IMG/VR virus record: IMGVR_UViG_3300028048_000081
Coordinates: 32,001-96,000 of that record
DNA: 64,000 nucleotides
Source of the DNA: a virus
Lineage: Duplodnaviria > Caudoviricetes
Strand: one strand, 5' to 3'
The notes under the pieces were generated by a model, which did not search any database, was not told the origin of the DNA, and was given only the letters and a program-made list of their open reading frames with translations. Shown here piece after piece: positions 1 to 64,000 of this stretch. Positions within the stretch are counted from its first letter, which is position 1. Each line of letters opens with the position of its first letter. The translations under genes were made by a program, and so were the position numbers.

Positions 1-1
1 T

Positions 2-187
2 GCAGATGATGCCGCTAAAACAGAAGTTCAGGAATACTTGAAAAAATTGGGAACAACATTAGAAGAATGTAGAGAATCTTCCAGTATGCGTTGTGCTGTA
101 ACAATGTATGGGATAATGAATTATGTTAAAGAAAATCCCTATAAACCAGAAAATGTAAAGAAAGCAAAGAAACTGTTTAATATATGA
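2..187 (+). CDS. 3' end of a hypothetical protein (truncated by the window edge), ends KKLFNI
   Basis: Open frame 2 from the window start to TGA at 185-187; manual translation. Confidence 0.6.
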   Translation, partial: ADDAAKTEVQEYLKKLGTTLEECRESSSMRCAVTMYGIMNYVKENPYKPENVKKAKKLFNI

Positions 188-342
188 TAAAGTATATAAG
201 AATATCAGATGGAAAGACAGTACATTCTTGGGAAGAGCTTCAAGAATGCATACATGATAATGAATCTGATTGTGATAATTCAGTAAAAGATACTGAAAAA
301 GATAAACAGAAACATATCAAGAAGTTATTTGAAATTGATTAG
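184..342 (+). CDS. small hypothetical protein (52 aa, MIKYIRISDG...KKLFEID)
   Basis: Manual translation; ATGA overlap with the upstream stop; not in the ORF track. Confidence 0.55.
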   Translation: MIKYIRISDGKTVHSWEELQECIHDNESDCDNSVKDTEKDKQKHIKKLFEID

Positions 343-350
343 GAGGTAGT

Positions 351-677
351 ATGGATAAATTGATATCAAGAGCAGTTGAGCTTGTTGAGGAAGAATTGGA
401 TAGGGCAAATGAGCAGTATCCTTTATTTGCTTCTCCTCATGAAGGGTATGGTGTAATATTAGAAGAAGTGGAAGAAACAGAAAATGAGTCACTATCTGTT
501 ACAAAGTGTTTGAATGATCTTTGGAAAAATATTAAATCAGATAATAAAGTTAGTGAATACGAATCTGTTTTAGGGAGGATGGCACAATCTGCTATTCTTG
601 CAGCATGTGAGAATATTCAAGTTGCGGCCATGTGTCGTAAGTATATACAGAGTTTAGAAGATAAGGAGGAAAAATAA
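351..677 (+). CDS. MazG-like all-alpha nucleotide pyrophosphatase family protein
   Basis: SPHEGYGVILEEVEE and E-x-x-QVAAM motifs; AGGAGG RBS. Confidence 0.55.
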   Translation: MDKLISRAVELVEEELDRANEQYPLFASPHEGYGVILEEVEETENESLSVTKCLNDLWKNIKSDNKVSEYESVLGRMAQSAILAACENIQVAAMCRKYIQSLEDKEEK

Positions 678-1237
678 TGCCAGGAAGATCTGTTACTTGT
701 ATAACTACAGGAGAAGTTTATTCATCAATATCTTCTGCGGAAAGAGAGAATGGTATCAAATCAGGAACTTTATCGTCTTGTATTAAATCTGGAGATCCTA
801 TCGACGGAAAAATTTATAAATTTACAGATGAATTAGATGTTCCTGATAGTTTTGAAGAAGAGGTAGTAGAAGATACCGAAAAAGAAACAGAAGAAGATCC
901 AGATACAATATATATTTCTGATGTAGAAGTTGATAGTGTAGATGTAGAAGAGAAGGAGGATGAAGAGCAAGCAGAAAATGATTTGAATAAGAAAGATAAT
1001 CTTAATTACAATGTTGTAGGATCTCTTTCTAAAATGTATGAATTAGCACAAAAGTATCGTCTGAAAGGATATGATTGTGAGGTAGTTGAAGAAACAATTG
1101 TATTTTTCCAGATACAAGACGAGGATGAAATTAGAAAGATAGCAACAATAGCAAATCAGAATCCAGAATTTTCTGGTAGATTCAAAGTAACCCCTTATGA
1201 TTCGGCAAGATACCTGGATATGATAAGCACAAAATAG
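677..1237 (+). CDS. protein with N-terminal NUMOD1/IENR1-like helix-turn-helix and acidic linker
   Basis: VTCITTGEVYSSISSAERENGI..GTLSSCIK resembles NUMOD1-type DNA-binding domains. Confidence 0.5.
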   Translation: MPGRSVTCITTGEVYSSISSAERENGIKSGTLSSCIKSGDPIDGKIYKFTDELDVPDSFEEEVVEDTEKETEEDPDTIYISDVEVDSVDVEEKEDEEQAENDLNKKDNLNYNVVGSLSKMYELAQKYRLKGYDCEVVEETIVFFQIQDEDEIRKIATIANQNPEFSGRFKVTPYDSARYLDMISTK

Positions 1238-1262
1238 ATAACACTCAAACAAATAAAAATAT

Positions 1263-1287
1263 AAGGTTGGTCATATTGACCAACCTT
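1263..1287 (+). terminator. inverted repeat/terminator-like hairpin overlapping a late-promoter motif
   Basis: AAGGTTGGTCA-TAT-TGACCAACCTT, perfect 11-bp stem. Confidence 0.6.
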
Positions 1288-1292
1288 TAATA
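1282..1292 (+). promoter_or_regulatory. putative phage late promoter AACCTTNWATA
   Basis: AACCTTTAATA upstream of ORF 1337. Confidence 0.6.
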
Positions 1293-1336
1293 TTATATGT
1301 AATAATATTAATGATATCAATGTTTGGAGGTATTGA

Positions 1337-1600
1337 ATGAGTGTTGAATTGATTCCCAGCGATGAGATGACAACTTTAAAACCTGCATCAGAAGTTAAGA
1401 CAATCGCAGATGAAGCTGAGGAAATATTAGAACAACAATCTGTTGCCTACCTTATAAACGAAGCAGCAAATACTGGAAGTCATATGGTTGTATGGTCTAA
1501 AAGTATAAGCGATGAGTTGAAACAGGTACTTGAAGGCCAAGGATATAAAGTAATAAAATCAAATACTTATCCTAATAGATATACGATAAAGGGATTCTAA
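1337..1600 (+). CDS. hypothetical protein
   Basis: ORF with GGAGG RBS. Confidence 0.7.
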   Translation: MSVELIPSDEMTTLKPASEVKTIADEAEEILEQQSVAYLINEAANTGSHMVVWSKSISDELKQVLEGQGYKVIKSNTYPNRYTIKGF

Positions 1601-1603
1601 TAA

Positions 1604-2008
1604 ATGCTCAAGGATATCAGAATATTTTCAATTGTATTTGAGGCGGTAAGAAGGGATCAAGTATCCGCTTTTGATCAGGTTTTTCATAAGGATGAATTAC
1701 CATACTATGGTTGGATACATTTACCTACAGATATTGCAAAATATTTAGATCTTGTAGAAGTTAAAAATGTAGATACAGATAAAGATGTAGATTTTCATTT
1801 AGATTGGGAAAGAGAAGATATACATCCTTGGTATAAATTACGTCTAGAGTCGTTAGATCTTACTCTAGGAACTCATATGTATAAGTTAAAATTTGATAAT
1901 ACATTCTTACATGATGAGTTAGATTTATATTTTAGATATACTATACAAGATGATAATCCAGATAAGCCATATGTATATATGAATAGATCTGAAGGTGAGG
2001 ATAAATGA
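1604..2008 (+). CDS. hypothetical protein
   Basis: ORF tightly packed in operon. Confidence 0.7.
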   Translation: MLKDIRIFSIVFEAVRRDQVSAFDQVFHKDELPYYGWIHLPTDIAKYLDLVEVKNVDTDKDVDFHLDWEREDIHPWYKLRLESLDLTLGTHMYKLKFDNTFLHDELDLYFRYTIQDDNPDKPYVYMNRSEGEDK

Positions 2009-2697
2009 ATATATTTTCTTGTAAATTATATAAGTCCAACAAACATAAAGATAAAATACGTGCTGCTATAGAAGATCCTATAAATAAAGAATTGTTAGAG
2101 CAGGCGATAGAATACTTAGATGAAGAGTATGTTGACGAGAAATACTTAGGAGAATCTAATAAGTCAAAAGATGATAATATTGATAAAGACAACAGTTCAG
2201 AAGATATAGATAGTAATGAACCGGAGTTCAAACCTTCCGGAGGTGGCTCTGCATCATCATTTAGCGAGGGGTTTGAGCCAGTAGAAGATGAAGATGATGA
2301 AAAATTAAGCGATAAATTAGCTGAGGAAGAAAATACTGAAGAAGAAGTTTCAGAGAGTACTTCTATTACTTCAGCTGCATCTCCGATTACTATAACATCT
2401 GGTTCTGAATGTGCTTTGGGACATTCAATAGATTTAGATACATTACTAGGAACTATAAATTCAGAAGAAGAAACTTCTGGTGCTGTAAGGATACTGATTA
2501 AAAACAATTCCGAACTTTGGATATATTATAATGATAGTATAAATTTAAATAACATAATGGAAGCGGTTATATCTAAGATAGATAAACTTGGATACACTAC
2601 ATTAGAATTTAATAGGTTGGCAAGGACAGATAATGCAATAGTATTTTTTATAAATAATGAATCGTCTCAAAGCATTATGGATTCTAAAGAAGAATGA
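2005..2697 (+). CDS. acidic hypothetical protein, possible head-associated protein
   Basis: Acidic linker followed by SITSAA and TITSGS motifs matching the putative protease site. Confidence 0.6.
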   Translation: MNIFSCKLYKSNKHKDKIRAAIEDPINKELLEQAIEYLDEEYVDEKYLGESNKSKDDNIDKDNSSEDIDSNEPEFKPSGGGSASSFSEGFEPVEDEDDEKLSDKLAEEENTEEEVSESTSITSAASPITITSGSECALGHSIDLDTLLGTINSEEETSGAVRILIKNNSELWIYYNDSINLNNIMEAVISKIDKLGYTTLEFNRLARTDNAIVFFINNESSQSIMDSKEE

Positions 2698-2724
2698 TAC
2701 CTTTTATATATACAGAGGAAGAAT

Positions 2725-3018
2725 ATGATAGGCATATTTGATTTACAACAGAAATATATGAATTTCTACAAGTATTTTAGAAATTATATTTGGAATTTTC
2801 CTACTATAGAGCATTTAGCAGATTTAGAAATGTGTATATTTTCTGCGTTTCCAGATATTGTTCAAGCAAGGAATCTTTTAAAGCTGTTAAATTATGATAT
2901 GAAAGATGGAATGAAGGATTCTGATCCAGATTTAGATGAAGCATATCAAGAACTTTCAGATGCTGTAAATGAATCTGATGAAACCTACTACAAGTTGACA
3001 CAAGTAAATGAGGTGTAA
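2725..3018 (+). CDS. hypothetical protein
   Basis: ORF with GAGG RBS; 1-mismatch late-promoter motif at 2698-2708. Confidence 0.7.
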   Translation: MIGIFDLQQKYMNFYKYFRNYIWNFPTIEHLADLEMCIFSAFPDIVQARNLLKLLNYDMKDGMKDSDPDLDEAYQELSDAVNESDETYYKLTQVNEV

Positions 3019-3020
3019 AT

Positions 3021-3215
3021 ATGAAAGTTTCTAAAAAGAGCATAAAATCTTCAAATATTGTTCCTACAGTTGAATCTTTAGGAAAGTATAGTTGTTGTAT
3101 AGAGAATATACAGTCCGCCATTGATTGTTTGTGCCAGTTTGGCCCAGAGGATGAAAAAGCAAAAGAAGCAGTTGCAAATCTAAGCGTAGTATTATTAGAT
3201 CTTAAATCAGAATAA
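3021..3215 (+). CDS. small hypothetical protein with N-terminal tag-like motif (KKSIKSS)
   Basis: GAGGTG RBS; MKVSKKSIKSSN. Confidence 0.6.
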   Translation: MKVSKKSIKSSNIVPTVESLGKYSCCIENIQSAIDCLCQFGPEDEKAKEAVANLSVVLLDLKSE

Positions 3216-3240
3216 TATCAATCTTAATTGAGGGATATGT

Positions 3241-3762
3241 ATGGCAAACTTCAAAACTGTTGATGTTCCAGCTACATCTCCGGATGCATTACGAGATAAG
3301 AAGCAAGAGGACGTCGCTAAAATGCGGACGTCCTTATTAGCATGTGGAGATGATCCAAGAGAAATAGTCCATTCTATAAAAACAGTAACTGTATTACGTG
3401 TTATACATCAAGTTTCTAGAATAGTATCTTATCTAGATATGATGGATAGAATTGAAGATAAACTCTATCAATCTATAGATGAAGTTATAGATACTTTAGA
3501 TACGCAAGACCTAACTACATGGAGTATACTTTTAAATTTACAATCTAGGTTGCAACAAAATATGATTGAGAGTCATAAGTTGTTAGAGCCATATCTTAAT
3601 ATAGAAGATTTAGGAATGATAGAATTATCTGAATCGGTATCTCCTGATGTTGTACCTGAATCAGAAATATTATCTAGAGAGTCTAGAGATGAATTGCGCG
3701 AAAACGCTAGGAAAGTCCTTGCACTTTTAGAACCCGTAGCTGAGGAATCAAAAGATGAATGA
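3241..3762 (+). CDS. putative terminase small subunit
   Basis: Helical 173-aa protein directly upstream of and overlapping terL; synteny only. Confidence 0.4.
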   Translation: MANFKTVDVPATSPDALRDKKQEDVAKMRTSLLACGDDPREIVHSIKTVTVLRVIHQVSRIVSYLDMMDRIEDKLYQSIDEVIDTLDTQDLTTWSILLNLQSRLQQNMIESHKLLEPYLNIEDLGMIELSESVSPDVVPESEILSRESRDELRENARKVLALLEPVAEESKDE

Positions 3763-5671
3763 TCCTGTAGATATATTGAACAGAATAAAAAGGATATATT
3801 CTAGCTGTACTGTAGAACAGAAAGAGTACCTCAGGAGAATACTTGAAGAAATTCGGGATACGGGGTATTCTACTACTTATGAAGATATCTGGCTTGCGGA
3901 TTATAAAGAGATACCTGTAGATATAGATACTTTTTTAGATGATGATTATTATTTAGGGAAAGTAACTCGGGAAGGAGAAGCAATATATCCTTATTGGAGA
4001 GATACCTTACACACAATATTTAATTCTGGTAACAAATATCAAGAACTTATGTTTACTGGTGCAACAAGAATCGGAAAAACATCAACAGCAATAACAGGAT
4101 TAGCATATATGCTATATAGATTGATGTGTTTAAAGGATCCCCAACTATTCTTTAAGAAAAAGGATGTATCCAAATTTTCAATATTATTTTTCAATGTGAC
4201 AAAAGATCTTGCGAAAGGAGTAGCTTTCAGAGAATTCAATGATACATTAAAAGCAAGTCCTTGGTTCAAGAATCATGGAACATATTCAAGAAGTGAAAAA
4301 GATTTCTATTACATACCAGAAGGCGGAAAGATTGATGTAGATTATGGTAGTTCTGGAGAGCATGGACTTGGGAAACAGATTTTTGCAGCAATATTGGATG
4401 AAGTTAACTTTCAACGTACTGGGATAAAAGATGTAACTAAAGCAAAAGAAAATATGAAATCTACATATAATACTGTAGTAACTCGTGTAAAGGGTACATT
4501 CCGTCAAGAGGGAGAAGTATATGGAAAAGTATTTGCAGTAAGTTCTAAGAAAAGCGATTCAGATTTCATGGAAGCATATATAGAAGAGCAGATGGCAGCG
4601 GGTGCTGAAGATCATATGTATGTTGCAGATGCTCCTCAGTGGGAAGTTCTTCCTCCTTCAATGTTTCATGATGAAACATTCTGTATAGCTGTAGGAGACA
4701 GATATAAACGAGGATTTGTGGTACCGGATAATGAATGTTTTCCTGAAGCATTAGAAGAGTTAAGGGGTCAGGGCTATAAGATACTTACCCCACCTATAGA
4801 TATGAGACCAGAGTTCCAAGCAGATTTTGATATTGCTTTACGAGATATAGCAGGAATATCTGTTCCAGGAGCGTTATCGTTCATAACGCAAGAAAGTTTG
4901 ACATCATGTATAGATGAAACAAGAAAGAATCCATTTTTCAACGATATATTGAGTATAGGTACTCAAGATACTTTATCCATAGATGAATTTTATCATGATG
5001 ATGTTGTTCCTGCCATATGTAAAAGGACTCCTATGTTTATACATTTAGACCTTTCATTGACTACTGATAGAACAGGAATTTCAGGGTCCTGCATTACCGG
5101 AAGGCAGGATATAACCGGGTCAGACGGAAAAATAACGTCTCAGTTGAAATTCACTCACGTGTTTTCCATAGCTTTAGAGGCACCTAAGGGGGATAAAATA
5201 CCTTATAGTAAGATCACAGCGTTTATATGCTGGTTAAGAAGACAAGGATATAATATACAGAGGATCAGTCGAGACCAATTCCAAAGTGAATATATGGCAC
5301 AGCTTTTAACTGAACAAGGATTTACAGTGGATAAGATTTCTTTAGATAGAACTCCAGATGGGTATATGGCTGGTAGATCTATAATAATGGAAAAGCGTGT
5401 CGATATGCTCGATTGTAAGCTGCTCCAGGATGAACTTATTCATTTACAGCGAGATAGTGTTACAGGTCGCGTCGATCACGTGGTCGGCAGGTCGAAGGAC
5501 GTGAGCGATTCTTTCATCGGCAGTATGTGGAATGCTATGTTAAACAATCCTGGTATTCCAGTTCAAGCGCATACTGCAGCATCTGCAATCGCAGCAATAA
5601 ACGGACCTAAGCAATCAAATTTAGGTGCTACTGTTCCTGGACTATTTCCAGGTCTAAATAAAATCAGATAG
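3755..5671 (+). CDS. terL: terminase large subunit
   Basis: Walker A GATRIGKT, Walker B AILDE, RNase H-like nuclease HLDLS ... SRDQFQS ... KDVSDS. Confidence 0.92.
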   Translation: MNDPVDILNRIKRIYSSCTVEQKEYLRRILEEIRDTGYSTTYEDIWLADYKEIPVDIDTFLDDDYYLGKVTREGEAIYPYWRDTLHTIFNSGNKYQELMFTGATRIGKTSTAITGLAYMLYRLMCLKDPQLFFKKKDVSKFSILFFNVTKDLAKGVAFREFNDTLKASPWFKNHGTYSRSEKDFYYIPEGGKIDVDYGSSGEHGLGKQIFAAILDEVNFQRTGIKDVTKAKENMKSTYNTVVTRVKGTFRQEGEVYGKVFAVSSKKSDSDFMEAYIEEQMAAGAEDHMYVADAPQWEVLPPSMFHDETFCIAVGDRYKRGFVVPDNECFPEALEELRGQGYKILTPPIDMRPEFQADFDIALRDIAGISVPGALSFITQESLTSCIDETRKNPFFNDILSIGTQDTLSIDEFYHDDVVPAICKRTPMFIHLDLSLTTDRTGISGSCITGRQDITGSDGKITSQLKFTHVFSIALEAPKGDKIPYSKITAFICWLRRQGYNIQRISRDQFQSEYMAQLLTEQGFTVDKISLDRTPDGYMAGRSIIMEKRVDMLDCKLLQDELIHLQRDSVTGRVDHVVGRSKDVSDSFIGSMWNAMLNNPGIPVQAHTAASAIAAINGPKQSNLGATVPGLFPGLNKIR

Positions 5672-5687
5672 GATAGGAGGTATTATT

Positions 5688-7280
5688 ATGTCTGATAGAA
5701 ACCGTCTTTCAGCGGGAGATTATCTAGTTCCTTTACCAGAAGGAATACAGATCACATTACAATATGATGATCAGGGAGTAATCAAAAAGATATTTAGAGG
5801 ATACGAATCTAACGAAGTTTTAGAAGACTGTTCTGATATGTTTTTAGATCCTCTTGTATCTAATAAATTAATTCCAAATTTGATACCACTTAAACATGGG
5901 GCAACATATATTGAGGGAGTATTGAATACAAGTAATGAATGTTACGATTCGGGAGAACTTCCTGAATGTATTCAAGACAGTTTACAAAGTATGTTTTTAA
6001 AAGATCCTAATAGTTTTAAATTCTTTGCAATAAGTGTAAGAAGTTTAACTGCTATGTTTAGAGGATCAATAGCTGTAAGACAGTGGTTGAATTTTGTTAA
6101 ATTTAATCTACCCCCTGGATATCTTATTCCAGCAAAATTGGAGGGTACAGATGACAGCTATTTAACAAAATTGGAAGATCTTATAGGAGGAAGTAAGTAT
6201 ATATTTAATTATCCTAGGATACCAGAATATGTAATATTTCATAATCAGAATATGTTACACGGAACTTTTCATATAAAACAGACATCTATAAAGAAGATAG
6301 AAAAGATTGTAAACCATTCTGGTGTAATATCTGCAGAGTTACATACAGATTTAGGAAAAATTATTGTTCCTTATTCCAGTGTTGTTAATTTTGACCTTAA
6401 GAAGTCATCAAACATATTGTTAGATGAGTATGATAACATATTATATTCTAACTATTCTGGAAGATATAAGAATAAACATGCATCTAGTAGAATAACATGT
6501 GATTTTTGTGGGAAGATAATTGATGTACCAAAAACTGGTGTTGTAACTTGTTCGGATCCAAATTGCAATTCGAGATTGTATCCTAGAATAGAACAGTTCT
6601 TGACAACATTAAAACTTCCAATAATTTCATATGATAGATATAGAGAAATAACAGATAATGAAGGACCGGGATTTTCTATTCCAGATATACTTCTTATACA
6701 AGAATTTGAAGATGCAGATATTTCTGTAAGTCCTTCTGATCTTTTGAGAGCAATTGTTCCTATGTATGTTGAACCAGATTCTTCTCATATAAACAGATAC
6801 TGTAACAGCTGTAAAAATTCAATACACACTATTGAATACTACTTATCCCATCCGGAGAAGATTGAATTTGATTTAGGAGAAGATATATACAGATGTTCAA
6901 AGCATATTGTAAACTGGTTCGTTCAGTATCCTGAAAATCTTGTTGATTTTCAAACATTATTATATGATAAGAAAGTAAACGTAGATTCTCAAAATAAGAT
7001 GTTTAATGGACCACAGATATTTAGAAATAAAAATATTATGTTGACTGGTACTTTTTATCATGGTAGTGTTTCTGATATAGAATCAATACTTAAAAGTTAT
7101 GGAGGGTCAGTTGTTTCTGATTTCAATAACAAAGTAGATTGTATAATAATTGGAGGATTGCAAGAAAGAACAGATGGGAGTATAATAAGAGAGGGAAGAA
7201 ATAAACGAATTCCGATATTTGAAGAACAACAATTTTTTACTCAGTATGATATTGAATCAGATATGGCTGAGAACCTTTAA
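5688..7280 (+). CDS. NAD-dependent DNA ligase (LigA)-like protein lacking the catalytic lysine
   Basis: Motif I region PLPEGIQITLQY (canonical KxDG), C4 zinc finger CDFC...CSDPNC, C-terminal BRCT (NIMLTG...GGSVV...VDCIIIG...IPIFEE). Confidence 0.7.
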   Translation: MSDRNRLSAGDYLVPLPEGIQITLQYDDQGVIKKIFRGYESNEVLEDCSDMFLDPLVSNKLIPNLIPLKHGATYIEGVLNTSNECYDSGELPECIQDSLQSMFLKDPNSFKFFAISVRSLTAMFRGSIAVRQWLNFVKFNLPPGYLIPAKLEGTDDSYLTKLEDLIGGSKYIFNYPRIPEYVIFHNQNMLHGTFHIKQTSIKKIEKIVNHSGVISAELHTDLGKIIVPYSSVVNFDLKKSSNILLDEYDNILYSNYSGRYKNKHASSRITCDFCGKIIDVPKTGVVTCSDPNCNSRLYPRIEQFLTTLKLPIISYDRYREITDNEGPGFSIPDILLIQEFEDADISVSPSDLLRAIVPMYVEPDSSHINRYCNSCKNSIHTIEYYLSHPEKIEFDLGEDIYRCSKHIVNWFVQYPENLVDFQTLLYDKKVNVDSQNKMFNGPQIFRNKNIMLTGTFYHGSVSDIESILKSYGGSVVSDFNNKVDCIIIGGLQERTDGSIIREGRNKRIPIFEEQQFFTQYDIESDMAENL

Positions 7281-7282
7281 TA
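7272..7282 (+). promoter_or_regulatory. putative late promoter
   Basis: AACCTTTAATA just upstream of the portal RBS. Confidence 0.65.
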
Positions 7283-7303
7283 GTAACGAGGAGGTGACAG
7301 ATT

Positions 7304-8803
7304 TTGGCTAACAAATGGTGGGATAGATTAGTAACCCGAAAGACAAAATATTCTGGTGTTACATCTTATCTTCGTGAATTAGTAACAGGATCATTATACA
7401 AAGTATCAGATATGCGATCAGATTCTAGTATATCTGATATAAAAACTCAGATTGATACGATGCGTGCATTATCCAGGGACTCTCAGATAAGTACTGCATT
7501 ATCATATTATGCAACAGATGCAACTACTACGAATACTGCAGGTCATGTAATATGGGCAACAGCAACTGATGATTCTTCAGAAGACATAGCTGAAGTAATA
7601 AATGGGTTGTTTGCAAAATGGAATGTAGATGCATACGCAAGGGACCACATATTAGAGTTGGCAACAATAGGAAATCTATACATACCTACAACTTATATGT
7701 ATAAAGAGGATACTAGAAATCAATCTAACATAGGAGTAGTATTAGATAATAATACTATTCTAGATGAAGATTTTGATATAGTCCCTTCTTATAAGATACC
7801 TCCGGAATCAATTGTTCATTTATGGCAGAAAGGGGAACCAAAAGGGTTCATATTAGATCCAGATTCAGATAATATGAATTCTTCTGAAAGATTGATACTT
7901 CCTGAATCTGCATGTATACATTTTGCATTAGGTGGATTACTAGGAGATTATACACTTGATACTGAAGATAGTGAGGGGAATGAAGTTGAATATGATATTC
8001 AATTTGCAACTCCTATGTTATCTCAAGCAGTTCAACCTACACAAACATTACAGTTATTAGAAGATGCTAATATACTTTCGTCATTAACCAGAACAATCAA
8101 ATTTATACATGTTGAATGTGGTACTCAAGAAGAAGAAATTCGAGAATCTTTACAACAAATAAAAGATGCAATAGAGCAACAGATTTCTTTAAATACTGCT
8201 ACCGGAGATACACAGAGTTTTGTTAATCCACAGAGTCCTAATAACTTGATATATCTTCCGAAAATAAATGGAAATGAAGCATTAACAATTACAGATTTAA
8301 ATATGGCAGAATCAACCGATGCCGATAATAAACTTTTAGAGTATTATCAGGATAAAAAGTTATCTGTATTAGGTGTACCTAAAGAGGCAATGAACTACTC
8401 TTCAAATGAAGGATTGGGTGGTGCTGGAACAGTAATGTCACAAAGATCTGCATTGTATGCAAATCTACTTGATAGACTTGAAACTTCATATATGGCAGGT
8501 TGGAAACAAGCACTCAACAAATATTTCTTAGAAAGAAATCTTTCAGGATTCATTGATAAATTTGAACTTCACATGCAGCCTATCATAACCACACAGAGTA
8601 CCGTTCAATTTGAGAAACGTGATGCTGCATTATCTCAAGCTTCTGCAGCAATACAGATGCTCAAAGATATAGGAGTTAAAGATACTGATTCGTACTTGAG
8701 TGCATTAACAGAAATATTAACAGAGGTATTTCCACAGATGGGTGCTGAGTCTTCTACCTGGCATGCTGAAATAAATACAGAATCTGAAGGGGGTGGATTT
8801 TAA
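7304..8803 (+). CDS. portal protein (T4 gp20-like)
   Basis: TTG start with GAGGAGG RBS; 499 aa; ISTALSYYATDATT, LQLLED.N.L..L.R, YYQDKKLSVLGVPK; near terL. Confidence 0.8.
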   Translation: MANKWWDRLVTRKTKYSGVTSYLRELVTGSLYKVSDMRSDSSISDIKTQIDTMRALSRDSQISTALSYYATDATTTNTAGHVIWATATDDSSEDIAEVINGLFAKWNVDAYARDHILELATIGNLYIPTTYMYKEDTRNQSNIGVVLDNNTILDEDFDIVPSYKIPPESIVHLWQKGEPKGFILDPDSDNMNSSERLILPESACIHFALGGLLGDYTLDTEDSEGNEVEYDIQFATPMLSQAVQPTQTLQLLEDANILSSLTRTIKFIHVECGTQEEEIRESLQQIKDAIEQQISLNTATGDTQSFVNPQSPNNLIYLPKINGNEALTITDLNMAESTDADNKLLEYYQDKKLSVLGVPKEAMNYSSNEGLGGAGTVMSQRSALYANLLDRLETSYMAGWKQALNKYFLERNLSGFIDKFELHMQPIITTQSTVQFEKRDAALSQASAAIQMLKDIGVKDTDSYLSALTEILTEVFPQMGAESSTWHAEINTESEGGGF

Positions 8804-8805
8804 CA

Positions 8806-9177
8806 ATGTTATCTAGTTTAGAATTAGTTACTCTTTTCTTTCATGATTTGAAAGAATATAATTCTACTAATTTTCGTACTATTCAGAAAGCAGATCTTAC
8901 AAAAGATAATGCAACAGTACACAAAGCATTTTCTAGTGCAGTAACTAGATATTTCATATTTGCTGAAAGACATCCAGAAATATCAGAGACTGAGAGAAAT
9001 CTTCTTTATTTTAAATTGAAGATAGATATGGTTGCTCAATATTTTAGCGAATATCCTGATACAAATTTAGATCTGCTCAAAGCATTTCAATTAGAACTTC
9101 AACAGCATGTTAGGCGTGAACAAAGTTTAAGGAAGGGAGAACAATCAGATGACACAGATGATGCCGTTGCGGTATAA
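8806..9177 (+). CDS. hypothetical protein
   Basis: ORF in head operon. Confidence 0.7.
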   Translation: MLSSLELVTLFFHDLKEYNSTNFRTIQKADLTKDNATVHKAFSSAVTRYFIFAERHPEISETERNLLYFKLKIDMVAQYFSEYPDTNLDLLKAFQLELQQHVRREQSLRKGEQSDDTDDAVAV

Positions 9178-9775
9178 GATATATAATTGGGAACAATTAT
9201 CTGAGTGTAAATCAAACAACAGTAGAGATTTGCATATTGTAGTAACCCATGTGTTAGATGATGATGATTTTTCTGGATTAAAAATTTCAGTTGTTCATCC
9301 TAAATATGGAACTTTGTTCTCTCATGTTATACAATGCAGTGGAAGTTTAGTTACAGATGATGAGGAAACAGGAATACCTCATGAATTTTCTTATGACGAA
9401 TTAATTAAAGAGTTATACAAATATGGATTTGATGTTGAATTCAGTATGAGATTAAAACTTCCAGTATCTGTTGTTGAGTATCTTATGACGATAAGATCTC
9501 TCAAATATGAAAAGTTACGTATAATAAATATAAAAGAAGCATATTATGATAAAGATGATGTTTTAGAACAATATTATATAGTAGCATTCATGCCTCATGA
9601 ATTAAGTAATTGGATGAATAATCTTTACATGCCTTCAAAGACAGAATTCATGGATGCTTTGGTCAAAGGTTATGCTTGTAATGTTTCTAAATCACCAGAA
9701 GGAAAACATCTGAATTGGTCTTGGGTAGACGGTGTACTGAATATTGATGATATATTGGAAGAAATATCGGAGTAG
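9149..9775 (+). CDS. hypothetical protein
   Basis: ORF with GGAG RBS. Confidence 0.7.
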   Translation: MTQMMPLRYKIYNWEQLSECKSNNSRDLHIVVTHVLDDDDFSGLKISVVHPKYGTLFSHVIQCSGSLVTDDEETGIPHEFSYDELIKELYKYGFDVEFSMRLKLPVSVVEYLMTIRSLKYEKLRIINIKEAYYDKDDVLEQYYIVAFMPHELSNWMNNLYMPSKTEFMDALVKGYACNVSKSPEGKHLNWSWVDGVLNIDDILEEISE

Positions 9776-9777
9776 AT

Positions 9778-10314
9778 ATGAGTAAGCGATTAATAGAATC
9801 AGATGTAAAACTGATGAGATTGAGATACGATGAAGCATTAGAAATGCAGGGAATTGAAGCAAAATATCAATATCCTAACATTTCTGATCCTAATGGTCTA
9901 GGGGAAACTATTATTGATAGCTATTCTGATATGGTTGATACTTATGTATTTTTTGATGGTTCTCCGAAGATAAAAACGCTCAAGAGATTTGGCTGGGTAG
10001 TAGATAATGATTCAGATTTACCATTTTTGATACATTGTAGTTTTCAGTTACCACATCTACAAAAGGATTGTTTGTTTAGATTATCTGGGCATTATAGTGA
10101 AGTTCCAGATAGAACATTTAAGGTTACAGAAATATCATATGATCCGGAAGCACCAGATCATTTAGTTTGTCAAATAGTTCCAGTATACGATGATAAACCT
10201 ACAGGGAGAACAAGGAAAGAAGAACAGAAAACATTTAATACATCTCATCATTTCTTATCTGATAATACAGATTATCGTGGAGATTATCATAAAACAAAGG
10301 AGGATGTCGAATGA
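9778..10314 (+). CDS. putative head closure/neck protein (gp14-like)
   Basis: YDEALEMQGI..KYQYP, LKRFGW, FKVTEI pattern; position between portal and sheath. Confidence 0.5.
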   Translation: MSKRLIESDVKLMRLRYDEALEMQGIEAKYQYPNISDPNGLGETIIDSYSDMVDTYVFFDGSPKIKTLKRFGWVVDNDSDLPFLIHCSFQLPHLQKDCLFRLSGHYSEVPDRTFKVTEISYDPEAPDHLVCQIVPVYDDKPTGRTRKEEQKTFNTSHHFLSDNTDYRGDYHKTKEDVE

Positions 10315-10898
10315 TATATCTTTATGATAGGGCAATATGCGAAGATCTTAATAAATCTTTTAACAATAAAAAGAGTGTAGTTCAAGTTATAGATCCAGAA
10401 GGTGCAATAAATATACTTGCGCAGATCCAAAATGACGAAATACATTATCCTGCTGTTTGCCTTAAGCGACTAGATAATCAAATAGATAATGGCAGACTTA
10501 ATTTTTCTAGAGCACAAAAAGGCTTTGGTGCAGTATTTGATGAGAAAGATAATATATATTATCTTGAAAAATCAATTCCAATTGATTTATCCTATGAACT
10601 TCATATATATACTACAAATACAGTAGATATGGATGAACTCATCCGCGAATTGATATTCAAATACACTAACATGTATTTTCTTACTATTAAATTACCTTAT
10701 GAAAGTAAGAGAAAAATAAGGTTTGGTGTTAGTGTAGATACTGATGCAGGAATTTCTCACACGTCCGGAACATTTGACTATCTTAGTGCAGGAAAATTAT
10801 ATGAATCTATACTAACATTAAAGTGTGATGGATGTATAATGTTAACATATGATGGTTCTAAATTACAGAGGACAGAACACAAGGTTATTCCTGAATAA
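10311..10898 (+). CDS. putative tail terminator/sheath stabiliser (gp15-like)
   Basis: YPAVCLKR, IPIDLSYELHIYT..MDELIRELIF; upstream of sheath. Confidence 0.6.
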   Translation: MIYLYDRAICEDLNKSFNNKKSVVQVIDPEGAINILAQIQNDEIHYPAVCLKRLDNQIDNGRLNFSRAQKGFGAVFDEKDNIYYLEKSIPIDLSYELHIYTTNTVDMDELIRELIFKYTNMYFLTIKLPYESKRKIRFGVSVDTDAGISHTSGTFDYLSAGKLYESILTLKCDGCIMLTYDGSKLQRTEHKVIPE

Positions 10899-10909
10899 TA
10901 TGTAATTTG

Positions 10910-10920
10910 AACCTTATATA
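10910..10920 (+). promoter_or_regulatory. putative late promoter
   Basis: AACCTTATATA upstream of the sheath operon. Confidence 0.7.
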
Positions 10921-10940
10921 ACTATGAAAAGGAGGTAAGC

Positions 10941-11312
10941 ATGATAAAATATAAAAACTTATCCTCTTCCATAAAAACGTTTTATGGAATAAAATTTAGA
11001 CCTGGAGAAGTTCATTCAGTTCCGGGTCCAATCAACCATAAGAAGTTTATTCGGATTCCAGTATCTCAGGAACTTCCTAAGAACGTAAAAGCAAGCAGTA
11101 AGAACTATTCTTGGAAACCTTCGGAAAAGAAATCACAGGATAAAGTAACTGCTGAATCAATGAAAGAGACGAAGAAAGAATCAGAAGATAAGGAAACTCA
11201 TCATAAGAGGCCATATCATAGAAGAAAGACTGAATCGGATTCGTCTAACACGGATAAATCTTCAATTCAGAAACCAGTAGAAACTAAAGAAGAAGAAGGA
11301 GGAAAAGAATAA
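10941..11312 (+). CDS. small basic pre-sheath protein with low-complexity tail
   Basis: AGGAGG RBS; contains NVKASS. Confidence 0.7.
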   Translation: MIKYKNLSSSIKTFYGIKFRPGEVHSVPGPINHKKFIRIPVSQELPKNVKASSKNYSWKPSEKKSQDKVTAESMKETKKESEDKETHHKRPYHRRKTESDSSNTDKSSIQKPVETKEEEGGKE

Positions 11313-13729
11313 TGGCGCAAATAGTTATAAATGAAGTAAGCCAAAATTATTCATATAATATTGGTAATAACTCATTTGCTACTGTTGCTCTCCCTATTAC
11401 AGCATGCTGGGGTCCAGGATACTTTGAGCCGGATACTAATGAAGGCGAAGAGGTAGATCGTGAAGAAATGTTGGAATACACTGCTTGGCAAAGATTTCCA
11501 GCAAATCAAACAGGACTTGAGTCATTTGTTTCAACATATAGGGGTCCAGCAACAAATTACAGACTTACTCAGGATTATTCGTACCAGATGGCAATGACAC
11601 TTATGACTGCGGGGTATGATGTTCTTACATGCAGATTATCCCCAGGAATAAAATCGGAAGGTCTTTTGATGACAAAAGATAAATCCGGTTCTGTTCATGT
11701 TAAGGCTAAGTATCCTGGAACATTTGGTAATAATCTCCGGGTAGAGATTAAAAAGTTTTCTTATAAGAAACGTCAGAATGGTCAATATGTAAATGGGTAC
11801 TATTGGAATCTCATTACATCGATAATTGATGATTCTGGAATTAAAACATCTTTAGAGAATAAGACTTTTGTATTCCAGATTGAAAATGCTTCAGATACTA
11901 TTGTACATTGGAGTGAAATTGATTCTAATTTCATTGATCTTGAAGTAGACGGTACTATATTAGATGCAGAAACAACTGAATTTGATTTTGTAGATAACGA
12001 AGGTAAACAGATACCGGAAGATAAACGTCTTAGTGCAATTCCTTATACAGACCTTATTGGAGGAACTGATAAGGCTGCTAATCCTGAGATAGATGCTGAA
12101 GTTCAAGCTGCATTTGATGCTGCAGAAGAAGCATTTGAGCCTTATAAATCTCTGTTTGATGATAATCCAGAGAATCATGAATTGGAAATTGCATATGCAA
12201 ATGCTGCTGAAGAATATAATACTGCTAAGACAGCTTACAAAACTGCAACAGGACTTGATTTTGATGAAACTACTACTGTTGAAGCTGCGGAAGCAGATGC
12301 AGAAAGTAAGAAGGATGCACATGATGCTGCAATAGAAGTTCCAGAAGATGAAAGAACAGATGAACAGAAAGCTGCAATAAAAGCATATGAAGATGCACTT
12401 CTTAATGTATCTGCTGCTCAAGCATATAAGGATAAAGTAGATGCTAAAGCTGAATTAGATGCTGCAGTAGAAGGGCCTGCAGCAGATGCTCTTGCAGCAT
12501 ATGAAGATGCAAAGATTGCATTAGAAAGTTCTGTATTTGATCAGCTCATGGAACAAGCAATTGATCTTGCGGAGTCTAGATATGAATATGATGGATCCGA
12601 TTATTCTGGATACAGATATCTTTCATGTCTTGCAGATTTTGCAGGGGGCGGATCGAATGATGTTGTTAAAGCAAGTAATATCAGGTATCTTGAATGGCTG
12701 TATACAAACGCAGTAGGATATAAAACTTCAACAGGACAGGTAGAAGGTGTTTATGATCTTCTGAAAGATAAACTTACTTACAATCCTAATAGAATTGCAA
12801 GTCCGGGTTGGGATGATCAGAACATCAGATACATAACAGATGAAGATGATTTATATGATGATCTCAGATTGTCACCTCTTTCGTTGAAGATTTTAGATGT
12901 TGCATATTACAGTAGATGTGCAACAGGAATGATTGATATTCCAAGGAGTCTTAAGAGATCCAAAGTTTACAACGATGATATTGATCCGGATAAAGAAGGA
13001 TATGTTCAGAAGTTAGCAAGATACATACCTGATGATACTGCAGGAGATGTAAATGGGTCGCTTTATCAGTCTCATTCAGCTATATTTGGCCCTTGGGGCA
13101 AATATACATATGTAGGGACAAGTAAACAAGCAATCGCTTCTCCGTCATTCCTTGCACTTATGATTCAAAGAGCACAGATTTTGAATCAGGCAAATCAATT
13201 TGAGTGGGCACTTCCGACAAACAGAAAGCATAATCTCAGAATTGGAAAGATGGATTACAATGTTCCAAAGAAACTTTTGGATACATGGCAAACTCTTGAA
13301 GGAGTAGGTGTAAACGTAATTACAACTATTCCGGATCTTGGAACTAACATCTGGGGTAATTCAACATTGTTCGAAGTACCTCCTGCAACATATCAAGCAC
13401 TTGCGAATCTGTCAACAAGATATCTTGTAAATGCGATAGAAGATGTCATTTACAGAGTAGGAATTGGAATAACATTCAGTTATAATAATGACCAAGCATA
13501 CAATAAATTCTATGCAGGATGTACTCCAATCTTAGATACGATGAAGAATGTCGGAGCAATCGATGATTACTACGTAAAGATGTCGGCAGATATAAACGGA
13601 CTTGATCATGTAAATGCTAATTCCGTAATCGGAAAAGTTTATCTTGTGGTCAATGGAGTTATAAACGATATCACCTGTGATCTTGTTGCACTTCCGCCGG
13701 GGGTAGATCTTAACCAGTTTAGAGGATAA
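11312..13729 (+). CDS. contractile tail sheath protein with large Ala/Glu-rich helical insertion
   Basis: AKYPGTFGNNLRVEI; C-terminal GVNVI..IWGNSTL..LSTRYL..GAIDDYYV. Confidence 0.9.
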   Translation: MAQIVINEVSQNYSYNIGNNSFATVALPITACWGPGYFEPDTNEGEEVDREEMLEYTAWQRFPANQTGLESFVSTYRGPATNYRLTQDYSYQMAMTLMTAGYDVLTCRLSPGIKSEGLLMTKDKSGSVHVKAKYPGTFGNNLRVEIKKFSYKKRQNGQYVNGYYWNLITSIIDDSGIKTSLENKTFVFQIENASDTIVHWSEIDSNFIDLEVDGTILDAETTEFDFVDNEGKQIPEDKRLSAIPYTDLIGGTDKAANPEIDAEVQAAFDAAEEAFEPYKSLFDDNPENHELEIAYANAAEEYNTAKTAYKTATGLDFDETTTVEAAEADAESKKDAHDAAIEVPEDERTDEQKAAIKAYEDALLNVSAAQAYKDKVDAKAELDAAVEGPAADALAAYEDAKIALESSVFDQLMEQAIDLAESRYEYDGSDYSGYRYLSCLADFAGGGSNDVVKASNIRYLEWLYTNAVGYKTSTGQVEGVYDLLKDKLTYNPNRIASPGWDDQNIRYITDEDDLYDDLRLSPLSLKILDVAYYSRCATGMIDIPRSLKRSKVYNDDIDPDKEGYVQKLARYIPDDTAGDVNGSLYQSHSAIFGPWGKYTYVGTSKQAIASPSFLALMIQRAQILNQANQFEWALPTNRKHNLRIGKMDYNVPKKLLDTWQTLEGVGVNVITTIPDLGTNIWGNSTLFEVPPATYQALANLSTRYLVNAIEDVIYRVGIGITFSYNNDQAYNKFYAGCTPILDTMKNVGAIDDYYVKMSADINGLDHVNANSVIGKVYLVVNGVINDITCDLVALPPGVDLNQFRG

Positions 13730-13754
13730 AATACACTTCTAATAAGGTCGTTAT

Positions 13755-13788
13755 AAATATAGTAGGTGAGGATTCACCTACTATATTT
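13755..13788 (+). terminator. rho-independent terminator
   Basis: AAATATAGTAGGTGA-GGAT-TCACCTACTATATTT followed by a T-rich tract. Confidence 0.8.
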
Positions 13789-13810
13789 TATTATTATATC
13801 ATATTGTTTG

Positions 13811-13821
13811 AACCTTGTATA
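13811..13821 (+). promoter_or_regulatory. putative late promoter
   Basis: AACCTTGTATA. Confidence 0.7.
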
Positions 13822-13856
13822 TTTGTAGATGATACTGTATAAAATGAGGATAGGAT

Positions 13857-16800
13857 ATGAATGATAAAACCCCAGTTAAATTTGTAGATATTACAGAAAC
13901 TCAATATTTAGCACTTACTACAAAAGATCCCGGAACAGTATATTTTGTACATGGGTCTAGTGGTAACAGACTTTATGTGGGAAATTCTGAATGGTGTTAT
14001 AACGTAGTTGATTATGATGATCTAACCGATAAGCCCTCTATAAATGGAGTTACACTATCTGGCAGTAAAACTTCTGATGATCTTAAATTGCAAGATAAGA
14101 TGGTAGTACTTTCATATGGTCATTCTACTTGGGCAGAATTTGATTTAGATTATCATGAAAATGCAGTTGTCTATTGTCGAGCTTCATCTAACTCAGATCC
14201 TGCTACAGGGTCTCAAACAAGACTTGCTTTTATGGCATATGTTAACAGCGGAGATAATCCTACTGAAGTAGAATTTCAATACTATAGATCAGTAGCTACA
14301 CACAGCGCAACTCAGCAAGGAGATCAAGTATATGTCTATAAACTTAATAAAACAAATGGTTGGAGTGTAACAGTTAGAGAAGCATGTATAAAGATTGCTG
14401 CAGGTGGAGATATAACTCAATCTTTTGCAAATAATACGCTTACACTTTCTGCTACTGCTCAAAGTTTAGGGGCAGTATCTACATCAGATGTAGGAGTAGC
14501 CGACGGAGTTGCTGAATTAGATAGTAACGGAAAAGTTCCTACCTCCCAACTTCCTTCTTATGTAGATGATGTTTTGGAATATAACAGTCTTTCTGATTTT
14601 CCATCTGAAGGAGAGACCGGAAAGATTTATATTGCTCTAGATACAAATATAACATATAGATGGAGTGGAAGTGCTTATGTAGAGATTTCTCCATCTCTTG
14701 CTTTAGGAGAAACAAGTTCTACTGCATACAGAGGAGATAGGGGTGCTGCTGCATATGCACATTCTGTTACAAATAAAGGAAGTGCATTCAGTAGTGGTAT
14801 GTATAAAATTACTACTAATTCTGAAGGGCATGTGACCGCAGCAACATCTGTTGCAAAAAGTGATATAACAGGATTGGGAATACAGGAGGAATTAACTTCT
14901 GGAACTAATATTAAAACAATAAACAATCAAAGTATATTAGGATCTGGAAATCTGTCCATAAGTGGTGGAGTATCAGATGTAACTGTAGATGGAACATCAG
15001 TTGTTTCTGGTGGAGTAGCGGCAATTGATTTAAGTGATTATGTTGCAGAAGACTCTAATGGTGATATAACTATAACACGCGATGTTATTGCTAGTAGAGA
15101 TGTTCAAGCAGACGGCTCGATTTCAAGTAATACAGGAATAAGCACAGCAGGAACTATATTATCCGAAGGAGGAATAACAGATTCTGATGGTACAAATACA
15201 GTAGATATTAGCAGTGGAGGAATTATCACAACAGGAGATGTAAGTGTAGGAGGAGATCTTACAGCCGGTGGAGACGTTGAAGACGGAAGTGGAAATATTC
15301 TCTCTGATAAAGCAGACCTTGCAGATATTCCAGGAGAAGCCACTTCTTCTACCACAGGAACAATTAAATTAAATCCGAATGAATCAATTGATTTAAATGC
15401 TAGTGGGCAGTTAACAGTAGGCGGCCGCCTTGGACAATTCACAAACGGAGGTCTTTATTATCCTACTTCTTCAGATCCTACTAACGTCGGGAACTATTCT
15501 TTACTTATTAGTGAAGGTAAAGGATTATCTACTGCGCATAGGGCCTTCATTGTTGCGGGTGGTACTAATGTAACATTAAAGACAACTGCTGCTGCTGGAG
15601 CAACACAGTATGTTGTTTCTAATACTTCAAATAATAGGTTTGCTTGTTCTTCATTTCGTGGAGGACGTCTTGCTGTTAGTGAAGCTGAAGCAAAGAATAA
15701 AACTGTTGAAATATTGTCTGTTCAATTTCAAAATGGAGGGGATGTAATTCCCTACTCTGGGGGAACAGACTCTAGTAATAATATAATCATAACTGTAGAT
15801 GAGTCCCTTAATCCCAGTGGAACACTGTCATCTGTAAGAGGATATGGTACTTGGACTGCATCAGATACCATAAGTTCTGGACAAGGAAATAGATCAACTG
15901 GTGGTAAAACATTACAAGTAGGGCAATCATTAACAAATGACGGCGGTAATCAAGTGTTAATGGTTGGTAATAGACTTTATAATACGAGTAATTCATCTAC
16001 ATTATTCGGATATGACCATATAAATAAAGTTCAACAAGCTTTTATGTCTGGTCAAGGACACGATTCTACTAATGGTGTAAAAGGTGTTACTGCATTTGGT
16101 ACTTGGAGTGTAATTGATTCAAGTACTATGTTTGTAATCGGAGACGGTTCAAGTTCGAGTGCGAGACATAATGTATTTGAAATAGATACAAATGGAGATA
16201 CTAAGGTTACACACGACCTAACAGTAGGAGAACATATAACTGCGACAGGGAACATTACTGATGGAAGTGGAAATGTCCTTGCAAATAAATTAGATGCTGG
16301 AGACGTCCCAGATGCATTAACATACTATGGAGTTTGTACTCAATCTGGAACCGGAAGGACTGTTGTTTTAGACCAAACGGGATATGAAACTTTTACACTT
16401 ACAAGAGGTGTACTTTTAAGCGTTAAATTTAGTTATGCTATTACAAGTTCTACCACTATATCTGTAGATAGTGAAAAGAGTCCTGACAGTGTAAGAATAA
16501 ATTACATGGGTAGCGCTCTTTCTCAATCAGGAATAATAACAGCTGGAGATATCGCTCTACTCCAATATGATGGCACATATTGGGAAGTTATTACAGTAAA
16601 TAGAAGAAATGTTTTAAAGGTTGGATCTAGTGGTGATATATTACAAAATAGGGGTCTATATGTAGGGACTCAAGAATTCAGTTCAGATAATATATCTATT
16701 ACACAAACAGGAACAGATTCTGCTCACACAATTGATGTTTCAAAAACAGGTTGTACACCTATTTCAATTTCTGGATTTAAAATTGAAAATGCAACATCTA

Positions 16801-16937
16801 GTGGGTCTGGTGGAGGACTTTGTTCAATGAACCAGATGTATATAAGTGGAAATACATTGAATTTCAGACTATTAAATAGAGGTACAAGCGCAGTTAAAGT
16901 AAAAGTAACATTTGACGTATTATATGTTTATAATTAA
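13857..16937 (+). CDS. mosaic tail/head fibre or receptor-binding protein
   Basis: N-terminal YLALTTKDPGTVYFV anchor, GVAELDSNGKVPTSQLP and TNIKTINNQSILGSGN fibre modules, Gly/Ser/Thr-rich beta repeats. Confidence 0.75.
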   Translation: MNDKTPVKFVDITETQYLALTTKDPGTVYFVHGSSGNRLYVGNSEWCYNVVDYDDLTDKPSINGVTLSGSKTSDDLKLQDKMVVLSYGHSTWAEFDLDYHENAVVYCRASSNSDPATGSQTRLAFMAYVNSGDNPTEVEFQYYRSVATHSATQQGDQVYVYKLNKTNGWSVTVREACIKIAAGGDITQSFANNTLTLSATAQSLGAVSTSDVGVADGVAELDSNGKVPTSQLPSYVDDVLEYNSLSDFPSEGETGKIYIALDTNITYRWSGSAYVEISPSLALGETSSTAYRGDRGAAAYAHSVTNKGSAFSSGMYKITTNSEGHVTAATSVAKSDITGLGIQEELTSGTNIKTINNQSILGSGNLSISGGVSDVTVDGTSVVSGGVAAIDLSDYVAEDSNGDITITRDVIASRDVQADGSISSNTGISTAGTILSEGGITDSDGTNTVDISSGGIITTGDVSVGGDLTAGGDVEDGSGNILSDKADLADIPGEATSSTTGTIKLNPNESIDLNASGQLTVGGRLGQFTNGGLYYPTSSDPTNVGNYSLLISEGKGLSTAHRAFIVAGGTNVTLKTTAAAGATQYVVSNTSNNRFACSSFRGGRLAVSEAEAKNKTVEILSVQFQNGGDVIPYSGGTDSSNNIIITVDESLNPSGTLSSVRGYGTWTASDTISSGQGNRSTGGKTLQVGQSLTNDGGNQVLMVGNRLYNTSNSSTLFGYDHINKVQQAFMSGQGHDSTNGVKGVTAFGTWSVIDSSTMFVIGDGSSSSARHNVFEIDTNGDTKVTHDLTVGEHITATGNITDGSGNVLANKLDAGDVPDALTYYGVCTQSGTGRTVVLDQTGYETFTLTRGVLLSVKFSYAITSSTTISVDSEKSPDSVRINYMGSALSQSGIITAGDIALLQYDGTYWEVITVNRRNVLKVGSSGDILQNRGLYVGTQEFSSDNISITQTGTDSAHTIDVSKTGCTPISISGFKIENATSSGSGGGLCSMNQMYISGNTLNFRLLNRGTSAVKVKVTFDVLYVYN

Positions 16938-16945
16938 GGAGGTAA

Positions 16946-17134
16946 ATGATGTATAAGAATGATAAAGATTTGGTAGCGGATGAGTGTATTCGTGTAGCAG
17001 ATGATTTGTCTGAGTTATTAGATAAACTCTCAAAGCTTCCTGATGTGTATGATTATCTTGCAGAAGAAGAGATGAATGAATTAGGGGACGCTCATGACAT
17101 ATTATTTGATTTAAATTATTATTTAAAAAATTGA
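16946..17134 (+). CDS. small acidic protein (paralog of 17962..18132)
   Basis: AGGAGG RBS; shared LL..L...P...DY....EM..L.D..DIL pattern. Confidence 0.7.
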   Translation: MMYKNDKDLVADECIRVADDLSELLDKLSKLPDVYDYLAEEEMNELGDAHDILFDLNYYLKN

Positions 17135-17141
17135 TTTTCTA

Positions 17142-17170
17142 TTGACATCTGATAAAATATATTATATAAT
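17142..17170 (+). promoter_or_regulatory. consensus host sigmaA/sigma70 promoter
   Basis: TTGACA (17142-17147), 17-nt spacer, TATAAT (17165-17170), AT-rich upstream. Confidence 0.9.
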
Positions 17171-17216
17171 ATTATTGTAATCAATTATCAAAGGTTCGAT
17201 AGAACAGGAGGATATC

Positions 17217-17624
17217 ATGAGTACAGACAGAATAGTTACACCAAGGAATTATTTAGAAGAATGTGAAGATGCCCGGATAGGTATAAATTCTGCTATAAGA
17301 AGGACATTCAAAGATCTTCCAGGAACACTTAAAGTAATATCTGCTCAACTTGAAGATATGAAAAAGATGGTTGATATTGCCCATGGTGGTGAACTTCTTG
17401 AGAATTATGACATTGAGGATTGGGAGAATTATTCTTGGGCAGATGATCTTACACAGAGCGAAAGATCGAGTGTAAATGAAGCTTTCAATAATCTTTGCTA
17501 CGCAAATGATAACTTCAATGACTATCTTGACCAGGTATCTTCAATATGCAAGGATCTAGAAAACATACTAGAAAATGCACATTATTATGTTTCAGATCTT
17601 GAAGATGGAGTATTTGATAATTAA
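17217..17624 (+). CDS. acidic helical hypothetical protein, probably early-expressed
   Basis: AGGAGG RBS directly behind the sigmaA promoter; no N-terminal tag. Confidence 0.75.
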   Translation: MSTDRIVTPRNYLEECEDARIGINSAIRRTFKDLPGTLKVISAQLEDMKKMVDIAHGGELLENYDIEDWENYSWADDLTQSERSSVNEAFNNLCYANDNFNDYLDQVSSICKDLENILENAHYYVSDLEDGVFDN

Positions 17625-17633
17625 GGAGTTGAA

Positions 17634-17945
17634 ATGAAAAGAGTAATAAAATCTTCATACTATTATGATGATGAAGAATACGATAGAGTAGATAGAATGG
17701 GGGATCCTAAGGAGATTGCTATTGCTGCGATTGCATACAATTATGGCATATCTAGAGAAGAAGCAATGAAGGAATACGAAGATATAGATGAAGAGAAATT
17801 AAGATCCTTCATTTCATATTATTTTCTTAGAGATATACCTGTAACTCCAGGAGGGAAAAATAATCATAAAAGTTTCAATAAAGAAGATTTTCAATCTTCT
17901 TCTGATGAGGCAGCACAGGATGTATGTGATGAATTATTTGGGTAA
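17634..17945 (+). CDS. tagged putative capsid-internal protein (MKRVIKSS)
   Basis: Shared N-terminal tag; acidic body. Confidence 0.65.
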   Translation: MKRVIKSSYYYDDEEYDRVDRMGDPKEIAIAAIAYNYGISREEAMKEYEDIDEEKLRSFISYYFLRDIPVTPGGKNNHKSFNKEDFQSSSDEAAQDVCDELFG

Positions 17946-17961
17946 TATTTAGGAGGATATT

Positions 17962-18132
17962 ATGGGAGATAAGGTTGAAGATGTAGCTTTAACATTAGGA
18001 GATCTTTTGACAGAAATGCAAGATGATCCTTCAATTTCTGATTATATTTCAAAAGATGAAATGGATAGATTGTGGGATTCTTATGATATTCTTATGGATG
18101 CATCTAAAATGATGGATCAGGATGAAGAATAG
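17962..18132 (+). CDS. small acidic protein, 56 aa (MGDKVEDVALTLG...DQDEE), paralog of 16946
   Basis: Manual translation; AGGAGG RBS; below the ORF-track cutoff. Confidence 0.75.
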   Translation: MGDKVEDVALTLGDLLTEMQDDPSISDYISKDEMDRLWDSYDILMDASKMMDQDEE

Positions 18133-18146
18133 AGAAGGAGTACATT

Positions 18147-18563
18147 ATGAAAATAATAAAAGCAAGTAGAACTTTTGATAAATGGTACGATCTATTGTCC
18201 AAAGAAGATCAGACCTGGGTAGATGATCTTGCAGATAGTGAAGGACTTCCGTATTATGATGATTGTTCTGAATCAGATTTAAATTTTCTGATGAGTGCAT
18301 ATCAAAATCATTTTGACAAGTTTGGTGCGGAAGAAGATCCGGATTATCTTAGAATCAAAAAGATATCAGATTTTCTAGATAAAGAATATCCTGATTCTGT
18401 AGAACCTGGAACAGATGGATATTTCCTCAAATGGGGAGATGAGACTGCTGTTCAGGAATATGGATATGATGAAGCACAAAGAATATGCGACGATATACTT
18501 GAGGAAACGGGTATAAATGTAAATATATCTGGAAACGGTGAATTTGTTGTAGCATATTATTGA
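18147..18563 (+). CDS. tagged putative capsid-internal protein (MKIIKAS); C-terminal domain paralogous to 23631
   Basis: Tag; PG..GY..KWG..T.V..YG..TGI motif. Confidence 0.65.
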   Translation: MKIIKASRTFDKWYDLLSKEDQTWVDDLADSEGLPYYDDCSESDLNFLMSAYQNHFDKFGAEEDPDYLRIKKISDFLDKEYPDSVEPGTDGYFLKWGDETAVQEYGYDEAQRICDDILEETGINVNISGNGEFVVAYY

Positions 18564-18585
18564 TAAGTTAGAAAGGTGATATATT

Positions 18586-19563
18586 ATGAAAGTTTATATT
18601 CATGCAGCAGAAGATGCTGATAAAAAAAAGTTAGCGAGAACAAGCGAAGATCCAAAAGTTCTTGCAAAATTGTCTGATGATGAGGGTATGGAAGTAAGAC
18701 TTGGAGTTGCAAATAACAAAAATACTCCGCCAGAAATTCTTGCAAAATTAGCCGATGATGAGAATCAGTATGTGAGACATGAAGTTGCAGATAATAAAAA
18801 CACTCCGGTAGAAGTTCTTGCAAGATTAGCTGATGATGAGGATCGGAGTGTGAGATGGTATGTTGCACAGAATCCAAGCACTCCAGCAGAAGCTCTTGCA
18901 AAATTAGCTGATGACGAGGATCCTGATGTGAGAACGATACTTGCATTAAATTCAAACACTCCTCCAGAAGCTCTTACAAGATTAGCTGATGATGAGTATT
19001 TTAAGGTGAGAGAATATGTTGCAGATAATTCAAACACTTCTCCAGAAGTTCTTACAAAATTAGCTGATGACGAGGATCCTGATGTGAGATGGTATGTTGC
19101 AAAAAATAAAAACACTCCAGCAGAAGCTCTTGCAAAATTAGCTGATGATAAGAATAAGAGTGTGAGACGAGAAGTTGCATATAATGAAAACACTCCGGCA
19201 GAAATCAAAGAGAAGTTAACACAAAAATCAAATAGAATAAACTGGAAATCAATTGTTAATCAAATTAAATCTGAAGGCGAAGACGGAAGAGATTCTCTTT
19301 ATGAGCAAACAAACGCCGGAATGTATATTGAAGGTTTACAAAATCAAGTAGAAGATAAATTAGGAGTATGGTTAGAACCCTCAATTGAAGGAGGAATGGG
19401 TGGAATCTGGATCTACTCAAACAAGGATGACTCAACGCTTGCAGAAAATATAGATTATGAAGGATTCAATGAAGATGTTCTTGATGCAGCTTGCAACTCC
19501 AAGAACAAAACAGAATTCTTAAAATGGTATAAATCTTATCTTGAAAGCTTGATCGGAGAGTAG
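18586..19563 (+). CDS. tagged HEAT/LRV-type repeat protein (MKVYIHAA)
   Basis: About 8 copies of a 24-aa repeat LAKLADDE..VR..VA.N.NTP.E. Confidence 0.8.
   Translation: MKVYIHAAEDADKKKLARTSEDPKVLAKLSDDEGMEVRLGVANNKNTPPEILAKLADDENQYVRHEVADNKNTPVEVLARLADDEDRSVRWYVAQNPSTPAEALAKLADDEDPDVRTILALNSNTPPEALTRLADDEYFKVREYVADNSNTSPEVLTKLADDEDPDVRWYVAKNKNTPAEALAKLADDKNKSVRREVAYNENTPAEIKEKLTQKSNRINWKSIVNQIKSEGEDGRDSLYEQTNAGMYIEGLQNQVEDKLGVWLEPSIEGGMGGIWIYSNKDDSTLAENIDYEGFNEDVLDAACNSKNKTEFLKWYKSYLESLIGE
18640..19200 (+). repeat. 72-bp coding tandem repeat (about 8 copies)
   Basis: Recurring cttgcaaaattagctgatga...gtgaga...gttgca...aacactcc units. Confidence 0.85.
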
Positions 19564-19578
19564 AAATAGGAGAAACAT

Positions 19579-19917
19579 ATGAAAAAAGTAATCATATCAA
19601 GAAAAACGAATTCTTCATATCTTAATTCGGTATTTGGAAGTTCAATAAGTTCTAGATATAATAAAGTAAGAAGAGTATTTTATGATGTAGCTAAGACCTG
19701 GAAAGATTCTGCCAATATAGATATTGAAGTTGCGGATGACGGTAGAGGTATAACATATCCAAATAAAAATAATTTTCCCTTCACACAACGTGTAGATGTC
19801 AAGATGGTACCAGAATATCATCTGTATAATAATTTACAAGATGAAATACTGGTGACAACAGATTTATCCGAACTTGAATCCACTATCTCTGATGTAGTTT
19901 CTGAAGATATCAAATAA
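19579..19917 (+). CDS. tagged putative capsid-internal protein (MKKVIIS...VFGSS)
   Basis: Tag variant; AGGAG RBS. Confidence 0.55.
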   Translation: MKKVIISRKTNSSYLNSVFGSSISSRYNKVRRVFYDVAKTWKDSANIDIEVADDGRGITYPNKNNFPFTQRVDVKMVPEYHLYNNLQDEILVTTDLSELESTISDVVSEDIK

Positions 19918-19961
19918 TGACCAAAATTCCAGAGGTATCATCATACCACACCATATATAAA

Positions 19962-19988
19962 ACCGTGAGAGAACTTAAATCTCACGGT
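19962..19988. terminator. hairpin between convergent genes
   Basis: ACCGTGAGA...TCTCACGGT. Confidence 0.55.
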
Positions 19989-20006
19989 CGTTTACTGTAA
20001 GGGCCA

Positions 20007-20660
20007 TTATTTGAAGGCGTAGACGCGTTGACCACAGTCATATAGTGGTACGTACCCTGAATTTAACATATGTTCTCTAGAAAAATGCTTTTGACGACGA
20101 GACGCGTCAGAAATTCTATCGTTATTTCGTATCCACCATAGTGTTTTCTGATTGTCACGGATATATTTCATTCCGATATATTCATAATCTTTAAAATTTT
20201 CAAATGACATGTTAACATAAGCTACGATATTACTTATTCCAAAGTTAGATGCTTCTTGAGATAATATATCATATCCATGTTTAATATCATATGTTGGTAA
20301 CATCCACATCCGAGATAATTCTGCATCATATTTTTTGTTTCGTGATTTTTTGAAAGTCATGATGCAGTAAATTTCATTATCTTTGATAAGACCTAGTGCT
20401 AAAACATTTCCTTTAGGTGACTTGAAGGGGTGATATTCATCTAACCATCTGTTTGCAACATTAATATCTAATCTGTATGTATTGAGAGTATGTCCGTCAA
20501 CAACATGTATTCGAGGTTCTTGATAAAATATCAAAATATCTTTTTTGGTTTCAAATGTATGTTGTCGTTTTTGTTGAACTTCTTTAAGCATACATACATT
20601 CTTAACACCATATCTTTTCAAACATGTTTGTTGTCTTTTTTCATTAGAGTTAATTTTCAT
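20007..20660 (-). CDS. Hef-like homing-endonuclease-family remnant: CLxRYGV repeat plus GNAT/Mom-like domain, no nuclease domain seen
   Basis: CLKRYGV, ELSRMWM, IVAYVN, LYDCG; the only substantial minus-strand gene. Confidence 0.6.
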   Translation of the reverse strand: MKINSNEKRQQTCLKRYGVKNVCMLKEVQQKRQHTFETKKDILIFYQEPRIHVVDGHTLNTYRLDINVANRWLDEYHPFKSPKGNVLALGLIKDNEIYCIMTFKKSRNKKYDAELSRMWMLPTYDIKHGYDILSQEASNFGISNIVAYVNMSFENFKDYEYIGMKYIRDNQKTLWWIRNNDRISDASRRQKHFSREHMLNSGYVPLYDCGQRVYAFK

Positions 20661-20751
20661 TAAATAAAAAATCCAGATACTCTTTCAAAGTAGTGTTTCT
20701 AGCTTCATCAAAATATTTATTTTTAGATTCTCGCAGATATTTCCATTCCAT
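20650..20751 (-). CDS. 33-aa leader ORF (MEWKYLRESKNKYFDEARNTTLKEYLDFLFNEN)
   Basis: AGGGGG RBS on the minus strand; overlaps the start of the 20660 gene. Confidence 0.4.
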   Translation of the reverse strand: MEWKYLRESKNKYFDEARNTTLKEYLDFLFNEN

Positions 20752-20883
20752 CTTAAGTCCCCCTACAATTATATTATAACGAATTTTTATTTGTAAATAA
20801 ATATATAATATAAAAATACTTTTAAAGGTATCAAATCTTATATATCTACATAAAATATAGATTATTTATAAGGAGGTAGAAAA

Positions 20884-20907
20884 ATGTTTAGTCCTTTACA
20901 AATGGGT
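20884..20907 (+). CDS. tail tube protein exon 1 (MFSPLQMG)
   Basis: AGGAGG RBS, ATG at 20884, in-frame TAG at 20911 inside the intron; 1-mismatch late promoter at 20834-20844. Confidence 0.75.
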
Positions 20908-21277
20908 AACTAGTGCCCTTCATATTGAGTAATCAGTATGAACTACCGAGTTAATTGCTTTGAATCCCTAAAGCTCTCTTGCTACAGTGAATTCAGAAAT
21001 GAAAAACACGATAGAGCGAAAGCAGAAAAAAGTAGAGAGATGTTACATGGTTAAATCCTAAATAATATTGCAATGGGTGTTTAGCAGCCAAACTTCTAAT
21101 CAGATTGTATGAAGTAGGTCCAACGATCATCTCCTTGAGGGAGAGTAGAACTGCAAGCAGATGGCAGAAGAAAAATTCGGGCCCTAGTTACATAGGGATA
21201 AGATATGATCTCATCTTCAATGAAAGTTGAAGCAGTATAAACGGTACAGACGTTGCGAATCTGTACGAAGATAATGT
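20908..21277 (+). ncRNA. group I self-splicing intron (IA2-like), about 370 nt, no internal ORF; boundaries 20908-21277 or 20907-21276
   Basis: P1 GGGU/GCCC; P2 CATATTGA-GTAA-TCAGTATG; P3 CCGAGTT/AATTCGG; P4 TTGCT/AGCAG; P7 GATCAT/ATGATC; P7.1 and P7.2 hairpins; P8 CCCTA/TAGGG; P9 CTTCAAT-GAAA-GTTGAAG; 3' end GAAGATAATG. Confidence 0.9.
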
Positions 21278-21799
21278 ACCAACCATATGCTTGGGGTAGA
21301 TAATTATGTTCCATTAACAACAAACAACTTTGAGGTTAGAATATACAACATGGATGGGAGTTCCCCATCAGAATTTTCAGAACTTCTTACATTATCGACA
21401 GATGAAGTAGGAGATATTCAAGAAGAACAAGATTCTATTGTTGTACATTATGGTAATGGTCTTATCAAGTTTCCAAGTAAAGTAACATTTGGAGATGTTG
21501 ATTGGACTCTCAACTGCTATTGTGAACCAAATGTCCTTGGAGCACTTAGAGAGTGGAGAAAACAAGTTTATGATCCTGATACAGAGAGAATGGGTCTTCC
21601 GTCAGAATACATGAGACAAGTATTCTTCTTAAGGTATGATGGTCAAGGAAATATCAGAGATGGCGTGAGATGCCCGGGAACTTGGATCGGAGCACTTGAT
21701 AACGGTGCAATGTCTCAGCAAGGCGGAGATGTCGTTAAAGTTAGAGTTCCGTTTGTTATTTCTAGAGCGATTTATATGACACCTGAAGATTTGAGATAA
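21278..21799 (+). CDS. tail tube protein exon 2 (T4 gp19-like)
   Basis: NNFEVRI, VHYGN..IKFPSKVTFGDV, LREWRKQVYDP.T..MGLPSEY, WIGALD. Confidence 0.85.
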   Translation, partial: TNHMLGVDNYVPLTTNNFEVRIYNMDGSSPSEFSELLTLSTDEVGDIQEEQDSIVVHYGNGLIKFPSKVTFGDVDWTLNCYCEPNVLGALREWRKQVYDPDTERMGLPSEYMRQVFFLRYDGQGNIRDGVRCPGTWIGALDNGAMSQQGGDVVKVRVPFVISRAIYMTPEDLR

Positions 21800-21833
21800 G
21801 TTGGAATTCTGGAAAATAATTATATATACATAT

Positions 21834-21870
21834 ATAAATAAAGGTCAAATTACGGCCTTTATTTATTTTT
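21834..21870 (+). terminator. rho-independent terminator after tube
   Basis: ATAAATAAAGGTC...GGCCTTTATTTAT followed by a T run. Confidence 0.65.
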
Positions 21871-21900
21871 TTGTATTTTTAAATGTGCTCCTATCCAGTT

Positions 21901-21911
21901 AACCTTTTATA
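21901..21911 (+). promoter_or_regulatory. putative late promoter
   Basis: AACCTTTTATA. Confidence 0.65.
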
Positions 21912-21944
21912 TGTACGAATCGTTATCACATATGAGGAGTACAT

Positions 21945-23591
21945 ATGAAGCCTAAAAAATGTAAAGAATGTGGAAAAATATTTTTCCCTAAAAGTGGATC
22001 CCAATTGTATTGCAATGGGCCTCATGAATCTATTTGTGTAATATGTGGCAAGAAATTTCCATATACATGCAGACCGACTGAAAAACCTAAAACTTGTTCA
22101 AAAGAATGTCAAGAGAAGTTACGATCGAGGACAGCATTTGAAAAATATGGAGTTAAAAATGTTTCTGAATTAGATTCTGTTAGAAAGAAGATAAGTGAAA
22201 GAAATAGTTCTAAAGAAGTTGATCTAAAAAGACGAAAAACAAACTTAGCCCATTGGGGAGTAGATAATCCTTCCAAGAATAAAGATATTCGTGAGAAGTT
22301 ATCTGCTGTAATGAAAACTGAAAGGTATTTATCTGGTAGAGAGACCACATGTTTAGAAAAGTATGGTTATCGCAGTCCTATGCAATCAGATGTAGTTAAA
22401 GATAAACAGAGAAAAACATGTTTAGAACGATATGGTATGTCAGGGCATCCCCATACAGCGGAAGATTTTTCTAGAATGATGATAGATAGTTCTAAATGCA
22501 AAGATTATATTATGTTTAGATCGGATCCAAAGAAATATATTGAAGATCATTATTCTACGCCCCCATCCATATATGAACTTAAACGGGACTTAGGAGTTAC
22601 AGATACACCAGTATATGATATATTAATTGCAAAGAATTGTAGGGATTTATTGCTTAGCAGTTATAGCTATATGGAGAAAGATGTATCAGATTTCATAGTA
22701 TCGTTAGATCCAAACATTGATATAGTTAGACATGATAGAAAAATTATCCAACCTCAAGAATTAGATATATATTTACCAGAATATAAATTAGGTATTGAGT
22801 GTAATCCAACCGCTACTCATAATTCATCATTTAAAGATCCATGGGGAGGGGACCCTAAATATTACAAGTATCATCAGAATAAATCCATGAAATCTGGCGA
22901 CGCGGGGGTTTTTCTGTTTCATATATTTGGATATGAATGGGTGAATCGTAGGCATGTAATTGAATCTATGCTTGCAAATCTATTAGGTAAGAACAAATAT
23001 AAGTATGGTGGTAGAGATACATATGTATGCAAAGTATCTCCAGAAGAAAGTAAACAATTTTTAAACGATAATCATCGTCAGGGTAGTACAGTATCTAAGG
23101 TTCAAATTGGTCTAAGATTAAAATCTAACGATAAATTAGTATCCATAATGACGTTTGGTCATACACGTAATACTATAGGAAAAACGGATGATTCTACAGA
23201 AAATACCTGGGAACTTTCTAGATTCTGCAATAAACTGTATACTACAGTAAATGGGGGTGCAAGCAAGCTGTTCAAATATTTTATTGAAAATTATTCATTT
23301 GATAAGATTATTTCATTTTCAGATATAGCTCATACTAAAGGTACGCTATATGAAAAATTGAATTTTCATCAGATTTCTATATCTGCTCCAAGTTATGTTT
23401 GGTGTGATGGATATGATAACATATACTATAATAGAGTTTCTTGCCAGAAATCAAATCTTAAGAAATTATTGAAAGATGATAGCATTGATATTGAAAATCA
23501 ATCCGAAGCAAAGATAATGGAAGCACATAAATTTGCTCGAGTATATGATTGTGGAGTAATCAGATGGGAATATAATTATCATGAACCTTAA
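21945..23591 (+). CDS. free-standing Hef-like homing endonuclease (zinc fingers, CLEKYG repeats, PD-(D/E)xK/DUF559-like nuclease, GNAT/Mom-like C-terminus)
   Basis: CKECG/CVICG; EKYGV, HWGV, CLEKYG, CLERYG; ELDIYLPEYKLGIECN; WELSRFC..GASKL..ISFSD..GTLYEKLNF..YDCG. Confidence 0.75.
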   Translation: MKPKKCKECGKIFFPKSGSQLYCNGPHESICVICGKKFPYTCRPTEKPKTCSKECQEKLRSRTAFEKYGVKNVSELDSVRKKISERNSSKEVDLKRRKTNLAHWGVDNPSKNKDIREKLSAVMKTERYLSGRETTCLEKYGYRSPMQSDVVKDKQRKTCLERYGMSGHPHTAEDFSRMMIDSSKCKDYIMFRSDPKKYIEDHYSTPPSIYELKRDLGVTDTPVYDILIAKNCRDLLLSSYSYMEKDVSDFIVSLDPNIDIVRHDRKIIQPQELDIYLPEYKLGIECNPTATHNSSFKDPWGGDPKYYKYHQNKSMKSGDAGVFLFHIFGYEWVNRRHVIESMLANLLGKNKYKYGGRDTYVCKVSPEESKQFLNDNHRQGSTVSKVQIGLRLKSNDKLVSIMTFGHTRNTIGKTDDSTENTWELSRFCNKLYTTVNGGASKLFKYFIENYSFDKIISFSDIAHTKGTLYEKLNFHQISISAPSYVWCDGYDNIYYNRVSCQKSNLKKLLKDDSIDIENQSEAKIMEAHKFARVYDCGVIRWEYNYHEP

Positions 23592-23594
23592 ATA
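23584..23594 (+). promoter_or_regulatory. putative late promoter
   Basis: AACCTTAAATA upstream of tagged ORF 23631. Confidence 0.65.
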
Positions 23595-23630
23595 TATATG
23601 AAACATTATTCTATATAGGAAGGTATAAGT

Positions 23631-23891
23631 ATGAAACGAGTTATTACATCCGGAACAAGAAGTCCACGTAAAGAAAATATAAGGAAGATATGTGATTACA
23701 TGGATTGGAATCTTCCTACATTTTCTGATCCTGGATCATACGGGTATTCATGTAAATGGGGCGGTAGAACTTTAGTTGATAAGTATGGTATAGAACAGGT
23801 TGAAGAGTGGATACAAGATATAAAAGACGGAACTGGAATAGAATGTAAATTAACTCGTTCCGGAAAATTAATTGTTCCTTACGCAGAATAG
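23631..23891 (+). CDS. tagged putative capsid-internal protein (MKRVITSG), paralog of the 18147 C-domain
   Basis: Tag; alignable by eye to 18147. Confidence 0.65.
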   Translation: MKRVITSGTRSPRKENIRKICDYMDWNLPTFSDPGSYGYSCKWGGRTLVDKYGIEQVEEWIQDIKDGTGIECKLTRSGKLIVPYAE

Positions 23892-23933
23892 ATATACACA
23901 TCTTGAAAATTTTATTGGATAGAGGTTCAAACA

Positions 23934-24338
23934 ATGTATAGATACATAAGATCATCCGAAATAACAAATTCTAGAATAAGAAAATGTAAGAAATTAGTTC
24001 GTGATTATATATGGCAGTGTTTTTCTCAAGGTGGGGAATATTTCAATGATCCAGAAATGTTATCTAATATTGAATATATGAAATGGTATGATTCTGACGA
24101 AGATATTAGTTGGGCAGAATATGTATACAAACATAGACATGATATATTTGATAAGTATATTTTAGATAAAATAGAAAATGATCCTGAAATAAAAACAGAA
24201 GAAGAGCAAAACTGTATGATTGATTATTTTAATAATTTACAGCCGTCAGATTATAATCGGATACTATATCTTAAAAGAGATTCTACTAAAGATGGTATAT
24301 CTAATAGAATTCGTAGAATAAGGGAATATGATAAGTAG
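23934..24338 (+). CDS. tagged putative capsid-internal protein (MYRYIRSS)
   Basis: Tag; GAGG RBS. Confidence 0.65.
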   Translation: MYRYIRSSEITNSRIRKCKKLVRDYIWQCFSQGGEYFNDPEMLSNIEYMKWYDSDEDISWAEYVYKHRHDIFDKYILDKIENDPEIKTEEEQNCMIDYFNNLQPSDYNRILYLKRDSTKDGISNRIRRIREYDK

Positions 24339-24361
24339 ACATTCAACATAGTATTTTCATC

Positions 24362-24396
24362 AAAGAGATCTTCTAATCAGGAAGGTCTCTTTTATT
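24362..24396 (+). terminator. rho-independent terminator
   Basis: AAAGAGATCTTCT-AATC-AGGAAGGTCTCTTT followed by a T tract. Confidence 0.65.
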
Positions 24397-24422
24397 ATAC
24401 TGATTCGTTATTTATTATGTAG

Positions 24423-24433
24423 AACCTTGTATA
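24423..24433 (+). promoter_or_regulatory. putative late promoter
   Basis: AACCTTGTATA. Confidence 0.7.
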
Positions 24434-24479
24434 AATTTAGAAGAAATATTTAAGTTAAAATAGAAAGAAGGACGTAGAG

Positions 24480-24893
24480 ATGAAGTTATATGTTCGTTCA
24501 GCTTTTGATGACAACATGAATTTTGTTGCAGTAATAGATTCAAAAGGCTATGAAGATTATTCAAGTATAATACCGATATTGAATGCTGAAATTGACAGAT
24601 ACAATAGCATATTTGATAGAGTTGAATCTTTACCTCCAGAAGAGTATGAACAGATTGAAAACAATAATGAGGATTATAAGAAGTTTGTAGATACCTTTCA
24701 AAAATATTATGAATATATAGATAGGATGGAAGAAGCATTAGATTCTGATGAATTCATAGTAGATGAAAACAATAATCATAATGTAGATAACAGTATAACT
24801 GTTAGAAATCGTATATTTACATATGAAGATTTAATTGACATACTTTCTGAACTGAAAGAATGTCGTATCAATTTTGAAGATGAGGTGAAATAA
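24480..24893 (+). CDS. tagged putative capsid-internal protein (MKLYVRSA)
   Basis: Tag; acidic. Confidence 0.65.
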   Translation: MKLYVRSAFDDNMNFVAVIDSKGYEDYSSIIPILNAEIDRYNSIFDRVESLPPEEYEQIENNNEDYKKFVDTFQKYYEYIDRMEEALDSDEFIVDENNNHNVDNSITVRNRIFTYEDLIDILSELKECRINFEDEVK

Positions 24894-24894
24894 A

Positions 24895-25080
24895 ATGACA
24901 GTAGGAGAATTAAAAGAAATTGTAAATTCTATTCCGTCAGAAGATGATGACAAGAGAGTATTTGAATTTCGCGGTAATCGGTATTATGATTTTGATCTTT
25001 ACGGGTTAGATGAATGTGAAGTACAGGCTGAGTATTACGTTTATCAAGGATACTGCGTAGATATGGACCCAGGATATTGA
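24895..25080 (+). CDS. small phage hypothetical protein (MTVGELKE type)
   Basis: GAGGTG RBS; untagged. Confidence 0.65.
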   Translation: MTVGELKEIVNSIPSEDDDKRVFEFRGNRYYDFDLYGLDECEVQAEYYVYQGYCVDMDPGY

Positions 25081-25091
25081 TAAGGAGGTTT

Positions 25092-25727
25092 ATGATGAAA
25101 AGAGTTATTACAAGTACTGTTCAAAGTATGGATACAAAGGATTTTCAATCTTATTTTGAAAACAAATATGGATTTGAATTAGATTTTGCAAGAAGAACAG
25201 TAGAGGGTTTGAATGAAAAATACAGTGGGGAAATAATTTGTATTCCTACAGGTATTGGGCAGGCGATGCCATCCTCATATTCTAACTATGATTGTCTTCG
25301 TAATATGTTAGGAGAATCGAAAGATTATGAATTGACAGAAGATGATGTATTAGAAGTAATGAAGACGATAAAACAGGATTTTCAAAATGATCATCCGATG
25401 TCCTCTACAAGTGTTAGGTTCCGTGGAAATCTTCGTCAGATTCATATTAGAATATCGTCATCTTATGAATTAACAGATATTAATGATATTACTAAAGCAT
25501 GTGTTAAGGGGACAAATAAGATAGTAAAAAGTACTGAAACTAAATGTAATAAAGTAATGGATACATTGGATGAATTGCTTGATTATTCTGAAGGAAATGT
25601 AAAATTAACATCTGAAGGATATAATGAAATATCTGAAAATTTGGATAGCCTTATAAATTATATAGATGTTAACTTAATTGATAGAATAAATAAATATAAG
25701 AGCAATTTAAAAAACCGAGTTGAATGA
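25092..25727 (+). CDS. tagged putative capsid-internal protein (MMKRVITST)
   Basis: AGGAGG at 25083-25088 places the start at 25092/25095 rather than the TTG at 25077. Confidence 0.65.
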   Translation: MMKRVITSTVQSMDTKDFQSYFENKYGFELDFARRTVEGLNEKYSGEIICIPTGIGQAMPSSYSNYDCLRNMLGESKDYELTEDDVLEVMKTIKQDFQNDHPMSSTSVRFRGNLRQIHIRISSSYELTDINDITKACVKGTNKIVKSTETKCNKVMDTLDELLDYSEGNVKLTSEGYNEISENLDSLINYIDVNLIDRINKYKSNLKNRVE

Positions 25728-25764
25728 GTACATACTGTTTTAGCTCTAGGGGAGAGATATTAAT

Positions 25765-26019
25765 ATGTATAGATATATAAGATCAGATTCTGAAGGGGAA
25801 ATTATCAGCTGGGATTCATTATCCGGATCAGATCAACTTGCTGCAGAAAGAGCATCTGAATACATGAGTGAAGGAATGAGTATCGAGGATGCAGTCCGTA
25901 AAGGATGTATGGATATTTCTGAAGGCAATTCAGAACCTGAATATGAAAATGAAGATTTCTATTTAGAGGAACCAGATTACAATAAAGTATTGAAATACAT
26001 GAAGGGTAACGAAAGGTAG
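25765..26019 (+). CDS. tagged putative capsid-internal protein (MYRYIRSD)
   Basis: Tag; acidic. Confidence 0.65.
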   Translation: MYRYIRSDSEGEIISWDSLSGSDQLAAERASEYMSEGMSIEDAVRKGCMDISEGNSEPEYENEDFYLEEPDYNKVLKYMKGNER

Positions 26020-26023
26020 CAGT

Positions 26024-26248
26024 ATGAAAAAATACATAAAATCTTCAGAAGAATGGGAAGAATGGGACGGAGTATTCACTCCGGAATTCATAATGGAATA
26101 TTCTGATATAGAAGATGAAGATGAAGCACAAAGACTTTCTGATTATCTGTATGAACATGAATATGATTCAGGATTTTCAACACCTGAAGAATTTCTTGAA
26201 ACATTTGATTTAGATGAATTATACGATGATATGATTAATGAACAATAG
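26024..26248 (+). CDS. tagged, extremely acidic protein (MKKYIKSS), possible DNA mimic
   Basis: About 26 D/E among the 66 residues after the tag, only one Arg. Confidence 0.65.
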   Translation: MKKYIKSSEEWEEWDGVFTPEFIMEYSDIEDEDEAQRLSDYLYEHEYDSGFSTPEEFLETFDLDELYDDMINEQ

Positions 26249-26262
26249 ATGAGGAGAATAAA

Positions 26263-26604
26263 ATGAATGTTATTCATTCAAATATTTCAAGTAGTGCAAA
26301 ATGCATAGAAACATATAAAGGATATAGAATATATTTCGATGAAGGAACTGCAACATATCATATTTTCTTACATGATACAAAAATAGAATTTCCAGATATG
26401 TCGGAAGTAACAGAATACATAGACGATATTTCATTAGAAGACACAGAAGATCTAAAAGAATATGAAGTAAGATACATAGACGCAGATGATATTACACACA
26501 GTACAGATGTAGTTGCTGTATCTGATAAAGATGCGATGTCTAAAGCATGCTCAATGTTAGGAAGCAACTGTTATAGAATAATAGATGTATCCGAATTAAA
26601 ATAG
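26263..26604 (+). CDS. tagged putative capsid-internal protein (MNVIHSNISSS)
   Basis: Tag variant; GAGGAG RBS. Confidence 0.55.
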   Translation: MNVIHSNISSSAKCIETYKGYRIYFDEGTATYHIFLHDTKIEFPDMSEVTEYIDDISLEDTEDLKEYEVRYIDADDITHSTDVVAVSDKDAMSKACSMLGSNCYRIIDVSELK

Positions 26605-26617
26605 ATAGGGAGGCAAT

Positions 26618-26863
26618 ATGTATAAATATATAAAATCTAATTATGCTGGATCGCAACCTATGAAAATATATAATGTATACTTCAAAGATCAGTTTTATGG
26701 TCAAGTTGAAGCAGAATCCGAGGATGATGCCTGGTATCAGTACGAAGATGTAATTCCAGGGGATGAATTGGCTTCGGTTGATCATGATTATCTTCCAGAT
26801 TATATTTTTGTTGTACCTGCGGATGAAGATGATATTGAAGGCTGCGATAAAGTATCATGGTAA
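26618..26863 (+). CDS. tagged putative capsid-internal protein (MYKYIKSN)
   Basis: Tag; GGAGG RBS. Confidence 0.65.
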   Translation: MYKYIKSNYAGSQPMKIYNVYFKDQFYGQVEAESEDDAWYQYEDVIPGDELASVDHDYLPDYIFVVPADEDDIEGCDKVSW

Positions 26864-27041
26864 AGAAGAAATAGTACCTGTTTTAGCAAGGTTCATCTGC
26901 CACTACGGTTATGAGGGACAAACATTTCATAACAAGAAAGATGCAGCAGTTCTTGCACTTGAACTCTTAGAAGAAATGACCGGAACATATTGGGATCCTA
27001 CTCAAGAAGAGTTTGACGATATATTATATAGCATATATTAG
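26823..27041 (+). CDS. overlapping +1-frame ORF without a clear RBS; possibly the frameshifted C-terminus of 26618
   Basis: Protein-like acidic sequence (KEEIVPVLARF...EEFDDILYSIY) fills the gap to 27056. Confidence 0.4.
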   Translation: MKMILKAAIKYHGKEEIVPVLARFICHYGYEGQTFHNKKDAAVLALELLEEMTGTYWDPTQEEFDDILYSIY

Positions 27042-27055
27042 AAAGGTGTGTAATC

Positions 27056-27322
27056 ATGAAGCGAGTTATAATTTCTTCTACAATAGCGGATATGGAGAAA
27101 GATATCAAGAAGAGTAAGAATAAGCTCAAGAAGAAACCATTAGTAGAAAACTTCGGACAAGATGAAGTAAGACGTATAAGTGATAAGTATTTTGATCTTC
27201 AGATAGAAAACTATCAGCAATACAGCTCACTTATCAGAGAATTTTCAGATTGGTGTGCAAATTATGAAGGGGACAACATAAGATCGTCTGTTCATTCGTC
27301 TGAAGATATTCATAAAGGATGA
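27056..27322 (+). CDS. tagged putative capsid-internal protein (MKRVIISS; also IRSS/VHSS at the C-terminus)
   Basis: Tag at both ends. Confidence 0.65.
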   Translation: MKRVIISSTIADMEKDIKKSKNKLKKKPLVENFGQDEVRRISDKYFDLQIENYQQYSSLIREFSDWCANYEGDNIRSSVHSSEDIHKG

Positions 27323-27323
27323 T

Positions 27324-28451
27324 ATGTTAGATTACAGATACGCACCAGAATTAGAATCAAAAGTAATATCTAATATAAAATTAGATTATAATTGGATATT
27401 AGTAAATGATGAATCCAAAGTTAAATCTCATTCCATTGTATTCATATATGAAGATACAGATAGGAGATTTTTAGATTCGCTTTTTAGATATTCCGATATC
27501 ATATTAGTATACATAAATAGAAAAATAGATGATAGTTTAAAAGATTTCAGGAGTATAGAATTAAAAGCAATTTCAGATTCCAATCGTATGATACGGTATC
27601 CTGAAGAAGTAACACTATATTTAGAGTCAGGTTTAAAGACCGTTATAAATAATGAAGATAAATTATTGTTAAAACATAAGTCAAAAGAAATGAAGAAAGA
27701 TAACTGGTATGAACGGTATCTTTGTAATGACGGGCAAGCAAATCTAGATGATACACCAAAAGATATAGTATATGTATTAAAGAATGATGTTAAAGCAAAT
27801 GAATTAAGGTACAGTCTGAGATCTGTAGTTAAAAATTTCAAATTCAATCGCATATTCTTCTATGGGGGATGTCCGAAAAACATTCACCCAGATGTTTATG
27901 TAAATTATGAACAGTCAGGAAAAACTAAATATGCTAGAACACGTGGAATGTTTAAAAGTATATTTACAAATAATGATATAACAGAAGACTTCTGGTTATT
28001 CAATGATGATTTTTTCATATTAAGACCTATTGATAGAGTACCTTATATAATAGATGGAACAGTTCAAAAGTATAGGGATGCGATTAGGAAAAGATATGGA
28101 AGAGATTCTGTTTACACTATTAGATTAAGTAAATCAATAGATATACTTGAGAAACATGAACTAGACACTTTAAATTATGAATGTCATGTCCCTATGTTAA
28201 TAAATAGAAACAAAGGCCGAAGACTTCTTAGAGTATTTGATGATGATGCAATATTCAGAAGTACTTACGGGAACTATTTTAAAGTAGGGGGAATGATACA
28301 GAAGGATGTAAAGATCATAAGTTTAAAGAGTATTCCTGAAAATAATGATATATTGCTTTCTACATCAGATGAAAGTTTTAAACACGGAAAAGTTGGAAAA
28401 TATATAAAGGATATGTTCAGCGATAAATGTAGATATGAGGAGGGTATTTAA
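27324..28451 (+). CDS. Stealth-family (hexose-1-phosphate transferase-like) protein
   Basis: DIVYV, ELRYSLRSV.KN, FWLFNDDFF, HVPM motifs of the Stealth conserved regions. Confidence 0.7.
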   Translation: MLDYRYAPELESKVISNIKLDYNWILVNDESKVKSHSIVFIYEDTDRRFLDSLFRYSDIILVYINRKIDDSLKDFRSIELKAISDSNRMIRYPEEVTLYLESGLKTVINNEDKLLLKHKSKEMKKDNWYERYLCNDGQANLDDTPKDIVYVLKNDVKANELRYSLRSVVKNFKFNRIFFYGGCPKNIHPDVYVNYEQSGKTKYARTRGMFKSIFTNNDITEDFWLFNDDFFILRPIDRVPYIIDGTVQKYRDAIRKRYGRDSVYTIRLSKSIDILEKHELDTLNYECHVPMLINRNKGRRLLRVFDDDAIFRSTYGNYFKVGGMIQKDVKIISLKSIPENNDILLSTSDESFKHGKVGKYIKDMFSDKCRYEEGI

Positions 28452-28825
28452 TGAAGAAATATATTAAATCATCCAGTGGTTATAATAAAGTAGAAATAAT
28501 GAGTTCTGAGGATGGCTTGTATACACTTTATGAAGAAGAAGGTGTGGGAAGAAATGATACTCGTTATACAGGCCTTATAGTAGAATCTTTTGGTACTGCA
28601 TATGATAATGTAATAGAAATAAGACCTATAGCGAAAAATTCTCCAGAATTCAATGGTGGAAAAGTAAAGTACGAATATTCCGGATGTTATATTTCGCATG
28701 GTATGAACGGGCATACAGACACATTAGAAGAAACAGAACAGTATATTTCAGATCTTCAATCTGCTGTCAAGTTTGCTAAAAGAATAAACAATTACATTCG
28801 AGATGCTTGGACGAGGATATTTTAA
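28451..28825 (+). CDS. tagged putative capsid-internal protein (MKKYIKSS)
   Basis: Tag. Confidence 0.65.
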   Translation: MKKYIKSSSGYNKVEIMSSEDGLYTLYEEEGVGRNDTRYTGLIVESFGTAYDNVIEIRPIAKNSPEFNGGKVKYEYSGCYISHGMNGHTDTLEETEQYISDLQSAVKFAKRINNYIRDAWTRIF

Positions 28826-28848
28826 TTAATAAGGAGTGTATGATAATT

Positions 28849-29148
28849 ATGAAAAAGTATGTTAGATCTAGTAGTCAAGATGTACAGGGAATTGTAGACA
28901 AGTGCAATGAAAATGTCCCGGAACTGCTTTCTAAATTGATGGATGCGTTATATGGATTACAATCATTACAGGAAGATATGGATCCGGTAAGTGATTATGA
29001 AGTGTCAATTCGACATAAGAATGGTCAAGAATATTATTCTGGTCAGAATGAATTTGAAGATTTAGATGCTTGTAAACACAATATAGACGGAGCAGTTGAT
29101 TCTATAAATGATGCAATTGAATATCTTTCGGACTGGAAGGGCATGTAA
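28849..29148 (+). CDS. tagged putative capsid-internal protein (MKKYVRSS)
   Basis: AAGGAG RBS at 28831; start re-assigned to ATG 28849. Confidence 0.65.
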   Translation: MKKYVRSSSQDVQGIVDKCNENVPELLSKLMDALYGLQSLQEDMDPVSDYEVSIRHKNGQEYYSGQNEFEDLDACKHNIDGAVDSINDAIEYLSDWKGM

Positions 29149-29178
29149 ATATTAATATACATGTTCATATACATAGGA

Positions 29179-29205
29179 GATGCTACTTATGTAGCATCTT
29201 TTTAT
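29179..29205 (+). terminator. rho-independent terminator closing the tagged-ORF array
   Basis: AGATGCTAC-TTAT-GTAGCATCT followed by TTTT. Confidence 0.8.
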
Positions 29206-29214
29206 TGTGTTTTG

Positions 29215-29225
29215 AACCTTTTATA
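29215..29225 (+). promoter_or_regulatory. putative late promoter
   Basis: AACCTTTTATA upstream of the tail chaperone/tape measure operon. Confidence 0.7.
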
Positions 29226-29274
29226 TCAATAGATAAAAATATACTATTCTAAAACTGTTAGGAGGTACAACAAT

Positions 29275-30105
29275 ATGGCAATTTCCGAAACTGTTGAATT
29301 GCTTGGAAAAGGATTATATGATACTATTCCAGATACTTTAACTCTAAAAGCTATACCTACAGCGTCTGAGCTTGAGGAAGTAGGTAATGAAGATTTTGAT
29401 AAAACAATGTTAGAATCTGTATTGCCTCAAGCTGTTGAAGAGAAGATAGATTTCAGAGATCTTCTTGAAATTGATTTTCAGTGGATATGTAGATGTTTGA
29501 GAATTCTAAATTACGGTCCATATCACACTACAAATGTTATTTTTTGTGATAAGTGTGGAAAATCTTCTTATGGAGAATATGTAGTAAATCTTAAAACAAT
29601 AGAATGCAAACCTCTTCCAGAAGGATTTGTAAATGATATAGAAATAAAGAGAGATGAATTCATAGATTTTGATGGAGATATTCATATTAAACTTCCTACC
29701 ATTCAGCAAGTTCTCAATTCACAGAAAGATAAAGCATTTATGAATTCTAAGGGAGAAGTTAATAGAGAATTATCTAGAATATGTTATATGATATCTTCTG
29801 TAAAAGGAAAAGATACGTTGACACCTCCAGAAATAAAAATATTACTTCAAGACCAAATGTCCTCGGCAGATTTCTTACTGTTAAAGGGCAGAGTAAGAGA
29901 ATTAACGGATTATGGATTAAGAGCAGGAGGATCTGCTCAATGTCCTAAGTGTGGAAATCCAGATGCAGGATTTTTAGCACTTGTAGACGATAGATTTTTT
30001 CGTCCGTCCCTGGGAGCTTTACGACAGTGGAAGCTTGATAGAAGTTCAGGGGAAGATGAAAACACATCAAGAAGTAAGACAGGAACTGTACGAAAACATA
30101 GTTGA
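29275..30105 (+). CDS. tail/baseplate hub assembly chaperone (T4 gp26-like)
   Basis: Two CxxC pairs (CDKCG, CPKCG), DLLEIDF..I...LRI, C-terminal FFRP; upstream of tape measure. Confidence 0.7.
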   Translation: MAISETVELLGKGLYDTIPDTLTLKAIPTASELEEVGNEDFDKTMLESVLPQAVEEKIDFRDLLEIDFQWICRCLRILNYGPYHTTNVIFCDKCGKSSYGEYVVNLKTIECKPLPEGFVNDIEIKRDEFIDFDGDIHIKLPTIQQVLNSQKDKAFMNSKGEVNRELSRICYMISSVKGKDTLTPPEIKILLQDQMSSADFLLLKGRVRELTDYGLRAGGSAQCPKCGNPDAGFLALVDDRFFRPSLGALRQWKLDRSSGEDENTSRSKTGTVRKHS

Positions 30106-30271
30106 TGAGATATTATTCATATCTAGAGCTTCAGAAGGTGCTGTTTCTCCGGAATGGATAATGAATCAACCTATACTCATAAGAAAGAAATATGTTGATA
30201 CTTTTACGAAGGAATTGAAGGAAAGAGAGAAAAAAGCAAATATAAATAGTTCGAAAAATAAGGTGAAATAA
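30035..30271 (+). CDS. second tail chaperone (gp51/GT-like), possibly reached by +1 frameshift
   Basis: YENIVDEILFISR...WIMNQPI..RKKY; overlaps the upstream ORF and abuts the tape measure. Confidence 0.55.
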   Translation: MIEVQGKMKTHQEVRQELYENIVDEILFISRASEGAVSPEWIMNQPILIRKKYVDTFTKELKEREKKANINSSKNKVK

Positions 30272-33200
30272 TGGCGGATGGTAATGGATCAAAATTTGAT
30301 ATAGACGGAGCAAAGCAGGCCAAGTTTTTAGATACAAGTAATAATCAGCCTGTAAATAAGTCAATTGAAACAAACATTCTGTCTGAATTGCGTAAAATGA
30401 ATGAGCAGATATCTGCGCTTAATGGTAACATGCGTGGGATGTCACAGACGAATGCTCAGAATACTGTCTTTGGAAATACTCAAACACAATTTAGAGATGA
30501 TTACAGTAGCCGATTTGGTCAAAACAATAGTGGATCGGATTATGTAAATACTAGATCCGGAGAAAATGTAAAACGTCCTGAAGGTAAGAAGCGTGGGATG
30601 GACGATTCATTACAAGAAACACTCTTCAAGGACTTTTTAGGGGATTCTTTCAAGAAATCTTTCCAAAGTAATCTTTCGGATAAAGCTGCAGATATGTTCA
30701 AGGGTATAAAGGGAAAGGATATATCTGGAGTATTCAAAGATAATCTCAGTAAACAATCTGCAGATTGGTTCAAGGGAACCGATATGGGCAAATCGTTGTT
30801 AGGCCCATTAAATAATCTTGGTGATGTTGCAGGAAAATCTGCTGGAGAGATTGTTTCCGCTTTTGGTAGTGGAGGACTCAAAGGTGCAGCATCTGCAGCA
30901 GAGGCAGCAATAGGACCACTAAGTACTGCTGCAGGTAGTGCTGCAACAGCAATAGGTTCCGCAGCAGTAGCAGCAGCGCCTGCGGCAGCAGCATTGTTAG
31001 CTCTTGATTATGCAACTGAAGTTCTCGGTCATTCATTTAAACTGGCATCTGATGCATTTAGCAGATTAGGAGAGGGAATAAGTAATTCTGCTAATAGAGA
31101 AGAAAAATCCAGCAAACGAAATAGAGAAGAAGCACAGAAACGTCTTGTAGCAGATGTTGAAACTTTAATAAAGAAACCTTTTGAGATATTAGAAGAATCT
31201 GCTCAAAGAGTATATGATGCTTGGGACAGTAATATCAGGTTAATAAATCAGACCCAAGGTTATACTAAATCGGATCTTCAGTTACTGATGGGAGGATTTG
31301 CAGAAAGGGCAAGATCTGAAGGTTTATCTAAATATGTTAATGCTGCAGATATTACTCAAAATCTAGCAAAAGTTTTACAATCTGGATTATCTGGAAAGGT
31401 TGCAGAAGAGTTTGCTTATCAAGCAACAATATTAAATGCTGCAATTCCATTCCAAGATTTCTTCTCATTTGCGGATACATATGCTTCAGTTGCTGCAAAT
31501 CTTATTAAGAATGGAGCAAGCCAAGATGAAGCAATCGCAGCAGCAACATCTAATTTAAGAACATTTGCAAGCACTGTATTATCAGCAAGTAGAGAGTTAT
31601 CAGGTGGGTTCTCAACAGGCCTGAAAGATGCTCAAGGAATATATGAAAAAGCAGTAAAGATTGCAAATGCAGCAAGAATAAGTAATCCTTCTCAGATAGC
31701 AGGAGTACTAACATCTGCTGCAGCAGCAACAGGAGCAATAGCACCTGATTTAGTTTCTACTATAACAGATACAATATATCAAGTTGCAACAGGAGGAAAT
31801 ACAGATCAAGTAGTTGCTCTTAGATCTCTTTATGGGGCAGCAGAAAATACAGAATTCTTAAGGCAGTTTGCAAATGATCCTCAAGGTGTAATGAGGACGA
31901 TATTTACTAATCTTGCAGGAATGTTTAATTCCAGTTCTGGTGTTTATATGACAGCAGCAGGACCGTATGCAGAATTATTTGGAATGTCTTCCGAAGCATT
32001 TCAGAGATTAGATTTCAAATATCTTGCAGATGCAATAGGTTCCATGTCAGTAAATAATGAAGCGATAAATGAAAACATGGAACTTCTTAAATCTGGTCAA
32101 TCTACTTTAACTAAAGAGCAGTTAAGAGCAGAGCAGATAAACACATATATGATTGAAGAAGGCCTTGCATATGTTTTGGATAGTGAAGCGGGTCGAGAAA
32201 TTCAAAGGCATATGTGGGATGAACAGATTGCTCGTGAGCAGATGGAAGCAACATACGGAGTAGAATTAACAGGCGCTGGACTTGATTTCTTGCAAGGAAT
32301 AAGTCAAGCAGTTAAAAATATACTTGATTTAATAAATCCATTTGGGTGGATAAAGAAAATCGCTCAGGTAACACATACAATAAATGAAGCAAGTGGTTTA
32401 GAAAAAGATATACAACAAGTATTAGAGATTACAAAAGTAGGCGGAGGAAATTCTAGGATACTGAGTAATTTAGTTACAAGAAATGCTGATCTTGGATTGA
32501 CGCCTACTCTTGTAGAACTACTTGGAGGAACATCTGCTTATGCACAAGCATCTGCAAATAGAAAGCAGATGGTAGCAGCGATGAACTTTTTACAGATGCC
32601 ATTGTCTGCTCTGTTTTCTAGTAAGGAAGGCGGAGTTATAGGAAAAGAATCTGGAGGGGTTGCATCCTTTGGGAGTTCCGGAAGTTTGAATTCCATGTAT
32701 AATTGGGGAACACTTGGAAAGTCTGCTGCAGCAGCAGTAGGTTCTGTACTTTCTGGTGGAAGTTCTGGAAATCTTCTTCCTGGTATAGCAAGGACAAGCG
32801 GTTCAAAATCTGCTGCAGATGCTATGGCTGGAAAGATAGAAAAGATGCTAGCAGATGAATATCTTGTAGATAAATTTGTTAAACAAGGAAAGAGTTATGA
32901 AGAATTTGCAGCATCTGCAAAACAATTTGGGATATCAGATTTCAATAAAGCGTTAGAAGAAGCAGGATATAATAGGGGAGAAGTTGAAGGATATTTTCAG
33001 AGTCAAGAAACAAAACAGGGCGGGCAGATGTATGAAGATATTCGTCAAGATGAAAAAGATTTTAGAGATGCAGGTAGAAAATTCTGGAGAGAGGATTTTT
33101 GGACAGTATATCAAGAGCCATTCTTTCAAGAATTAACTACTATTGAAGAAAATTATTTACAGAAAATAATAGATAATCAAATAGATTGGAAAGAATACTT

Positions 33201-33591
33201 TGGTGAGTCCTGGAACAATGATTTTGTAAAGGGCTGGATGGATACAAGATGGGACAAGCAATTCTGGAAACAGTTTAATGACTACTTCTTTGAACATAAG
33301 ATATACAACGGAGGAACTCTTAAGTTATCAAAACTTGAGAAGGTTCAAGAAAAGGAGAAAGCAGAAAAGGGAGATTTAGCAAATGCACTTGCTGAATACT
33401 TAACAAGGAATAATCAGAATCTTGAGGATCTTAAAGATCCGACGATACAGACAAACATGCTGCTATCTCAGATACTCGTAGTTGCAAATGCAATAATGAA
33501 TCAAACAGCAAGATCAGAAGGAACATTATCCTTAGCAGATTCATTAGCTGCTGCAGCAGTAGGTCTTACAGGCGGGAATAATAAAGAATAA
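30271..33591 (+). CDS. tape measure protein
   Basis: 1106 aa, Ala/Gly-rich helical, Trp/Phe periodicity near the C-terminus; follows the chaperones. Confidence 0.8.
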   Translation: MADGNGSKFDIDGAKQAKFLDTSNNQPVNKSIETNILSELRKMNEQISALNGNMRGMSQTNAQNTVFGNTQTQFRDDYSSRFGQNNSGSDYVNTRSGENVKRPEGKKRGMDDSLQETLFKDFLGDSFKKSFQSNLSDKAADMFKGIKGKDISGVFKDNLSKQSADWFKGTDMGKSLLGPLNNLGDVAGKSAGEIVSAFGSGGLKGAASAAEAAIGPLSTAAGSAATAIGSAAVAAAPAAAALLALDYATEVLGHSFKLASDAFSRLGEGISNSANREEKSSKRNREEAQKRLVADVETLIKKPFEILEESAQRVYDAWDSNIRLINQTQGYTKSDLQLLMGGFAERARSEGLSKYVNAADITQNLAKVLQSGLSGKVAEEFAYQATILNAAIPFQDFFSFADTYASVAANLIKNGASQDEAIAAATSNLRTFASTVLSASRELSGGFSTGLKDAQGIYEKAVKIANAARISNPSQIAGVLTSAAAATGAIAPDLVSTITDTIYQVATGGNTDQVVALRSLYGAAENTEFLRQFANDPQGVMRTIFTNLAGMFNSSSGVYMTAAGPYAELFGMSSEAFQRLDFKYLADAIGSMSVNNEAINENMELLKSGQSTLTKEQLRAEQINTYMIEEGLAYVLDSEAGREIQRHMWDEQIAREQMEATYGVELTGAGLDFLQGISQAVKNILDLINPFGWIKKIAQVTHTINEASGLEKDIQQVLEITKVGGGNSRILSNLVTRNADLGLTPTLVELLGGTSAYAQASANRKQMVAAMNFLQMPLSALFSSKEGGVIGKESGGVASFGSSGSLNSMYNWGTLGKSAAAAVGSVLSGGSSGNLLPGIARTSGSKSAADAMAGKIEKMLADEYLVDKFVKQGKSYEEFAASAKQFGISDFNKALEEAGYNRGEVEGYFQSQETKQGGQMYEDIRQDEKDFRDAGRKFWREDFWTVYQEPFFQELTTIEENYLQKIIDNQIDWKEYFGESWNNDFVKGWMDTRWDKQFWKQFNDYFFEHKIYNGGTLKLSKLEKVQEKEKAEKGDLANALAEYLTRNNQNLEDLKDPTIQTNMLLSQILVVANAIMNQTARSEGTLSLADSLAAAAVGLTGGNNKE

Positions 33592-33608
33592 TATATTGGA
33601 GGTATAAT

Positions 33609-36600
33609 ATGAATCTAGTGAAATTCCCTGTAGCAAGTACAAACATATTTCCTATAGCAAATTCAAAATCCGGGGGTCAACTTTTAACGGAATTCAATTT
33701 AAGATCTCGTGAAAGTGTTCAAACGCCAGAGGAAGTTAAATATACTATAGGGCCATCTTATACTCATGGTAAGAATGATTTTAAGATAAGTAAAGAGACT
33801 GATACATTAGGAAATGAAATAAGTAATCAAAGATTACAGATATCCGAAGGAAAAGCACTTGTAAATGGTCATTACATAGAATCTCTTGTACCAGTTATAG
33901 TAGATATGCCAGAAGAGAATGCATATCTCAGGAAAAATAATCAAAACATATTGTCTGGAAATTTAGTAGTGGGACTTCGAGTTATGTACAGTACAGAGTC
34001 CACTACATCTGGAACAATAAAAGTTGAAAATGAAGAAGGACTTTATGAAGGTATTCAGGTTGTTATACTTCCAGAAGATGAATTTAAACTTCCAAAGGAT
34101 TCTCCTACAGACCCAAATAAAGTGACAGCACATTTGAAATTAGGAACATTCACATATAGGAATGGGAAGATCTCCAATATAGTGCAAAATGACAACAAAA
34201 TATGTTCTATATCTGCAGATAGGTTAGATAATTCTGATGAGTATCTTTCGGAAACATATGTATCAAAAACTGGGTTGAACACAAAGTATCATTATGTATT
34301 CGGAGGAGAGCAAGAAAATTGGTGCAGAGCAGATGATTCGTTGATGATATGGGATAGAAAGTTAGATCTCAAATCTATCGATGAAGGAACGGATAGACCT
34401 TCTCCTGAAAGTTATTTTAGATACAATCCTGAAACAGGAAAGACAGAATTAGTATTGGCACATAAACAGCCCGACAACATGAAAGATACTAAGGGATCTT
34501 TACAATACTATCCTGATAAACTTATGACGATTCCTAGTGCAAATTACAACAATGGAAAAGGCGGAGTTGTAGATAAGAGTTATACTAATAACATAAAGAA
34601 TATAGCAAACACCATAAATAGATTATATATTCTTCCAACAGGGAAGATGAAACTCTATATAGAATCTCTTACAGATAAAGCAGATCAGTTACCAAACATA
34701 TCAAAGAATATCGGATGGAAACCTGGAGATTACATTGTTGTTGGACAAGATTATGTATATGGAGAAGAAGGAGGAACAGAAGGAAATATACCATCTACTC
34801 TATACATGATCCTTCCTGGGAAAATAACAAGTTTACGGTTTGCAGGAGAAACTGTTCAGCCATTAGATATATATGATAATGGTATGAGTTGGGAGATGTT
34901 CATAAATACTGTTGTTAAAAGTGTTCCTTGGAATGATATTGTTTCGAGTGCTCTTGTACAAGAAGATTCTCCTGAAAGTATAGACTGGGATGCTGCTATA
35001 GATAGTGCATTGAATACAAAGGGTCTTCTTGCAGAAATGAATTGGGATGAAATATGCGAGCAAGCTATACAGGATAGTCAGTCTACAGATATTTCCTGGG
35101 ATCAAGTAATAGAAGATGCTTGGTCAAATGCAAAAACAGATTATTCAAATAAGTTAGCTGAAGATCAATCAAAAATAGATTCCAAGTTAACAACATATAC
35201 AAATACACTTGCAGGCTATCAGCAGATATTAGATGATCCGGATACACCTCAATCTAAAAAGGATGAAGTTCAAGCACTTGTAAATGCTCTTGAACCCGCT
35301 ATAGCTTTAGAAAAAGCAAATAAAATTAGAGCAGACATAACACAGCAGATATTTGAATCTGTATACAGTGAAGAAAATGAAGGAACATTTCCAGTAGCAG
35401 GTCTTGTAGATAAGTTACAAGAATTAGCAGAAGCAGATGAGGATTATACAGATTGGTCTGCATTTCTTAGAAACGAAATATCAAAGGGGGTTGCATATTC
35501 TGGAGGAATAGATTGGTCCGATGTTATACTTTCTGCTAAGAACAAATATGGAAGAAGTATAAATTGGAATGAAGTATTTTTGAATGCTATACAAGCAGAA
35601 TTAGATGAAAATAATAGATTAGTAGAGGAACAAGTATATGGTAATATTCCAAAAGAATTAGCAGATGGAGATGGTATTCTATTAGGAGAACAGATACAAG
35701 ATACATCATTTAACAAAAGAGATTTCTTGGGTGAAAATGGAATAAATCAGTTATTTGGAATATCATATGATACTTCTACAGAAGGTTATCCGAGGGGCAG
35801 AACAAAAATAATTGATAATGATGGACAACAATATGGACCAGATTATTATCGTGTAGAAGTAAGAAATGAAGAAGAAAACAAGATTTATCTTTATTATTAT
35901 GCAGTTGCAACATCTACTGGATATGAATATTGTGATCCTCCAATATTATTAACTGGAGGTGTTCCATTAGCAGAAGAAACTGTTGCGGGAGGATTCTATA
36001 ATGTTCCTGATTCTTCATATGGTGCTGGATATGTTTATAGAAATGATGAAGGATACCTTCAACTTTTAGATTATGATCTTCTTGCAACAGGAGTTCTTGC
36101 ATATCAGTTAGGAGAAAACTTTACATGTCCTTCCGGATTAGCAGCTTCTGAAATTCAAGTAAACTTAGATGAATATGTAAATGATAGAGTAGCATTTCCA
36201 AACGATAATCAGAAGTCATATGTTGAAGAGCAGATAAAATCTGGACTTCAAGGAGAAATGGTTGACTCTTCTGTTATACATGTATATGTGAATCTAAGTA
36301 TTGAAGATGAACCATATGAAATAAATATTAAGAATATAGATAGTAGATTTAGTTCTTCTGTATATCTTCACCTTTCAGGAGAAGCAACACAAGATTGTGT
36401 AGTAAACATCTTGAATTGCCAAAGAATAAGATTAGATATAAAGATGAGTTCTTTACCTACTATCAACTTATATGATTCTTGTCTGTATTACGATTCTGGA
36501 GTATTGGATAAGATTTCTAATATTTCCGGATTAACATTATGGTATAAGAGATATAGTTCCGATGATCCGAAATTGATTGTATCAGATATGAGTATAGAAT

Positions 36601-37151
36601 ACTTCGGTTCACCAGAATATGTATCTACTGATTCGTATTGGGATGTAGATTCTCCTAATGATAATCATTATAAGTATGCTCTTAAGGGACTAACATTTGG
36701 ATCCGATGGAACTATAGTAGGAGCAAAATTGCTTGTAACAGATAATATAAGTGATACAGCAGATATAGATGAGGGGACATACTGCTCGTCGTTTGAATTT
36801 GAATTTCCACAAGGGGTAGGTTTAGATTATCCTGTAAATAGAATATCAAAATCAATAAAGGTAACAGGAAGTTTCATAACAGCTTATCCTGCGAAAGACG
36901 ATAACAACGGATACTATATAAAAGACAACAGTTTCTCAGCATTAACATATGGATATACTAATTCTTACATAGATATAAATAACGTATCAGATCAGAAACT
37001 TAAAGGAGTAATATCCTTCAGAACGATGGTATCTTATGTAACAAATATATATGGTTTTGGATCAGGTCAAGATGGATATGAAAGTGGAACATCTTTAGAT
37101 CCTTGGGAGCCTGGTAAGTACCATGTATTTGAAGGAGGGACTATTGATTGA
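33609..37151 (+). CDS. large virion structural protein (baseplate/fibre associated) with internal Trp-repeat helical segment
   Basis: LQISEGKALVNGHYI N-terminal motif typical of baseplate proteins; position after tape measure. Confidence 0.55.
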   Translation: MNLVKFPVASTNIFPIANSKSGGQLLTEFNLRSRESVQTPEEVKYTIGPSYTHGKNDFKISKETDTLGNEISNQRLQISEGKALVNGHYIESLVPVIVDMPEENAYLRKNNQNILSGNLVVGLRVMYSTESTTSGTIKVENEEGLYEGIQVVILPEDEFKLPKDSPTDPNKVTAHLKLGTFTYRNGKISNIVQNDNKICSISADRLDNSDEYLSETYVSKTGLNTKYHYVFGGEQENWCRADDSLMIWDRKLDLKSIDEGTDRPSPESYFRYNPETGKTELVLAHKQPDNMKDTKGSLQYYPDKLMTIPSANYNNGKGGVVDKSYTNNIKNIANTINRLYILPTGKMKLYIESLTDKADQLPNISKNIGWKPGDYIVVGQDYVYGEEGGTEGNIPSTLYMILPGKITSLRFAGETVQPLDIYDNGMSWEMFINTVVKSVPWNDIVSSALVQEDSPESIDWDAAIDSALNTKGLLAEMNWDEICEQAIQDSQSTDISWDQVIEDAWSNAKTDYSNKLAEDQSKIDSKLTTYTNTLAGYQQILDDPDTPQSKKDEVQALVNALEPAIALEKANKIRADITQQIFESVYSEENEGTFPVAGLVDKLQELAEADEDYTDWSAFLRNEISKGVAYSGGIDWSDVILSAKNKYGRSINWNEVFLNAIQAELDENNRLVEEQVYGNIPKELADGDGILLGEQIQDTSFNKRDFLGENGINQLFGISYDTSTEGYPRGRTKIIDNDGQQYGPDYYRVEVRNEEENKIYLYYYAVATSTGYEYCDPPILLTGGVPLAEETVAGGFYNVPDSSYGAGYVYRNDEGYLQLLDYDLLATGVLAYQLGENFTCPSGLAASEIQVNLDEYVNDRVAFPNDNQKSYVEEQIKSGLQGEMVDSSVIHVYVNLSIEDEPYEINIKNIDSRFSSSVYLHLSGEATQDCVVNILNCQRIRLDIKMSSLPTINLYDSCLYYDSGVLDKISNISGLTLWYKRYSSDDPKLIVSDMSIEYFGSPEYVSTDSYWDVDSPNDNHYKYALKGLTFGSDGTIVGAKLLVTDNISDTADIDEGTYCSSFEFEFPQGVGLDYPVNRISKSIKVTGSFITAYPAKDDNNGYYIKDNSFSALTYGYTNSYIDINNVSDQKLKGVISFRTMVSYVTNIYGFGSGQDGYESGTSLDPWEPGKYHVFEGGTID

Positions 37152-37720
37152 TGTTTACTCATGATATAATAAAGTTAAGGTACTCAATAGAAGGTTATCT
37201 TCCAAATTATCCTCCTCATCTTATATCCGATGAAGAGATGTTCGAAGCCTTCATTCCTTTGGGCTACTTTGATTTTGAACCTGGAAAAGATGTTACTATG
37301 GATCAGATAATGTGGAATCAATTTTGTTCAGATGATAATCCACACTATTTTATGGATAACTACCCGATGATAGCAGATAATCTTTTAGCTCAGTATAAAC
37401 AACTAGTATCCGATATAATATACCACATAAAGATGTTCCTCCTTGATTCGAGTTATTCTGTGCCTAGCTGGGTGTATTCTTACATGTTACATTCCGCTAT
37501 AGGTCCTACATCAAATAAAGAGGATATACATGATTTATTAGTTGCATTGATGTGCGATAATATAGATGATGAATATGATGAAAAGGCTTGCAATGCTTGT
37601 TATAATATATCGTGTAAATATATAGGTGGATTAGCAAAATCTGCTAGAGCATACAGACCTGCAACAATGTTTGGAGAACCTCATGTGGAAAAGTATTTGA
37701 GGATGAGGGATAAGATATGA
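37151..37720 (+). CDS. hypothetical protein
   Basis: ORF in tail operon; GGAGG RBS. Confidence 0.7.
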   Translation: MFTHDIIKLRYSIEGYLPNYPPHLISDEEMFEAFIPLGYFDFEPGKDVTMDQIMWNQFCSDDNPHYFMDNYPMIADNLLAQYKQLVSDIIYHIKMFLLDSSYSVPSWVYSYMLHSAIGPTSNKEDIHDLLVALMCDNIDDEYDEKACNACYNISCKYIGGLAKSARAYRPATMFGEPHVEKYLRMRDKI

Positions 37721-38724
37721 AATATCTAAAAATATCAAAAGATACAACATTGAAACGACTTACAGATCAGTTAGGATATCGTAATGTTGATAGTGTATTA
37801 GGCGTAAATGGATTAACTAGAAATCCTTATGTAGGAAAAGAATATGATAGGTTATGCAAAAGAATAACAAAAGAATCTTCATCAGTTGATTGGAAAACTA
37901 AAAAATCTGTTCTTAATACACTTACAGATAATTCTGACATATTTGAAACTGCAAGTTTGTTAGGAGAATCTGGTTGGAAGTTATTAGGTTCGGAATTACA
38001 GTTGTTACCTGGATACATAAAGATTCCAGATAATGTACAACTTCCAAATAGTATAGATATGTTGGGAGATGGAGTTGGAGTTAATCGTGATATATTTTTG
38101 AAGGTCATGGCTGGGCTAGAGGGAACTTATCATGAGATAGATCCAAGTATATTTTCATCTGTGAACGGCAGTCCCATGTCTATACTTAGAGATAGTACAA
38201 GATCTAGTTCTGTCGGAGCGATGAAAGCATTTAAGATACCTTGGGGAGAGGTATCTCTATATTCCTCGCTTGCAGATGATTATGTAGATTTTCCATGCTA
38301 TCCAGAAAATGTATCTGATATAATCAGGGCAAATTATACACAGATGCCAGATATGTTATATCAGTATGAACCTTGGATGATGTATAGCAATTCCGGTCCT
38401 AGATCAAACACATATACATTTGATATACATAGAGATATGTGGGACGATCATACAAATGGAAAAGCAAATCAGCTTGTACGATTCTGTGAAGCAAATTGTT
38501 ATCCTGAATATAATGGGGCATCAGTACATTCTGCAATAGTTACATTGTATATAGGTGGATCTGCAATAATACGAGGAATATTAACAGAAGTTAGTACAGA
38601 TTGGGATGGACCATTAGGGCACGATAAATTTTATCTTCATTTCAAGATATCATTAACAATACAGGAGATTTCGAGTTCTCCTTTGAGTTATGATACTATG
38701 AGAGCTAAACCGTTGATAGGGTGA
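37717..38724 (+). CDS. tail tube initiator/baseplate protein with N-terminal LysM-like domain
   Basis: DTTLKRL...NGL; FPCYPENVSD..ANY, YSNSGPRS.TYTF, YPEY, IRGILTEVSTDW. Confidence 0.6.
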   Translation: MKYLKISKDTTLKRLTDQLGYRNVDSVLGVNGLTRNPYVGKEYDRLCKRITKESSSVDWKTKKSVLNTLTDNSDIFETASLLGESGWKLLGSELQLLPGYIKIPDNVQLPNSIDMLGDGVGVNRDIFLKVMAGLEGTYHEIDPSIFSSVNGSPMSILRDSTRSSSVGAMKAFKIPWGEVSLYSSLADDYVDFPCYPENVSDIIRANYTQMPDMLYQYEPWMMYSNSGPRSNTYTFDIHRDMWDDHTNGKANQLVRFCEANCYPEYNGASVHSAIVTLYIGGSAIIRGILTEVSTDWDGPLGHDKFYLHFKISLTIQEISSSPLSYDTMRAKPLIG

Positions 38725-38728
38725 TAAT

Positions 38729-39160
38729 ATGATAAATTACGATACACTTATCCCATATAAAGAGATTGAATACAATGGTATAACATACAGTAATTGTGAG
38801 GAATATTCTCATGTTTCCAGATATCGGTGTTTAAGAACTGTGAATCATGTTAAATCCGATAGAAAGTCACATTTCATTTCGTTGGAAACACCGAACAATA
38901 TTCATGCAAATATTGAAGTAATATATTATATTGTAAGGGCAGAAGAAGAAAACAGGTTAGATATAATATCCAACAAGTATCTAGGATCTGCCGAATACAC
39001 ATGGGTTCTGTCCTACATAAACGAAATACACGATGGTTATACTGTTCATGAAGGGCAGAAGATAATGATACCAGCAAGCAAATCGGTTACTGCTTTATTT
39101 GAAACAGGAGAAATGCTCGCATCGGTTAATCCTCTGTTATTTAACTTAGGAGAGGAATAG
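38729..39160 (+). CDS. baseplate wedge LysM-like protein (gp53/gpX-like)
   Basis: ENRLDIISNKYLG...WVL..IN...GQKIMIP. Confidence 0.75.
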   Translation: MINYDTLIPYKEIEYNGITYSNCEEYSHVSRYRCLRTVNHVKSDRKSHFISLETPNNIHANIEVIYYIVRAEEENRLDIISNKYLGSAEYTWVLSYINEIHDGYTVHEGQKIMIPASKSVTALFETGEMLASVNPLLFNLGEE

Positions 39161-39161
39161 T

Positions 39162-40613
39162 ATGCTTAAGAACTGTTTTTTGAATTTCAGTCTTGCAGGA
39201 GTGAATCTTACCGAATTTGGAATGAAGATTCCATCTCCTGTAATTTCTCTTCAATTAACAAATAGTGAAATATCTAGTATGACCAGTTGGACTCTTACTT
39301 GTACAGTAGGAGGGAAAGATACAGAGAATGTAAATGTTGCATCTTTTGAAGCACTCCTATATAGTTCTGCTCAAAGTGCAAGTGGATATAGCAATTCAAG
39401 TGGTATTCCTGTATCATTTGCTTTTGGTTGGGTAGAAGATAACGGCGGAATTTCTGATTATGTTTCCTATCAAGGATTTACTATTCAGTTTAATGTTGCA
39501 ACAACAGGGCAGTATTTAACCTATACTATCAAAGGATACGCATCTTTAGCAATACAGAGTCATACACCAGTATTGAATATACCAGAAGTAAATGGTATAG
39601 TTCAGCCATCTGCTATTGTTGAAGCGCTTGCAAAAGCAACAAAAGCAACATCATATTATCAGTTAGATATCGACCATAATGATACTCCTACATATGTCAG
39701 TCATGGGGCAATGACAACAAGTTTCAATAATTATGTTAGAGGATCATATTCTGGAGAAGATGATTATGATTCATTCCCAGGATTGTTGAAGTTATCAAAA
39801 TCATACAGTGGATCAAGAGAATCTTCTGGATTAGATTCTAAATACAGAAAATTAAGTTCTGTTGTAAATAATTCAACAGTTACTCCATTAGGAAATTATT
39901 TGAAGCGTCATGTTTCCGATACTTCTCCTGTAGGAGCATCTTTTTCTTATTGGATTGATGAACCTACCATGACGCAACCAGGAGTAATACATTACAAGAG
40001 TAATTCAGGACTTACAGTTAATCAATCTTCCGATACACTTATGTATGGAACTTCTAATGGAAATGTAATATCAATATCGGGTCAGTATAATGGTGTTGCT
40101 TATAACATGACAGATATGAGATTTTCTACTTTAGGATTTTCTGTAGATGGTAGTGGAAATAGTATTGTATCTAAAGCAAATGTAGTAAATAGTTGGAGTA
40201 GTTCATTAGCAGAAGTATTTCAAACAACAAATATAATAAATGATGTAAATGCAATAGCATCTCAATTTAGTGGAGAGTTTACTATACAGATACCTGGAAG
40301 TACTAAAAAGTATGAACTTGCGCAGCCAGTATCTCTTCTAGTTATGTCTGAGAATACGTTATCTCCAATATCAGGTGTATACAACATAATGTCAGTATCT
40401 CATGCAATTTCATCTAATTTCATAACAACACTTAGATTGAAACGTCTTGTAATGAGTACTGCAAATCAAGTTGCAAGTATACAGAACATAACAGTAAATG
40501 GTTCAAGTTACATGCAGAATTCAATATCCAAAACGCCAAATATAAAATCTCCTTATGAAGTAGATTTTGGTCAGATGTATCCCACATTCGAGCACATGGG
40601 AATTGTAACTTAG
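39162..40613 (+). CDS. baseplate hub protein (gp27/gpD-like)
   Basis: FAFGW; C-terminal ISGVYNIMSVSHAISSNFITTLRL. Confidence 0.65.
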   Translation: MLKNCFLNFSLAGVNLTEFGMKIPSPVISLQLTNSEISSMTSWTLTCTVGGKDTENVNVASFEALLYSSAQSASGYSNSSGIPVSFAFGWVEDNGGISDYVSYQGFTIQFNVATTGQYLTYTIKGYASLAIQSHTPVLNIPEVNGIVQPSAIVEALAKATKATSYYQLDIDHNDTPTYVSHGAMTTSFNNYVRGSYSGEDDYDSFPGLLKLSKSYSGSRESSGLDSKYRKLSSVVNNSTVTPLGNYLKRHVSDTSPVGASFSYWIDEPTMTQPGVIHYKSNSGLTVNQSSDTLMYGTSNGNVISISGQYNGVAYNMTDMRFSTLGFSVDGSGNSIVSKANVVNSWSSSLAEVFQTTNIINDVNAIASQFSGEFTIQIPGSTKKYELAQPVSLLVMSENTLSPISGVYNIMSVSHAISSNFITTLRLKRLVMSTANQVASIQNITVNGSSYMQNSISKTPNIKSPYEVDFGQMYPTFEHMGIVT

Positions 40614-40621
40614 GAGATGCA

Positions 40622-41260
40622 ATGGTTTACAATAATTGTGTAATAACACATCAAAATTCAAGAGTTATCATTCCATATATAGATTCAAAGCAGTCTGAAG
40701 ATTTTAAGAAATATAAAACATTAAATCTAGGAGTAGATTTACAAGGAAGATCTATATATACTATATCTTCTGGAACAATTTCTCAGATTACTTCATCAAG
40801 TGTGCTGATTGTTGGCGAAAATAAAGATGCATACTTTTATTCTAATATAGAACCGAATGAATTTTTAGAAGAAGGAGATAGAATAGAGTCCGGAGGATAC
40901 ATAGGGGAAACTAAGAATAGTGTACACTTTGAATATTTGCAAAATATGAAAACATCCTCTAGTTTGCAAATTGGATCGAAAGTATATTATAGGATAGATC
41001 CAACAACAATACTAGAAGAAAATATTTTAAGAGGAAAAGATATAAATATACGTTTACAGACTGATCCAGAGTTTGCAGAAGAAAAATTGTATTATGATAG
41101 TCATCCAGAAGTAAAGAGTCCTGAAGAGGAGTTAGAAGAGATGATGGATAGCGAAGATGATGACGATATGGAACCTGATAATGACGGTTCTGAGGATACA
41201 GGTTATCCAGAAGGTTATGGTATGCCACCGTCGGAGATACAACAGAGTCCTGATATATGA
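40622..41260 (+). CDS. degenerate M23 peptidase-like protein
   Basis: GVDL..SGTI..GDRIESGGYIG..VHFE..IDP; some metal ligands missing. Confidence 0.5.
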   Translation: MVYNNCVITHQNSRVIIPYIDSKQSEDFKKYKTLNLGVDLQGRSIYTISSGTISQITSSSVLIVGENKDAYFYSNIEPNEFLEEGDRIESGGYIGETKNSVHFEYLQNMKTSSSLQIGSKVYYRIDPTTILEENILRGKDINIRLQTDPEFAEEKLYYDSHPEVKSPEEELEEMMDSEDDDDMEPDNDGSEDTGYPEGYGMPPSEIQQSPDI

Positions 41261-42924
41261 AGCCGAAATTTTATAAACAATATGATAAGAAATATGCAAG
41301 CCATGGAAACGGTAAGGGGCAAACAATAGGTAGGAATGGATGCGGACCTTCTGCTTGTGCAAATGTAATTGCAGCATTAGTAGATTCTGATATTACACCT
41401 ATTGATACTTGGGACTGGTTTTGTAAACATAATTATATGACACCTTCGGGTTCTATACATGCTGCTATTCCTGCCTGTTTAAAACATTGGGGAATAAAAA
41501 CAAAAGAAACACGGAGTGTAGCAGATGTTAGAAATTGTATCAAATCTGGTGGATGGGCAGTAACTTTAATGGGCCCTGGCAGATGGACTAGAGGGGGGCA
41601 TTTTATAGTTCCTTATGGAATACACCATAGAGATAAACTATATGTAAGCGATAGCGGTTATTCTGATGACTACCACCAGAAAAATGGATCTTTATCAGAT
41701 TTTAGATCTAGTTTCATAGTAGGATGGCTGATAGAAGATTTAGGAGATGGAGCATCTGGAGGTAGTGGAAATAAAAAGAAAAAATCAGGTGGTTTCAGAT
41801 TAGAAGATATAGATGATAAATTCATAACCCCATATGTTTTAACAATAGGAAGAGAGGATAACCCTAAAGAATTTGAGTGTAAAGAGTGGAAAGAGAATAG
41901 GGTATTAGGAGTCATATTAGAAGCAGGATATTATTTTGATAAAAATCATGTTCCTGTAAAATCATTTAGGAATAGAAAGTTATATGATCAATGTAAGAAA
42001 ATAGTATCTCATAATTTTGAATTTGGATATTTTTTCAACGGAAGAGCAAAGAGTGCAAAAGAAGTAGAAAAAGAAATATATGAATTTTCGTTCATAACTA
42101 GAAAGTATGCTCCGACGATGGGAGTATGGATAGTTGCGGATTTCTTAAAAAGAAAGAAAGACAGAACATATAAAAAATTCAATGATGGAATATTAGCAGC
42201 ATATGAAAAGGAACTGATAAGATTAGGACTTACAGGTAGGATCGGAATATATTGTAAACATGAAGATCTAAAATACTTTTCTTGGGACAAGTTACAAGAA
42301 AAATGGTGGTTATGGTTAAATGATCCTGTTAAGAAAATTGATAATCTTAATGGAGTATTAGATCCTAAATTCTTTGATACAGATAATAAGAGTGGAGAAT
42401 TACCTGAGAATCCTTCTGTACAACTATACTTCGGTCCGGATGAAGAAGTGACATCTGATGCTGTAAAATGGGCAAAGAAGATTGCAAATAATAATGATTT
42501 TGCATATGGTGTTGGAAAACGATCTCATAATCAAGGATGTTATTTCTGCGGTACAAATAGAAGCGGGAAGAAGAAAGCAAAGAAGGGTTCTAAATGGGAG
42601 AAAACATATTGCAGTAGTACTTTAATATGTGCAGCATATGTTCATGGTGGAAAGATCAGAAAGAGATGTTGGAATAGTGGAGTAAGTGTAGCAAGTTGGA
42701 CAAAACATGGGTTCACATACATAGGCACAAATGTTCCAAAGAAGAAACTAGAACCTGGTGATGTTATACTAACTAAATCTCATGTTTCTATGTATATAGG
42801 AGATGGAAAAATTGTCCATGCTCGTAAAGAAGGTTGGGGAAATGATACTATAGTTATTGGAAAGTTTTCTCCAAAGAAACCATATAATGTTGTGAGATAT
42901 ATGAATAGGAATTATACTAAATAA
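41257..42924 (+). CDS. virion-associated cell-wall hydrolase: C39-like peptidase + GH25-like barrel + NlpC/P60
   Basis: YKQYD..GCGPSA..GGHFIV; GVILEAG..FGYFF..GIY; YCSS..PGDVIL..HVSMYIGDGKIVHA. Confidence 0.75.
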   Translation: MKPKFYKQYDKKYASHGNGKGQTIGRNGCGPSACANVIAALVDSDITPIDTWDWFCKHNYMTPSGSIHAAIPACLKHWGIKTKETRSVADVRNCIKSGGWAVTLMGPGRWTRGGHFIVPYGIHHRDKLYVSDSGYSDDYHQKNGSLSDFRSSFIVGWLIEDLGDGASGGSGNKKKKSGGFRLEDIDDKFITPYVLTIGREDNPKEFECKEWKENRVLGVILEAGYYFDKNHVPVKSFRNRKLYDQCKKIVSHNFEFGYFFNGRAKSAKEVEKEIYEFSFITRKYAPTMGVWIVADFLKRKKDRTYKKFNDGILAAYEKELIRLGLTGRIGIYCKHEDLKYFSWDKLQEKWWLWLNDPVKKIDNLNGVLDPKFFDTDNKSGELPENPSVQLYFGPDEEVTSDAVKWAKKIANNNDFAYGVGKRSHNQGCYFCGTNRSGKKKAKKGSKWEKTYCSSTLICAAYVHGGKIRKRCWNSGVSVASWTKHGFTYIGTNVPKKKLEPGDVILTKSHVSMYIGDGKIVHARKEGWGNDTIVIGKFSPKKPYNVVRYMNRNYTK

Positions 42925-42925
42925 G

Positions 42926-44959
42926 ATGTCTGGTAAAGTTATAAAAGTTCCAAAATCGGTTGATCAAAGTGGTATTGTAAAAGATGCTACAAACAACTAT
43001 AAAACTAGGCCTTGGGCATCGGGAACAGGGCAGGCTGCAGTTTCTAAATTATGGAAGAAGAGGGGTAGCGAACATACTAGGGGAATTGCTACAATAAGCG
43101 GTAATTATCTTGTTGCTGTATCTGGAGTATTTGGAAAAGCTGGTGATGGAATTGTTATCAATCTTTCAGGTGGGATTAGAATACCAGCAATAATAGCGGA
43201 TATAAAAGGGAGCGATAAAGCAAACAAATGGGGACACGATTTTGGAGGAAGGACATCATTAGTAGAGTGGGAAGCATATACTGTATATCAAAAAATAAAG
43301 TTAGGTAGTTGGGAAGGAAAGAAAGTAAAAAGTATAATCAATTTCGGAAAGTATTCTGGTAATAAAAAGGTAACGGAAGGAATTGAGAGCGGAGTTGATA
43401 AGTATTTAAAAGTTGCAAGATCAGCATTAGGGCCTGGCGGAAAAGAATGGGTCAAGAAAACAGCAGATAGTTTTCATCCGGGTGCATGGTGTGCAGATAC
43501 TCAATGTGCATTTGCTATAAAAACTAAATTTGCAGGAAAGATAATGCCTAGAAATAAATCTATGGCAGGTGCATTTGGTCAAGCGATAGTAGAAAAATAT
43601 GGTGGAAAATACATAAAGGGGCCTGGATATAATGGTGGCAGAAAAGTAGTACCAGAGCCCGGAGATATAGTAGAGCATAGAGGAAAAGGAAAGAAGTATA
43701 GTTCTGCTCATGTAGGTGTGGTAGAAAAAGTCAAGAATGGAACAGTAACTTCCATTGACGGTAATTATAATGATAAAGTATCTCGTAGGAGTTTTTCAAC
43801 ATCTGATAAATCGATTTCTTGGTATGCCAGACCAGATTGGGATAAAGTTGGAGGATCTGGAACATATGATGACGATGATGAAGATGGTGGCGGGGGATTA
43901 TTATATGATACTTTAAGTACAAGAGCAGATGCCACTATAAGAGATGTATGTTATGCAGATAAAGATGGGAATCCCTCAAAGAAGAAAGAAAGATATAGAT
44001 TAAGTGTTCTTAATTATACATCTGCTCTATTTTGGATGATATATATTCTTGGTGGAACTGAAAATGAAGGCGAAGAAGGAGAGGAAGAAGAAGGCGAAGC
44101 ATCATTTCCTAGTTGGATGAATAAGAATTCAAGATATGTTTTTGAATTCTTATCTGGTAAAGGTCTTAACAAAGCAGCAATTTGTGGAATACTAGGAAAC
44201 ATGTCTAAAGAGAATACTAACTTCAAACCTGGGCTATTCAATGGAGTAGATCATTATGGTATATGTCAGTGGTCATCTGGAAGATATGGAAATACAAAGC
44301 ATACAATAAAAGCAGAATGTAAACTATTGTGGAAGGAATTGAATGGTAGTTACAAAGGAGTTCTTAGTGCCCTTAAGAAAGTTAAGAATACAAAAAGCGG
44401 AGCAGAATCTGCTGCTGAAATATTTTGTAAGCAGTTTGAACGTCCTGGAAACTATTCTAAAGAAGTTCCAGAAAGACAGAAAAGAGCAATTAAGTATTTT
44501 AACGGTATAGAAGTAGGTGTATCCAAAAAAGGTTGGCACATGCCTTATGCTAAAGGGTGTAAGTACTATGGAAATAAAGACGGAGATTTCATGGCTAAAA
44601 GAAGTTATGAAAATCATCCAGGAATAGATATGACAAATCCAACAAAACCAAATATACTTGCAATAAATGGTGGAAAAGTTATACGTGCAAGTTATTTTGG
44701 CGGATACGGAAACTGTGTAGATATACAACATTCTGGAGGCTATTGGTCAAGATATGGCCATGGTAGTAAATTACTTGTGAAGAAAGGAGATAAAGTAGAT
44801 TCAGGTCAGAAGATAATGGTAGCAGGAAGTACAGGTCATTCTTATGGAGTACATCTTCATTTAGAACTACACAAGAAAGATAAATTGATAAGTCCTAGAA
44901 CATTTCTTCCGATACCTAAATATACAAGTTCTTCATTCAAACAGTTTACAGTTAAATAG
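42926..44959 (+). CDS. virion-associated lysin: N-terminal domain + CHAP + phage tail lysozyme + M23 peptidase
   Basis: WCA..PGDIV..HVGVV..IDGN; AICGILGNM.KE..YGICQW..FERP; HPGID..YGH..HLHLE. Confidence 0.8.
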   Translation: MSGKVIKVPKSVDQSGIVKDATNNYKTRPWASGTGQAAVSKLWKKRGSEHTRGIATISGNYLVAVSGVFGKAGDGIVINLSGGIRIPAIIADIKGSDKANKWGHDFGGRTSLVEWEAYTVYQKIKLGSWEGKKVKSIINFGKYSGNKKVTEGIESGVDKYLKVARSALGPGGKEWVKKTADSFHPGAWCADTQCAFAIKTKFAGKIMPRNKSMAGAFGQAIVEKYGGKYIKGPGYNGGRKVVPEPGDIVEHRGKGKKYSSAHVGVVEKVKNGTVTSIDGNYNDKVSRRSFSTSDKSISWYARPDWDKVGGSGTYDDDDEDGGGGLLYDTLSTRADATIRDVCYADKDGNPSKKKERYRLSVLNYTSALFWMIYILGGTENEGEEGEEEEGEASFPSWMNKNSRYVFEFLSGKGLNKAAICGILGNMSKENTNFKPGLFNGVDHYGICQWSSGRYGNTKHTIKAECKLLWKELNGSYKGVLSALKKVKNTKSGAESAAEIFCKQFERPGNYSKEVPERQKRAIKYFNGIEVGVSKKGWHMPYAKGCKYYGNKDGDFMAKRSYENHPGIDMTNPTKPNILAINGGKVIRASYFGGYGNCVDIQHSGGYWSRYGHGSKLLVKKGDKVDSGQKIMVAGSTGHSYGVHLHLELHKKDKLISPRTFLPIPKYTSSSFKQFTVK

Positions 44960-44968
44960 GTGATAGTT

Positions 44969-45280
44969 ATGATAGTATATGGTTATGCAAAAGATGTGAA
45001 ATATGATAGAAACGGTACAATGTATGTAAGAGTTCGTGTACCTCAGATACATGGTCCTGAAGATAGAACGGAATATTCTGGGCAACAAGCAAGAAATTAT
45101 ACATGGGATAGAGACCTTCCGTACTATCCTGCGAATATGCTTTCTGCTGTCCCTCAAGATGGGGATGTAGTTGAATTACAAACTTCTAATGATAAGAATG
45201 CAGATTTCATTGTTAGTGGATTAACAGGTGCTACTTTTTCTGGAATAGAAACAAATATACATACAGGGAGGTATGAATAA
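44969..45280 (+). CDS. baseplate spike OB-fold protein (gp5 N-terminal/gpV-like)
   Basis: VRVRVPQIHG ... PQDGDVV. Confidence 0.6.
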   Translation: MIVYGYAKDVKYDRNGTMYVRVRVPQIHGPEDRTEYSGQQARNYTWDRDLPYYPANMLSAVPQDGDVVELQTSNDKNADFIVSGLTGATFSGIETNIHTGRYE

Positions 45281-45744
45281 TGGCAAATACTACTTCGTGG
45301 GCTTTTCCAAAGATATTTGATGCTACTACAAACAAAGTAAACATATATGAAGATGAAAAATCTGTGGTTAACAGATGCAGACTTCTTATGTTAACAGAAC
45401 CTACTGAGTTGTATATGAATCCAAGATTCGGAGTAGGGTTGAAGCGATTTCTTTGGCAGTACAATACAACAAATACACGTCCTATGATAGAAGATAGAAT
45501 ACGGGAACAGATAAGAGTAAACGAACCTTGTGTTGATGCGGATGATATTCAATTCTCATCTAATACTGTAGAGGATCCAAATAAACAATTTAGGTCGCAA
45601 GAATACAACAGATTAGATATGTCTGTTGGTTTAAAAACAACATTTGGAGGTACTGTTATAGTTCCACTGTCAGATGAAATAACTAGATGGTCGGATGACG
45701 GTACTTATACTAATACAGATGAATTAGCATTGACAGAAAAATAA
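45280..45744 (+). CDS. baseplate wedge/sheath initiator (gp25/gpW-like)
   Basis: LLMLTEPTELYMNPRFGVGLKRFLW...IR.NEP. Confidence 0.85.
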   Translation: MANTTSWAFPKIFDATTNKVNIYEDEKSVVNRCRLLMLTEPTELYMNPRFGVGLKRFLWQYNTTNTRPMIEDRIREQIRVNEPCVDADDIQFSSNTVEDPNKQFRSQEYNRLDMSVGLKTTFGGTVIVPLSDEITRWSDDGTYTNTDELALTEK

Positions 45745-45749
45745 TAGAA

Positions 45750-46772
45750 ATGTATTCAATAGAAAAGGCAACAAAAATATTTCATGAAATGTATGGAATA
45801 AATAATCCTATGGAGAATGCTGAGTTTGTAAGAAGGTTCTCCAGGAATTTCAGATCCGAATCTGATCTTGCCATCGAAGATAGAATATTAGATGCTACAA
45901 AAAATAAAAGTTCCGGTGATGATAGAATATTTAAAAATCTGTTTTCTGATATGTTGGATTCTGAAGGAATAGAATATGTCAGGAATTATGAATTAGGCGA
46001 GTATACTTTTGACTTCAAATTGAAAGATAGTAATACAGTAATTCAAACATGTAATACAAATACACATAATAATGTTTTTAGTTTTGATGAATATGGTAGA
46101 GGTATAAATAGCAATCTTCATGAAAAAGAATGCAAAGCAGCAATTAAAGAGGGGTTGAAATGTATTCATGTATTTGATTGGGATGATCCTGTATCAATAT
46201 TAAATAACATAAAGTCAGAAAATAAAGAATATTCGGATATATCTGTAGAGAAAATATCAGAAAGTATGTTTAGGCAATTTCTTTCTTTATATGATATGAA
46301 TAAAGATAATAAGAAATGTAATTTCTACTATGGTATATTTTCAAATAATGATCTAATAAGTGTAGGAGCTTTTCGTCATACTAGAAGAAATAAATATGAT
46401 TGGGAACTTACAAAATATTGTGAGGATTCTAATGTTTGGCACGAAGATAGAATAAGCAAACTTATTGATAAGATGATCTCAGATAACAAAGGGAAAACAG
46501 TATCTACATATCTAGAATTGTCAAAATATAATGTAGGTTGTATTGATGCACTAGAAAAGTGTCATTTCAGTTATAGAAATAAAATATATCCAGATAGAAT
46601 ATGGTCAAAAGGGATTGAGCATGTTTCACAAAGTTTCATAGGCAATAGATCCTATTCACAACTATTTCATATAAAAGAAAAATCTGATAGTTCTACATAT
46701 ACTCAATTTATTGAAAATGGATGGCTACCTGTATATGGTTGCGGAAAATGGGTGTATGTGTATGAAAAATAG
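45750..46772 (+). CDS. degenerate Hef-like endonuclease with GNAT/Mom-like C-terminal domain
   Basis: FDFKL..VIQTCN.NTHN..CIHVFDWD; WELTKYC; PVYGCG; parallels 21945. Confidence 0.55.
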   Translation: MYSIEKATKIFHEMYGINNPMENAEFVRRFSRNFRSESDLAIEDRILDATKNKSSGDDRIFKNLFSDMLDSEGIEYVRNYELGEYTFDFKLKDSNTVIQTCNTNTHNNVFSFDEYGRGINSNLHEKECKAAIKEGLKCIHVFDWDDPVSILNNIKSENKEYSDISVEKISESMFRQFLSLYDMNKDNKKCNFYYGIFSNNDLISVGAFRHTRRNKYDWELTKYCEDSNVWHEDRISKLIDKMISDNKGKTVSTYLELSKYNVGCIDALEKCHFSYRNKIYPDRIWSKGIEHVSQSFIGNRSYSQLFHIKEKSDSSTYTQFIENGWLPVYGCGKWVYVYEK

Positions 46773-47007
46773 CATTGGAAAGATACCAGTTAAAGCATAT
46801 TCTCTATTAGATAAGCACAGACCTGATTGGGTTGAAGAATTATTGAGATATGAAGAAATAGAGATTGTAGAACCTTGTATAAAAATACAACAAAATGGTG
46901 AAGAATTCCTTGTTCCGCATGATGGATATATAATAATGGATTCAACAGGAAACATATATTCTTGTTCCAGAATGGATTTTCTAAATAGTTTTAAGGAGAA
47001 AAAATAA
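46762..47007 (+). CDS. small hypothetical protein (PGDYG-like)
   Basis: DGYIIMDSTGNIYSC..F...F; start re-assigned to ATG 46762. Confidence 0.55.
   Translation: MKNSIGKIPVKAYSLLDKHRPDWVEELLRYEEIEIVEPCIKIQQNGEEFLVPHDGYIIMDSTGNIYSCSRMDFLNSFKEKK
46871..46881 (+). promoter_or_regulatory. putative late promoter inside a CDS
   Basis: AACCTTGTATA, about 600 nt upstream of baseplate J. Confidence 0.5.
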
Positions 47008-47297
47008 TGGCAGATTCTTCGACAATATATAGTAAATTAACAGACATAACAGAACTAGGATCAGAAATAAAGGGGCTGGAGTTCGAATTACCTAGATTAG
47101 AAAAGGCAATACAGCAAAATATAGATTTTATAGTAAGTGTAGAAACAGATAAATTAAATACTGGTGATAGCAGTTCTATAACTCCTTCATACTTACATAT
47201 TGTAAGAAAAGAGGACAAGATATACATAAAAGCAATGCTTGAAGGTATCCTTGCAGATGATATAGATAAACTTAACAGTATTCTGGAGGATCAATGA
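47007..47297 (+). CDS. hypothetical protein
   Basis: AAGGAG RBS. Confidence 0.7.
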   Translation: MADSSTIYSKLTDITELGSEIKGLEFELPRLEKAIQQNIDFIVSVETDKLNTGDSSSITPSYLHIVRKEDKIYIKAMLEGILADDIDKLNSILEDQ

Positions 47298-47443
47298 TGG
47301 ATAGACCAAATCCACCTTGTAAAGGATGTAAAGATAGATACCTCGGATGTCATTCTAAGTGTAAAAAATACATAGAATTTAGAAAAAAGAAAGATGAGTG
47401 GAACGAATTAGTTATAGAAAATAAGAAGAAGGATAAAATCTAA
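47294..47443 (+). CDS. small Cys/His zinc-binding protein (PCKGCKDRYLGCHSKC)
   Basis: Manual translation; GGAGG RBS. Confidence 0.65.
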   Translation: MMDRPNPPCKGCKDRYLGCHSKCKKYIEFRKKKDEWNELVIENKKKDKI

Positions 47444-47489
47444 TATCATATATTGTAAACTGTACTTATTGATAATGGGAGAATAAATA

Positions 47490-49547
47490 ATGGAATATAA
47501 GAATGATGGAACTCTTGAAAATTATGTAAAATACACATCGAGAGATTATGAATCTATTCTAAATGATTTGAGGGAGATGGCACCAAATCTCACAGAACTT
47601 TGGACTCCTGAAGCAGATGCTGACCCTGGGGTAGTTTTAACTAAATGGGTTGCTGCAATAGCAGATATGTTAGGAGTAAATTTAGATTGGGTTGCAAATG
47701 AATTATTCGCTCCGTCAGTATCTCAAAGAAAGGATGCTGAAAAATTATTTGCTCTCATCGGATATGAACTTGGATGGTATACTGCAGCAAGAACAGAAAT
47801 AACATTTACTAATAATACAGAAACAAACATATCTTTAGATTTTGGATTTTCTGGAGCAGCATTTACAACTTGCACAGCATTTTCAGATATAACGGGTGCT
47901 TCCAGATTGATTACATACAATGTTATTCCATTAACAAATTCATATGGTAATACAGATACAAGATCAACTCGTAAAATAACATCTGGTTCCGAAGATGTTT
48001 TTGCAGATACCGATAGGGTCTTACTTAAACCTGGAGAATATGTAACAAGGGTAGGAATAGAAGGGGAGTTAAGATCTTATACAGTTCCTGTATCTCAAGT
48101 TAAAAAGAATAATTACATAATTAACATTCCATCCCAGCATGTAGATACAACAGCAATATGGATGAAAGGGAAGGCAGCATATGATTCTGATTCCTACTTG
48201 TCTACCCAGTGGGTACAAGTAGACAGTCCGTCAAAATTCACAGAACCAGAACCTAGATTTGCTGTAACATATGATAATTATAGTAATGCTCAGATTCAAG
48301 TAAGTAATTACCTTAATGAACTTGAAAATTATGAAAATAATTATTTAACTATATATTGGTTAGATTGTAGTGGAGTGATAGGTTGTGTAGGAAAAGATGT
48401 ATTCCAAGATGTCCTTTTTGCAAAACCATCGGAAGATGTATCATTTGAAGGAGGAGACATAACAGTTACTAATCTTTCAAATGTAGTAGAATTGCCACAT
48501 ACAAATACAGTAACAGGTAAAACTCCAGAAACTGCAAAAGAAGCATATAAGAATAGCAGGAATTACATCAATACTTGGGACAGTCTTATAACACTTCCGG
48601 ATTTCAATAGATTCTTAAATAGAGAACCTGGAGTAGATTGTGGTAAGGTGATTGATTGTCAAAAGGCACTTGAAATCAATATGGCAATATTGAACGACGG
48701 AAACCTTACAGATGATCAAAAACAAAAACAATTCATAACTAATTTAGATTTTCCAGAAGGAGAGCTGAAAGTAGATTGGGATAGCATAATAACATCAAAT
48801 TACAATGAATTGAGAACTACATACATAATAAAGGAAGATGATACTTTAGAAAGTATAGCGAAAAAGTATGATGTATCTTATGACAGATTGATAGAGTTCA
48901 ATAACATAACAAATACAAATGATGTTAAACCTGGTATGAAAATAATGATACCAAATGATGTAAATGAATCTTTGATGAAGCAACTTACATCTAATTTTAA
49001 GACATATACAGCTATGTGTTTTGCTATTCATAATGATTTCAAAGATAGTATTTGGGGAAGAGGTATAGTAGATTCTGCACAGATACAAAATAAGAAAGTG
49101 TTTGTAAGATACAAACCTCCAGTTCAATTCATAACAAATGTAATAAAAGATTACAAACCTCTTCAAGCGATGTCAGTAGAATTGCAGTTTGGATATGTTA
49201 GAGTATTTCCATTCTATGTAGTGGGTCAGATATATCCGAAGAAACCTGTAACACAAGATGTTGCTGAAAGTATAATTGCAAAAGCAAAAGAGTCTTTATC
49301 GCTTTATTTCAGCCCTGCTAATAGACGTATTGGTGTTAAACCTACTGTAATGGAAGTAGTAGATGTTATACAGTCAAGTCATGAAAATATTGCATACTTT
49401 GATGCAGGGAGCATAAAGAATAGTGTTATAAATTGGAAAGATTGTGACCCTGACTATTTCAATCCGATAAGCTTTCCAAGATTCTTACCGCTTGAGGATA
49501 CAGCTCAGAATTTGAGAATTGCTCCTGAGTATATTGTATCAGAATAA
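47490..49547 (+). CDS. baseplate wedge protein (gp6/gpJ-like) with inserted LysM domain
   Basis: YTSRDYESI..DPG..D.LG.NLD..ANE.F; G..PET; LysM at 48822-48953. Confidence 0.85.
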   Translation: MEYKNDGTLENYVKYTSRDYESILNDLREMAPNLTELWTPEADADPGVVLTKWVAAIADMLGVNLDWVANELFAPSVSQRKDAEKLFALIGYELGWYTAARTEITFTNNTETNISLDFGFSGAAFTTCTAFSDITGASRLITYNVIPLTNSYGNTDTRSTRKITSGSEDVFADTDRVLLKPGEYVTRVGIEGELRSYTVPVSQVKKNNYIINIPSQHVDTTAIWMKGKAAYDSDSYLSTQWVQVDSPSKFTEPEPRFAVTYDNYSNAQIQVSNYLNELENYENNYLTIYWLDCSGVIGCVGKDVFQDVLFAKPSEDVSFEGGDITVTNLSNVVELPHTNTVTGKTPETAKEAYKNSRNYINTWDSLITLPDFNRFLNREPGVDCGKVIDCQKALEINMAILNDGNLTDDQKQKQFITNLDFPEGELKVDWDSIITSNYNELRTTYIIKEDDTLESIAKKYDVSYDRLIEFNNITNTNDVKPGMKIMIPNDVNESLMKQLTSNFKTYTAMCFAIHNDFKDSIWGRGIVDSAQIQNKKVFVRYKPPVQFITNVIKDYKPLQAMSVELQFGYVRVFPFYVVGQIYPKKPVTQDVAESIIAKAKESLSLYFSPANRRIGVKPTVMEVVDVIQSSHENIAYFDAGSIKNSVINWKDCDPDYFNPISFPRFLPLEDTAQNLRIAPEYIVSE

Positions 49548-49561
49548 GTTCGGAGGACAAA

Positions 49562-50725
49562 ATGCAGATAGAAGAAATACCTGTACCCGAAATATATAAA
49601 TCATCATCTGATTTTAGATTTTTTCTTAAGTGGTACGGTACGCTATTAGATAAAATAAAGTATGATACAGAGAATCTGATTGATGTTTATGACCCATTAA
49701 GATGTCCTGCTCATCTACTTTGGATGCTTGCAGAAACAATGGGGTTCAAATATGATGATAGATTACCATCCGCATTTAATAGATTGGTCCTTGTTTATTT
49801 CATGTCAATGATAAGAAATAGAGGAAGTAAAGACGGTGTTACTCTTGCGGCAGAAGTTAATCTTGCGGAATTTAACATATTACAATATGGAAAAGAAAAA
49901 GATATATTATATGACAGATTAGAAGATACTGCGATACCTGTTAATTCTGTATATGTTACTCCTCATACTCCAGAAGGATATATTGATGTAGTATATTTCA
50001 GCGATAAGAAACCTATAGATGCATGTATAGAATATGTTAGACCTTTAGGAATGTATGTGTTTCAGAATTCTGGTGTTCGTATGAATACAAAATCTAAAGT
50101 AGTTGTAGATGCAAGATTATGTAATACAAATGATATTGGAATATCTGTAGGGCCTACTCATGTAGGTCATTATAATCGAGAAGATTACGCAAGAATTCAA
50201 AAGAATTCCGAGTATGATGTATTCGGAACTAATCACAAAAGAAAAGATGTATATTATAGAAATTCTGATTATGAAGAAGAGACTACTCCAAATAAATCTA
50301 GTAAGTGGATAGATCCTAAATACAGATCTTTGTATTCATTGCAGTTATGTAATAATGAACATATTGTTAAATCTATTCTTCCAGACAGAATATTTGGATT
50401 AGGATTTGATCCTCAGAGTGTTGATTATGAATATCCCGGGGAATACATACCAGATGAAATGGAAGATAAGAATTGGAATTTGAGATACGATAAAGAAAAT
50501 GAAGAAAATGCTACTAATGGTGATACATATACTGTTGAGGGAGGAACCATAATAAAACCTGAACCCGCAGTAAGCCCTGTTATGTCTACAATAGGAGATG
50601 CAATACTCATAGAAAAGAATGAAGAGGATATAAAATTAACATATACTAAAGTTGATGATCAGGGTAATATAACAAAGGTTGATATAACTTCAGAGGATGG
50701 ATCAAACGATGAAAATGAAGGTTAA
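49562..50725 (+). CDS. baseplate wedge/tail protein (gp7/P2 gpI-like)
   Basis: DPLRCPAHLLWMLAETMG, RNRGSKDGV, YVRPLG. Confidence 0.75.
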   Translation: MQIEEIPVPEIYKSSSDFRFFLKWYGTLLDKIKYDTENLIDVYDPLRCPAHLLWMLAETMGFKYDDRLPSAFNRLVLVYFMSMIRNRGSKDGVTLAAEVNLAEFNILQYGKEKDILYDRLEDTAIPVNSVYVTPHTPEGYIDVVYFSDKKPIDACIEYVRPLGMYVFQNSGVRMNTKSKVVVDARLCNTNDIGISVGPTHVGHYNREDYARIQKNSEYDVFGTNHKRKDVYYRNSDYEEETTPNKSSKWIDPKYRSLYSLQLCNNEHIVKSILPDRIFGLGFDPQSVDYEYPGEYIPDEMEDKNWNLRYDKENEENATNGDTYTVEGGTIIKPEPAVSPVMSTIGDAILIEKNEEDIKLTYTKVDDQGNITKVDITSEDGSNDENEG

Positions 50726-50981
50726 AGAATTAGACCCTATTGTAAGAGAATTGTGGGAAGTAGAAAATAGCATTTCAGAAAAATATGAAAAGTTAGATTC
50801 TAGATTATCGGATATGGAGTCAAAATTATATTCCGAAAATAATAATTCTGTAGAGTCTCAAGAATATGAATACGATAGTATGTCAGATAAATTAGATGCT
50901 ATGCAGGAAGTAATAGATTCTATAGAGGATTCGGTAGAAAAATTGCTGCCATATTGTGATGAAGAAGGGGAAGAAGATTGA
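50709..50981 (+). CDS. small acidic coiled-coil protein
   Basis: ORF; heptad pattern. Confidence 0.6.
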   Translation: MKMKVKELDPIVRELWEVENSISEKYEKLDSRLSDMESKLYSENNNSVESQEYEYDSMSDKLDAMQEVIDSIEDSVEKLLPYCDEEGEED

Positions 50982-52693
50982 GTTCCAACGAAATATATGA
51001 AAATAAATTGAATCTAAGTAACAAATTCTTAAGTTTATTTCCTGGAAAAGAATTTGTAGTTAAAGCATCGAATGATATAGTTGTTCCTATAAATAATTGT
51101 TCTGAGGTAAGTTACGATAATGAATCTAAATTGGGAACAAGTAAATTTGAATTTGATGATCAAGACATTCCAGAAGAAGGTTACTATGCCTTGCTGGGAG
51201 ATTTTTCAGTAAATGAAGATTTTGAAGATGCTGCATATCCTCTTCCGGGAGAGGGAATAGCAGAAGAATATGGGCTGGGCTGTATAGATAGTGAAGATGA
51301 TGAATTGACTCCGTATGATTCAAGAGTAATTTATTATTGTGATAAGATTCCAGATGAAGAGTTTGGATATCTGTATAGATTATATGAATTTGATAGATCT
51401 GGTTGGATAGAGGATTTTGAAGTAGATGGAGATCCTGAAGAATTATCGGATTCCGATTATAGATTTAGATGTTCTTGGAGAAACATAGATCAAGATCATG
51501 GATTATCTAAAGTACCTGATACTGTATCTGTAACAAACAAACAATTTCGTGGATTAGAAGTAAGGATGTGGGAAGTATCTGAAGATAGAAAAGATATCGT
51601 CATACAGTTTTTCAATCCACAAACATATGTTATGACGGATAAAGACTCACTTTCTTCTATAGCATATAGATATAATGTAAGTTTAGAGGATTTAAAGAAA
51701 GCAAATAATATAGAAGAATATGAAAGTGATTATGCAAGAATAGGTACAAAATTATTGCTTCCTAGGTCTGATGTTAAGATAGATAAGGGTACAGAAATAA
51801 TTTTATACATGGTAGATGGCAATTATATTATGTCATTGGATGAATACTGGAACATAATTAATAATACTAGAGCAGAGAGGGTTCCAGATCTTGTAAGGAT
51901 AACTTATAGGCCAAAGGCTAAAACCTACGCAAACCTTATAGCACAGCCTAGCAATATATGGAAACAGGGTGTATGTTCTATAAAATATGGAACTTACAAT
52001 ATAGTAACAACTATTGAAACAACTTATGATGATCCCGATGAAGGACAACAAACATATACTAAATCAATAGAAAGAGGTCCTAGATACTATATTAGAAAAG
52101 AAATAAAGAAGTTAAAGATAGATAACTCTAAATTGAAAAAGTATAAAGAGTATCTTATGAATCAAGAACTTAAGAAAACAGAACGTAACATATTGAAAGA
52201 TATAAGTTCGTTAAGAGGACAAGATATAAATATAGTTATGCGCGATGTTAAATATTCTTCACAAACTTCTAAATCATCTAAATCTAAAAAGACAACAATT
52301 ACAGATAGAGCAAAGGATTATTTAGCAAAGATATATGTAGATGAGGTCATAGGAGGAATAAAGAAAACAGGAAACCTTCATAAATTTGGTGTAAACGTGA
52401 AAGATGCAAAAACATTCTTCTTATCTAATACTATAGATTATGTTGTTCTGTATGAATGGACGGGTAAGCGTTGGCATACTGCATTCCAAGGAGGAAAATG
52501 GCCTGAAAAGATGAATAATTACACAAAACAACTTAAAAAGGCGTGGAACAGTTGTACTGCATTAAGCGCAACAAAGATAACAGGCACACCTCCAAATCAA
52601 AAACAAGCATGGCCTAAATATTTAGATTGGTTAGCACCTCAGCAGGTAATAGACAGCACATATCATTATCTTATGATAAATAGGAGTATATAG
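50978..52693 (+). CDS. LysM-containing virion protein
   Basis: YVMTDKDSLSSIAYRYNVSLEDLKKANNI...GTKLLLP at 51626-51763. Confidence 0.7.
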   Translation: MSSNEIYENKLNLSNKFLSLFPGKEFVVKASNDIVVPINNCSEVSYDNESKLGTSKFEFDDQDIPEEGYYALLGDFSVNEDFEDAAYPLPGEGIAEEYGLGCIDSEDDELTPYDSRVIYYCDKIPDEEFGYLYRLYEFDRSGWIEDFEVDGDPEELSDSDYRFRCSWRNIDQDHGLSKVPDTVSVTNKQFRGLEVRMWEVSEDRKDIVIQFFNPQTYVMTDKDSLSSIAYRYNVSLEDLKKANNIEEYESDYARIGTKLLLPRSDVKIDKGTEIILYMVDGNYIMSLDEYWNIINNTRAERVPDLVRITYRPKAKTYANLIAQPSNIWKQGVCSIKYGTYNIVTTIETTYDDPDEGQQTYTKSIERGPRYYIRKEIKKLKIDNSKLKKYKEYLMNQELKKTERNILKDISSLRGQDINIVMRDVKYSSQTSKSSKSKKTTITDRAKDYLAKIYVDEVIGGIKKTGNLHKFGVNVKDAKTFFLSNTIDYVVLYEWTGKRWHTAFQGGKWPEKMNNYTKQLKKAWNSCTALSATKITGTPPNQKQAWPKYLDWLAPQQVIDSTYHYLMINRSI

Positions 52694-54958
52694 ATGTCAA
52701 GATTATATGATTTGAGTACATGGTCAAGCGACGATGTACTGAATTTTGATATAACATTTAGCAGTGAAACGCAGTGTGACTGTCAATATGATAATGGTTG
52801 TTCATTATTGTTAAACGGAAATCTATTATCATATGACTATTACAGTATTTCAAAAATAGATAATATTCGTGTTAGAATATCATTACCTATCACACAGCAG
52901 TTTAAATCTATACTTACTGTAAACGACGTTATTGAAGTAGATTTAAGTTGTGATAAGTTTGATTCTACTCATCGTAGTTATTATCTTACGGGTTGGAGGT
53001 ATGTAGATTCTGGTTATGACGATCCTCCAGAAATCCCATCTATATTCAATTTCAAATGGGAAGATTCTAGATTATCAGATGTTAACTGGGAAGGTACTAC
53101 ATTTGTTGAAGTAAATGGGGATCAAAAATTACCATATACTTCGTATCAGATATCATTTGGTTATGATAATATAAGTGGTGAAGCAGTAGTTGATGGAAGT
53201 ATATTTGATAATCCTGAGTATGAATTATATGATGGAGATATAGTAGGTGTATGGTGTGAAAACATTCCTATAATTGCAGATGAATGCAGAATTGTTAATT
53301 TAACAAGTTACAAAGATGAACTTGAAGGTTCATATGGTTTTGAAGAGATAGATAAATCAAAACAATCCGAAGAAGATATGATCAATTGTCTTCAATGGCA
53401 TGATATATATTCTGATAAGCGTGTAGGTCTAGGTGAAATAGGATTTTCTGAAAATAAACAGAAAGCAAGTTTGAATGAATACAATTCAAATTTATCTTGG
53501 GTTCAGCTAATAGAACGTCAACGATATAAGAATTTTACATTCTATTTCACAGATGAAAATAATCAAAGCATTGAAGGGTTCAAATATGAATGTAAAATAA
53601 CAGATATTACAGTGCTGGGAAGCGAAATACCTTTAGAACCTGTTTCATCTTCTGTTGATAGCGATTCAGTTGTAATAAGAGGTAAGTTGTTATATGGGCA
53701 TTCATACGGATTTGAAATAACTAATATGCCTAAAGATTATGAACCGTTTATTTCAAGACCAAAAATAACAATATCTATAGATGGTGATATATCTACATCG
53801 GATTTTGTTTTCGCAAATGATAAATATAATTATCAGATAGAAATAACAGATTTGTTTACATATGCAAGATACAATTCGTCATCTCATCAATTAGCTTTTT
53901 TGAAATCAGATCAAGAATATGAAAATGGACAGATTATTGGAAACAATCAATATTTTACAAATGTTCTAAACGCAGATCCTAATAATATACCTTGGAAAAA
54001 TGTAATAAGTAGTGTAGAATATGTAACATTTTTAGATACTATAGAGCCCAGATCTACTTCATTCTGGTTCAATGGTGGAGAAAATATAATAAGTGTATCC
54101 GAAATATCTAAGTTGAATACAAGTTTAGTGACAAATATGTCGTACATGTTTTCATATTGTAGTTCAATTACATCTTTAGATCTATCTAGTTTCAATACAT
54201 CAAATGTATATAATATGTCAGCTATGTTTTCAAACTGTATGAATCTAAATGAATTGAGTGTGTCAGGTTGGGATACATCTAAAGTAGAATTCATGGAAGC
54301 TATGTTTTACAACTGTAGATCAATTCAATCTTTAGATCTATCTAGTTTTTCAGTAGAAGTGTTAGAATATACTAGAGATATGTTTTCTGGTTGTTATGAT
54401 TTAAGAGAAATATACGCAAGTTCAAATTGGTCTGATTCTAATACTATCATTCGTTCTCAATTTATGTTTCATGGATGCAGTAAATTAAATAATTGGAATG
54501 CAGAATATACAGATAAAACGCTCGCTCATTATAGACCCGAAAGAACAGAAACGCATTATATTTCTGGCTATCCTAAACCTGCAGAATCAACATATGAAGA
54601 GGTAAAAGATACATATGGCAGAGGTTCTGATTATTCTTATTTCTACGGAGTTAATGATGATAAATATTGTATATTGGCAAGATATTGGAGAGTAACAGAA
54701 AAAACAGAAACGGATAATTCAACAATATTTCAATGGGATGATAAAAATTTAACTTGGGTTGCCGCAGCAAGTAGATCGTATCGTGAAACAGCGTCAGGAG
54801 ATGAATATGATACCCCATATCCAGATCAGATATGGTATGATGTCCACTCTTCTTTGATACTTCAAAATAGTTCTTATTCTGACCTTCCAAATGAATTAGG
54901 AGGGGATACTATAACTGTTATCATTCCTGCGGGATATTTCACAGAAAGAACTAATTAG
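52694..54958 (+). CDS. BspA/DUF285-type leucine-rich repeat protein
   Basis: Repeats NTSxVTNMSxMFxxCxxLxSLDLSSF. Confidence 0.8.
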   Translation: MSRLYDLSTWSSDDVLNFDITFSSETQCDCQYDNGCSLLLNGNLLSYDYYSISKIDNIRVRISLPITQQFKSILTVNDVIEVDLSCDKFDSTHRSYYLTGWRYVDSGYDDPPEIPSIFNFKWEDSRLSDVNWEGTTFVEVNGDQKLPYTSYQISFGYDNISGEAVVDGSIFDNPEYELYDGDIVGVWCENIPIIADECRIVNLTSYKDELEGSYGFEEIDKSKQSEEDMINCLQWHDIYSDKRVGLGEIGFSENKQKASLNEYNSNLSWVQLIERQRYKNFTFYFTDENNQSIEGFKYECKITDITVLGSEIPLEPVSSSVDSDSVVIRGKLLYGHSYGFEITNMPKDYEPFISRPKITISIDGDISTSDFVFANDKYNYQIEITDLFTYARYNSSSHQLAFLKSDQEYENGQIIGNNQYFTNVLNADPNNIPWKNVISSVEYVTFLDTIEPRSTSFWFNGGENIISVSEISKLNTSLVTNMSYMFSYCSSITSLDLSSFNTSNVYNMSAMFSNCMNLNELSVSGWDTSKVEFMEAMFYNCRSIQSLDLSSFSVEVLEYTRDMFSGCYDLREIYASSNWSDSNTIIRSQFMFHGCSKLNNWNAEYTDKTLAHYRPERTETHYISGYPKPAESTYEEVKDTYGRGSDYSYFYGVNDDKYCILARYWRVTEKTETDNSTIFQWDDKNLTWVAAASRSYRETASGDEYDTPYPDQIWYDVHSSLILQNSSYSDLPNELGGDTITVIIPAGYFTERTN

Positions 54959-54969
54959 AACCTTGTATA
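54959..54969 (+). promoter_or_regulatory. putative late promoter
   Basis: AACCTTGTATA. Confidence 0.7.
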
Positions 54970-54993
54970 GATATAGGTAAGAGGTAACCATTT

Positions 54994-55461
54994 ATGACGA
55001 TTCGTTACAAGGTTGAAGATAAACCAAATAAGAATACAACATCTAGTTCCTCAAAGAATTTTGAATCTAATTTCAGAGGAGATGTTACCAAAGATATAGA
55101 AGGGCTGAAATTTGTATGGTATGATGATCAGGGAACTGTAATAAAAGAATTAAATATAGAAGAAATAGGACAAGGACCTGCACAACCAGCAACGGAAGCA
55201 GAAATTAGTTTTGACGAATTAGGATATACAACTCCAAATCTTCATAGACGTATAGATTCTAAATTGGATGAACAAGATACAGAAGAAATAACACCAAAGG
55301 ATTATAAATTTACTATACAAGGATTAAATTCGCATAGGTATTCTAGAAAAACATTTCACATAGATGATATTTCGGAAGACCTGAAGGATTGGGAAGATGA
55401 TGAAGACTATCAAGATATGATTGAGCGTGCAGAAGAGATGGAATTGAAGGAGATACCTTAA
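54994..55461 (+). CDS. acidic hypothetical protein
   Basis: GAGG RBS. Confidence 0.7.
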   Translation: MTIRYKVEDKPNKNTTSSSSKNFESNFRGDVTKDIEGLKFVWYDDQGTVIKELNIEEIGQGPAQPATEAEISFDELGYTTPNLHRRIDSKLDEQDTEEITPKDYKFTIQGLNSHRYSRKTFHIDDISEDLKDWEDDEDYQDMIERAEEMELKEIP

Positions 55462-55462
55462 A

Positions 55463-55774
55463 ATGTATAAACCGAAAATAGATGAAGATGTTATAGATTC
55501 AATATGTAAAGATATAAAAGATGGAATAACTGAGGAATATCAGGATGATTTTCCTTACATGGAAATAGTAACATCTTATCAGTATGATAGAAAAAATCAA
55601 AATATTCAAGTAAGTATTTTTGTTTATCCAAACGGGGATGAGAATAGAATAAAAGGGAAGTTAACACTTCATATAGAAAATGAATACGAAGATATTTCTG
55701 ATTTCAATGATAGTATACGAAAATCAGAAATTGATTGTTTAGATGATATATCTATTAATCTGAAAGCTGAATAA
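55463..55774 (+). CDS. acidic hypothetical protein
   Basis: AAGGAG RBS. Confidence 0.7.
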   Translation: MYKPKIDEDVIDSICKDIKDGITEEYQDDFPYMEIVTSYQYDRKNQNIQVSIFVYPNGDENRIKGKLTLHIENEYEDISDFNDSIRKSEIDCLDDISINLKAE

Positions 55775-55776
55775 TA

Positions 55777-57678
55777 ATGAGAATAACTGATGGTTATAAA
55801 CAACTGAAGGATATACTTAAGATTTCAAAGAACTTAGGTATGAAAGAAAATGTTATGTTCCGTGTATTAGATAAAGATACAGGAGAGGTTGTATCTGAAC
55901 ATACCGGACATAATAGTGCAACAAATTCTCTTATTACCGGAATAGGGCATTATCTTGTTGGTGAAGGAATATATAATCAGGGATATGATATGCTACATAG
56001 ATATGTCCCATTATATATTTCTTTAGGAACAATGGGTCTCCTTAATCAAGAAGAAGATGAAGAAGGTCTCCCCGCTGGTATAGGTGTTATGCCGGATGAC
56101 GAAGATCCAGATGATGAAGAATCAAAAGAGATATATGATAGATGGAAAGACCTTAGAGATAAATTAGATCTGATAAAAGGCGGAAAGCAGTATATAGATA
56201 AATTTGGAGATCCCGAACCTCCATTACAAGAAGATCTTTGGATAGAAGTATCATACGAAGATATACAAGAAGAAACCAAATCATATGAATATAGAGCATA
56301 TATAGATTCATCTAAATATGATCCAGATCGTGAAACATATGATGCTGCAATAGAAGAGGATCTAGATGGTCATTATCTTCCTAGAATAGAATATTGTGTT
56401 TATTATATAAATATGGTTGATTCTGGAGAAGTAGATGAACACGGAAACATGATACTTGTTCCAGAAACGTATTATACTGGGGAAGTAGACGAACATGGAG
56501 AAAAAATATATGCTCTTAAATGGAGTATAGCAAAAGGATTAGACGAATTAGATGAAATACTGAGTACTCTTCGTCAGTGTCCATATTCTGAGGGAACATG
56601 CTTACTACATCAGAAATGTTTAGATTGCGTATTTCCAGAAAAGAAGCAACTTATTGACGAGCTTCAAGAAATAAAAGATAAATGGCAATCAGAGTACGAC
56701 GATACAGATGAAATGTATCAGAAAGCCTTGGAGGACCTTGAAGGACTCAAATTTGATAAGTATTTAGATGAGTGTCCAGGATATGGTTCAGATGGTAGTT
56801 GTAAATCTGTAGATTCTGCAGATAATAATTACAGGCCATATTTTGGATTAGGTCCTGTATTTGAAAATAGAGAGAATACTGACGGTCTTACAATAGATTG
56901 TGAACTTATTTCGGATTCATTTCCTAGAGAAATGATATCATACAGAGATATAGTTCCAGAAGGTGAATCAGAATTAAAGGGAACAGTAGATGTTGTATTT
57001 AGTGCCATGATTTCTACAGGTGCACTTAAACAGTTTAGAGAGCCTGGAAGAGATTATGTATTTATAACAGAAGCAGGACTTTGGTCCAGTCCCGATTGGA
57101 ATGATAGCGGGGAGAATGGATTACTTGCTGGTTACAGAATAGTTCCTCCAAATTCGGAAAACTGGGCGATGTCAGCATCTCGTGTAAAACCTGAAGATAT
57201 ACCTCCAGGAGGAACTGCAGAAACTGTTGCAAAACATAATCGACAGATATTGAAAGAAAATATTCTGAAAGTTGGAATAAATCAGGTAGTACAAGTAGTA
57301 TGGAAGATTCAAATTGGTGGTGTAGATCAATTTGAAAACATGCGTGATATATTTACAGTTAAGAATTATCATTATGCTGAAGGTATGTGGTTTGGAAATG
57401 TTCCTTCTGAGAATCCATACATACCAGAACCACCACAACCACACTTCATTGGAGTGTATGATATAACGATAAAACAGGGAGATTATTTCAATCTAAAATA
57501 TGGTGTACATGCATTTGACGATACAGGGAAAGAAGTAGATTTTGTAACAGATCCTGAAACATTAGATACGGATCAAACAGGAACATTTGTCATTAATTAT
57601 ATAATATATGATGAAGATGAAAGTGGATCACCTTCTATATTATATGAAGAACAGCGAACAGTAACAATAGAAAGTTAG
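55777..57678 (+). CDS. tail-collar/fibre-attachment-like structural protein with large insertion and C-terminal Ig-like domain
   Basis: HN..TN..G..L..YISLGT ... ITEAGLW..LLA..VWKIQ; GVHAFDDTG..LDTDQTGTF.INY. Confidence 0.55.
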   Translation: MRITDGYKQLKDILKISKNLGMKENVMFRVLDKDTGEVVSEHTGHNSATNSLITGIGHYLVGEGIYNQGYDMLHRYVPLYISLGTMGLLNQEEDEEGLPAGIGVMPDDEDPDDEESKEIYDRWKDLRDKLDLIKGGKQYIDKFGDPEPPLQEDLWIEVSYEDIQEETKSYEYRAYIDSSKYDPDRETYDAAIEEDLDGHYLPRIEYCVYYINMVDSGEVDEHGNMILVPETYYTGEVDEHGEKIYALKWSIAKGLDELDEILSTLRQCPYSEGTCLLHQKCLDCVFPEKKQLIDELQEIKDKWQSEYDDTDEMYQKALEDLEGLKFDKYLDECPGYGSDGSCKSVDSADNNYRPYFGLGPVFENRENTDGLTIDCELISDSFPREMISYRDIVPEGESELKGTVDVVFSAMISTGALKQFREPGRDYVFITEAGLWSSPDWNDSGENGLLAGYRIVPPNSENWAMSASRVKPEDIPPGGTAETVAKHNRQILKENILKVGINQVVQVVWKIQIGGVDQFENMRDIFTVKNYHYAEGMWFGNVPSENPYIPEPPQPHFIGVYDITIKQGDYFNLKYGVHAFDDTGKEVDFVTDPETLDTDQTGTFVINYIIYDEDESGSPSILYEEQRTVTIES

Positions 57679-57690
57679 AAAATAAGAGGT

Positions 57691-58053
57691 ATGATTATGG
57701 AAGATTTATTGTTTACTCCGGCAGCACTTTTAGATGTTTTAACTCAGATTGAAGAACTAAAAGATGTTGATTTAGGGATAACAGAAACTGTAGACGGACA
57801 GTTACAGTTACAGGTAGGAGAATCTACTTATCTATTACAGCCAGAAGGCGAGACTGAAGTAGATGTTGAAGAGTCTGATTTAGAAAAAGTAGAAGATGCC
57901 AATATGGAAGCATATGAAAATCTAGAATCAGATGGGGAAATAAATATAGAAAAAGAAGCAGATGAAACTATTGAGTCTGGTCTTATAAAGGAAGCAGCAA
58001 AAGCTCTGTTATTGGGTGGTATGATAAAGCTTTCAGCAAAGATGTTAAAATAG
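57691..58053 (+). CDS. acidic head-associated protein
   Basis: Upstream of the protease; TIESG motif before a hydrophobic C-terminal helix. Confidence 0.55.
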   Translation: MIMEDLLFTPAALLDVLTQIEELKDVDLGITETVDGQLQLQVGESTYLLQPEGETEVDVEESDLEKVEDANMEAYENLESDGEINIEKEADETIESGLIKEAAKALLLGGMIKLSAKMLK

Positions 58054-58064
58054 TAGGAGGAAGT

Positions 58065-59450
58065 ATGAAGAATAAAGAAGAGAAAGAAATAAAAGGACAG
58101 GACAATATATCCAGTAAGGCCTCTATACTTGGAACATTTGAGGGTGAATGCGCAGATGCAAGTATCACCAATAAGAATGGGCTAGATATTACAAAGGAAG
58201 TTTGGGATACTGTATTTGCTTCGGAAGAGTATAAGGATGCAATTGAACTTGGTCATTATATAGGTTTCCTAGGCCATCCAGAAGATCCAAATTGCATGGA
58301 TTTTGAGCATGCATGTATTGTAATGAAGGAAGGCCATATAGAAGATGACGGAAAAGTGTATGGAAAATTTGACCTTATAGATACTCCTGTAGGAAAAATT
58401 GTAAAATCATTTCAAGATGCTGGAGTTCAGTTTGGTATATCAGTAAGAGGGGCAGGAGATATAATAGATAATTCTGTTGACCCTGAAACATTTGTTTTCA
58501 GAGGATTTGATTTAGTTTCATTTCCTGCATATCCAGATGCAATTCCTACGTTTTCAGAAGTAGCAGCTTCATCGGATGCAGAAACACAGAAGAAATATAA
58601 AACGATATGTGCTGCAGTTAAGAATAATCTGGAAAGTTTAAATACTTGCGATGCTATTGATGTTATTCAGCCCCAATTTGCTAAGCAATCCGAAGAATAT
58701 CAACTTCTGGAAGACAGAAGGAAAGAGCTTTCTGGATGTGAATCGGAAGATACCGATGAAGATATAGATATAAGAGATGATCAGATACAAGGATTAACTA
58801 CATTATATATGGATTCTGTATCAAAGATTAAGAATTTAGAGGAAGAGAATTCAGAGTTAAAATCTCAACTTTCTAGAAATAATGTATTGTCATCAAGAAG
58901 AATAAAAGCAATTGAAAGAATTGTAAGTAATCAAAAATTAGTATTTGATAGAACAGCAAAAGAAAAAATACTAGCAAACAAAAAGATTATGAAGGACAAG
59001 TTATATCAGGCGCAGGTAAAGACGAAAACTCTTCGTACTGCTAACCTTAAATATAAACAGAGGGTAGAGGCAGCAGATGATTCTATTCATCAAAAAGATG
59101 CGATAATTTCTAGTTTAAAGACAAAACTTTCAGAAACTGTCGAAAGTAATACATCTTTGAAACAGAAAACGTCTAACTTAGATGTCAAGGTCAAAAAACT
59201 TAAAGATGAAATCACCGCTTCTCAGAAATTGATCCAAGAGTATCAGGATGCATATGGAAATATGTATGCAAATGCTTTAGGAGTTCACCTCGATAATGTA
59301 ACTATCAATTCTTCAACTACTGTTTCAGAATTGAAAGAAAGCATTTCAAGTGCTGCATCCGAAAGACGTAAATCTTCTATTAATTCCACATCGGAAGATA
59401 TAGCAGATACAGTTACACCGGATACAGAATCAGAAATTGTTACATTATAA
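58065..59450 (+). CDS. prohead protease (T4 gp21-like) fused to a coiled-coil scaffold
   Basis: NKNG, GFLGHP, DTPVGKIV, GISVRGAG, FDLVSFPA, then about 290 aa of coiled coil. Confidence 0.88.
   Translation: MKNKEEKEIKGQDNISSKASILGTFEGECADASITNKNGLDITKEVWDTVFASEEYKDAIELGHYIGFLGHPEDPNCMDFEHACIVMKEGHIEDDGKVYGKFDLIDTPVGKIVKSFQDAGVQFGISVRGAGDIIDNSVDPETFVFRGFDLVSFPAYPDAIPTFSEVAASSDAETQKKYKTICAAVKNNLESLNTCDAIDVIQPQFAKQSEEYQLLEDRRKELSGCESEDTDEDIDIRDDQIQGLTTLYMDSVSKIKNLEEENSELKSQLSRNNVLSSRRIKAIERIVSNQKLVFDRTAKEKILANKKIMKDKLYQAQVKTKTLRTANLKYKQRVEAADDSIHQKDAIISSLKTKLSETVESNTSLKQKTSNLDVKVKKLKDEITASQKLIQEYQDAYGNMYANALGVHLDNVTINSSTTVSELKESISSAASERRKSSINSTSEDIADTVTPDTESEIVTL
59043..59053 (+). promoter_or_regulatory. 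putative late promoter for the major capsid gene, inside the scaffold-coding region
   Basis: AACCTTAAATA. Confidence 0.55.
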
Positions 59451-59483
59451 TTGTTGTATAAATGTAAATAGGAGAGTAATAAC

Positions 59484-60938
59484 ATGATCAAGAAGACTTC
59501 TCGTAAAACGTCTGTTGGATCTGCTCGTAGAAGCGTAAAAGCTAGTTCGAGCATTACATCAGCCGTTAGAAACAGACGAGCTGTAACTGCTTCTAGAAAT
59601 ATGCAGAGTTTAACTCCGGAACAGAGGATGTTCGCTCGTCAGTTAACGAATAACATGCGTCGTAGCGGTGCTATTACAGCAGCAACAAATACAACTAACA
59701 TTATGGCGAAGCCAGATTTTCTTGAGCTTCTTCCGATGTTCGTTCAGAAACTTCTGATTGCAGACGTATTTGGTTCTGTTGCAATGAAATCTCGTCAGCA
59801 GCTCATTCCGTATTTCAAGTTCATTGCTGAAAATACAAAGGGTGAGACTAACAGGGGAGATATTCTTTCTAGCCCGTTTGTAAATCGTCAAGGAATTGAC
59901 GAAAACTTCACAGGAAGAGTTGTAAAGAATGAGATCGTGGGAGAGGGTCTTGCGATTGATCCTAAGAATCTTGCGCTCGTTTATACTCCGATTCTTCCGA
60001 ATTCGGTTTCTGTTATCGGCGAGGGAGTTGAGTTCTCAATCGTAGACGATGGTAATGGAAATCTTGTAAATGCTGCTGATAATACGGCGGCAGGATTCAT
60101 TGATTACAGCACAGGAAAAGTTACGATTACAGCTGCTGCTGCAGGTGCAAACAATGTAATCAGAGCTACTTATCAGTATGATAATGAAAACGTTGGTCCT
60201 AGATCAGAAGACCACGATGGTAACTTCGGTTATGATTATGGTGCTCAGATGGGCAAGGGTTATCTTCAGCTTGATGAAATTAACATCGTTGCTGAAGCAC
60301 ACCAGCTTGCTTGCTATTGGAGCATTTATTCCGCATTTGCTGCTCAGCAGGAATACGGTTCGAACATCGGCGATCTTGCGAAAGAGGCTGCTTTCTCAGA
60401 ACTTACAGCAGAAATTAACACAGAGGGCTTCAAGGCTCTTAAGGCTGCTGCTCAGTTCCGTCCACAGTTTAACTGGGATGCTAGTCCGGTACTTTCGGGT
60501 TCGGTTGTACCTTCGGATTATCTGAACATGTTCAAACTTAAGCTGAATCAGGCTGCTGCTTCGATTTATCAGGCAACAAGACTTACTCAGCCGAACAGAC
60601 TCGTAGTTGGTACTAATGTTGCTTCCTACATGAGCATGATCGAAGGTTTCCAGGCGGAAGCTTCGGAAGACAACGTAGGTCCGTACAAAGCAGGAAAACT
60701 TGATAGATTTGAAATCTACTGTGATCCTTCTTACAATCCGGATGAATGGGTTATGTGCTGCAAGTCGAATGATATTAGACGTAACAGTGCACTCTTCGGG
60801 GAGTACATGCCACTTACTAATACAGATGCTGTTGGTCTTGCTAATTCTTCGGTTCAGCAGGGTTACGCAACAATGTATGGTATGAAGGTTGTCAATCCGG
60901 ATACAGTCATTTCCGGAAAGATTCTTGGGACCTATTAA
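59484..60938 (+). CDS. major capsid protein (T4 gp23-like HK97 fold) with basic propeptide and beta-rich insertion
   Basis: LIADVFGSVAM, AEAHQL..YWS, ELTAEIN, GEYMPL, GYATMYG.KVVNP; follows the protease. Confidence 0.9.
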   Translation: MIKKTSRKTSVGSARRSVKASSSITSAVRNRRAVTASRNMQSLTPEQRMFARQLTNNMRRSGAITAATNTTNIMAKPDFLELLPMFVQKLLIADVFGSVAMKSRQQLIPYFKFIAENTKGETNRGDILSSPFVNRQGIDENFTGRVVKNEIVGEGLAIDPKNLALVYTPILPNSVSVIGEGVEFSIVDDGNGNLVNAADNTAAGFIDYSTGKVTITAAAAGANNVIRATYQYDNENVGPRSEDHDGNFGYDYGAQMGKGYLQLDEINIVAEAHQLACYWSIYSAFAAQQEYGSNIGDLAKEAAFSELTAEINTEGFKALKAAAQFRPQFNWDASPVLSGSVVPSDYLNMFKLKLNQAAASIYQATRLTQPNRLVVGTNVASYMSMIEGFQAEASEDNVGPYKAGKLDRFEIYCDPSYNPDEWVMCCKSNDIRRNSALFGEYMPLTNTDAVGLANSSVQQGYATMYGMKVVNPDTVISGKILGTY

Positions 60939-61002
60939 TATCTAATAGATCAAGAATTTCAATAAACACTAATTAATAAGTTATTCATTTGGAGGTAGGA
61001 AA

Positions 61003-61419
61003 ATGAAAGTTAAGATCATATACAATGGTCCTACTGCTGATATCGTCCGTAATGGAATGGAAATTGCTAGAATTTTCTATCCGGAGAATTCTTATGTAGA
61101 TAGCCCGGTTTTCACAAAGGGTTATCCTGTAGATGAGGATGAGAAAGAATATGGCAAATCCATCTATGCTACTAACGTAGACGGTTGGGGACATCTTCCT
61201 GGACTTCTTCCGATGGCCAACACGACAACGAAATTCGCACAGTTTGAAAGAGCTGTTGCAGAAGCTGCTGCTGCTAAAGCGGCCGGCGAAGATCCTAAGG
61301 GCATTGAATTTGAAGTTACAGGATACGAAGAGGAGATTTATTGGGATCAGATGGGTAAGAACCTTGCTGATCAAGGATTTGAAGTTACCATTGAGGATAA
61401 GGAAGATCCGGAGAGTTAA
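61003..61419 (+). CDS. hypothetical head protein
   Basis: GGAGG RBS; MCP-like codon usage. Confidence 0.65.
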   Translation: MKVKIIYNGPTADIVRNGMEIARIFYPENSYVDSPVFTKGYPVDEDEKEYGKSIYATNVDGWGHLPGLLPMANTTTKFAQFERAVAEAAAAKAAGEDPKGIEFEVTGYEEEIYWDQMGKNLADQGFEVTIEDKEDPES

Positions 61420-61472
61420 TCTCCTAATAAGTTAGCAGATATTGTAAGAAATAACAAGGAGGGAAATCGAGT

Positions 61473-62183
61473 ATGAAAATGCAGGAGATAATAGATCAAA
61501 TCACTTTCATGCTCGGTATCCCCGCTAACGAAAATGTAGAAGATATTCAACCTGAAAAAGCAGTACTTATTGCATTTCAAGAGTTGAAAAGATATATGAG
61601 AACACCTGTTGATAAAACGGTCCCGTTTTCTACTAGATTAGATCTAAAGAAACTGGGAATTAAAACAAAAAGAGTGTTGGGTGTTCAAGCGGCATATCCT
61701 AGGATCGGTCTTACAATGAGTTCTATAGACAGCGGAAATGTATTCCAAGTTGCTGCTGCAGTTAATACTTATAGCGCAATCGGTAATACATCTTCTATAA
61801 ATATAGATCCTATAATGACTGAAATGGCTATGGCTCAAGTTAGAAATACATTATCTACTGACTTCCAATGGTCATTTGATGCAGCAAATGATGTTATCTA
61901 TTGTACGCATCGAGACCCACGTCCATCTGTTGTAACTGTTCGGTATGTACCTGATTTTCAGGATGTTTCCGAAATAAAGAATAACACATGGATAAATTAT
62001 CTTATCCGGTTGAGCGAAGCTAATTTGAAAAAAGCATTAGGACGCTCACGGTCAAAATATAAAATAGAGGGTTCTAATGTATCTCTTGATGGTGATACTC
62101 TATTATCCGAAGCAAATGCGGAACTAGAAGCAATCCGGGAGGAATTAGAAGCTCATAAAGATAAGTTAGTTGTACTAAATTAA
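61473..62183 (+). CDS. neck/head-tail adaptor protein (gp13-like)
   Basis: KKALGRSRSKY...VSLDGDTLLSEA..ELE...EEL. Confidence 0.75.
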   Translation: MKMQEIIDQITFMLGIPANENVEDIQPEKAVLIAFQELKRYMRTPVDKTVPFSTRLDLKKLGIKTKRVLGVQAAYPRIGLTMSSIDSGNVFQVAAAVNTYSAIGNTSSINIDPIMTEMAMAQVRNTLSTDFQWSFDAANDVIYCTHRDPRPSVVTVRYVPDFQDVSEIKNNTWINYLIRLSEANLKKALGRSRSKYKIEGSNVSLDGDTLLSEANAELEAIREELEAHKDKLVVLN

Positions 62184-62203
62184 TGCTAATAGGAGGATAT
62201 GAT

Positions 62204-62527
62204 ATGTTCATTCAGAAACGTAAGATTACAGCCGGTGAAGAAGTTGAAGTTGCTCCCGAGGCGACAGATCTCCTGTTTGAGGCTGAAGATGTTGCTGAAC
62301 TTGTTGCTGAAGTTACGGATGAAACCGTTACTGCTGAAACAACTGAGGAAGGCGACGTAGAATTCACTGTTGGTGAGGATGATGTTTATACAGTTCAGCC
62401 GGAAGGCGATGAAGAAGTCCTTGAGGCTACTCATAAAAGCATCAAAAATAAGAAGCCGGTAAAAGCTTCAACTAACAGAAAAAATAGAAAAAGAAATGTA
62501 GTTCGTAAGTTCCCGTCGAAGAGATAG
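62204..62527 (+). CDS. acidic head-core/scaffold-like protein with tag motifs at both ends (KRKITAG, KPVKAS)
   Basis: AGGAGG at 62191 gives start 62204. Confidence 0.6.
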   Translation: MFIQKRKITAGEEVEVAPEATDLLFEAEDVAELVAEVTDETVTAETTEEGDVEFTVGEDDVYTVQPEGDEEVLEATHKSIKNKKPVKASTNRKNRKRNVVRKFPSKR

Positions 62528-62538
62528 TGAACTTATAA

Positions 62539-62576
62539 GGCCTCTTCTAGGTTTGGATCACTTCCTAGAAGAGGCC
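62539..62576 (+). terminator. hairpin/terminator
   Basis: GGCCTCTTCTAGG...CCTAGAAGAGGCC. Confidence 0.65.
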
Positions 62577-62599
62577 ATAATTACTATAAGAGGATCATT

Positions 62600-63787
62600 A
62601 TGAAGATATCTAACACAAAAGTAGAAGCAGGATTATTATCTAAACTTGTTTCTGGAATTGGAAAAATGTTTGGAAATGCATTTGCGGATACACTCAAGGA
62701 ACTTGGAAATGTAGAGGATGTAAAGACAAATAATCAAGGAGATGTTGTTTTTACAAAATTTCCAGAAGATACTAGTCTGAAGCCTTATTTTGTAAAATTT
62801 AGCGATTTTGAAGATATTGGCAACGGAATGCTTCAGGGAAAATTATCTATACAGGATCCTGGAGGAACTGTATATCCGAATGTGTGTAATGTTATAGAGA
62901 AAATTCCTGGATTAGTGGATCCTAAAGATGAAGGAACTGATTCTGAGAATATGGGTCAGGATGAATCAGAGGGTTCGGAGGGTTCTGAGAATTCTGAGAA
63001 TTCTGAGAATTCGGATGTTTCGGAATTAGATAAATCCGAATTGAAGGATATTCTAAAGGAATCTGAAGCAGAAACAGTAAATGGAGATGAAATAAAAGAG
63101 GTCCTTTCAAAATTTGAAAATAATTATTTAACTCAATTTCCTGTTAATACAAGTGTAAAGGTAACACTGTCTAAAGTAACTGGATCTGAAAGTACCGATA
63201 TATGTTTACAAAAAATATGTTGTGATACAGATCCTGTAGAAAATTGGAACAATTTCAATACCGCTTTGAATTCAGAAGAAGTATTGAATATGATTCCAGA
63301 AGATGGAGAAATATCTTTGGATATTTCTAATGATCCTTACAGTGATACAATATCAATAAGTGAAATATCTGAATTACCAGATCCTGATCCTGAAAATACG
63401 GGTCTTAAATGTATAATATCTGAATTAAATAATTTAACTAGTAATCTGCTAGTTGCATCCAGTATAACTTCTGATTTCGCTTCTGGCGGAAAATATAATA
63501 TGTTATTCTATGATGCTCAATCTCAACTTCAGGAATTGGTTAACAAATATTATGTTGTATTTGGTAGTATCATTCCACTTAATACACTATCTTCTACAGG
63601 TATGCCAATATCAGATTATTCTGATGTAGATGCTGTTATTGAAGATAACATAAAGATATTAATAGATGATATACAATTAAGATATCCTACATTTACAGAT
63701 ATAACAATTCAAGACAGTTTAACAAGATGTTTAGATTCTTGGAGAACTAATCTCAAATTACAATTTGATAATTGTATTGGAGAATGA
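62600..63787 (+). CDS. acidic putative head-internal protein (KVEAG tag; SEN tandem repeat)
   Basis: MKISNTKVEAGLL; 9-bp TTCTGAGAA repeat x3 near 62983-63009. Confidence 0.55.
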   Translation: MKISNTKVEAGLLSKLVSGIGKMFGNAFADTLKELGNVEDVKTNNQGDVVFTKFPEDTSLKPYFVKFSDFEDIGNGMLQGKLSIQDPGGTVYPNVCNVIEKIPGLVDPKDEGTDSENMGQDESEGSEGSENSENSENSDVSELDKSELKDILKESEAETVNGDEIKEVLSKFENNYLTQFPVNTSVKVTLSKVTGSESTDICLQKICCDTDPVENWNNFNTALNSEEVLNMIPEDGEISLDISNDPYSDTISISEISELPDPDPENTGLKCIISELNNLTSNLLVASSITSDFASGGKYNMLFYDAQSQLQELVNKYYVVFGSIIPLNTLSSTGMPISDYSDVDAVIEDNIKILIDDIQLRYPTFTDITIQDSLTRCLDSWRTNLKLQFDNCIGE

Positions 63788-63788
63788 T

Positions 63789-64000
63789 ATGGCAAAAGTA
63801 AAGTTTAACAGAGGATCTTCTTATAGTATTCCTAGTAATCTAACTGATGGGGAAATAAACTTTGCTACTAATACTGGGGAGTTGTCTATAGATACAACAA
63901 CCGAAAGATTTACATATATTCCAGCAAATAAATCTGCGGGATATCACAATTCTATATATAGAGGGGCATATCTAGGAGATACATTTGATCCGTCTATATT
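63789..64000 (+). CDS. 5' part of a fibre/receptor-binding protein (truncated by the window edge)
   Basis: MAKVKFNRGS...DGEINFATNTGELSID, a typical N-terminal fibre anchor. Confidence 0.55.
   Translation, partial: MAKVKFNRGSSYSIPSNLTDGEINFATNTGELSIDTTTERFTYIPANKSAGYHNSIYRGAYLGDTFDPSI

Follow-up and report, generated by a model that had tools for sequence, protein, structure and literature searches.

An uncultured phage of 124 kb with a T4-like head carries about 15 unrelated small proteins that open with the same tag of seven to eight residues. We hypothesize that this tag is a seven-residue propeptide, analogous to the capsid-targeting sequence of T4, that would be removed by a head protease whose cleavage specificity has changed; judging from sequence comparisons, we put the probability of this reading at roughly 60%.

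In the window, by which we mean the whole 64,000-nucleotide stretch of this genome that was analysed, 15 ORFs on the + strand between positions 17634 and 29148 begin with M-K-[KR]-[YV]-I-[KR]-[SA]-[SA] or a near variant. All 15 tagged starts claimed in the initial annotation are present in the sequence, with one correction: the start placed at 25092 (MMKRVITST) is most likely the ATG at 25095 (MKRVITST), because the Shine-Dalgarno spacing suits the latter. A GGAGG-like ribosome-binding site lies 5-12 nt 5' of each of the 15 ORFs, and the upstream DNA is otherwise unconserved. The core of the tag, [VI]-I-x-[SA], is found one residue earlier in the proteins starting at 18147 (MKIIKAS) and 26263 (MNVIHSN), while the protein starting at 19579 (MKKVIISR) is atypical in having an arginine after the motif. 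A 16th copy, at 26823, is uncertain because it overlaps the preceding gene and has no clear ribosome-binding site. The tagged ORFs are:

17634..17945, + strand: 103 aa, MKRVIKSS, acidic orphan
18147..18563, + strand: 138 aa, MKIIKAS, register shorter by one residue; C-terminal domain homologous to 23631
18586..19563, + strand: 325 aa, MKVYIHAA; LRV/HEAT repeat protein (PF01816, E 2.8e-47)
19579..19917, + strand: 112 aa, MKKVIISR
23631..23891, + strand: 86 aa, MKRVITSG; paralogue of the C-terminal part of 18147
23934..24338, + strand: 134 aa, MYRYIRSS
24480..24893, + strand: 137 aa, MKLYVRSA
25095..25727, + strand: 210 aa, MKRVITST; start moved from 25092 by ribosome-binding-site spacing
25765..26019, + strand: 84 aa, MYRYIRSD
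26024..26248, + strand: 74 aa, MKKYIKSS; Asp+Glu 39%
26263..26604, + strand: 113 aa, MNVIHSN, short-register variant
26618..26863, + strand: 81 aa, MYKYIKSN
26823..27041, + strand: possible 16th tagged ORF, MKMILKAA, uncertain; overlaps the 3' end of the 26618 gene, ribosome-binding site not clear
27056..27322, + strand: 88 aa, MKRVIISS
28451..28825, + strand: 124 aa, MKKYIKSS
28849..29148, + strand: 99 aa, MKKYVRSS

The occurrence of the tag is far above chance. The initial annotation had suggested checking whether the motif is equally common at the starts of replication genes; a count by eye finds tags on 15 of the 20 array genes and on 0 of the 58 in the replication part (Fisher p = 3.5e-12). 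A position matrix built from the window's tags gives 12 N-terminal matches in the window's genome against 0 at 631 internal methionines. Applied to relatives, the same matrix matches 25-30 of the 211 genes of a complete independent genome (G004), against 0-2 of its 708 internal methionines, as well as 4 genes of G005 at a score of at least 8 and 4-5 genes of G003, internal methionines giving 0 in both; it matches 0 of the 112 genes of Bacillus phage HSE3, the Glu-type control. A strict DNA pattern for MKRYIK[SA][SA] is found in only 61 IMG/VR stretches, clustered in a few dozen large contigs, and the tagged repertoire varies from 4 to about 30 genes per genome.

Behind the tag, the bodies are mostly unrelated, as had been proposed: an all-against-all BLASTP of the bodies returns a single related pair in the window, 18147 and 23631 (E 4e-15), and BLASTP sorts 93 distinct tagged proteins, taken from the window's genome and from related IMG/VR contigs, into 74 clusters. 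A 13-member cluster of true paralogues occurs among the relatives' tagged proteins. The bodies are orphans in which recognisable domains are nearly absent: a PHROG search matched no tagged protein to a family of known function, and Pfam returned repeat and YodL-like domains only, the folds being HEAT/LRV repeats, BspA-type LRR and a YodL-like domain. The pI of the bodies (4.05-6.2) bears out the statement that they are mostly acidic, yet the genome median is already 5.0 and the array's untagged small ORFs are equally acidic.

Unrelated proteins throughout the clade carry the tag as a signal that is conserved as a peptide. The synonymous codon variation previously noted within it extends to 85 tagged genes, in which arginine is encoded by AGA, CGA or CGT, isoleucine by ATT, ATA or ATC and serine by TCA, TCT, TCC or AGT; codons vary at every tag position, and conservation of the protein stops past residue 8. 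That amino acids are kept while codons vary freely (both TCN and AGY for serine) argues against the proposal of a single ancestral gene whose fast-diverging paralogues keep their first codons for the sake of expression, for instance by high initiation from A-rich codons or by translational coupling, and not as a peptide signal. Such an origin would fit the tandem arrangement of the genes, their A-rich early codons (70 of the 85 tags have AAA as second codon) and the true paralogues, both the window pair and the 13-member cluster; among the bodies, however, are Pfam folds that are unrelated to one another and have homologues in bacteria (LRV/HEAT, BspA LRR, YodL-like), and untagged array neighbours have ribosome-binding sites as good as those of the tagged genes. 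We consider this origin very improbable.

The phage carries a T4-type head module, comprising a gp21-family protease and a gp23-family capsid protein:

58065..59450, + strand: prohead protease, T4 gp21 family; domain at residues ~20-165, C-terminal coiled-coil scaffold-like part
59484..60938, + strand: major capsid protein, gp23 family; basic putative propeptide, residues 1-66 = nt 59484-59681

The protease, which is the putative processing enzyme for the tags, matches Pfam S77 (PF03420) at 28.1 bits against a cut-off of 27. Its family profile, in which the His and Ser motifs are conserved, matches the structure of T4 gp21 (5JBL) at E 3e-12, and the same structure is the best Foldseek match (prob 1.0, E 1e-4) to a model with a mean pLDDT of 61. 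The capsid protein matches Pfam Gp23 (PF07068) at 72 bits, beginning at residue 87, and is 26% identical to its nearest cultured counterpart; its conserved part is preceded by 66 N-terminal residues that are variable and basic, the putative propeptide.

This propeptide contains four [IV]-x-[AS]-[AS] motifs in its 66 residues and is the most motif-enriched protein of the genome. The last of the four, I-T-A followed by A-T-N-T, lies at the position homologous to the Glu-type maturation site: the boundary reads [LIM]-x-E then A-T-Q-x-S-D-I in distant relatives and [IV]-[TMR]-[AGS] then A-T-N-T-S-N-I in this clade. In five relatives the capsid propeptides retain 3-4 of these motifs and have otherwise diverged. 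An exhaustive search found 2-6 small-type motifs and 0-1 of Glu type in the basic propeptides of the close clade. Among gp23-like proteins further away, most carry 2-6 motifs of the form [LIV]-x-E, and the small type, with 0-3 copies, is usually lacking. The protease/scaffold junction, V-A-A-S-S at residues 166-170 of the window's protease, is conserved as [VI]-[AS]-[AS]-S in the clade, where five Glu-type relatives have [LVI]-x-E and T4 has I-T-E-S. At two homologous processing sites, that of capsid maturation and that at the protease/scaffold junction, [LIV]-x-Glu has given way to [IV]-x-small in exactly this clade. In the protease itself, an arginine 3-4 residues past the catalytic histidine is present in T4 and in all Glu-type relatives (in HSE3 a few residues further on); it is a proline in the six close-clade proteases and is absent in an intermediate relative.

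The [IV]-x-small motif of the capsid maturation site and the protease junction also ends the tag; since this is the motif that the head protease would recognise, the tagged proteins are probably loaded into the capsid like the internal proteins of T4. In the mechanism that we propose, the tag, M-K-[KR]-[YV]-I-[KR]-[SA]/[SA] (the slash marking the cut), would act as a portable N-terminal propeptide. Its basic/aromatic stub, M-K-R-Y, would draw the protein into the prohead core during assembly, and the gp21-family protease of the phage would remove the tag by cutting past the small residue at position 7, with Ile or Val at P3, Lys or Arg at P2 and Ser, Ala or Cys at P1, followed by Ser or Ala. 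The mature protein would remain in the head and would probably be delivered with the DNA. The initial annotation had likened the tag to the T4 capsid-targeting sequence and given it a cleavage rule of [IV]-x-[SA]-small; the likeness is now backed by the gp21/gp23-family head, the switch at both sites and the presence of the tag on at least 74 unrelated families, while the cutting at [IV]-x-small by the protease, the cleavage of the tags and the packaging and ejection of the tagged proteins are what we infer from it. Any part in host takeover or anti-defence is conjecture.

When the protease domain was co-folded with tag residues 1-40, the score was 0.50 (runs 0.02, 0.50 and 0.65), against 0.01 for the best control, the runs sharing at least 87% of contacts with a partner pLDDT of at least 48; in calibration, of 80 solved complexes 58 passed the mark, as did 2 of 110 mismatches, and at a score of 0.60 or less only 7 of those 80 complexes did so, together with both passing mismatches. 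The co-fold weakly supports the tag as a partner of the protease.

The array shares its strand with the structural genes and is flanked by the sheath/tube genes and a tape-measure-like gene, a context that, with the absence of tags from the replication part, speaks for our reading. That it belongs to the tail module and is not adjacent to the head genes counts against capsid loading. The claim that late-promoter motifs precede the sub-clusters holds in part: GAACCTT-N-TATA, found elsewhere 5' of structural genes, also lies 5' of 23631, 24480 and 29275, but the first sub-cluster has instead a perfect sigma-70-type, or host-type, consensus. The sites are:

17142..17170, + strand: perfect TTGACA-17-TATAAT promoter-like site, 5' of 17217 and the first sub-cluster
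23584..23600, + strand: GAACCTT-N-TATA motif, candidate phage promoter, 5' of the second sub-cluster (more copies at 24423 and 29215)
29175..29202, + strand: terminator-like hairpin, 12-bp stem and T-run, closing the second sub-cluster

Given the perfect host-type promoter, some tagged genes may be made early and not with the head, another point against our reading, and the 'late' expression of the tagged genes appears not to be uniform.

The motif [IV]-x-small-small is short and common, occurring at ~1% of positions, and the chance that a conserved 8-residue tag holds it is roughly 1 in 20; this too weighs against our reading. The residue preceding the motif is Tyr or Val in the tags and Ser or Ala in the capsid propeptide sites, and because of this difference the tag would be more than a cleavage site; its extra part beyond the motif, M-K-R-Y, has no counterpart in the capsid propeptide sites, which likewise speaks against the preferred reading. 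The common core, the extra M-K-R-Y and a host-type promoter that permits early expression would all suit a proteolysis or recognition signal for some other factor (a host protease, a ClpXP-like degron, a phage chaperone), which would act without capsid loading and resemble the capsid sites by coincidence. There is a precedent in Staphylococcus phage 80alpha, where the host protease Prp acts on a common N-terminal motif that mimics ribosomal protein L27, but on direct reading our tags are unlike the L27/Prp motif. Moreover, only phages whose capsid maturation site and protease junction have the same small-residue motif carry the tag, the Glu-type control lacks it, and its conservation stops exactly at the residue past the inferred cut. 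We regard a signal for another factor as unlikely.

Tagged proteins might also enter the prohead as extra scaffold or core for assembly and be degraded or expelled before packaging, and so would not be ejected effectors. Packaged DNA would repel strongly acidic bodies, and the T4 core proteins gp22, gp67 and gp68 offer a precedent, since gp21 cuts them and they mostly leave the head (PMC9026906). With 4 to 30 genes in a genome and 93 proteins falling into 74 clusters, however, the repertoire is too variable for such a role, and the strict motif does not recur inside most tagged bodies, so that the tag alone would be removed. Acidic foreign proteins bearing the T4 capsid-targeting sequence are, furthermore, retained in the head and delivered (PMC9026906). 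A purely assembly-related role is, in our judgement, distinctly unlikely.

If the tag is a cleavable capsid-loading propeptide, its counterpart is that of T4 IPI, IPII, IPIII and Alt, and both phages have a gp21-family protease and a gp23-family capsid protein. The T4 capsid-targeting tag is MKTYQEFIAE, which is not the tag sequence of this phage. T4 gp21 cleaves after L/I-X-E, T4 virion proteins shed N-terminal propeptides of 7 to 65 residues, and ten residues of IPIII are enough to load foreign proteins, including GFP and beta-galactosidase (PMC9026906). As here, the T4 internal proteins carry a short N-terminal propeptide (7-19 residues in T4) on otherwise unrelated, dispensable and fast-changing proteins (PMC9026906), and their propeptide ends in the P3-x-P1 motif of the protease, as the tag ends in the inferred one. 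P1 is Glu in T4, whereas it would be Ser, Ala, Gly or Cys here, L/I-X-Glu being found neither in the tags nor in the capsid propeptide nor at the junction. T4 has 3-4 tagged genes, against 15 to ~30 per genome here, and its internal proteins have basic bodies where ours are acidic, a contrast that counts against our reading; no sequence similarity of the tagged bodies to IPI, IPII, IPIII or Alt was found.

In phiKZ, 201phi2-1 and SPN3US, many head-internal proteins have N-terminal propeptides removed by a diverged gp21 homologue, and these propeptides contain several redundant cleavage motifs, like the capsid propeptide here (PMC9026906, PMC10052503). They are, however, long and protein-specific, without the single short common tag found here, and their proteases cut past Glu (S/A-X-E, A-X-E), a residue missing from the inferred P1 of this phage. 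The phage does not fit this inner-body/ejection class as defined by propeptide cleavage at S/A-X-Glu by a gp175/gp245-type protease: its protease matches S77/T4 gp21.

In the herpesvirus assemblin, too, the protease is fused N-terminally to a scaffold and its domain ends in a release site, and cleavage past hydrophobic-x-Ala before Ser or Thr, as at the pseudorabies virus sites YLQA-T and VQA-S (PMC4498786), resembles [IV]-x-small here. Herpesviruses belong to a different virus realm and have no N-terminal cargo tags; Foldseek matches of our protease model (mean pLDDT 61) to the pseudorabies and HCMV proteases are weak (E 0.1-0.7, TM 0.3-0.4). Sequence and fold both place the protease here in the T4 gp21 family, and the assemblin-like specificity is probably convergent. 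Phage 80alpha resembles this phage in having a short N-terminal motif common to several of its proteins and removed by a specific protease, and in a likely Bacillota host. Its motif, L-N-L-Q-x-F-A, is cut by the host enzyme Prp and is confined to capsid and scaffold structural proteins; it does not mark a cargo repertoire.

The window (bases 32001-96000) is part of a single phage contig of 124,241 bp, which has a GC content of about 33% and carries nearly all of its genes on the + strand. Profile searches place the following genes in the window:

3755: terminase
7304: portal-like protein
11312: tail sheath
13857: long fibre-like protein
21287: tail tube
38729: baseplate wedge protein
58065-59450: head maturation protease
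59484-60938: major capsid protein

We found no close relative among cultured phages: the best match of the capsid protein there has 26% identity, and when 4.3 kb of the window was compared with them at the nucleotide level, nothing matched. The gene at 5688-7280, flanked by those for the terminase and the portal-like protein, encodes a 530-residue protein with a BRCT domain at its C-terminus (Pfam E 6.6e-6), an arrangement that recurs in the intermediate relative L135.

All fifteen small ORFs that the initial annotation listed between 17634 and 29148 as sharing an N-terminal tag (M-K-[KR]-[YV]-I-[KR]-[SA]-[SA] or a near variant) are present. A GGAGG-like ribosome-binding site stands before each of them, the upstream DNA being otherwise without conservation, and the strength of these sites points to a Bacillota host. 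Only the start placed at 25092 had to be moved, 25095 being the better position. The register M-K/Y-K/R/L/V-V/Y-I/V-x-S/A-x is kept by 12 of the ORFs, the core is shifted one residue earlier in those at 18147 and 26263, and an Arg directly follows the core in that at 19579. A possible extra copy of the tag, lacking a clear ribosome-binding site, occurs at 26823. Scored with a matrix derived from the tags of the window, this genome gives 12 N-terminal matches, compared with none at 631 internal methionines. Nor is the tag equally frequent elsewhere: counted by eye, it is carried by 15 of 20 + strand genes of the array and by none of the 58 genes of the replication part (first 42 kb; p = 3.5e-12). 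Beyond the tag the proteins are mostly unrelated, as had been described, with a single related pair (18147 and 23631). Their acidity was also described correctly (pI 4.05-6.2), but the genome median is already 5.0, and the small untagged ORFs of the array are as acidic. A PHROGs search with all tagged and interspersed ORFs gave no match to a family of known function; a word-indexed homologue search with 18147 found only a copy at 97% identity, and an ESM Atlas look-up for 25095 gave no usable match (TM ≤0.40).

The array also contains untagged genes. Two small, very acidic ORFs (16946-17134 and 17962-18132) form a pair of paralogues, with 35% identity across 48 residues (E 7e-9). A basic protein of 375 residues (27324-28451), whose start and stop overlap its tagged neighbours, matches PHROG 7999, of unknown function, and, below threshold, Stealth_CR2, of a sugar-phosphate transferase family. 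Between 19918 and 23591 the array gives way to the tail tube gene and to two genes for likely homing endonucleases, one at 20007-20660 on the - strand and one encoding a 548-residue zinc-finger protein at 21945-23591. Past the window end, at genome 99.6-107.8 kb (locus L055:3677-11774), a second series of very acidic ORFs begins 3' of a sigma-70-like promoter (11/12 match) at genome position 97321. Their leaders are looser (MKIVSS, MKRLSRINAA, MKMKRVVSN, MKRIASSS, MKIKKSRIVAA), a basic stub being followed by [IV]-x-[SA]-[SAN]. In the complete relative G004 a tagged cluster occupies the equivalent place, downstream of the capsid gene.

The late-promoter motif that had been said to precede the sub-clusters holds for the second of them and not for the first. 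GAACCTT-N-TATA stands before 23631 and 24480, and also before 29275; it occurs on the + strand only, from 42.9 to 118 kb of the genome, and precedes structural genes. The copies of [TA]GAACCTT-N-TATA are:

Window positions 10910, 13811, 23584, 24423, 29215, 46871 and 54959, + strand
Genome positions 99270, 106332, 115051 and 118050, + strand

The motif is confined to the structural half of the genome and is a candidate phage-specific, perhaps late, promoter. The first sub-cluster, starting at 17634, is instead preceded by a perfect TTGACA-17-TATAAT, one of only two such + strand sites in the genome, and some tagged genes may thus be transcribed early by the host polymerase. A strong terminator-like hairpin at 29175-29202 ends the second sub-cluster, and a further one follows the tube gene.

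A tail-tube search gathered 39 related IMG/VR loci, many of which have this tag on ORFs that differ from those here. In G004 (162.8 kb), which was left out of matrix building, 25-30 of 211 genes are tagged, compared with 0-2 of 708 internal methionines, and they form two clusters positioned as in this genome. In each of two further relatives 4-5 genes bear the tag and no internal methionine matches, and the control, Bacillus phage HSE3, has none among 112 genes. The tag was not found on the head-module contigs of L135 or of the relatives that follow the T4 rule of cleavage after Glu (Glu-type), but these fragments cover head genes only, and its absence from them carries little weight. A strict DNA pattern for MKRYIK[SA][SA] finds only 61 stretches in all of IMG/VR, grouped on a few dozen contigs, most of them large.

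For the 85 tags whose register is canonical, the consensus reads M-K-R-[YV]-I-[KR]-[SAC]-[SA], with no residue preference from residue 9 onward. The synonymous variation noted earlier extends to every position of the tag (Arg AGA/CGA/CGT, Ile ATT/ATA/ATC, Ser TCN and AGY). By BLASTP, the 93 distinct tagged proteins make up 74 clusters, and a Pfam domain was found in only 5 of the 81 scanned: LRV/HEAT repeats in three, a BspA-type LRR in one and a YodL-like domain in one. The tag is thus joined to unrelated folds, which excludes both simple paralogy and any DNA-level explanation. A recombination-cassette boundary kept as DNA was likewise rejected, neither the upstream DNA nor the codons being conserved, as was a lipoprotein or secretion signal, there being no hydrophobic stretch and position 7 rarely being Cys. 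We regard it as close to certain that the tag is a genuine signal at the peptide level and a portable one. Full-text literature searches for six tag strings found none of them.

The head module resembles that of T4. Its capsid protein has a match to Pfam Gp23, and the protease scores slightly over the curated cut-off for Peptidase_S77. A model of the protease N-terminal domain, mediocre (AF2 on a six-sequence alignment, mean pLDDT 61) and used for fold matching only, has T4 gp21 (5JBL) as its sole strong fold match. A profile of 12 family members reaches 5JBL at E 3e-12, and such a profile is needed: a phmmer search of PDB sequences with the full protease gave only chance coiled-coil matches. 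The C-terminal part is a long coiled coil, so that protease and scaffold appear to be fused.

Cleavage by T4 gp21 follows L/I-X-Glu, and that by the enzymes of phiKZ and SPN3US follows S/A-X-Glu (PMC9026906, PMC10052503). In the capsid protein, residues 1-66 form a strongly basic stretch with a single Glu and four [IV]-x-[AS]-[AS] motifs, which makes this the protein of the genome most enriched in them; five relatives keep 3-4 such motifs in a diverged propeptide. In an exhaustive phmmer search of 1.84 billion representatives, the close clade and one 35%-identical relative have 2-6 propeptide motifs of the type [IV]-x-[Ala/Ser/Gly] (small-type) and 0-1 of the Glu type, and close-clade propeptides are strongly basic (net +9 to +15). 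Most of the more distant gp23-like proteins have a neutral propeptide that holds 2-6 [LIV]-x-E motifs and 0-3 of the small type, usually zero. At the homologous boundary of the alignment, distant relatives have [LIM]-x-E followed by A-T-Q-x-S-D-I, and the close clade [IV]-[TMR]-[AGS] followed by A-T-N-T-S-N-I; because the downstream Ala-Thr is nearly invariant, we take this to be the same site with P1 changed from Glu to a small residue. At the junction after the protease domain the small-type clade has [VI]-[AS]-[AS]-S-[ST], the five Glu-type relatives whose head modules were compared have [LVI]-x-E, and T4 has I-T-E-S. Judged from these alignments, the two sites switch in step.

The protease itself differs beside its catalytic His (domain 58065-58640), the motif being H-P-E-D-P in the close clade versus H-P-E-D-R in T4 gp21 and the Glu-type relatives. 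An Arg lies 3-4 residues after this His, a few more in HSE3, in T4 and all five Glu-type relatives; the position is Pro in six close-clade proteases and missing in L135. We propose this Arg as a candidate reader of the P1 Glu and determinant of P1 specificity. A literature search returned no report of a gp21-type protease with a rule other than Glu, nor of the tag. Just 3' of the capsid gene, the proteins at 62183-62527 and 62600-63787 have longer basic leaders ending in I-T-A-G (residue 15) and V-E-A-G, and are possible further substrates.

The tag, too, closes with the small-type motif of the capsid and junction sites (Ile/Val, Lys/Arg, Ser/Ala/Cys, then Ser/Ala), and there conservation ceases; by analogy, cleavage would fall after residue 7. 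In T4, Alt sheds a 7-residue propeptide, and ten residues of IPIII are enough to load foreign proteins (PMC9026906). Co-folding the protease domain with tag residues 1-40 scored 0.50 (best control 0.01), in a range, ≤0.60, where only 7 of 80 solved complexes pass along with both passing mismatches; overall the mark is passed by 58 of the 80 and by 2 of 110 mismatches. Contacts agree between runs to at least 87%, with partner pLDDT at least 48, and the result weakly supports the pairing. The core motif is a short and frequent one, occurring at about 1% of positions, and the M-K-R-Y part has no counterpart at the capsid propeptide sites, so that a separate targeting role is an assumption taken from T4. 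We consider that the tag probably acts like the T4 capsid-targeting sequence cut by gp21, cleavage, packaging and ejection being predicted steps.

Taken together, and with a probability of roughly 0.45, we hypothesize that an uncultured myovirus clade with genomes of about 120-250 kb has a head protease re-tuned from Glu to a small P1 residue, possibly by the Arg-to-Pro change beside the catalytic His, and that a universal 7-residue tag loads effectors for delivery with the DNA, in a large and fast-changing set of 4 to about 30 per genome and at least 74 families. If so, a 7-residue string alone would mark capsid-carried proteins across a whole phage clade, among them dozens of orphan families that would be prime candidates for host-takeover or anti-defence effectors, and the injection system would be far broader than that of T4. 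The protease would be the first of the gp21 family without cleavage after Glu, and the candidate residue makes P1 specificity in that family directly testable. Tag and matching protease would also offer a second, orthogonal system, beside the T4 sequence, for loading foreign proteins into phage heads.

The hydrophobic-x-small motif of the clade resembles the sites of herpesvirus assemblin, e.g. YLQA-T and VQA-S (PMC4498786). Herpesviruses likewise join protease to scaffold with a release site in between, and a small residue at P1, in place of the Glu of T4 gp21, would be a herpesvirus-like rule.

What the first reader, a model, noticed from the sequence alone, without database searches (positions are those of the whole stretch)
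20900..21285. Intron splice junction cannot be canonical at both ends
Seen: P1 places the usual U.G pair at U20907.G20915, giving a 5' site after GGU. The 3' end GAAGAUAAUG (G21276) resembles the T4 td intron terminus. Joining U20907 to 21277 gives GGT TAC CAA CCA TAT GCT TGG GGT AGA TAA, which is frameshifted and stops. The in-frame product GGT ACC AAC needs one of two options. (a) A 5' cut after G20906, one nt upstream of the U.G pair, with normal omega-G. (b) A normal 5' cut with terminal omega-U21277, supported by possible P9.0 pairing C21212-A21213/U21275-G21276. Either departs from the standard group I rules (5' U.G, 3' omega-G) and coincides with the variant P7. A single-base assembly error is the mundane alternative.
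Basis: partly seen in the sequence, partly recalled or inferred. Interest (0 to 1): 0.75.

Follow-up and report, generated by a model that had tools for sequence, protein, structure and literature searches.

The report
Phage intron that splices after G
A 370-base self-splicing intron in a phage tail tube gene must be cut one base before the usual U-G marker, a real and conserved oddity that is already documented for the ribozymes of transposon-linked 'IStron' introns, of which this is a cargo-less relative.

Summary
Window 20884-21799 is a tail tube gene split by a group I intron. Joining the canonical 5' site (after U20907 of the U.G pair) to the canonical 3' site (after G21276) gives one base too many.

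It is not an assembly error. Ten distinct copies of this intron at the same site in viral and metagenome contigs show the same pattern: TGGG, then U, with the guide UGCCC downstream, and at the 3' end G, then U or C, then ACN AAY CAY ATG.

Uninterrupted homologues (181 aa) read MFxPLxMGTNHMLG, so the in-frame join is required.

- A homologous ribozyme in Staphylococcus Silviavirus phages has an intronless allele that leaves only this solution.
- This is the published habit of group B (IS607-type) IStron ribozymes, shown by RT-PCR for BcISt1 (PMC4227781).

The window's intron has no TnpA or TnpB gene and no CGG end, so it is a plain, cargo-less intron of that lineage. The link to the variant P7 is not supported. 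No RNA data could be obtained. The scan has noted the same kind of intron before on other DNA (e1-5682243). It is a new member of a known kind, of modest interest.

The parts
20870..20876 (+). Shine-Dalgarno sequence (AAGGAGG) of the tail tube gene
   Evidence: Read directly from the sequence. A purine-rich site sits at the same distance in all related loci.
20884..20906 (+). Exon 1: ATG plus 7 codons and the first two bases of the Gly codon (MFSPLQM-GG)
   Evidence: The N-terminus MFxPLxMG is conserved in the 181-aa homologues. The end at G20906 is inferred from the family rule.
20907..21276 (+). Group I intron, 370 nt, no ORF. U20907 is the first base and G21276 is omega-G.
   Evidence: Rfam RF00028 E 6e-7. 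nhmmer matches to same-site copies range from 1e-74 to 1e-115. 47 of 75 consensus pairs show compensatory changes.
20904..20918 (+). P1 hairpin. Exon G20904-G20906 pairs with C20916-C20918. It is extended by intronic U20907.G20915 and A20908-U20914, with loop 20909-20913.
   Evidence: GGG/CCC and U.G are invariant in 11 of 11 sequences.
20913..20915 (+). Guide bases G20913, U20914 and G20915, which can re-pair with exon 2 bases C21279, A21278 and U21277 (P10)
   Evidence: Read from the sequence. The first base of exon 2 is U or C in all ten copies, and both can pair with this G. This is an inference.
20919..20942 (+). P2 hairpin with a GUAA loop, directly abutting P1
   Evidence: Several pairs covary.
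21125..21129 (+). P7 5' strand GAUCA. G21125 is the guanosine-site G.
   Evidence: Alignment to the Rfam consensus GACUA. It pairs with 21206-21210.
21206..21210 (+). P7 3' strand UGAUC. C21210 pairs with G21125.
   Evidence: The G-C and A-U pairs of the G-binding site are kept. Only the inner two pairs are swapped relative to the consensus.
21244..21266 (+). P9.1-type hairpin whose loop motif (UUGCGAA in the window and four copies, one or two changes in the other five) is shared by the same-site copies
21276..21276 (+). Omega-G, the last intron base
   Evidence: G is invariant at this position in ten distinct copies, while the four bases before it vary.
21277..21799 (+). Exon 2: the third base of the Gly codon, then TNHMLGVDNY... 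to the stop
   Evidence: PHROG phrog_4542, tail tube protein, E 8e-11. tblastn matches tail tube proteins of Listeria and Bacillus phages.

Best explanation
A cargo-less group I intron (IA2-like) of the ribozyme lineage found in group B (IS607-type) IStrons interrupts the tail tube gene after the motif TGGG.

Proposed steps:
1. P1 forms from only three exon bases (G20904-G20906 with C20916-C20918). It is extended by the intronic pairs U20907.G20915 and A20908-U20914.
2. Exogenous guanosine, bound at the intact G site of P7 (G21125-C21210), attacks the bond between G20906 and U20907. This is one base 5' of the U of the U.G pair.
3. Omega-G21276 then occupies the G site. Guide bases G20915, U20914 and G20913 re-pair with U21277, A21278 and C21279 (P10).
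4. G20906 is ligated to U21277, giving ATG GGU ACC AAC and a 181-aa tail tube protein.

Shown here: the frame requirement, the conservation of the pattern, the covariation of the ribozyme, and the unambiguous junction in a homologous ribozyme. Shown in the literature: splicing after G in BcISt1. Inferred: that this copy splices, and the P10 hand-off.
For: 1. The in-frame product is required. Homologues of 181 aa read MFxPLxMGTNHMLG. In the ten intron-bearing copies, exon 1 and the TNH codons change only synonymously or by whole codons.
2. Ten distinct same-site copies, with introns of 369-531 nt, all show TGGG then U, the guide UGCCC, and a 3' end of G, then U or C, then ACN.
3. The ribozyme is under structural selection: 47 of 75 pairs have compensatory changes.
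4. The G before the last base is invariant and the base after it varies U/C. This fits an omega-G followed by a wobble codon position.
5. The homologous ribozyme in Staphylococcus phage qdsa001 (nhmmer E 9e-45, same P1) reads TAT GGG, then the intron starting with U, ending CGG, then CAG GGA. The intronless allele in phage Romulus reads TAT GGG CAA GGT (IIYGQGD). Only a cut after G with a normal omega-G restores the gene.
6. That element carries TnpB. The IStron ribozyme of C. botulinum phage c-st matches the family profile at E 6e-61.
7. PMC4227781 reports that group B IStrons insert after AGGG, TGGG or GAGG, that their first base is a U not present in the exon, and that the U-G pair is shifted by one bp. 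[quoted passage not shown] 10.1101/2023.11.20.567912 reports the TGGG target and scarless splicing for CboIStron.
Against: - No RNA evidence exists for this locus.
- At this site the base on both sides is U, so the spliced product alone cannot tell (a) from (b). The choice rests on homology and on conservation of the G.
- The U.G pair is invariant in all copies. That would be expected if it marked the cut in the usual way, and how a cut 5' of the U is specified is unexplained.
- The intron lacks the IStron hallmarks: no IS genes, no CGG end and no long AU-rich stem.
- The Rfam score is below the gathering threshold.
Confidence: 0.85

Rival explanations
1. Option (b): a canonical 5' cut after U20907 and a non-G terminal base, so the intron ends with U21277 (C in some copies).
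For: It gives the same in-frame product at this site. The U.G pair is invariant. A21278-U20914 would lie directly next to U20907.G20915 on the guide, as in a standard P1/P10 arrangement.
Against: The G-binding pair of P7 is intact, and a pyrimidine cannot fill that site. The preceding G is invariant in ten copies while the supposed terminal base varies U/C. In the Staphylococcus homologue this rule gives GGG TAG, a stop codon. BcISt1 experiments show the U is intronic.
Confidence: 0.04
2. Both sites are canonical and the mRNA carries one extra base. The tail tube protein is then made from ATG21287 without its first 11 residues, or the gene is dead.
For: It follows the textbook rules. An ATG at 21287 opens a 170-aa frame, and gene callers report this form.
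Against: There is no ribosome site before ATG21287. In intron-bearing copies the eight codons of exon 1 and the TNH codons are kept by synonymous changes and whole-codon indels. The tail tube is essential. The same logic fails in the Staphylococcus SbcC gene, where option (a) restores the protein exactly.
Confidence: 0.05
3. A single-base assembly or sequencing error at one junction.
For: It is the simplest explanation for a single contig.
Against: The same offset occurs in ten distinct, diverged copies from different samples and assemblies and in many isolate genomes of Staphylococcus phages.
Confidence: 0.01

Closest known systems
Group B (IS607-type) IStron ribozymes: BcISt1, CbISt1-4 of C. 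botulinum and its phages, CboIStron (PMC4227781; 10.1101/2023.11.20.567912)
   Same: The ribozyme sequence is homologous: the c-st IStron matches the tail-tube intron profile at E 6e-61. Insertion is after TGGG. The first intron base is a U that pairs with the guide G. The splice is after G, one bp 5' of the U-G pair, with a normal terminal G.
   Different: There is no TnpA or TnpB gene and no guide RNA. The 3' end is AUG, not CGG. There is no long AU-rich inverted-repeat stem. The U.G pair is followed by one more conserved pair rather than directly by a loop. The intron sits at one fixed site in an orthologous phage gene rather than at scattered sites.
TnpB-carrying IStron in the SbcC-like exonuclease gene of Staphylococcus Silviavirus phages (qdsa001 KY779848, V1SA19)
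   Same: About 68% identity over 311 nt, including an almost identical P1. The 5' context ATGGG, followed by the intron's first U, is the same.
   Different: It carries a 400-aa TnpB gene, ends in CGG and sits in a different gene. There the junction is unambiguous, because the intronless Romulus allele is available.
Plain IA2 intron of Turicibacter related to group B IStrons (PMC4227781)
   Same: [quoted passage not shown]
   Different: It lies in a bacterial chromosome, not a phage structural gene. Its sequence was not compared here.
T4 td intron (canonical IA2)
   Same: The 5' exon also ends in TGGG plus U. The intron starts UAAUUG, like the Staphylococcus element, and the 3' end AUAAUG is similar.
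   Different: In td the U after GGG is the last exon base (TGGGT, then the intron), so the cut is 3' of the U.G pair as the rule demands.
Twort orf142 (tail tube) introns
   Same: A phage tail tube gene that is a hotspot for several group I introns (PMC11878797). Relatives of this window carry up to two introns in the gene.
   Different: The tail tube proteins are only distantly related. The Twort introns were not compared here.

Membership tests
Group I intron (Rfam RF00028) | Conserved core P3-P9 with P4/P7 sequence elements | tested here: met
   cmscan full-length match, 34.3 bits, E 6e-7, below the gathering score of 50. The consensus fold of 11 homologues has 47 of 75 pairs with compensatory changes.
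Group I intron (Rfam RF00028) | Guanosine-binding G-C pair in P7 | tested here: met
   G21125-C21210 and A21126-U21209 align to the consensus G-C and A-U. Only the inner pairs are swapped.
Group I intron (Rfam RF00028) | 5' exon ends with the U of a U.G pair, and the cut is 3' of that U | tested here: not met
   The U.G pair is present (U20907.G20915), but a cut 3' of it combined with omega-G is out of frame. In the homologous Staphylococcus element the U is demonstrably intronic.
Group I intron (Rfam RF00028) | Terminal omega-G | tested here: met
   G21276. The G is invariant in ten copies.
Group I intron (Rfam RF00028) | Self-splicing with guanosine | not testable with these tools
   No RNA data.
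Group B (IS607-type) IStron | Ribozyme homologous to group B IStron ribozymes | tested here: met
   nhmmer with the tail-tube intron profile gives E 6e-61 for the c-st IStron and 9e-45 for the Staphylococcus TnpB IStron. Canonical neighbour introns score 1e-14 to 1e-17.
Group B (IS607-type) IStron | Insertion after a GG-ending target (AGGG, TGGG or GAGG) | tested here: met
   ATGGG in the window. ATGGG or TTGGG in all ten copies.
Group B (IS607-type) IStron | First element base is U, the splice is after G, and the U-G pair is shifted one bp | tested here: met
   Frame logic at this site plus the unambiguous homologue. This is a comparative result, not an experimental one.
Group B (IS607-type) IStron | IS component (serine-recombinase TnpA and/or TnpB) inside the 3' part | tested here: not met
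   The 370-nt intron has only short mechanical ORFs of 41-75 aa running through it and no room for a TnpB-size (about 400 aa) gene. PF07282 finds nothing in the 124-kb genome record.
Group B (IS607-type) IStron | 3' end CGG (recombinase core GG) | tested here: not met
   The window ends AAUG. The copies end AUG, ACG, AAG, GUG, UGG or CAG.
Group B (IS607-type) IStron | Long AU-rich inverted-repeat stem around the ORF site | tested here: not met
   The 3' region holds only a 6-bp P9 and a 7-bp hairpin of balanced composition.

The most novel reading that the evidence does not exclude
The one-base shift is an intrinsic property of this ribozyme lineage. It persists in a minimal 370-nt intron that has lost every transposon feature. 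The invariant guide G20915 first pairs with the intron's own first U and then hands over to the first base of exon 2, which is always a pyrimidine, so one guide base sets both splice sites. If so, this small cargo-free intron would be a clean model for the open question raised in PMC4227781: how a group I core selects a bond 5' of the wobble pair.
Probability: 0.35. Interest if true: 0.5.

Novelty: new member of a known kind. Interest (0 to 1): 0.3.

Why it matters
For annotation, gene callers report this tail tube protein as a 170-aa fragment. Applying the textbook splice rule would predict a frameshift. The correct join, after G20906 to U21277, gives the full 181-aa protein.

For biology, the finding shows that the 'splice after G' habit of IS607-type IStron ribozymes also occurs in plain, cargo-less introns. 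These are fixed at one site of an essential structural gene across a clade of uncultured phages known only from viral and metagenome contigs. The habit therefore does not depend on transposon ends. The mechanism of the shifted 5' site is still unexplained, and a 370-nt natural ribozyme with ten diverged homologues is convenient material for testing it.

Tried and rejected
- Megablast of the region against phage genomes found nothing.
- A loose P1 pattern scan of viral contigs returned only chance matches: 119 loci, none with a ribozyme. A longer pattern worked.
- The link between the offset and the GAUCA/UGAUC P7 variant was rejected. Copies with the standard P7 share the offset.
- Assembly error was rejected (ten copies).
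- An intron-specific association with the flanking homing-endonuclease-like genes was rejected. Such genes flank intronless alleles as well.
- No IStron cargo in this genome: no TnpB match. Only one copy of this intron family occurs in the window.
- A programmed +1 frameshift was considered and dropped. GGU followed by U or C offers no re-pairing, and the downstream stops are not conserved (reasoning).
- Literature searches for a tail tube intron with a non-canonical junction gave nothing specific. The IStron papers gave the explanation.

Full report
**What is there**

The window is part of a 124,241-base IMG/VR virus record. At 20884 an ATG, preceded by AAGGAGG, opens eight codons (MFSPLQMG) that run into a stop at 20911. 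From 21275 a frame opens that reads (C)TNH and then a 170-aa ORF from ATG21287.

That ORF is a tail tube protein. It matches phrog_4542 at E 8e-11 and tail tube proteins of Listeria and Bacillus phages at about 24% identity.

Between the two parts lies a group I intron. The Rfam model RF00028 aligns end to end over 20898-21232 at 34.3 bits and E 6e-7, below the curated score of 50. No family reached its gathering score in the whole window.

**Check of the observation**

The model puts its conserved U on U20907 and the paired guide G on G20915. The only G near the 3' end that could serve as omega-G and leave the downstream frame open is G21276, because TAA at 21272-21274 closes the frame upstream. 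Joining after U20907 to U21277 adds one base and runs into a stop.

The protein search found 746 relatives, most of them 181 aa long and beginning MFxPLxMGTNHMLG. That is exon 1, plus TNH, plus the 170-aa ORF. The mature mRNA must therefore read GGU ACC across the junction. That requires either (a) a cut after G20906 with omega-G21276, or (b) a cut after U20907 with a terminal U21277.

**Not an error, and conserved**

Related loci from IMG/VR and two pattern scans gave nine further distinct copies of this intron at the same site: L020, L024 (=L185), L029 (=L030), L031, L179, L180, L181, L182 and L190. L189 is a truncated eleventh copy.
- Their introns are 369-531 nt long.
- All read TGGG, then U, then 4-9 bases, then UGCCC.
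- At the 3' end all read G, then U (seven copies) or C (three copies), then ACN AAY CAY ATG.
- Exon 1 and the TNH codons differ among these copies only by synonymous changes, by changes at positions that also vary in intronless homologues, or by whole-codon insertions. These codons are therefore translated in frame with the rest.

A consensus fold of the ten copies plus a Staphylococcus homologue has 75 pairs, 47 of them with compensatory changes. The ribozyme is therefore under selection.

In the same gene, other relatives carry different introns a few bases downstream (L021 and L027 after AAT; a second intron in L031 after GAT). Those obey the standard rule at both ends. The oddity belongs to this intron lineage, not to the gene.

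**Which option**

Three lines point to (a).

1. The G at the position of G21276 is invariant, while the four bases before it vary. The base after it varies U/C, as a synonymous third position of a Gly codon would. The G-binding pair of P7 (G21125-C21210, with A-U above it) is intact, so a terminal G is expected.

2. The intron is about 68% identical over 311 nt, including P1, to an element in the SbcC-like exonuclease gene of Staphylococcus Silviavirus phages. In phage qdsa001 the gene reads TAT GGG, then the element starting with U and ending CGG, then CAG GGA GAC. Phage Romulus carries the uninterrupted gene, TAT GGG CAA GGT GAC. The protein IIYGQGDIPMF is also found in Sb-1 and SEP1. Only a cut after G with a normal omega-G restores it. 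A cut after the U gives a frameshift or GGG TAG.

3. That Staphylococcus element encodes TnpB (PF07282 and PF01385). The IStron of C. botulinum phage c-st, with IS607-type TnpA and TnpB genes, matches the tail-tube intron profile at E 6e-61.

Tourasse et al. 2014 (PMC4227781) describe exactly this for group B (IS607-type) IStrons:
- insertion after AGGG, TGGG or GAGG;
- a U at the junction that is not part of the exon;
[quoted passage not shown] Work on CboIStron reports the TGGG target and scarless splicing. T4 td is a useful contrast. It has TGGG plus U as exon and then an intron starting UAAUUG, so it follows the standard rule.

**What it is, and what it is not**

The window's intron shares the ribozyme, the TGGG site, the intronic U and the shifted cut with group B IStrons. 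It has none of the transposon parts:
- no room for a transposase or TnpB gene in its 370 nt;
- no TnpB anywhere in the genome record;
- an AUG end instead of CGG;
- no long AU-rich stem.

It is best filed as a plain, cargo-less intron of that ribozyme lineage. It is comparable to the Turicibacter intron mentioned in PMC4227781 and to a cargo-less example that this scan noted on other DNA (e1-5682243).

**Likely mechanism**

- P1 uses only three exon bases (GGG with CCC). It is extended by the intronic U20907.G20915 and A20908-U20914 and stacks on P2.
- Guanosine attacks between G20906 and U20907.
- G20915, U20914 and G20913 can then pair with U21277, A21278 and C21279 (P10). The first base of exon 2 is a pyrimidine in all ten copies, which fits pairing with G20915. 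However, intronless alleles are also mostly GGT, so this is not significant (about 0.1 by chance).
- Ligation gives GGU ACC.

The steps are inferred by homology. How the core selects a bond 5' of the wobble pair is unexplained here and in the literature.

The GAUCA/UGAUC P7 variant occurs in the window, L031 and five of the later copies (L179-L182, L190). L020, L024, L029 and the Staphylococcus element have the standard P7 and the same offset, so the two features are not linked. The proposed P9.0 pairing in support of a terminal U was not supported by anything found.

**Limits**

No RNA evidence could be obtained. At this site the duplicated U means that the spliced product alone cannot separate (a) from (b). 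The C-type copies, or the excised intron's 5' end, would do so.

Noticed in passing
window 20007-20660 (-) and 21945-23591 (+): The tail tube gene is flanked by two homing-endonuclease-like genes (phrog_3339; Pfam DUF7487, with a Mom-like part in the larger one). Similar genes flank both intronless and intron-bearing alleles in relatives, so they are not tied to this intron.
   Followed up: partly
L031:1103-1500, L021, L027, L028, L035: The tail tube gene of this phage group is an intron hotspot. Other group I introns sit 7 nt downstream (after AAT) and after the GVD codons, and some relatives carry two. Where both ends were read (L021 and the second intron of L031) they follow the standard U.G and omega-G rule. 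This recalls Twort orf142, also a tail tube gene.
   Followed up: partly
L202 (G000:C1:22525-22667, outside the window): The same genome has a second weak group I match (26 bits), with a typical P7 3' strand motif, next to a reading frame that looks like a family A DNA polymerase motif.
   Followed up: no
L194 (KY779848 91000-96500) versus L197 (MW546077): A TnpB-only IStron splits the SbcC-like exonuclease gene in many Staphylococcus Silviavirus phages, while Romulus has the empty site. The first codons of exon 2 differ synonymously between the two alleles (CAG GGA .. ATT versus CAA GGT .. ATC). The records annotate the halves as separate genes.
   Followed up: partly
L199 (JX846613 8509-10175) and L200 (OP263969): Further relatives of this ribozyme lie in the portal gene (with an IS605 OrfB gene) and in the tail lysin gene of Silviavirus phages. 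Both show GG followed by U and a guide GCC, suggesting the same shifted site. Their junctions were not checked against intronless alleles.
   Followed up: no
window 18586-19563 (+): A 325-aa protein made of leucine-rich repeat variant (LRV) and HEAT-like repeats (Pfam PF01816, E 3e-47) lies upstream of the tail tube region.
   Followed up: no

Follow-up and report, generated by a model that had tools for sequence, protein, structure and literature searches.

The head protease of an uncultured phage of 124 kb, and of the large clade to which it belongs, most likely cleaves on the C-terminal side of Ala or Ser within Ile/Val-x-Ala/Ser, as comparison of sequences suggests. We consider it probable that this scaffold-fused enzyme is active, that its P1 preference has moved in this clade from Glu to Ala/Ser, and that the motif [IV]-x-[AS]-small is the cut site. 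Such a rule would depart from every characterised relative, all of which cut after Glu, among them the proteases of T4, phiKZ, 201phi2-1 and SPN3US (PMC9026906, PMC10052503). No published description of an [IV]-T-A↓S rule (arrow, cut) in such a phage protease was found in the literature. An earlier note on this DNA had proposed a gp21-like protease cutting after Ala/Ser and not Glu, and every comparative test that was run speaks for that proposal. The argument draws on the homology of the enzyme, its intact catalytic residues, the excess and conservation of the motif, and the way in which enzyme and sites vary together between clades; from these we infer both the role of the motif as a cleavage site and the choice of the P1 residue.

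The enzyme is encoded at 58065-59450 (+) of the window, by which we mean the whole 64,000-nucleotide stretch that was analysed, as a polypeptide of 461 aa in which a prohead protease domain (about residues 17-165) is followed by a coiled-coil scaffold part (residues 166-461). The assignment comes from Pfam (PF03420 Peptidase_S77, 28.1 bits, cut-off 27), PHROG (phrog_207, head maturation protease, E 3e-22) and fold comparison, in which T4 gp21 (PDB 5jbl) is the best match (E 8e-4, TM 0.55-0.63) of a predicted model of moderate quality (pLDDT 66.7), with herpes proteases as weak matches ranking behind. Judged by its sequence, the product is a Peptidase_S77 / T4 gp21 homologue with its catalytic residues intact. 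Alignment to T4 gp21 with hhalign places the catalytic His at residue 71 (58275-58277, +; T4 His85), present in 83/84 in-clade and 55/55 sister-clade representatives, and alignment likewise places the catalytic Ser at residue 126, within GISVRG, followed by Val127 (58440-58445, +; T4 Ser140 and Ser141). Conservation points to Asp149 (58509-58511, +), aligned to T4 Asp168, as the third triad residue, kept in 81 of 84 in-clade and all 55 sister-clade sequences. Mutation of H85 and S140 inactivates gp21 (PMC12991175), and Asp is the third triad residue of gp21-type enzymes (PMC5694885).

All copies of the motif listed in the earlier note could be located in their ORFs. The gp23-like major capsid protein (MCP; 484 aa; 59484-60938, +), which matches PF07068 Gp23 (E 7e-20, residue 87 falling on model position 16) and has 855 relatives at E <= 1e-10, carries VGSA, VKAS, ITSA, VTAS and ITAA at residues 11, 18, 24, 34 and 64. 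The protease-scaffold carries VAAS (166), ICAA (181), VLSS (274), IVSN (286), ILAN (302), VEAA (334), IISS (347), VESN (359), ITAS (383), INSS (414), ISSA (427) and INST (439). Smaller ORFs contribute ITAG and VKAS (ORF 62183/62204), VEAG and VTGS (ORF 62600) and IESG (ORF 57691). ORF 2005, with ITSA and ITSG, is unconvincing as a substrate, its motifs (4 in 230 aa) not being in excess.

Measured against per-protein shuffles that preserve composition, MCP residues 1-70 hold 5 motifs where 1.0 are expected (p ~6e-4), and scaffold residues 166-461 hold 12 against 2.5 (p < 2e-4). The protease domain shows no such excess (1 versus 0.9 expected), that of the MCP from residue 71 to the C-terminus is not significant (7 versus 3.6), and in the same count [IL]-x-E is absent from the MCP propeptide. 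When the genome's 136 ORFs are ranked for the motif, the protease-scaffold comes first and the MCP third. The enrichment of head over tail proteins, suggested beforehand as a check, was borne out, with an observed/expected ratio of 2.48 in the head module and 1.25 in tail and baseplate (replication genes, 1.09; sheath region, 1.06). Furthermore, when all 400 a-x-b patterns were scanned without bias in the propeptides and scaffolds of 116 relatives, I-x-A and V-x-A emerged as multi-copy enriched patterns, and [ILV]-x-E showed no enrichment. The motif was defined post hoc from these same proteins, a circularity that is only partly removed by the unbiased scan and by comparison with relatives and the sister clade; it occurs genome-wide at about 8 per 1000 residues and, being short and degenerate, does not allow single sites to be called. 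One further copy, VFAS at residue 50, lies inside the folded protease domain in 103/120 relatives and cannot be a cut site there.

In more than 100 relatives, which are phylogenetically non-independent samples, the motif is retained although the neighbouring propeptide and scaffold sequence drifts: scaffolds hold 6-14 copies each, and propeptides 3-6 despite diverged surroundings. The site logo has Ile or Val at P3, Thr at P2, Ala (71-75%) or Ser (25-29%) at P1 and Ser (42-56%) at P1'. The small residue that had been required at P1' is usual (Ser, Ala, Gly, Asn) and not strict, since homologues of ORF 62204 show Asp or Glu.

Several sites occupy fixed columns. At V166-A167-A168↓S169 (58560-58571, +), the putative release site between protease and scaffold on the basis of alignment and conservation, the strict motif begins in 120/120 relatives; it matches T4 gp21 I185-T186-E187↓S188 residue for residue. 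A second conserved site, I181-C182-A183↓A184 (58605-58616, +; 117/120 relatives), aligns with T4 gp21 L204-A205-E206↓A207. Further on, I414-N-S-S (59304-59315, +), 45 residues ahead of a conserved C-terminal tail, stands in a column filled by the motif in 114/120 relatives and may, by analogy, correspond to the herpesvirus M-site. In the MCP, the putative propeptide, residues 1-66 (59484-59681, +), is basic and bears the five motif copies, and its predicted maturation cut, from conservation and alignment, is I64-T65-A66↓A67 (59673-59684, +). A66, A67, T68, N69, T70, N72 and I73 are invariant in a 27-row alignment of relatives, the final site [IV]-[TM]-A↓ATNTTNIMA is retained in every relative listed, and I-T-A↓A lines up with L-L-E↓S in Streptococcus phage GXN1 and with M-F-E↓T in Bacillus phage SP-15. 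The earlier prediction that mature MCP would begin at ATNTTNI, after AITA, gains support from this invariance and from the alignment to Glu sites. It is the alignment to the T4 sites alone that suggests a cut after the third rather than the fourth residue of the motif.

The sister clade consists of uncultured phages (loci L004-L083) whose proteases, 34-43% identical, are scaffold-fused too. In its scaffolds [ILV]-x-E is enriched (z 2-5.6) and the Ala motif is not, the reverse of what is seen in this clade; the release site reads V-T-E↓S there and [IV]-A-A↓S here, and the sister-clade MCP propeptides bear LLE, V-[AS]-E and MNE↓AF. N-terminal extensions of the protease divide into 29 Ala-type and 8 Glu-type in this clade, where the sister clade has 8 and 30 (Fisher p 7e-7); for families of N-terminal tags the counts are 25 and 5 against 5 and 13 (p 2e-4). 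At homologous positions, [ILMV]-x-E stands in the sister clade as well as in distant relatives that have been cultured. Four kinds of putative substrate, namely the N-terminal pro-segment of the protease, the release site with the scaffold, the capsid propeptide and the N-terminal tags of small proteins, appear to have switched together, the sister clade having [ILV]-x-Glu in them and this clade [IV]-x-[Ala/Ser]. In the tree, the Ala-type clade is monophyletic (100/100), has a long stem and is nested within the scaffold-fused Glu-type group, a topology that would fit a single derived switch of specificity. A search of the phage collection found no cultured member of the clade, the best match being 26% identical.

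In turn, the enzyme itself has changed with the sites. The equivalents of T4 R52, R55, Y57, R88 and S141, which vary little or not at all in the sister clade, are lost here, and the differences from all compared Glu-cutters adjoin the catalytic residues. Lys37-Asn38-Gly39-Leu40 (58173-58184, +) replaces the R-N-G-R of Glu-cutters (T4 R52...R55): Arg at position 37 is found in 0/84 in-clade versus 55/55 sister-clade sequences, and position 40 is Leu or Met in 79/84 versus Arg in 52/55, while the T4 Y57 position is Ile or Leu in the clade. Pro75 (58287-58289, +) stands where most Glu-cutters have an Arg after the catalytic His (T4 Arg88), with Pro in 72/84 versus Arg in 55/55, although R88 is not a universal marker because the gp21 of cyanophage S-BM1, a presumed Glu-cutter, carries Gly. 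Position 127 (T4 S141) is Val or Ile in 84/84 versus Ser in 55/55, and Ser is also found there in T4, SP-15, XacN1, S-BM1 and Paraglaciecola GD1. The lost Arg and Ser residues may shape the S1 pocket.

Beyond the capsid and scaffold, the motif is found in small proteins. ORF 57691 (57691-58053, +) directly precedes the protease gene, where T4 has gp67/gp68, and encodes an acidic protein of 120 aa. Its [IV]-E-[SG]-G site (57970-57981), ahead of a C-terminal amphipathic helix, is conserved in the 13 homologues inspected, out of 33 that adjoin the protease in relatives. ORF 62204 (62204-62527, +) encodes an acidic protein of 107 aa with the basic leader MFIQKRKITA↓G. Its homologues (26 matches, 14 distinct N-termini shown) have leaders that vary in length and sequence and end, in these 14, in hydrophobic-x-A, mostly with Ile or Val and once with Ala, after which come G, S, D or E and the acidic body. 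ORF 62600 (62600-63787, +; 395 aa) has the leader MKISNTKVEA↓G, seen in its sequence only, and just two weak homologues, one beginning MSKPITAG, too few for judging conservation. Of the three, ORFs 62204 and 57691 have conserved sites, and the support for ORF 62600 is weak. The label of core proteins given to all three is presumptive, gene order only suggesting it for ORF 57691. Moreover, an array of small ORFs (17634-29148, +) starts with M-K-[KR]-[VY]-[IV]-x-[SA]-small, for instance MKKYIKSS, the motif beginning at residue 5 in 8 ORFs versus 1.06 expected (Poisson p 1.5e-5). Except for the related pair 18147/23631, these proteins share only the tag, whose codons differ synonymously, and the DNA upstream is not conserved; the tags are putative capsid-targeting and cleavage signals.

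On this reading the protease would recognise Ile or Val at P3, any residue, often Thr, at P2 and Ala, less often Ser, at P1, cutting before a P1' that is usually Ser, Ala, Gly or Asn. In the assembled prohead, it would release itself from the scaffold at V-A-A↓S (166-169), an N-terminal pro-segment ending in I-K-S probably being trimmed too in many relatives. The scaffold would then be cut at about 10 sites, and the 66-residue basic propeptide of the capsid protein removed, the last cut, I-T-A↓A, leaving a mature MCP that begins ATNTTNIMAK. Finally, tags of 7-10 residues would be clipped off about 20 unrelated small, mostly acidic proteins, loaded into the head as T4 internal proteins are via capsid-targeting sequences (CTS).

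It is improbable, though worth weighing, that the enzyme has kept Glu or another unseen specificity and that [IV]-x-[AS] is a docking element by which propeptide, scaffold and cargo bind one another or the inner capsid wall. The T4 CTS, whose targeting and processing residues are separable (PMC9026906), indicates that short conserved motifs at the N-terminus can bind, and [IV]-x-[AS] also stands at conserved positions within the folded protease domain, such as VFAS. Yet [ILV]-x-E is absent from the MCP propeptide and not in excess in the scaffold; Ala replaces exactly the P1 Glu of the T4 gp21, sister-clade, GXN1 and SP-15 sites; the enzyme is without the Arg residues that the sister clade keeps always (T4 R52, R88) or almost always (R55); and a docking motif need not fall exactly at the boundary after the protease domain.

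Two further explanations are both very unlikely. Another enzyme of host or phage, signal peptidase I or a phage peptidase, might cut the motif, the gp21-like protein being inactive or otherwise employed. Signal peptidase I sites follow the -3/-1 rule, which [IV]-x-[AS]↓small fits, and ORF 13857-16937 weakly matches a PHROG annotated as peptidase. The tags, however, are short and basic and have no hydrophobic core, the MCP propeptide and scaffold belong to cytoplasmic assembly proteins, and it is the gp21-like protease whose catalytic His, Ser and Asp are conserved throughout the clade and whose changes co-vary with the sites. Alternatively, there might be no processing code, the excess arising from Ser/Ala/Thr-rich low complexity and ancestry, and the tags from selection on translation initiation. 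S, A, T and R do abound in the propeptide, AT-rich genomes with strong Shine-Dalgarno sites commonly have ORFs that begin MK(K/R), and the relatives are non-independent; but composition-preserving shuffles are exceeded, the sites outlast the turnover of intervening sequence, and tagged proteins are unrelated outside tags whose codons vary synonymously. Neither composition nor translation effects predict a sister clade of the same architecture with Glu for Ala.

Cleavage after Ala/Ser can be set beside known systems. The proteases of phiKZ (gp175), 201phi2-1 (gp268) and SPN3US (gp245) are likewise diverged gp21 homologues with a short motif, many head and ejection substrates and multiple sites in propeptides (PMC10052503, PMC9026906), but they cut after Glu ([S/A/G]-x-E, A-x-E) and have no long coiled-coil scaffold fusion of this kind. 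With T4 the homology extends to the protease (gp21, MEROPS S77; Pfam, fold, aligned catalytic His/Ser/Asp) and the gp23-like capsid protein. The likeness, drawn from sequence, also takes in the form of the putative site (three residues, P3 aliphatic, P2 free); its clustering in scaffold and propeptide; candidate self-processing at both protease ends (T4 has the LIE-9 motif and a known C-terminal processing); and short N-terminal tags ending in a protease site on unrelated small proteins (the CTS of IPI-III and Alt). Unlike here, P1 is Glu in T4, genes 21 and 22 are separate, the five residues named above are present, and the internal proteins are basic. The sister clade and SP-15 (gene 031) agree with this clade in the protease-scaffold fusion, in gene order and in having a gp23-like MCP, but retain G-x-S-S-R-G, T-R-N-G-R-x-Y and H-P-x-D-R, with [ILVM]-x-E in release site, scaffold, MCP propeptide and tags.

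Herpesvirus assemblin (MEROPS S21; HCMV UL80, HSV UL26) follows the consensus (V/L/I)-x-A↓S, and its V-x-A↓S resembles the [IV]-T-A↓S predicted here. The HCMV M-site substrate is R-G-V-V-N-A↓S-S-R-L-A (PMC3853728; 10.1101/2025.10.17.683123), and the layout, also a protease-scaffold fusion, has an N-terminal protease separated by a release site from a C-terminal scaffold, which bears a maturational site close to its own C-terminus (PMC4498786, PMC8537868). The two proteases are related in fold class, with no detectable sequence similarity between them, and the triad is Ser-His-His in assemblin, whereas the third residue here aligns with the gp21-type Asp. The common rule most likely arose by convergence rather than by descent, because the tree puts the putative Ala-cutting clade inside the Glu-cutting phage enzymes.

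The window comes from a 124,241-bp phage contig of about 33% G+C, with nearly all genes on the plus strand and strong Shine-Dalgarno sites; a megablast search with the region found no match among cultured phages. The protease-scaffold ORF (58065-59450, 461 aa) matches Pfam Peptidase_S77 and phrog_207, "head maturation protease", and is followed immediately by a gp23-like major capsid protein (MCP; 59484-60938, 484 aa; PF07068, E 7e-20), with the genes for the portal (7304-8803, phrog_213) and the tail sheath (11312-13729) upstream of both. A scaffold fused to the protease, an adjoining gp23-like MCP, and portal and sheath genes within the window make up the head-module context of an S77 enzyme.

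By homology, the protease is indeed a member of S77. PF03420 matches residues 25-169, scoring 28.1 bits where the cut-off is 27, phrog_207 matches with E 3e-22, and hhalign pairs the protein with T4 gp21 at E 5e-5. Furthermore, the best three PDB fold matches of an AlphaFold model of residues 1-192, of moderate quality (pLDDT 66.7), are the chains of T4 gp21 in 5jbl (chain B with E 8e-4, chains A and C with 1.0-1.1e-3; probability 1.0, TM 0.52-0.63). In alignments His71, Ser126 (in GISVRG) and Asp149 correspond to T4 His85, Ser140 and Asp168, and they are kept in 83, 84 and 81 of 84 clade representatives, respectively; the T4 enzyme has been inactivated by mutating H85 and S140 (PMC12991175). 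It is thus Pfam, hhalign and the fold search that tie the protein to gp21; PDB sequence searches with the protease alone or with its profile did not reach 5jbl, and the profile matched nothing but coiled coils. This homology definition does not include cleavage after Glu in [IL]-x-E, which is a property of every characterised S77 member, the gp21-family enzymes of T4, phiKZ, 201phi2-1 and SPN3US all cutting after Glu (PMC9026906, PMC10052503), and, judged by its putative substrates, the present protease probably does not share it.

The earlier note had proposed that this gp21-like protease cuts after Ala or Ser rather than Glu. The comparative evidence assembled here gives that proposal strong support, and we regard such cleavage as quite likely, although it is read from protein sequences. 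The specificity would thus depart from that of every characterised S77 member, and literature searches on prohead-protease specificity turned up no account of a gp21-type enzyme cutting after small residues. The motifs on which the proposal was built are all present. When [IV]-x-[AS]-[ASGNT] was counted against shuffles preserving the composition of each segment, MCP residues 1-70 held 5 copies for 1.0 expected (p about 6e-4) and the scaffold part (residues 166-461) 12 for 2.5 (p < 2e-4); the protease domain (1 observed, 0.9 expected) and MCP residues 71 to the end (7 observed, 3.6 expected) showed no significant excess, and [IL]-x-E does not occur in the MCP propeptide. When all 136 ORFs of the genome are ranked by the motif, the protease-scaffold comes first and the MCP third. 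The predicted enrichment of head over tail proteins was likewise borne out, the observed/expected ratio being 2.48 in the head module but lower elsewhere (tail and baseplate 1.25, sheath region 1.06, replication genes 1.09). Two further ORFs in which motifs had been noted fared less well: the motif is not in excess in ORF 2005, and ORF 62600 has few homologues, which leaves the evidence for both weak.

The family is large: the MCP has 855 relatives at E <= 1e-10 and the protease 1234 at E <= 1e-5, and the contigs carrying them span 120-250 kb. In the 60 MCP relatives listed from the best 120 matches (67-92% identical) the propeptide varies in sequence and length yet retains 3-6 motif copies, and the last copy, [IV]-[TM]-A-A-T-N-T-T-N-I-M-A, is retained in 60 of 60. 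Ala66-Ala67, the putative maturation cut, and most residues after it are invariant in a 27-row alignment; the MCP fold would start near residue 70, because position 16 of the PF07068 model falls at residue 87. An AlphaFold model of the MCP built from 27 aligned rows (pLDDT 39.7) was too poor for matching the putative mature N-terminus to gp23*. Across 120 protease-scaffold relatives the scaffold part carries 6-14 motif copies (median 9), with a strict motif starting at residue 166, directly C-terminal to the protease domain, in all 120, I-C-A-A at residue 181 in 117 and a site at 414 in 114. When every a-x-b pattern was scanned without bias, I-x-A and V-x-A emerged as the enriched multi-copy patterns, with no enrichment of [ILV]-x-E. 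The resulting site logo has Ile or Val at P3, mostly Thr at P2, Ala (71-75%) or Ser (25-29%) at P1, and, at P1', Ser (42-56%) ahead of Ala, Gly and Asn.

The most telling comparison is that with a sister clade, 34-43% identical and scaffold-fused too, which, when 1.8 billion representative proteins were searched, stood apart from a tight clade of 92 representatives (E <= 1e-30, at least 48% identity over full-length matches); 84 in-clade and 55 sister-clade sequences were counted. Around the catalytic Ser this clade reads G-I-S-[VI]-R-G and the sister clade G-x-S-S-R-G, as in T4, while the putative release site (slashes mark putative cuts) is [IV]-[AS]-A/S in the former and V-T-E/S in the latter. 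In the scaffold, the Ala motif reaches z 2.5-6 in all sampled members of this clade save one 374-aa sequence (z 0.9), with [ILV]-x-E not in excess, whereas in the sister clade [ILV]-x-E is the enriched pattern, at z 2-5.6 for most scaffolds (about 45 distinct ones, 3 of them below 2), and the Ala motif is not in excess. Sister-clade MCP propeptides, from eighty loci, carry L-L-E, V-[AS]-E and M-N-E/A-F, and two cultured phages that are more distantly related, Streptococcus phage GXN1 and Bacillus phage SP-15, likewise have L-x-E propeptides. Moreover, the sites coincide in alignments: I-T-A/A of the phage MCP aligned exactly with L-L-E/S of GXN1 and M-F-E/T of SP-15, and I185-T186-E187/S188 and L204-A205-E206/A207 of T4 gp21 with V-A-A/S and I-C-A/A of the protease-scaffold. 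C-terminal processing of T4 gp21 is known, as is LIE-9 at its N-terminus (PMC9026906, PMC9958956). The N-terminal extensions of the protease follow the same partition, with 29 Ala-type to 8 Glu-type in this clade and 8 to 30 in its sister (Fisher p 7e-7), and so do N-tagged protein families near the head genes (25 and 5 versus 5 and 13; p 2e-4).

The enzyme itself differs between the two clades at several positions, given here in T4 numbering. Arg52 is Arg in 55 of 55 sister-clade sequences and in 0 of 84 of this clade, which has K or N; Arg55 is Arg in 52 of 55 versus Leu or Met in 79 of 84; Tyr57 is Tyr in 55 of 55 versus Ile or Leu; Arg88 is Arg in 55 of 55 versus Pro in 72 of 84; and Ser141, which adjoins the catalytic Ser and is Ser in all seven named Glu-type sequences or groups compared, is Ser in 55 of 55 versus Val or Ile in 84 of 84. 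The Arg88 position is Gly in one cyanophage gp21, and hence no universal marker. Loss of conserved arginines would be expected where the pocket no longer binds a carboxylate, and the changed residues may line S1. R52, R55, R88 and S141 of T4, against K/N, L/M, P and V/I here, are candidate specificity residues. A complex prediction of the protease domain with MCP residues 1-80 scored 0.02 and carries no weight either way. In a maximum-likelihood tree the Ala-type clade (support 100/100, stem of 2.5 changes per site) is nested within the scaffold-fused Glu-type group, with SP-15 and T4-like enzymes outside; a root on the T4-like side would make this a single derived switch. The remaining inner branches within the fused group measure 0.1-0.7 changes per site, and the very long Ala-type stem would be in keeping with rapid change when the specificity switched.

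The phage logo, [IV]-T-A/S, would match the site rule of the distantly related herpesvirus assemblin, whose wider consensus is (V/L/I)-x-A/S. HCMV M-site substrates read V-V-N-A/S-S (PMC3853728; 10.1101/2025.10.17.683123), and the two systems would share the order protease, release site, scaffold and C-terminal site (PMC4498786 and PMC8537868 for assemblin). Nevertheless, the protease does not fall in the assemblin family (Peptidase S21): it has no Pfam S21 match, the third member of its triad lines up with the gp21 Asp, unlike in the Ser-His-His triad of assemblin, and herpesvirus protease structures come behind gp21 in the fold search, with weak E-values of 0.27-0.9. Because of the position of the Ala-type clade in the tree, the likeness of the two rules is probably convergent. 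The scaffold C-terminus (59430-59447) bears an acidic stretch and [DE]-[LI]-V-T-L, conserved across relatives, which by analogy could be a capsid-binding tail like the C-terminus of the herpesvirus scaffold protein.

Putative sites also occur outside the capsid and scaffold proteins. About 20 small proteins begin with M-K-[KR]-[VY]-[IV]-x-[SA]-small, and 8 ORFs of the genome have a motif beginning at residue 5, where 1.06 would be expected (Poisson p 1.5e-5). As a short N-terminal element on unrelated proteins, ending in the site proposed for the protease, the tag resembles the capsid-targeting leaders of T4 and is a candidate for that role. In relatives, homologues of ORF 62204 carry leaders of variable length ending in hydrophobic-x-A, where the hydrophobic residue is usually Ile or Val and in one case Ala; next comes G, S, D or E and then an acidic body; the small P1' residue of the proposed motif is therefore not strict. 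In ORF 57691, acidic and upstream of the protease, [IV]-E-[SG]-G precedes a C-terminal amphipathic helix in 13 of the 13 homologues inspected.

Other origins of these repeated motifs were considered. The C-terminal 300 residues of the protease-scaffold are coiled-coil-like, and heptad periodicity could be thought to generate the scaffold copies; the i/i+2 spacing of the motif differs from that of positions a and d, however, and the propeptide, without the coiled-coil character of the scaffold, is equally enriched. A motif match by itself does not mark a cut site, since VFAS at protease residues 50-53 (58212-58223), conserved in 103 of 120 relatives, lies within the folded domain and is presumably structural and buried. 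As for the tags, paralogy would leave related proteins behind them, and those bearing the tag share nothing beyond it save the pair 18147-18563 and 23631-23891, the sole tagged paralogues (37% identity over 68 aa, E 9e-15). Repetition of a DNA stretch where genes begin was likewise rejected, as the upstream DNA is unconserved and the tag codons differ synonymously, which points to selection on the tag peptide.

If cleavage after Ala or Ser is true, the Glu rule of the gp21 family would be broken for the first time, by a large uncultured clade for which public metagenomes hold over 850 capsid and over 1200 protease relatives. It would also be a natural case of an enzyme and all its substrates shifting specificity together, with the Glu-type sister clade as a built-in control. 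Such a rewriting would have removed arginines from the S1 pocket and turned P1 from Glu to Ala or Ser in all of some two dozen putative substrates, which comprise scaffold and capsid propeptide, the pro-segments of the protease itself and packaged cargo proteins. CBASS CD-NTases are reported to carry [IL]-x-E decoy loops that sense gp21-type protease activity (PMC12991175); escape from host defences of this kind might have been the driver, and a re-aimed protease could, speculatively, matter in phage-host conflict. That all of this holds jointly, i.e., that the code was rewritten once and convergently with assemblin, perhaps to escape CBASS decoys, and that the tagged acidic proteins form a capsid-delivered counter-defence arsenal, seems to us rather unlikely. 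The rule could serve for annotating mature capsid termini and capsid-loaded cargo in these phages, and the tag and protease might be used as an orthogonal pair to package proteins into capsids.

Most of the tagged small proteins, at 17634-29148 and beyond the window, are strongly acidic directly after the tag (e.g., 26024, 25765 and window-equivalent 74364), unlike the basic internal proteins of T4. A second tagged group lies downstream of the window (window-equivalent 67677-74700), with the tags MKIVSS, MKRLSRINAA, MKRVVSN, MKRIASS and MKIKKSRIVAA. Sister-clade head modules (loci L004-L083) have N-terminal tags of their own ending in [IL]-x-E, such as MSFDYINE/AF in a 441-aa family and MNKLVLEE/S in a 103-aa family, so that the tag system seems older than the switch in specificity. 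In SP-15 (locus L002, KT624200.1) the MCP gene, at 6654-9171, is annotated as a join of two parts separated by an endonuclease gene (Phage_endo_I), which amounts to an interrupted capsid gene.
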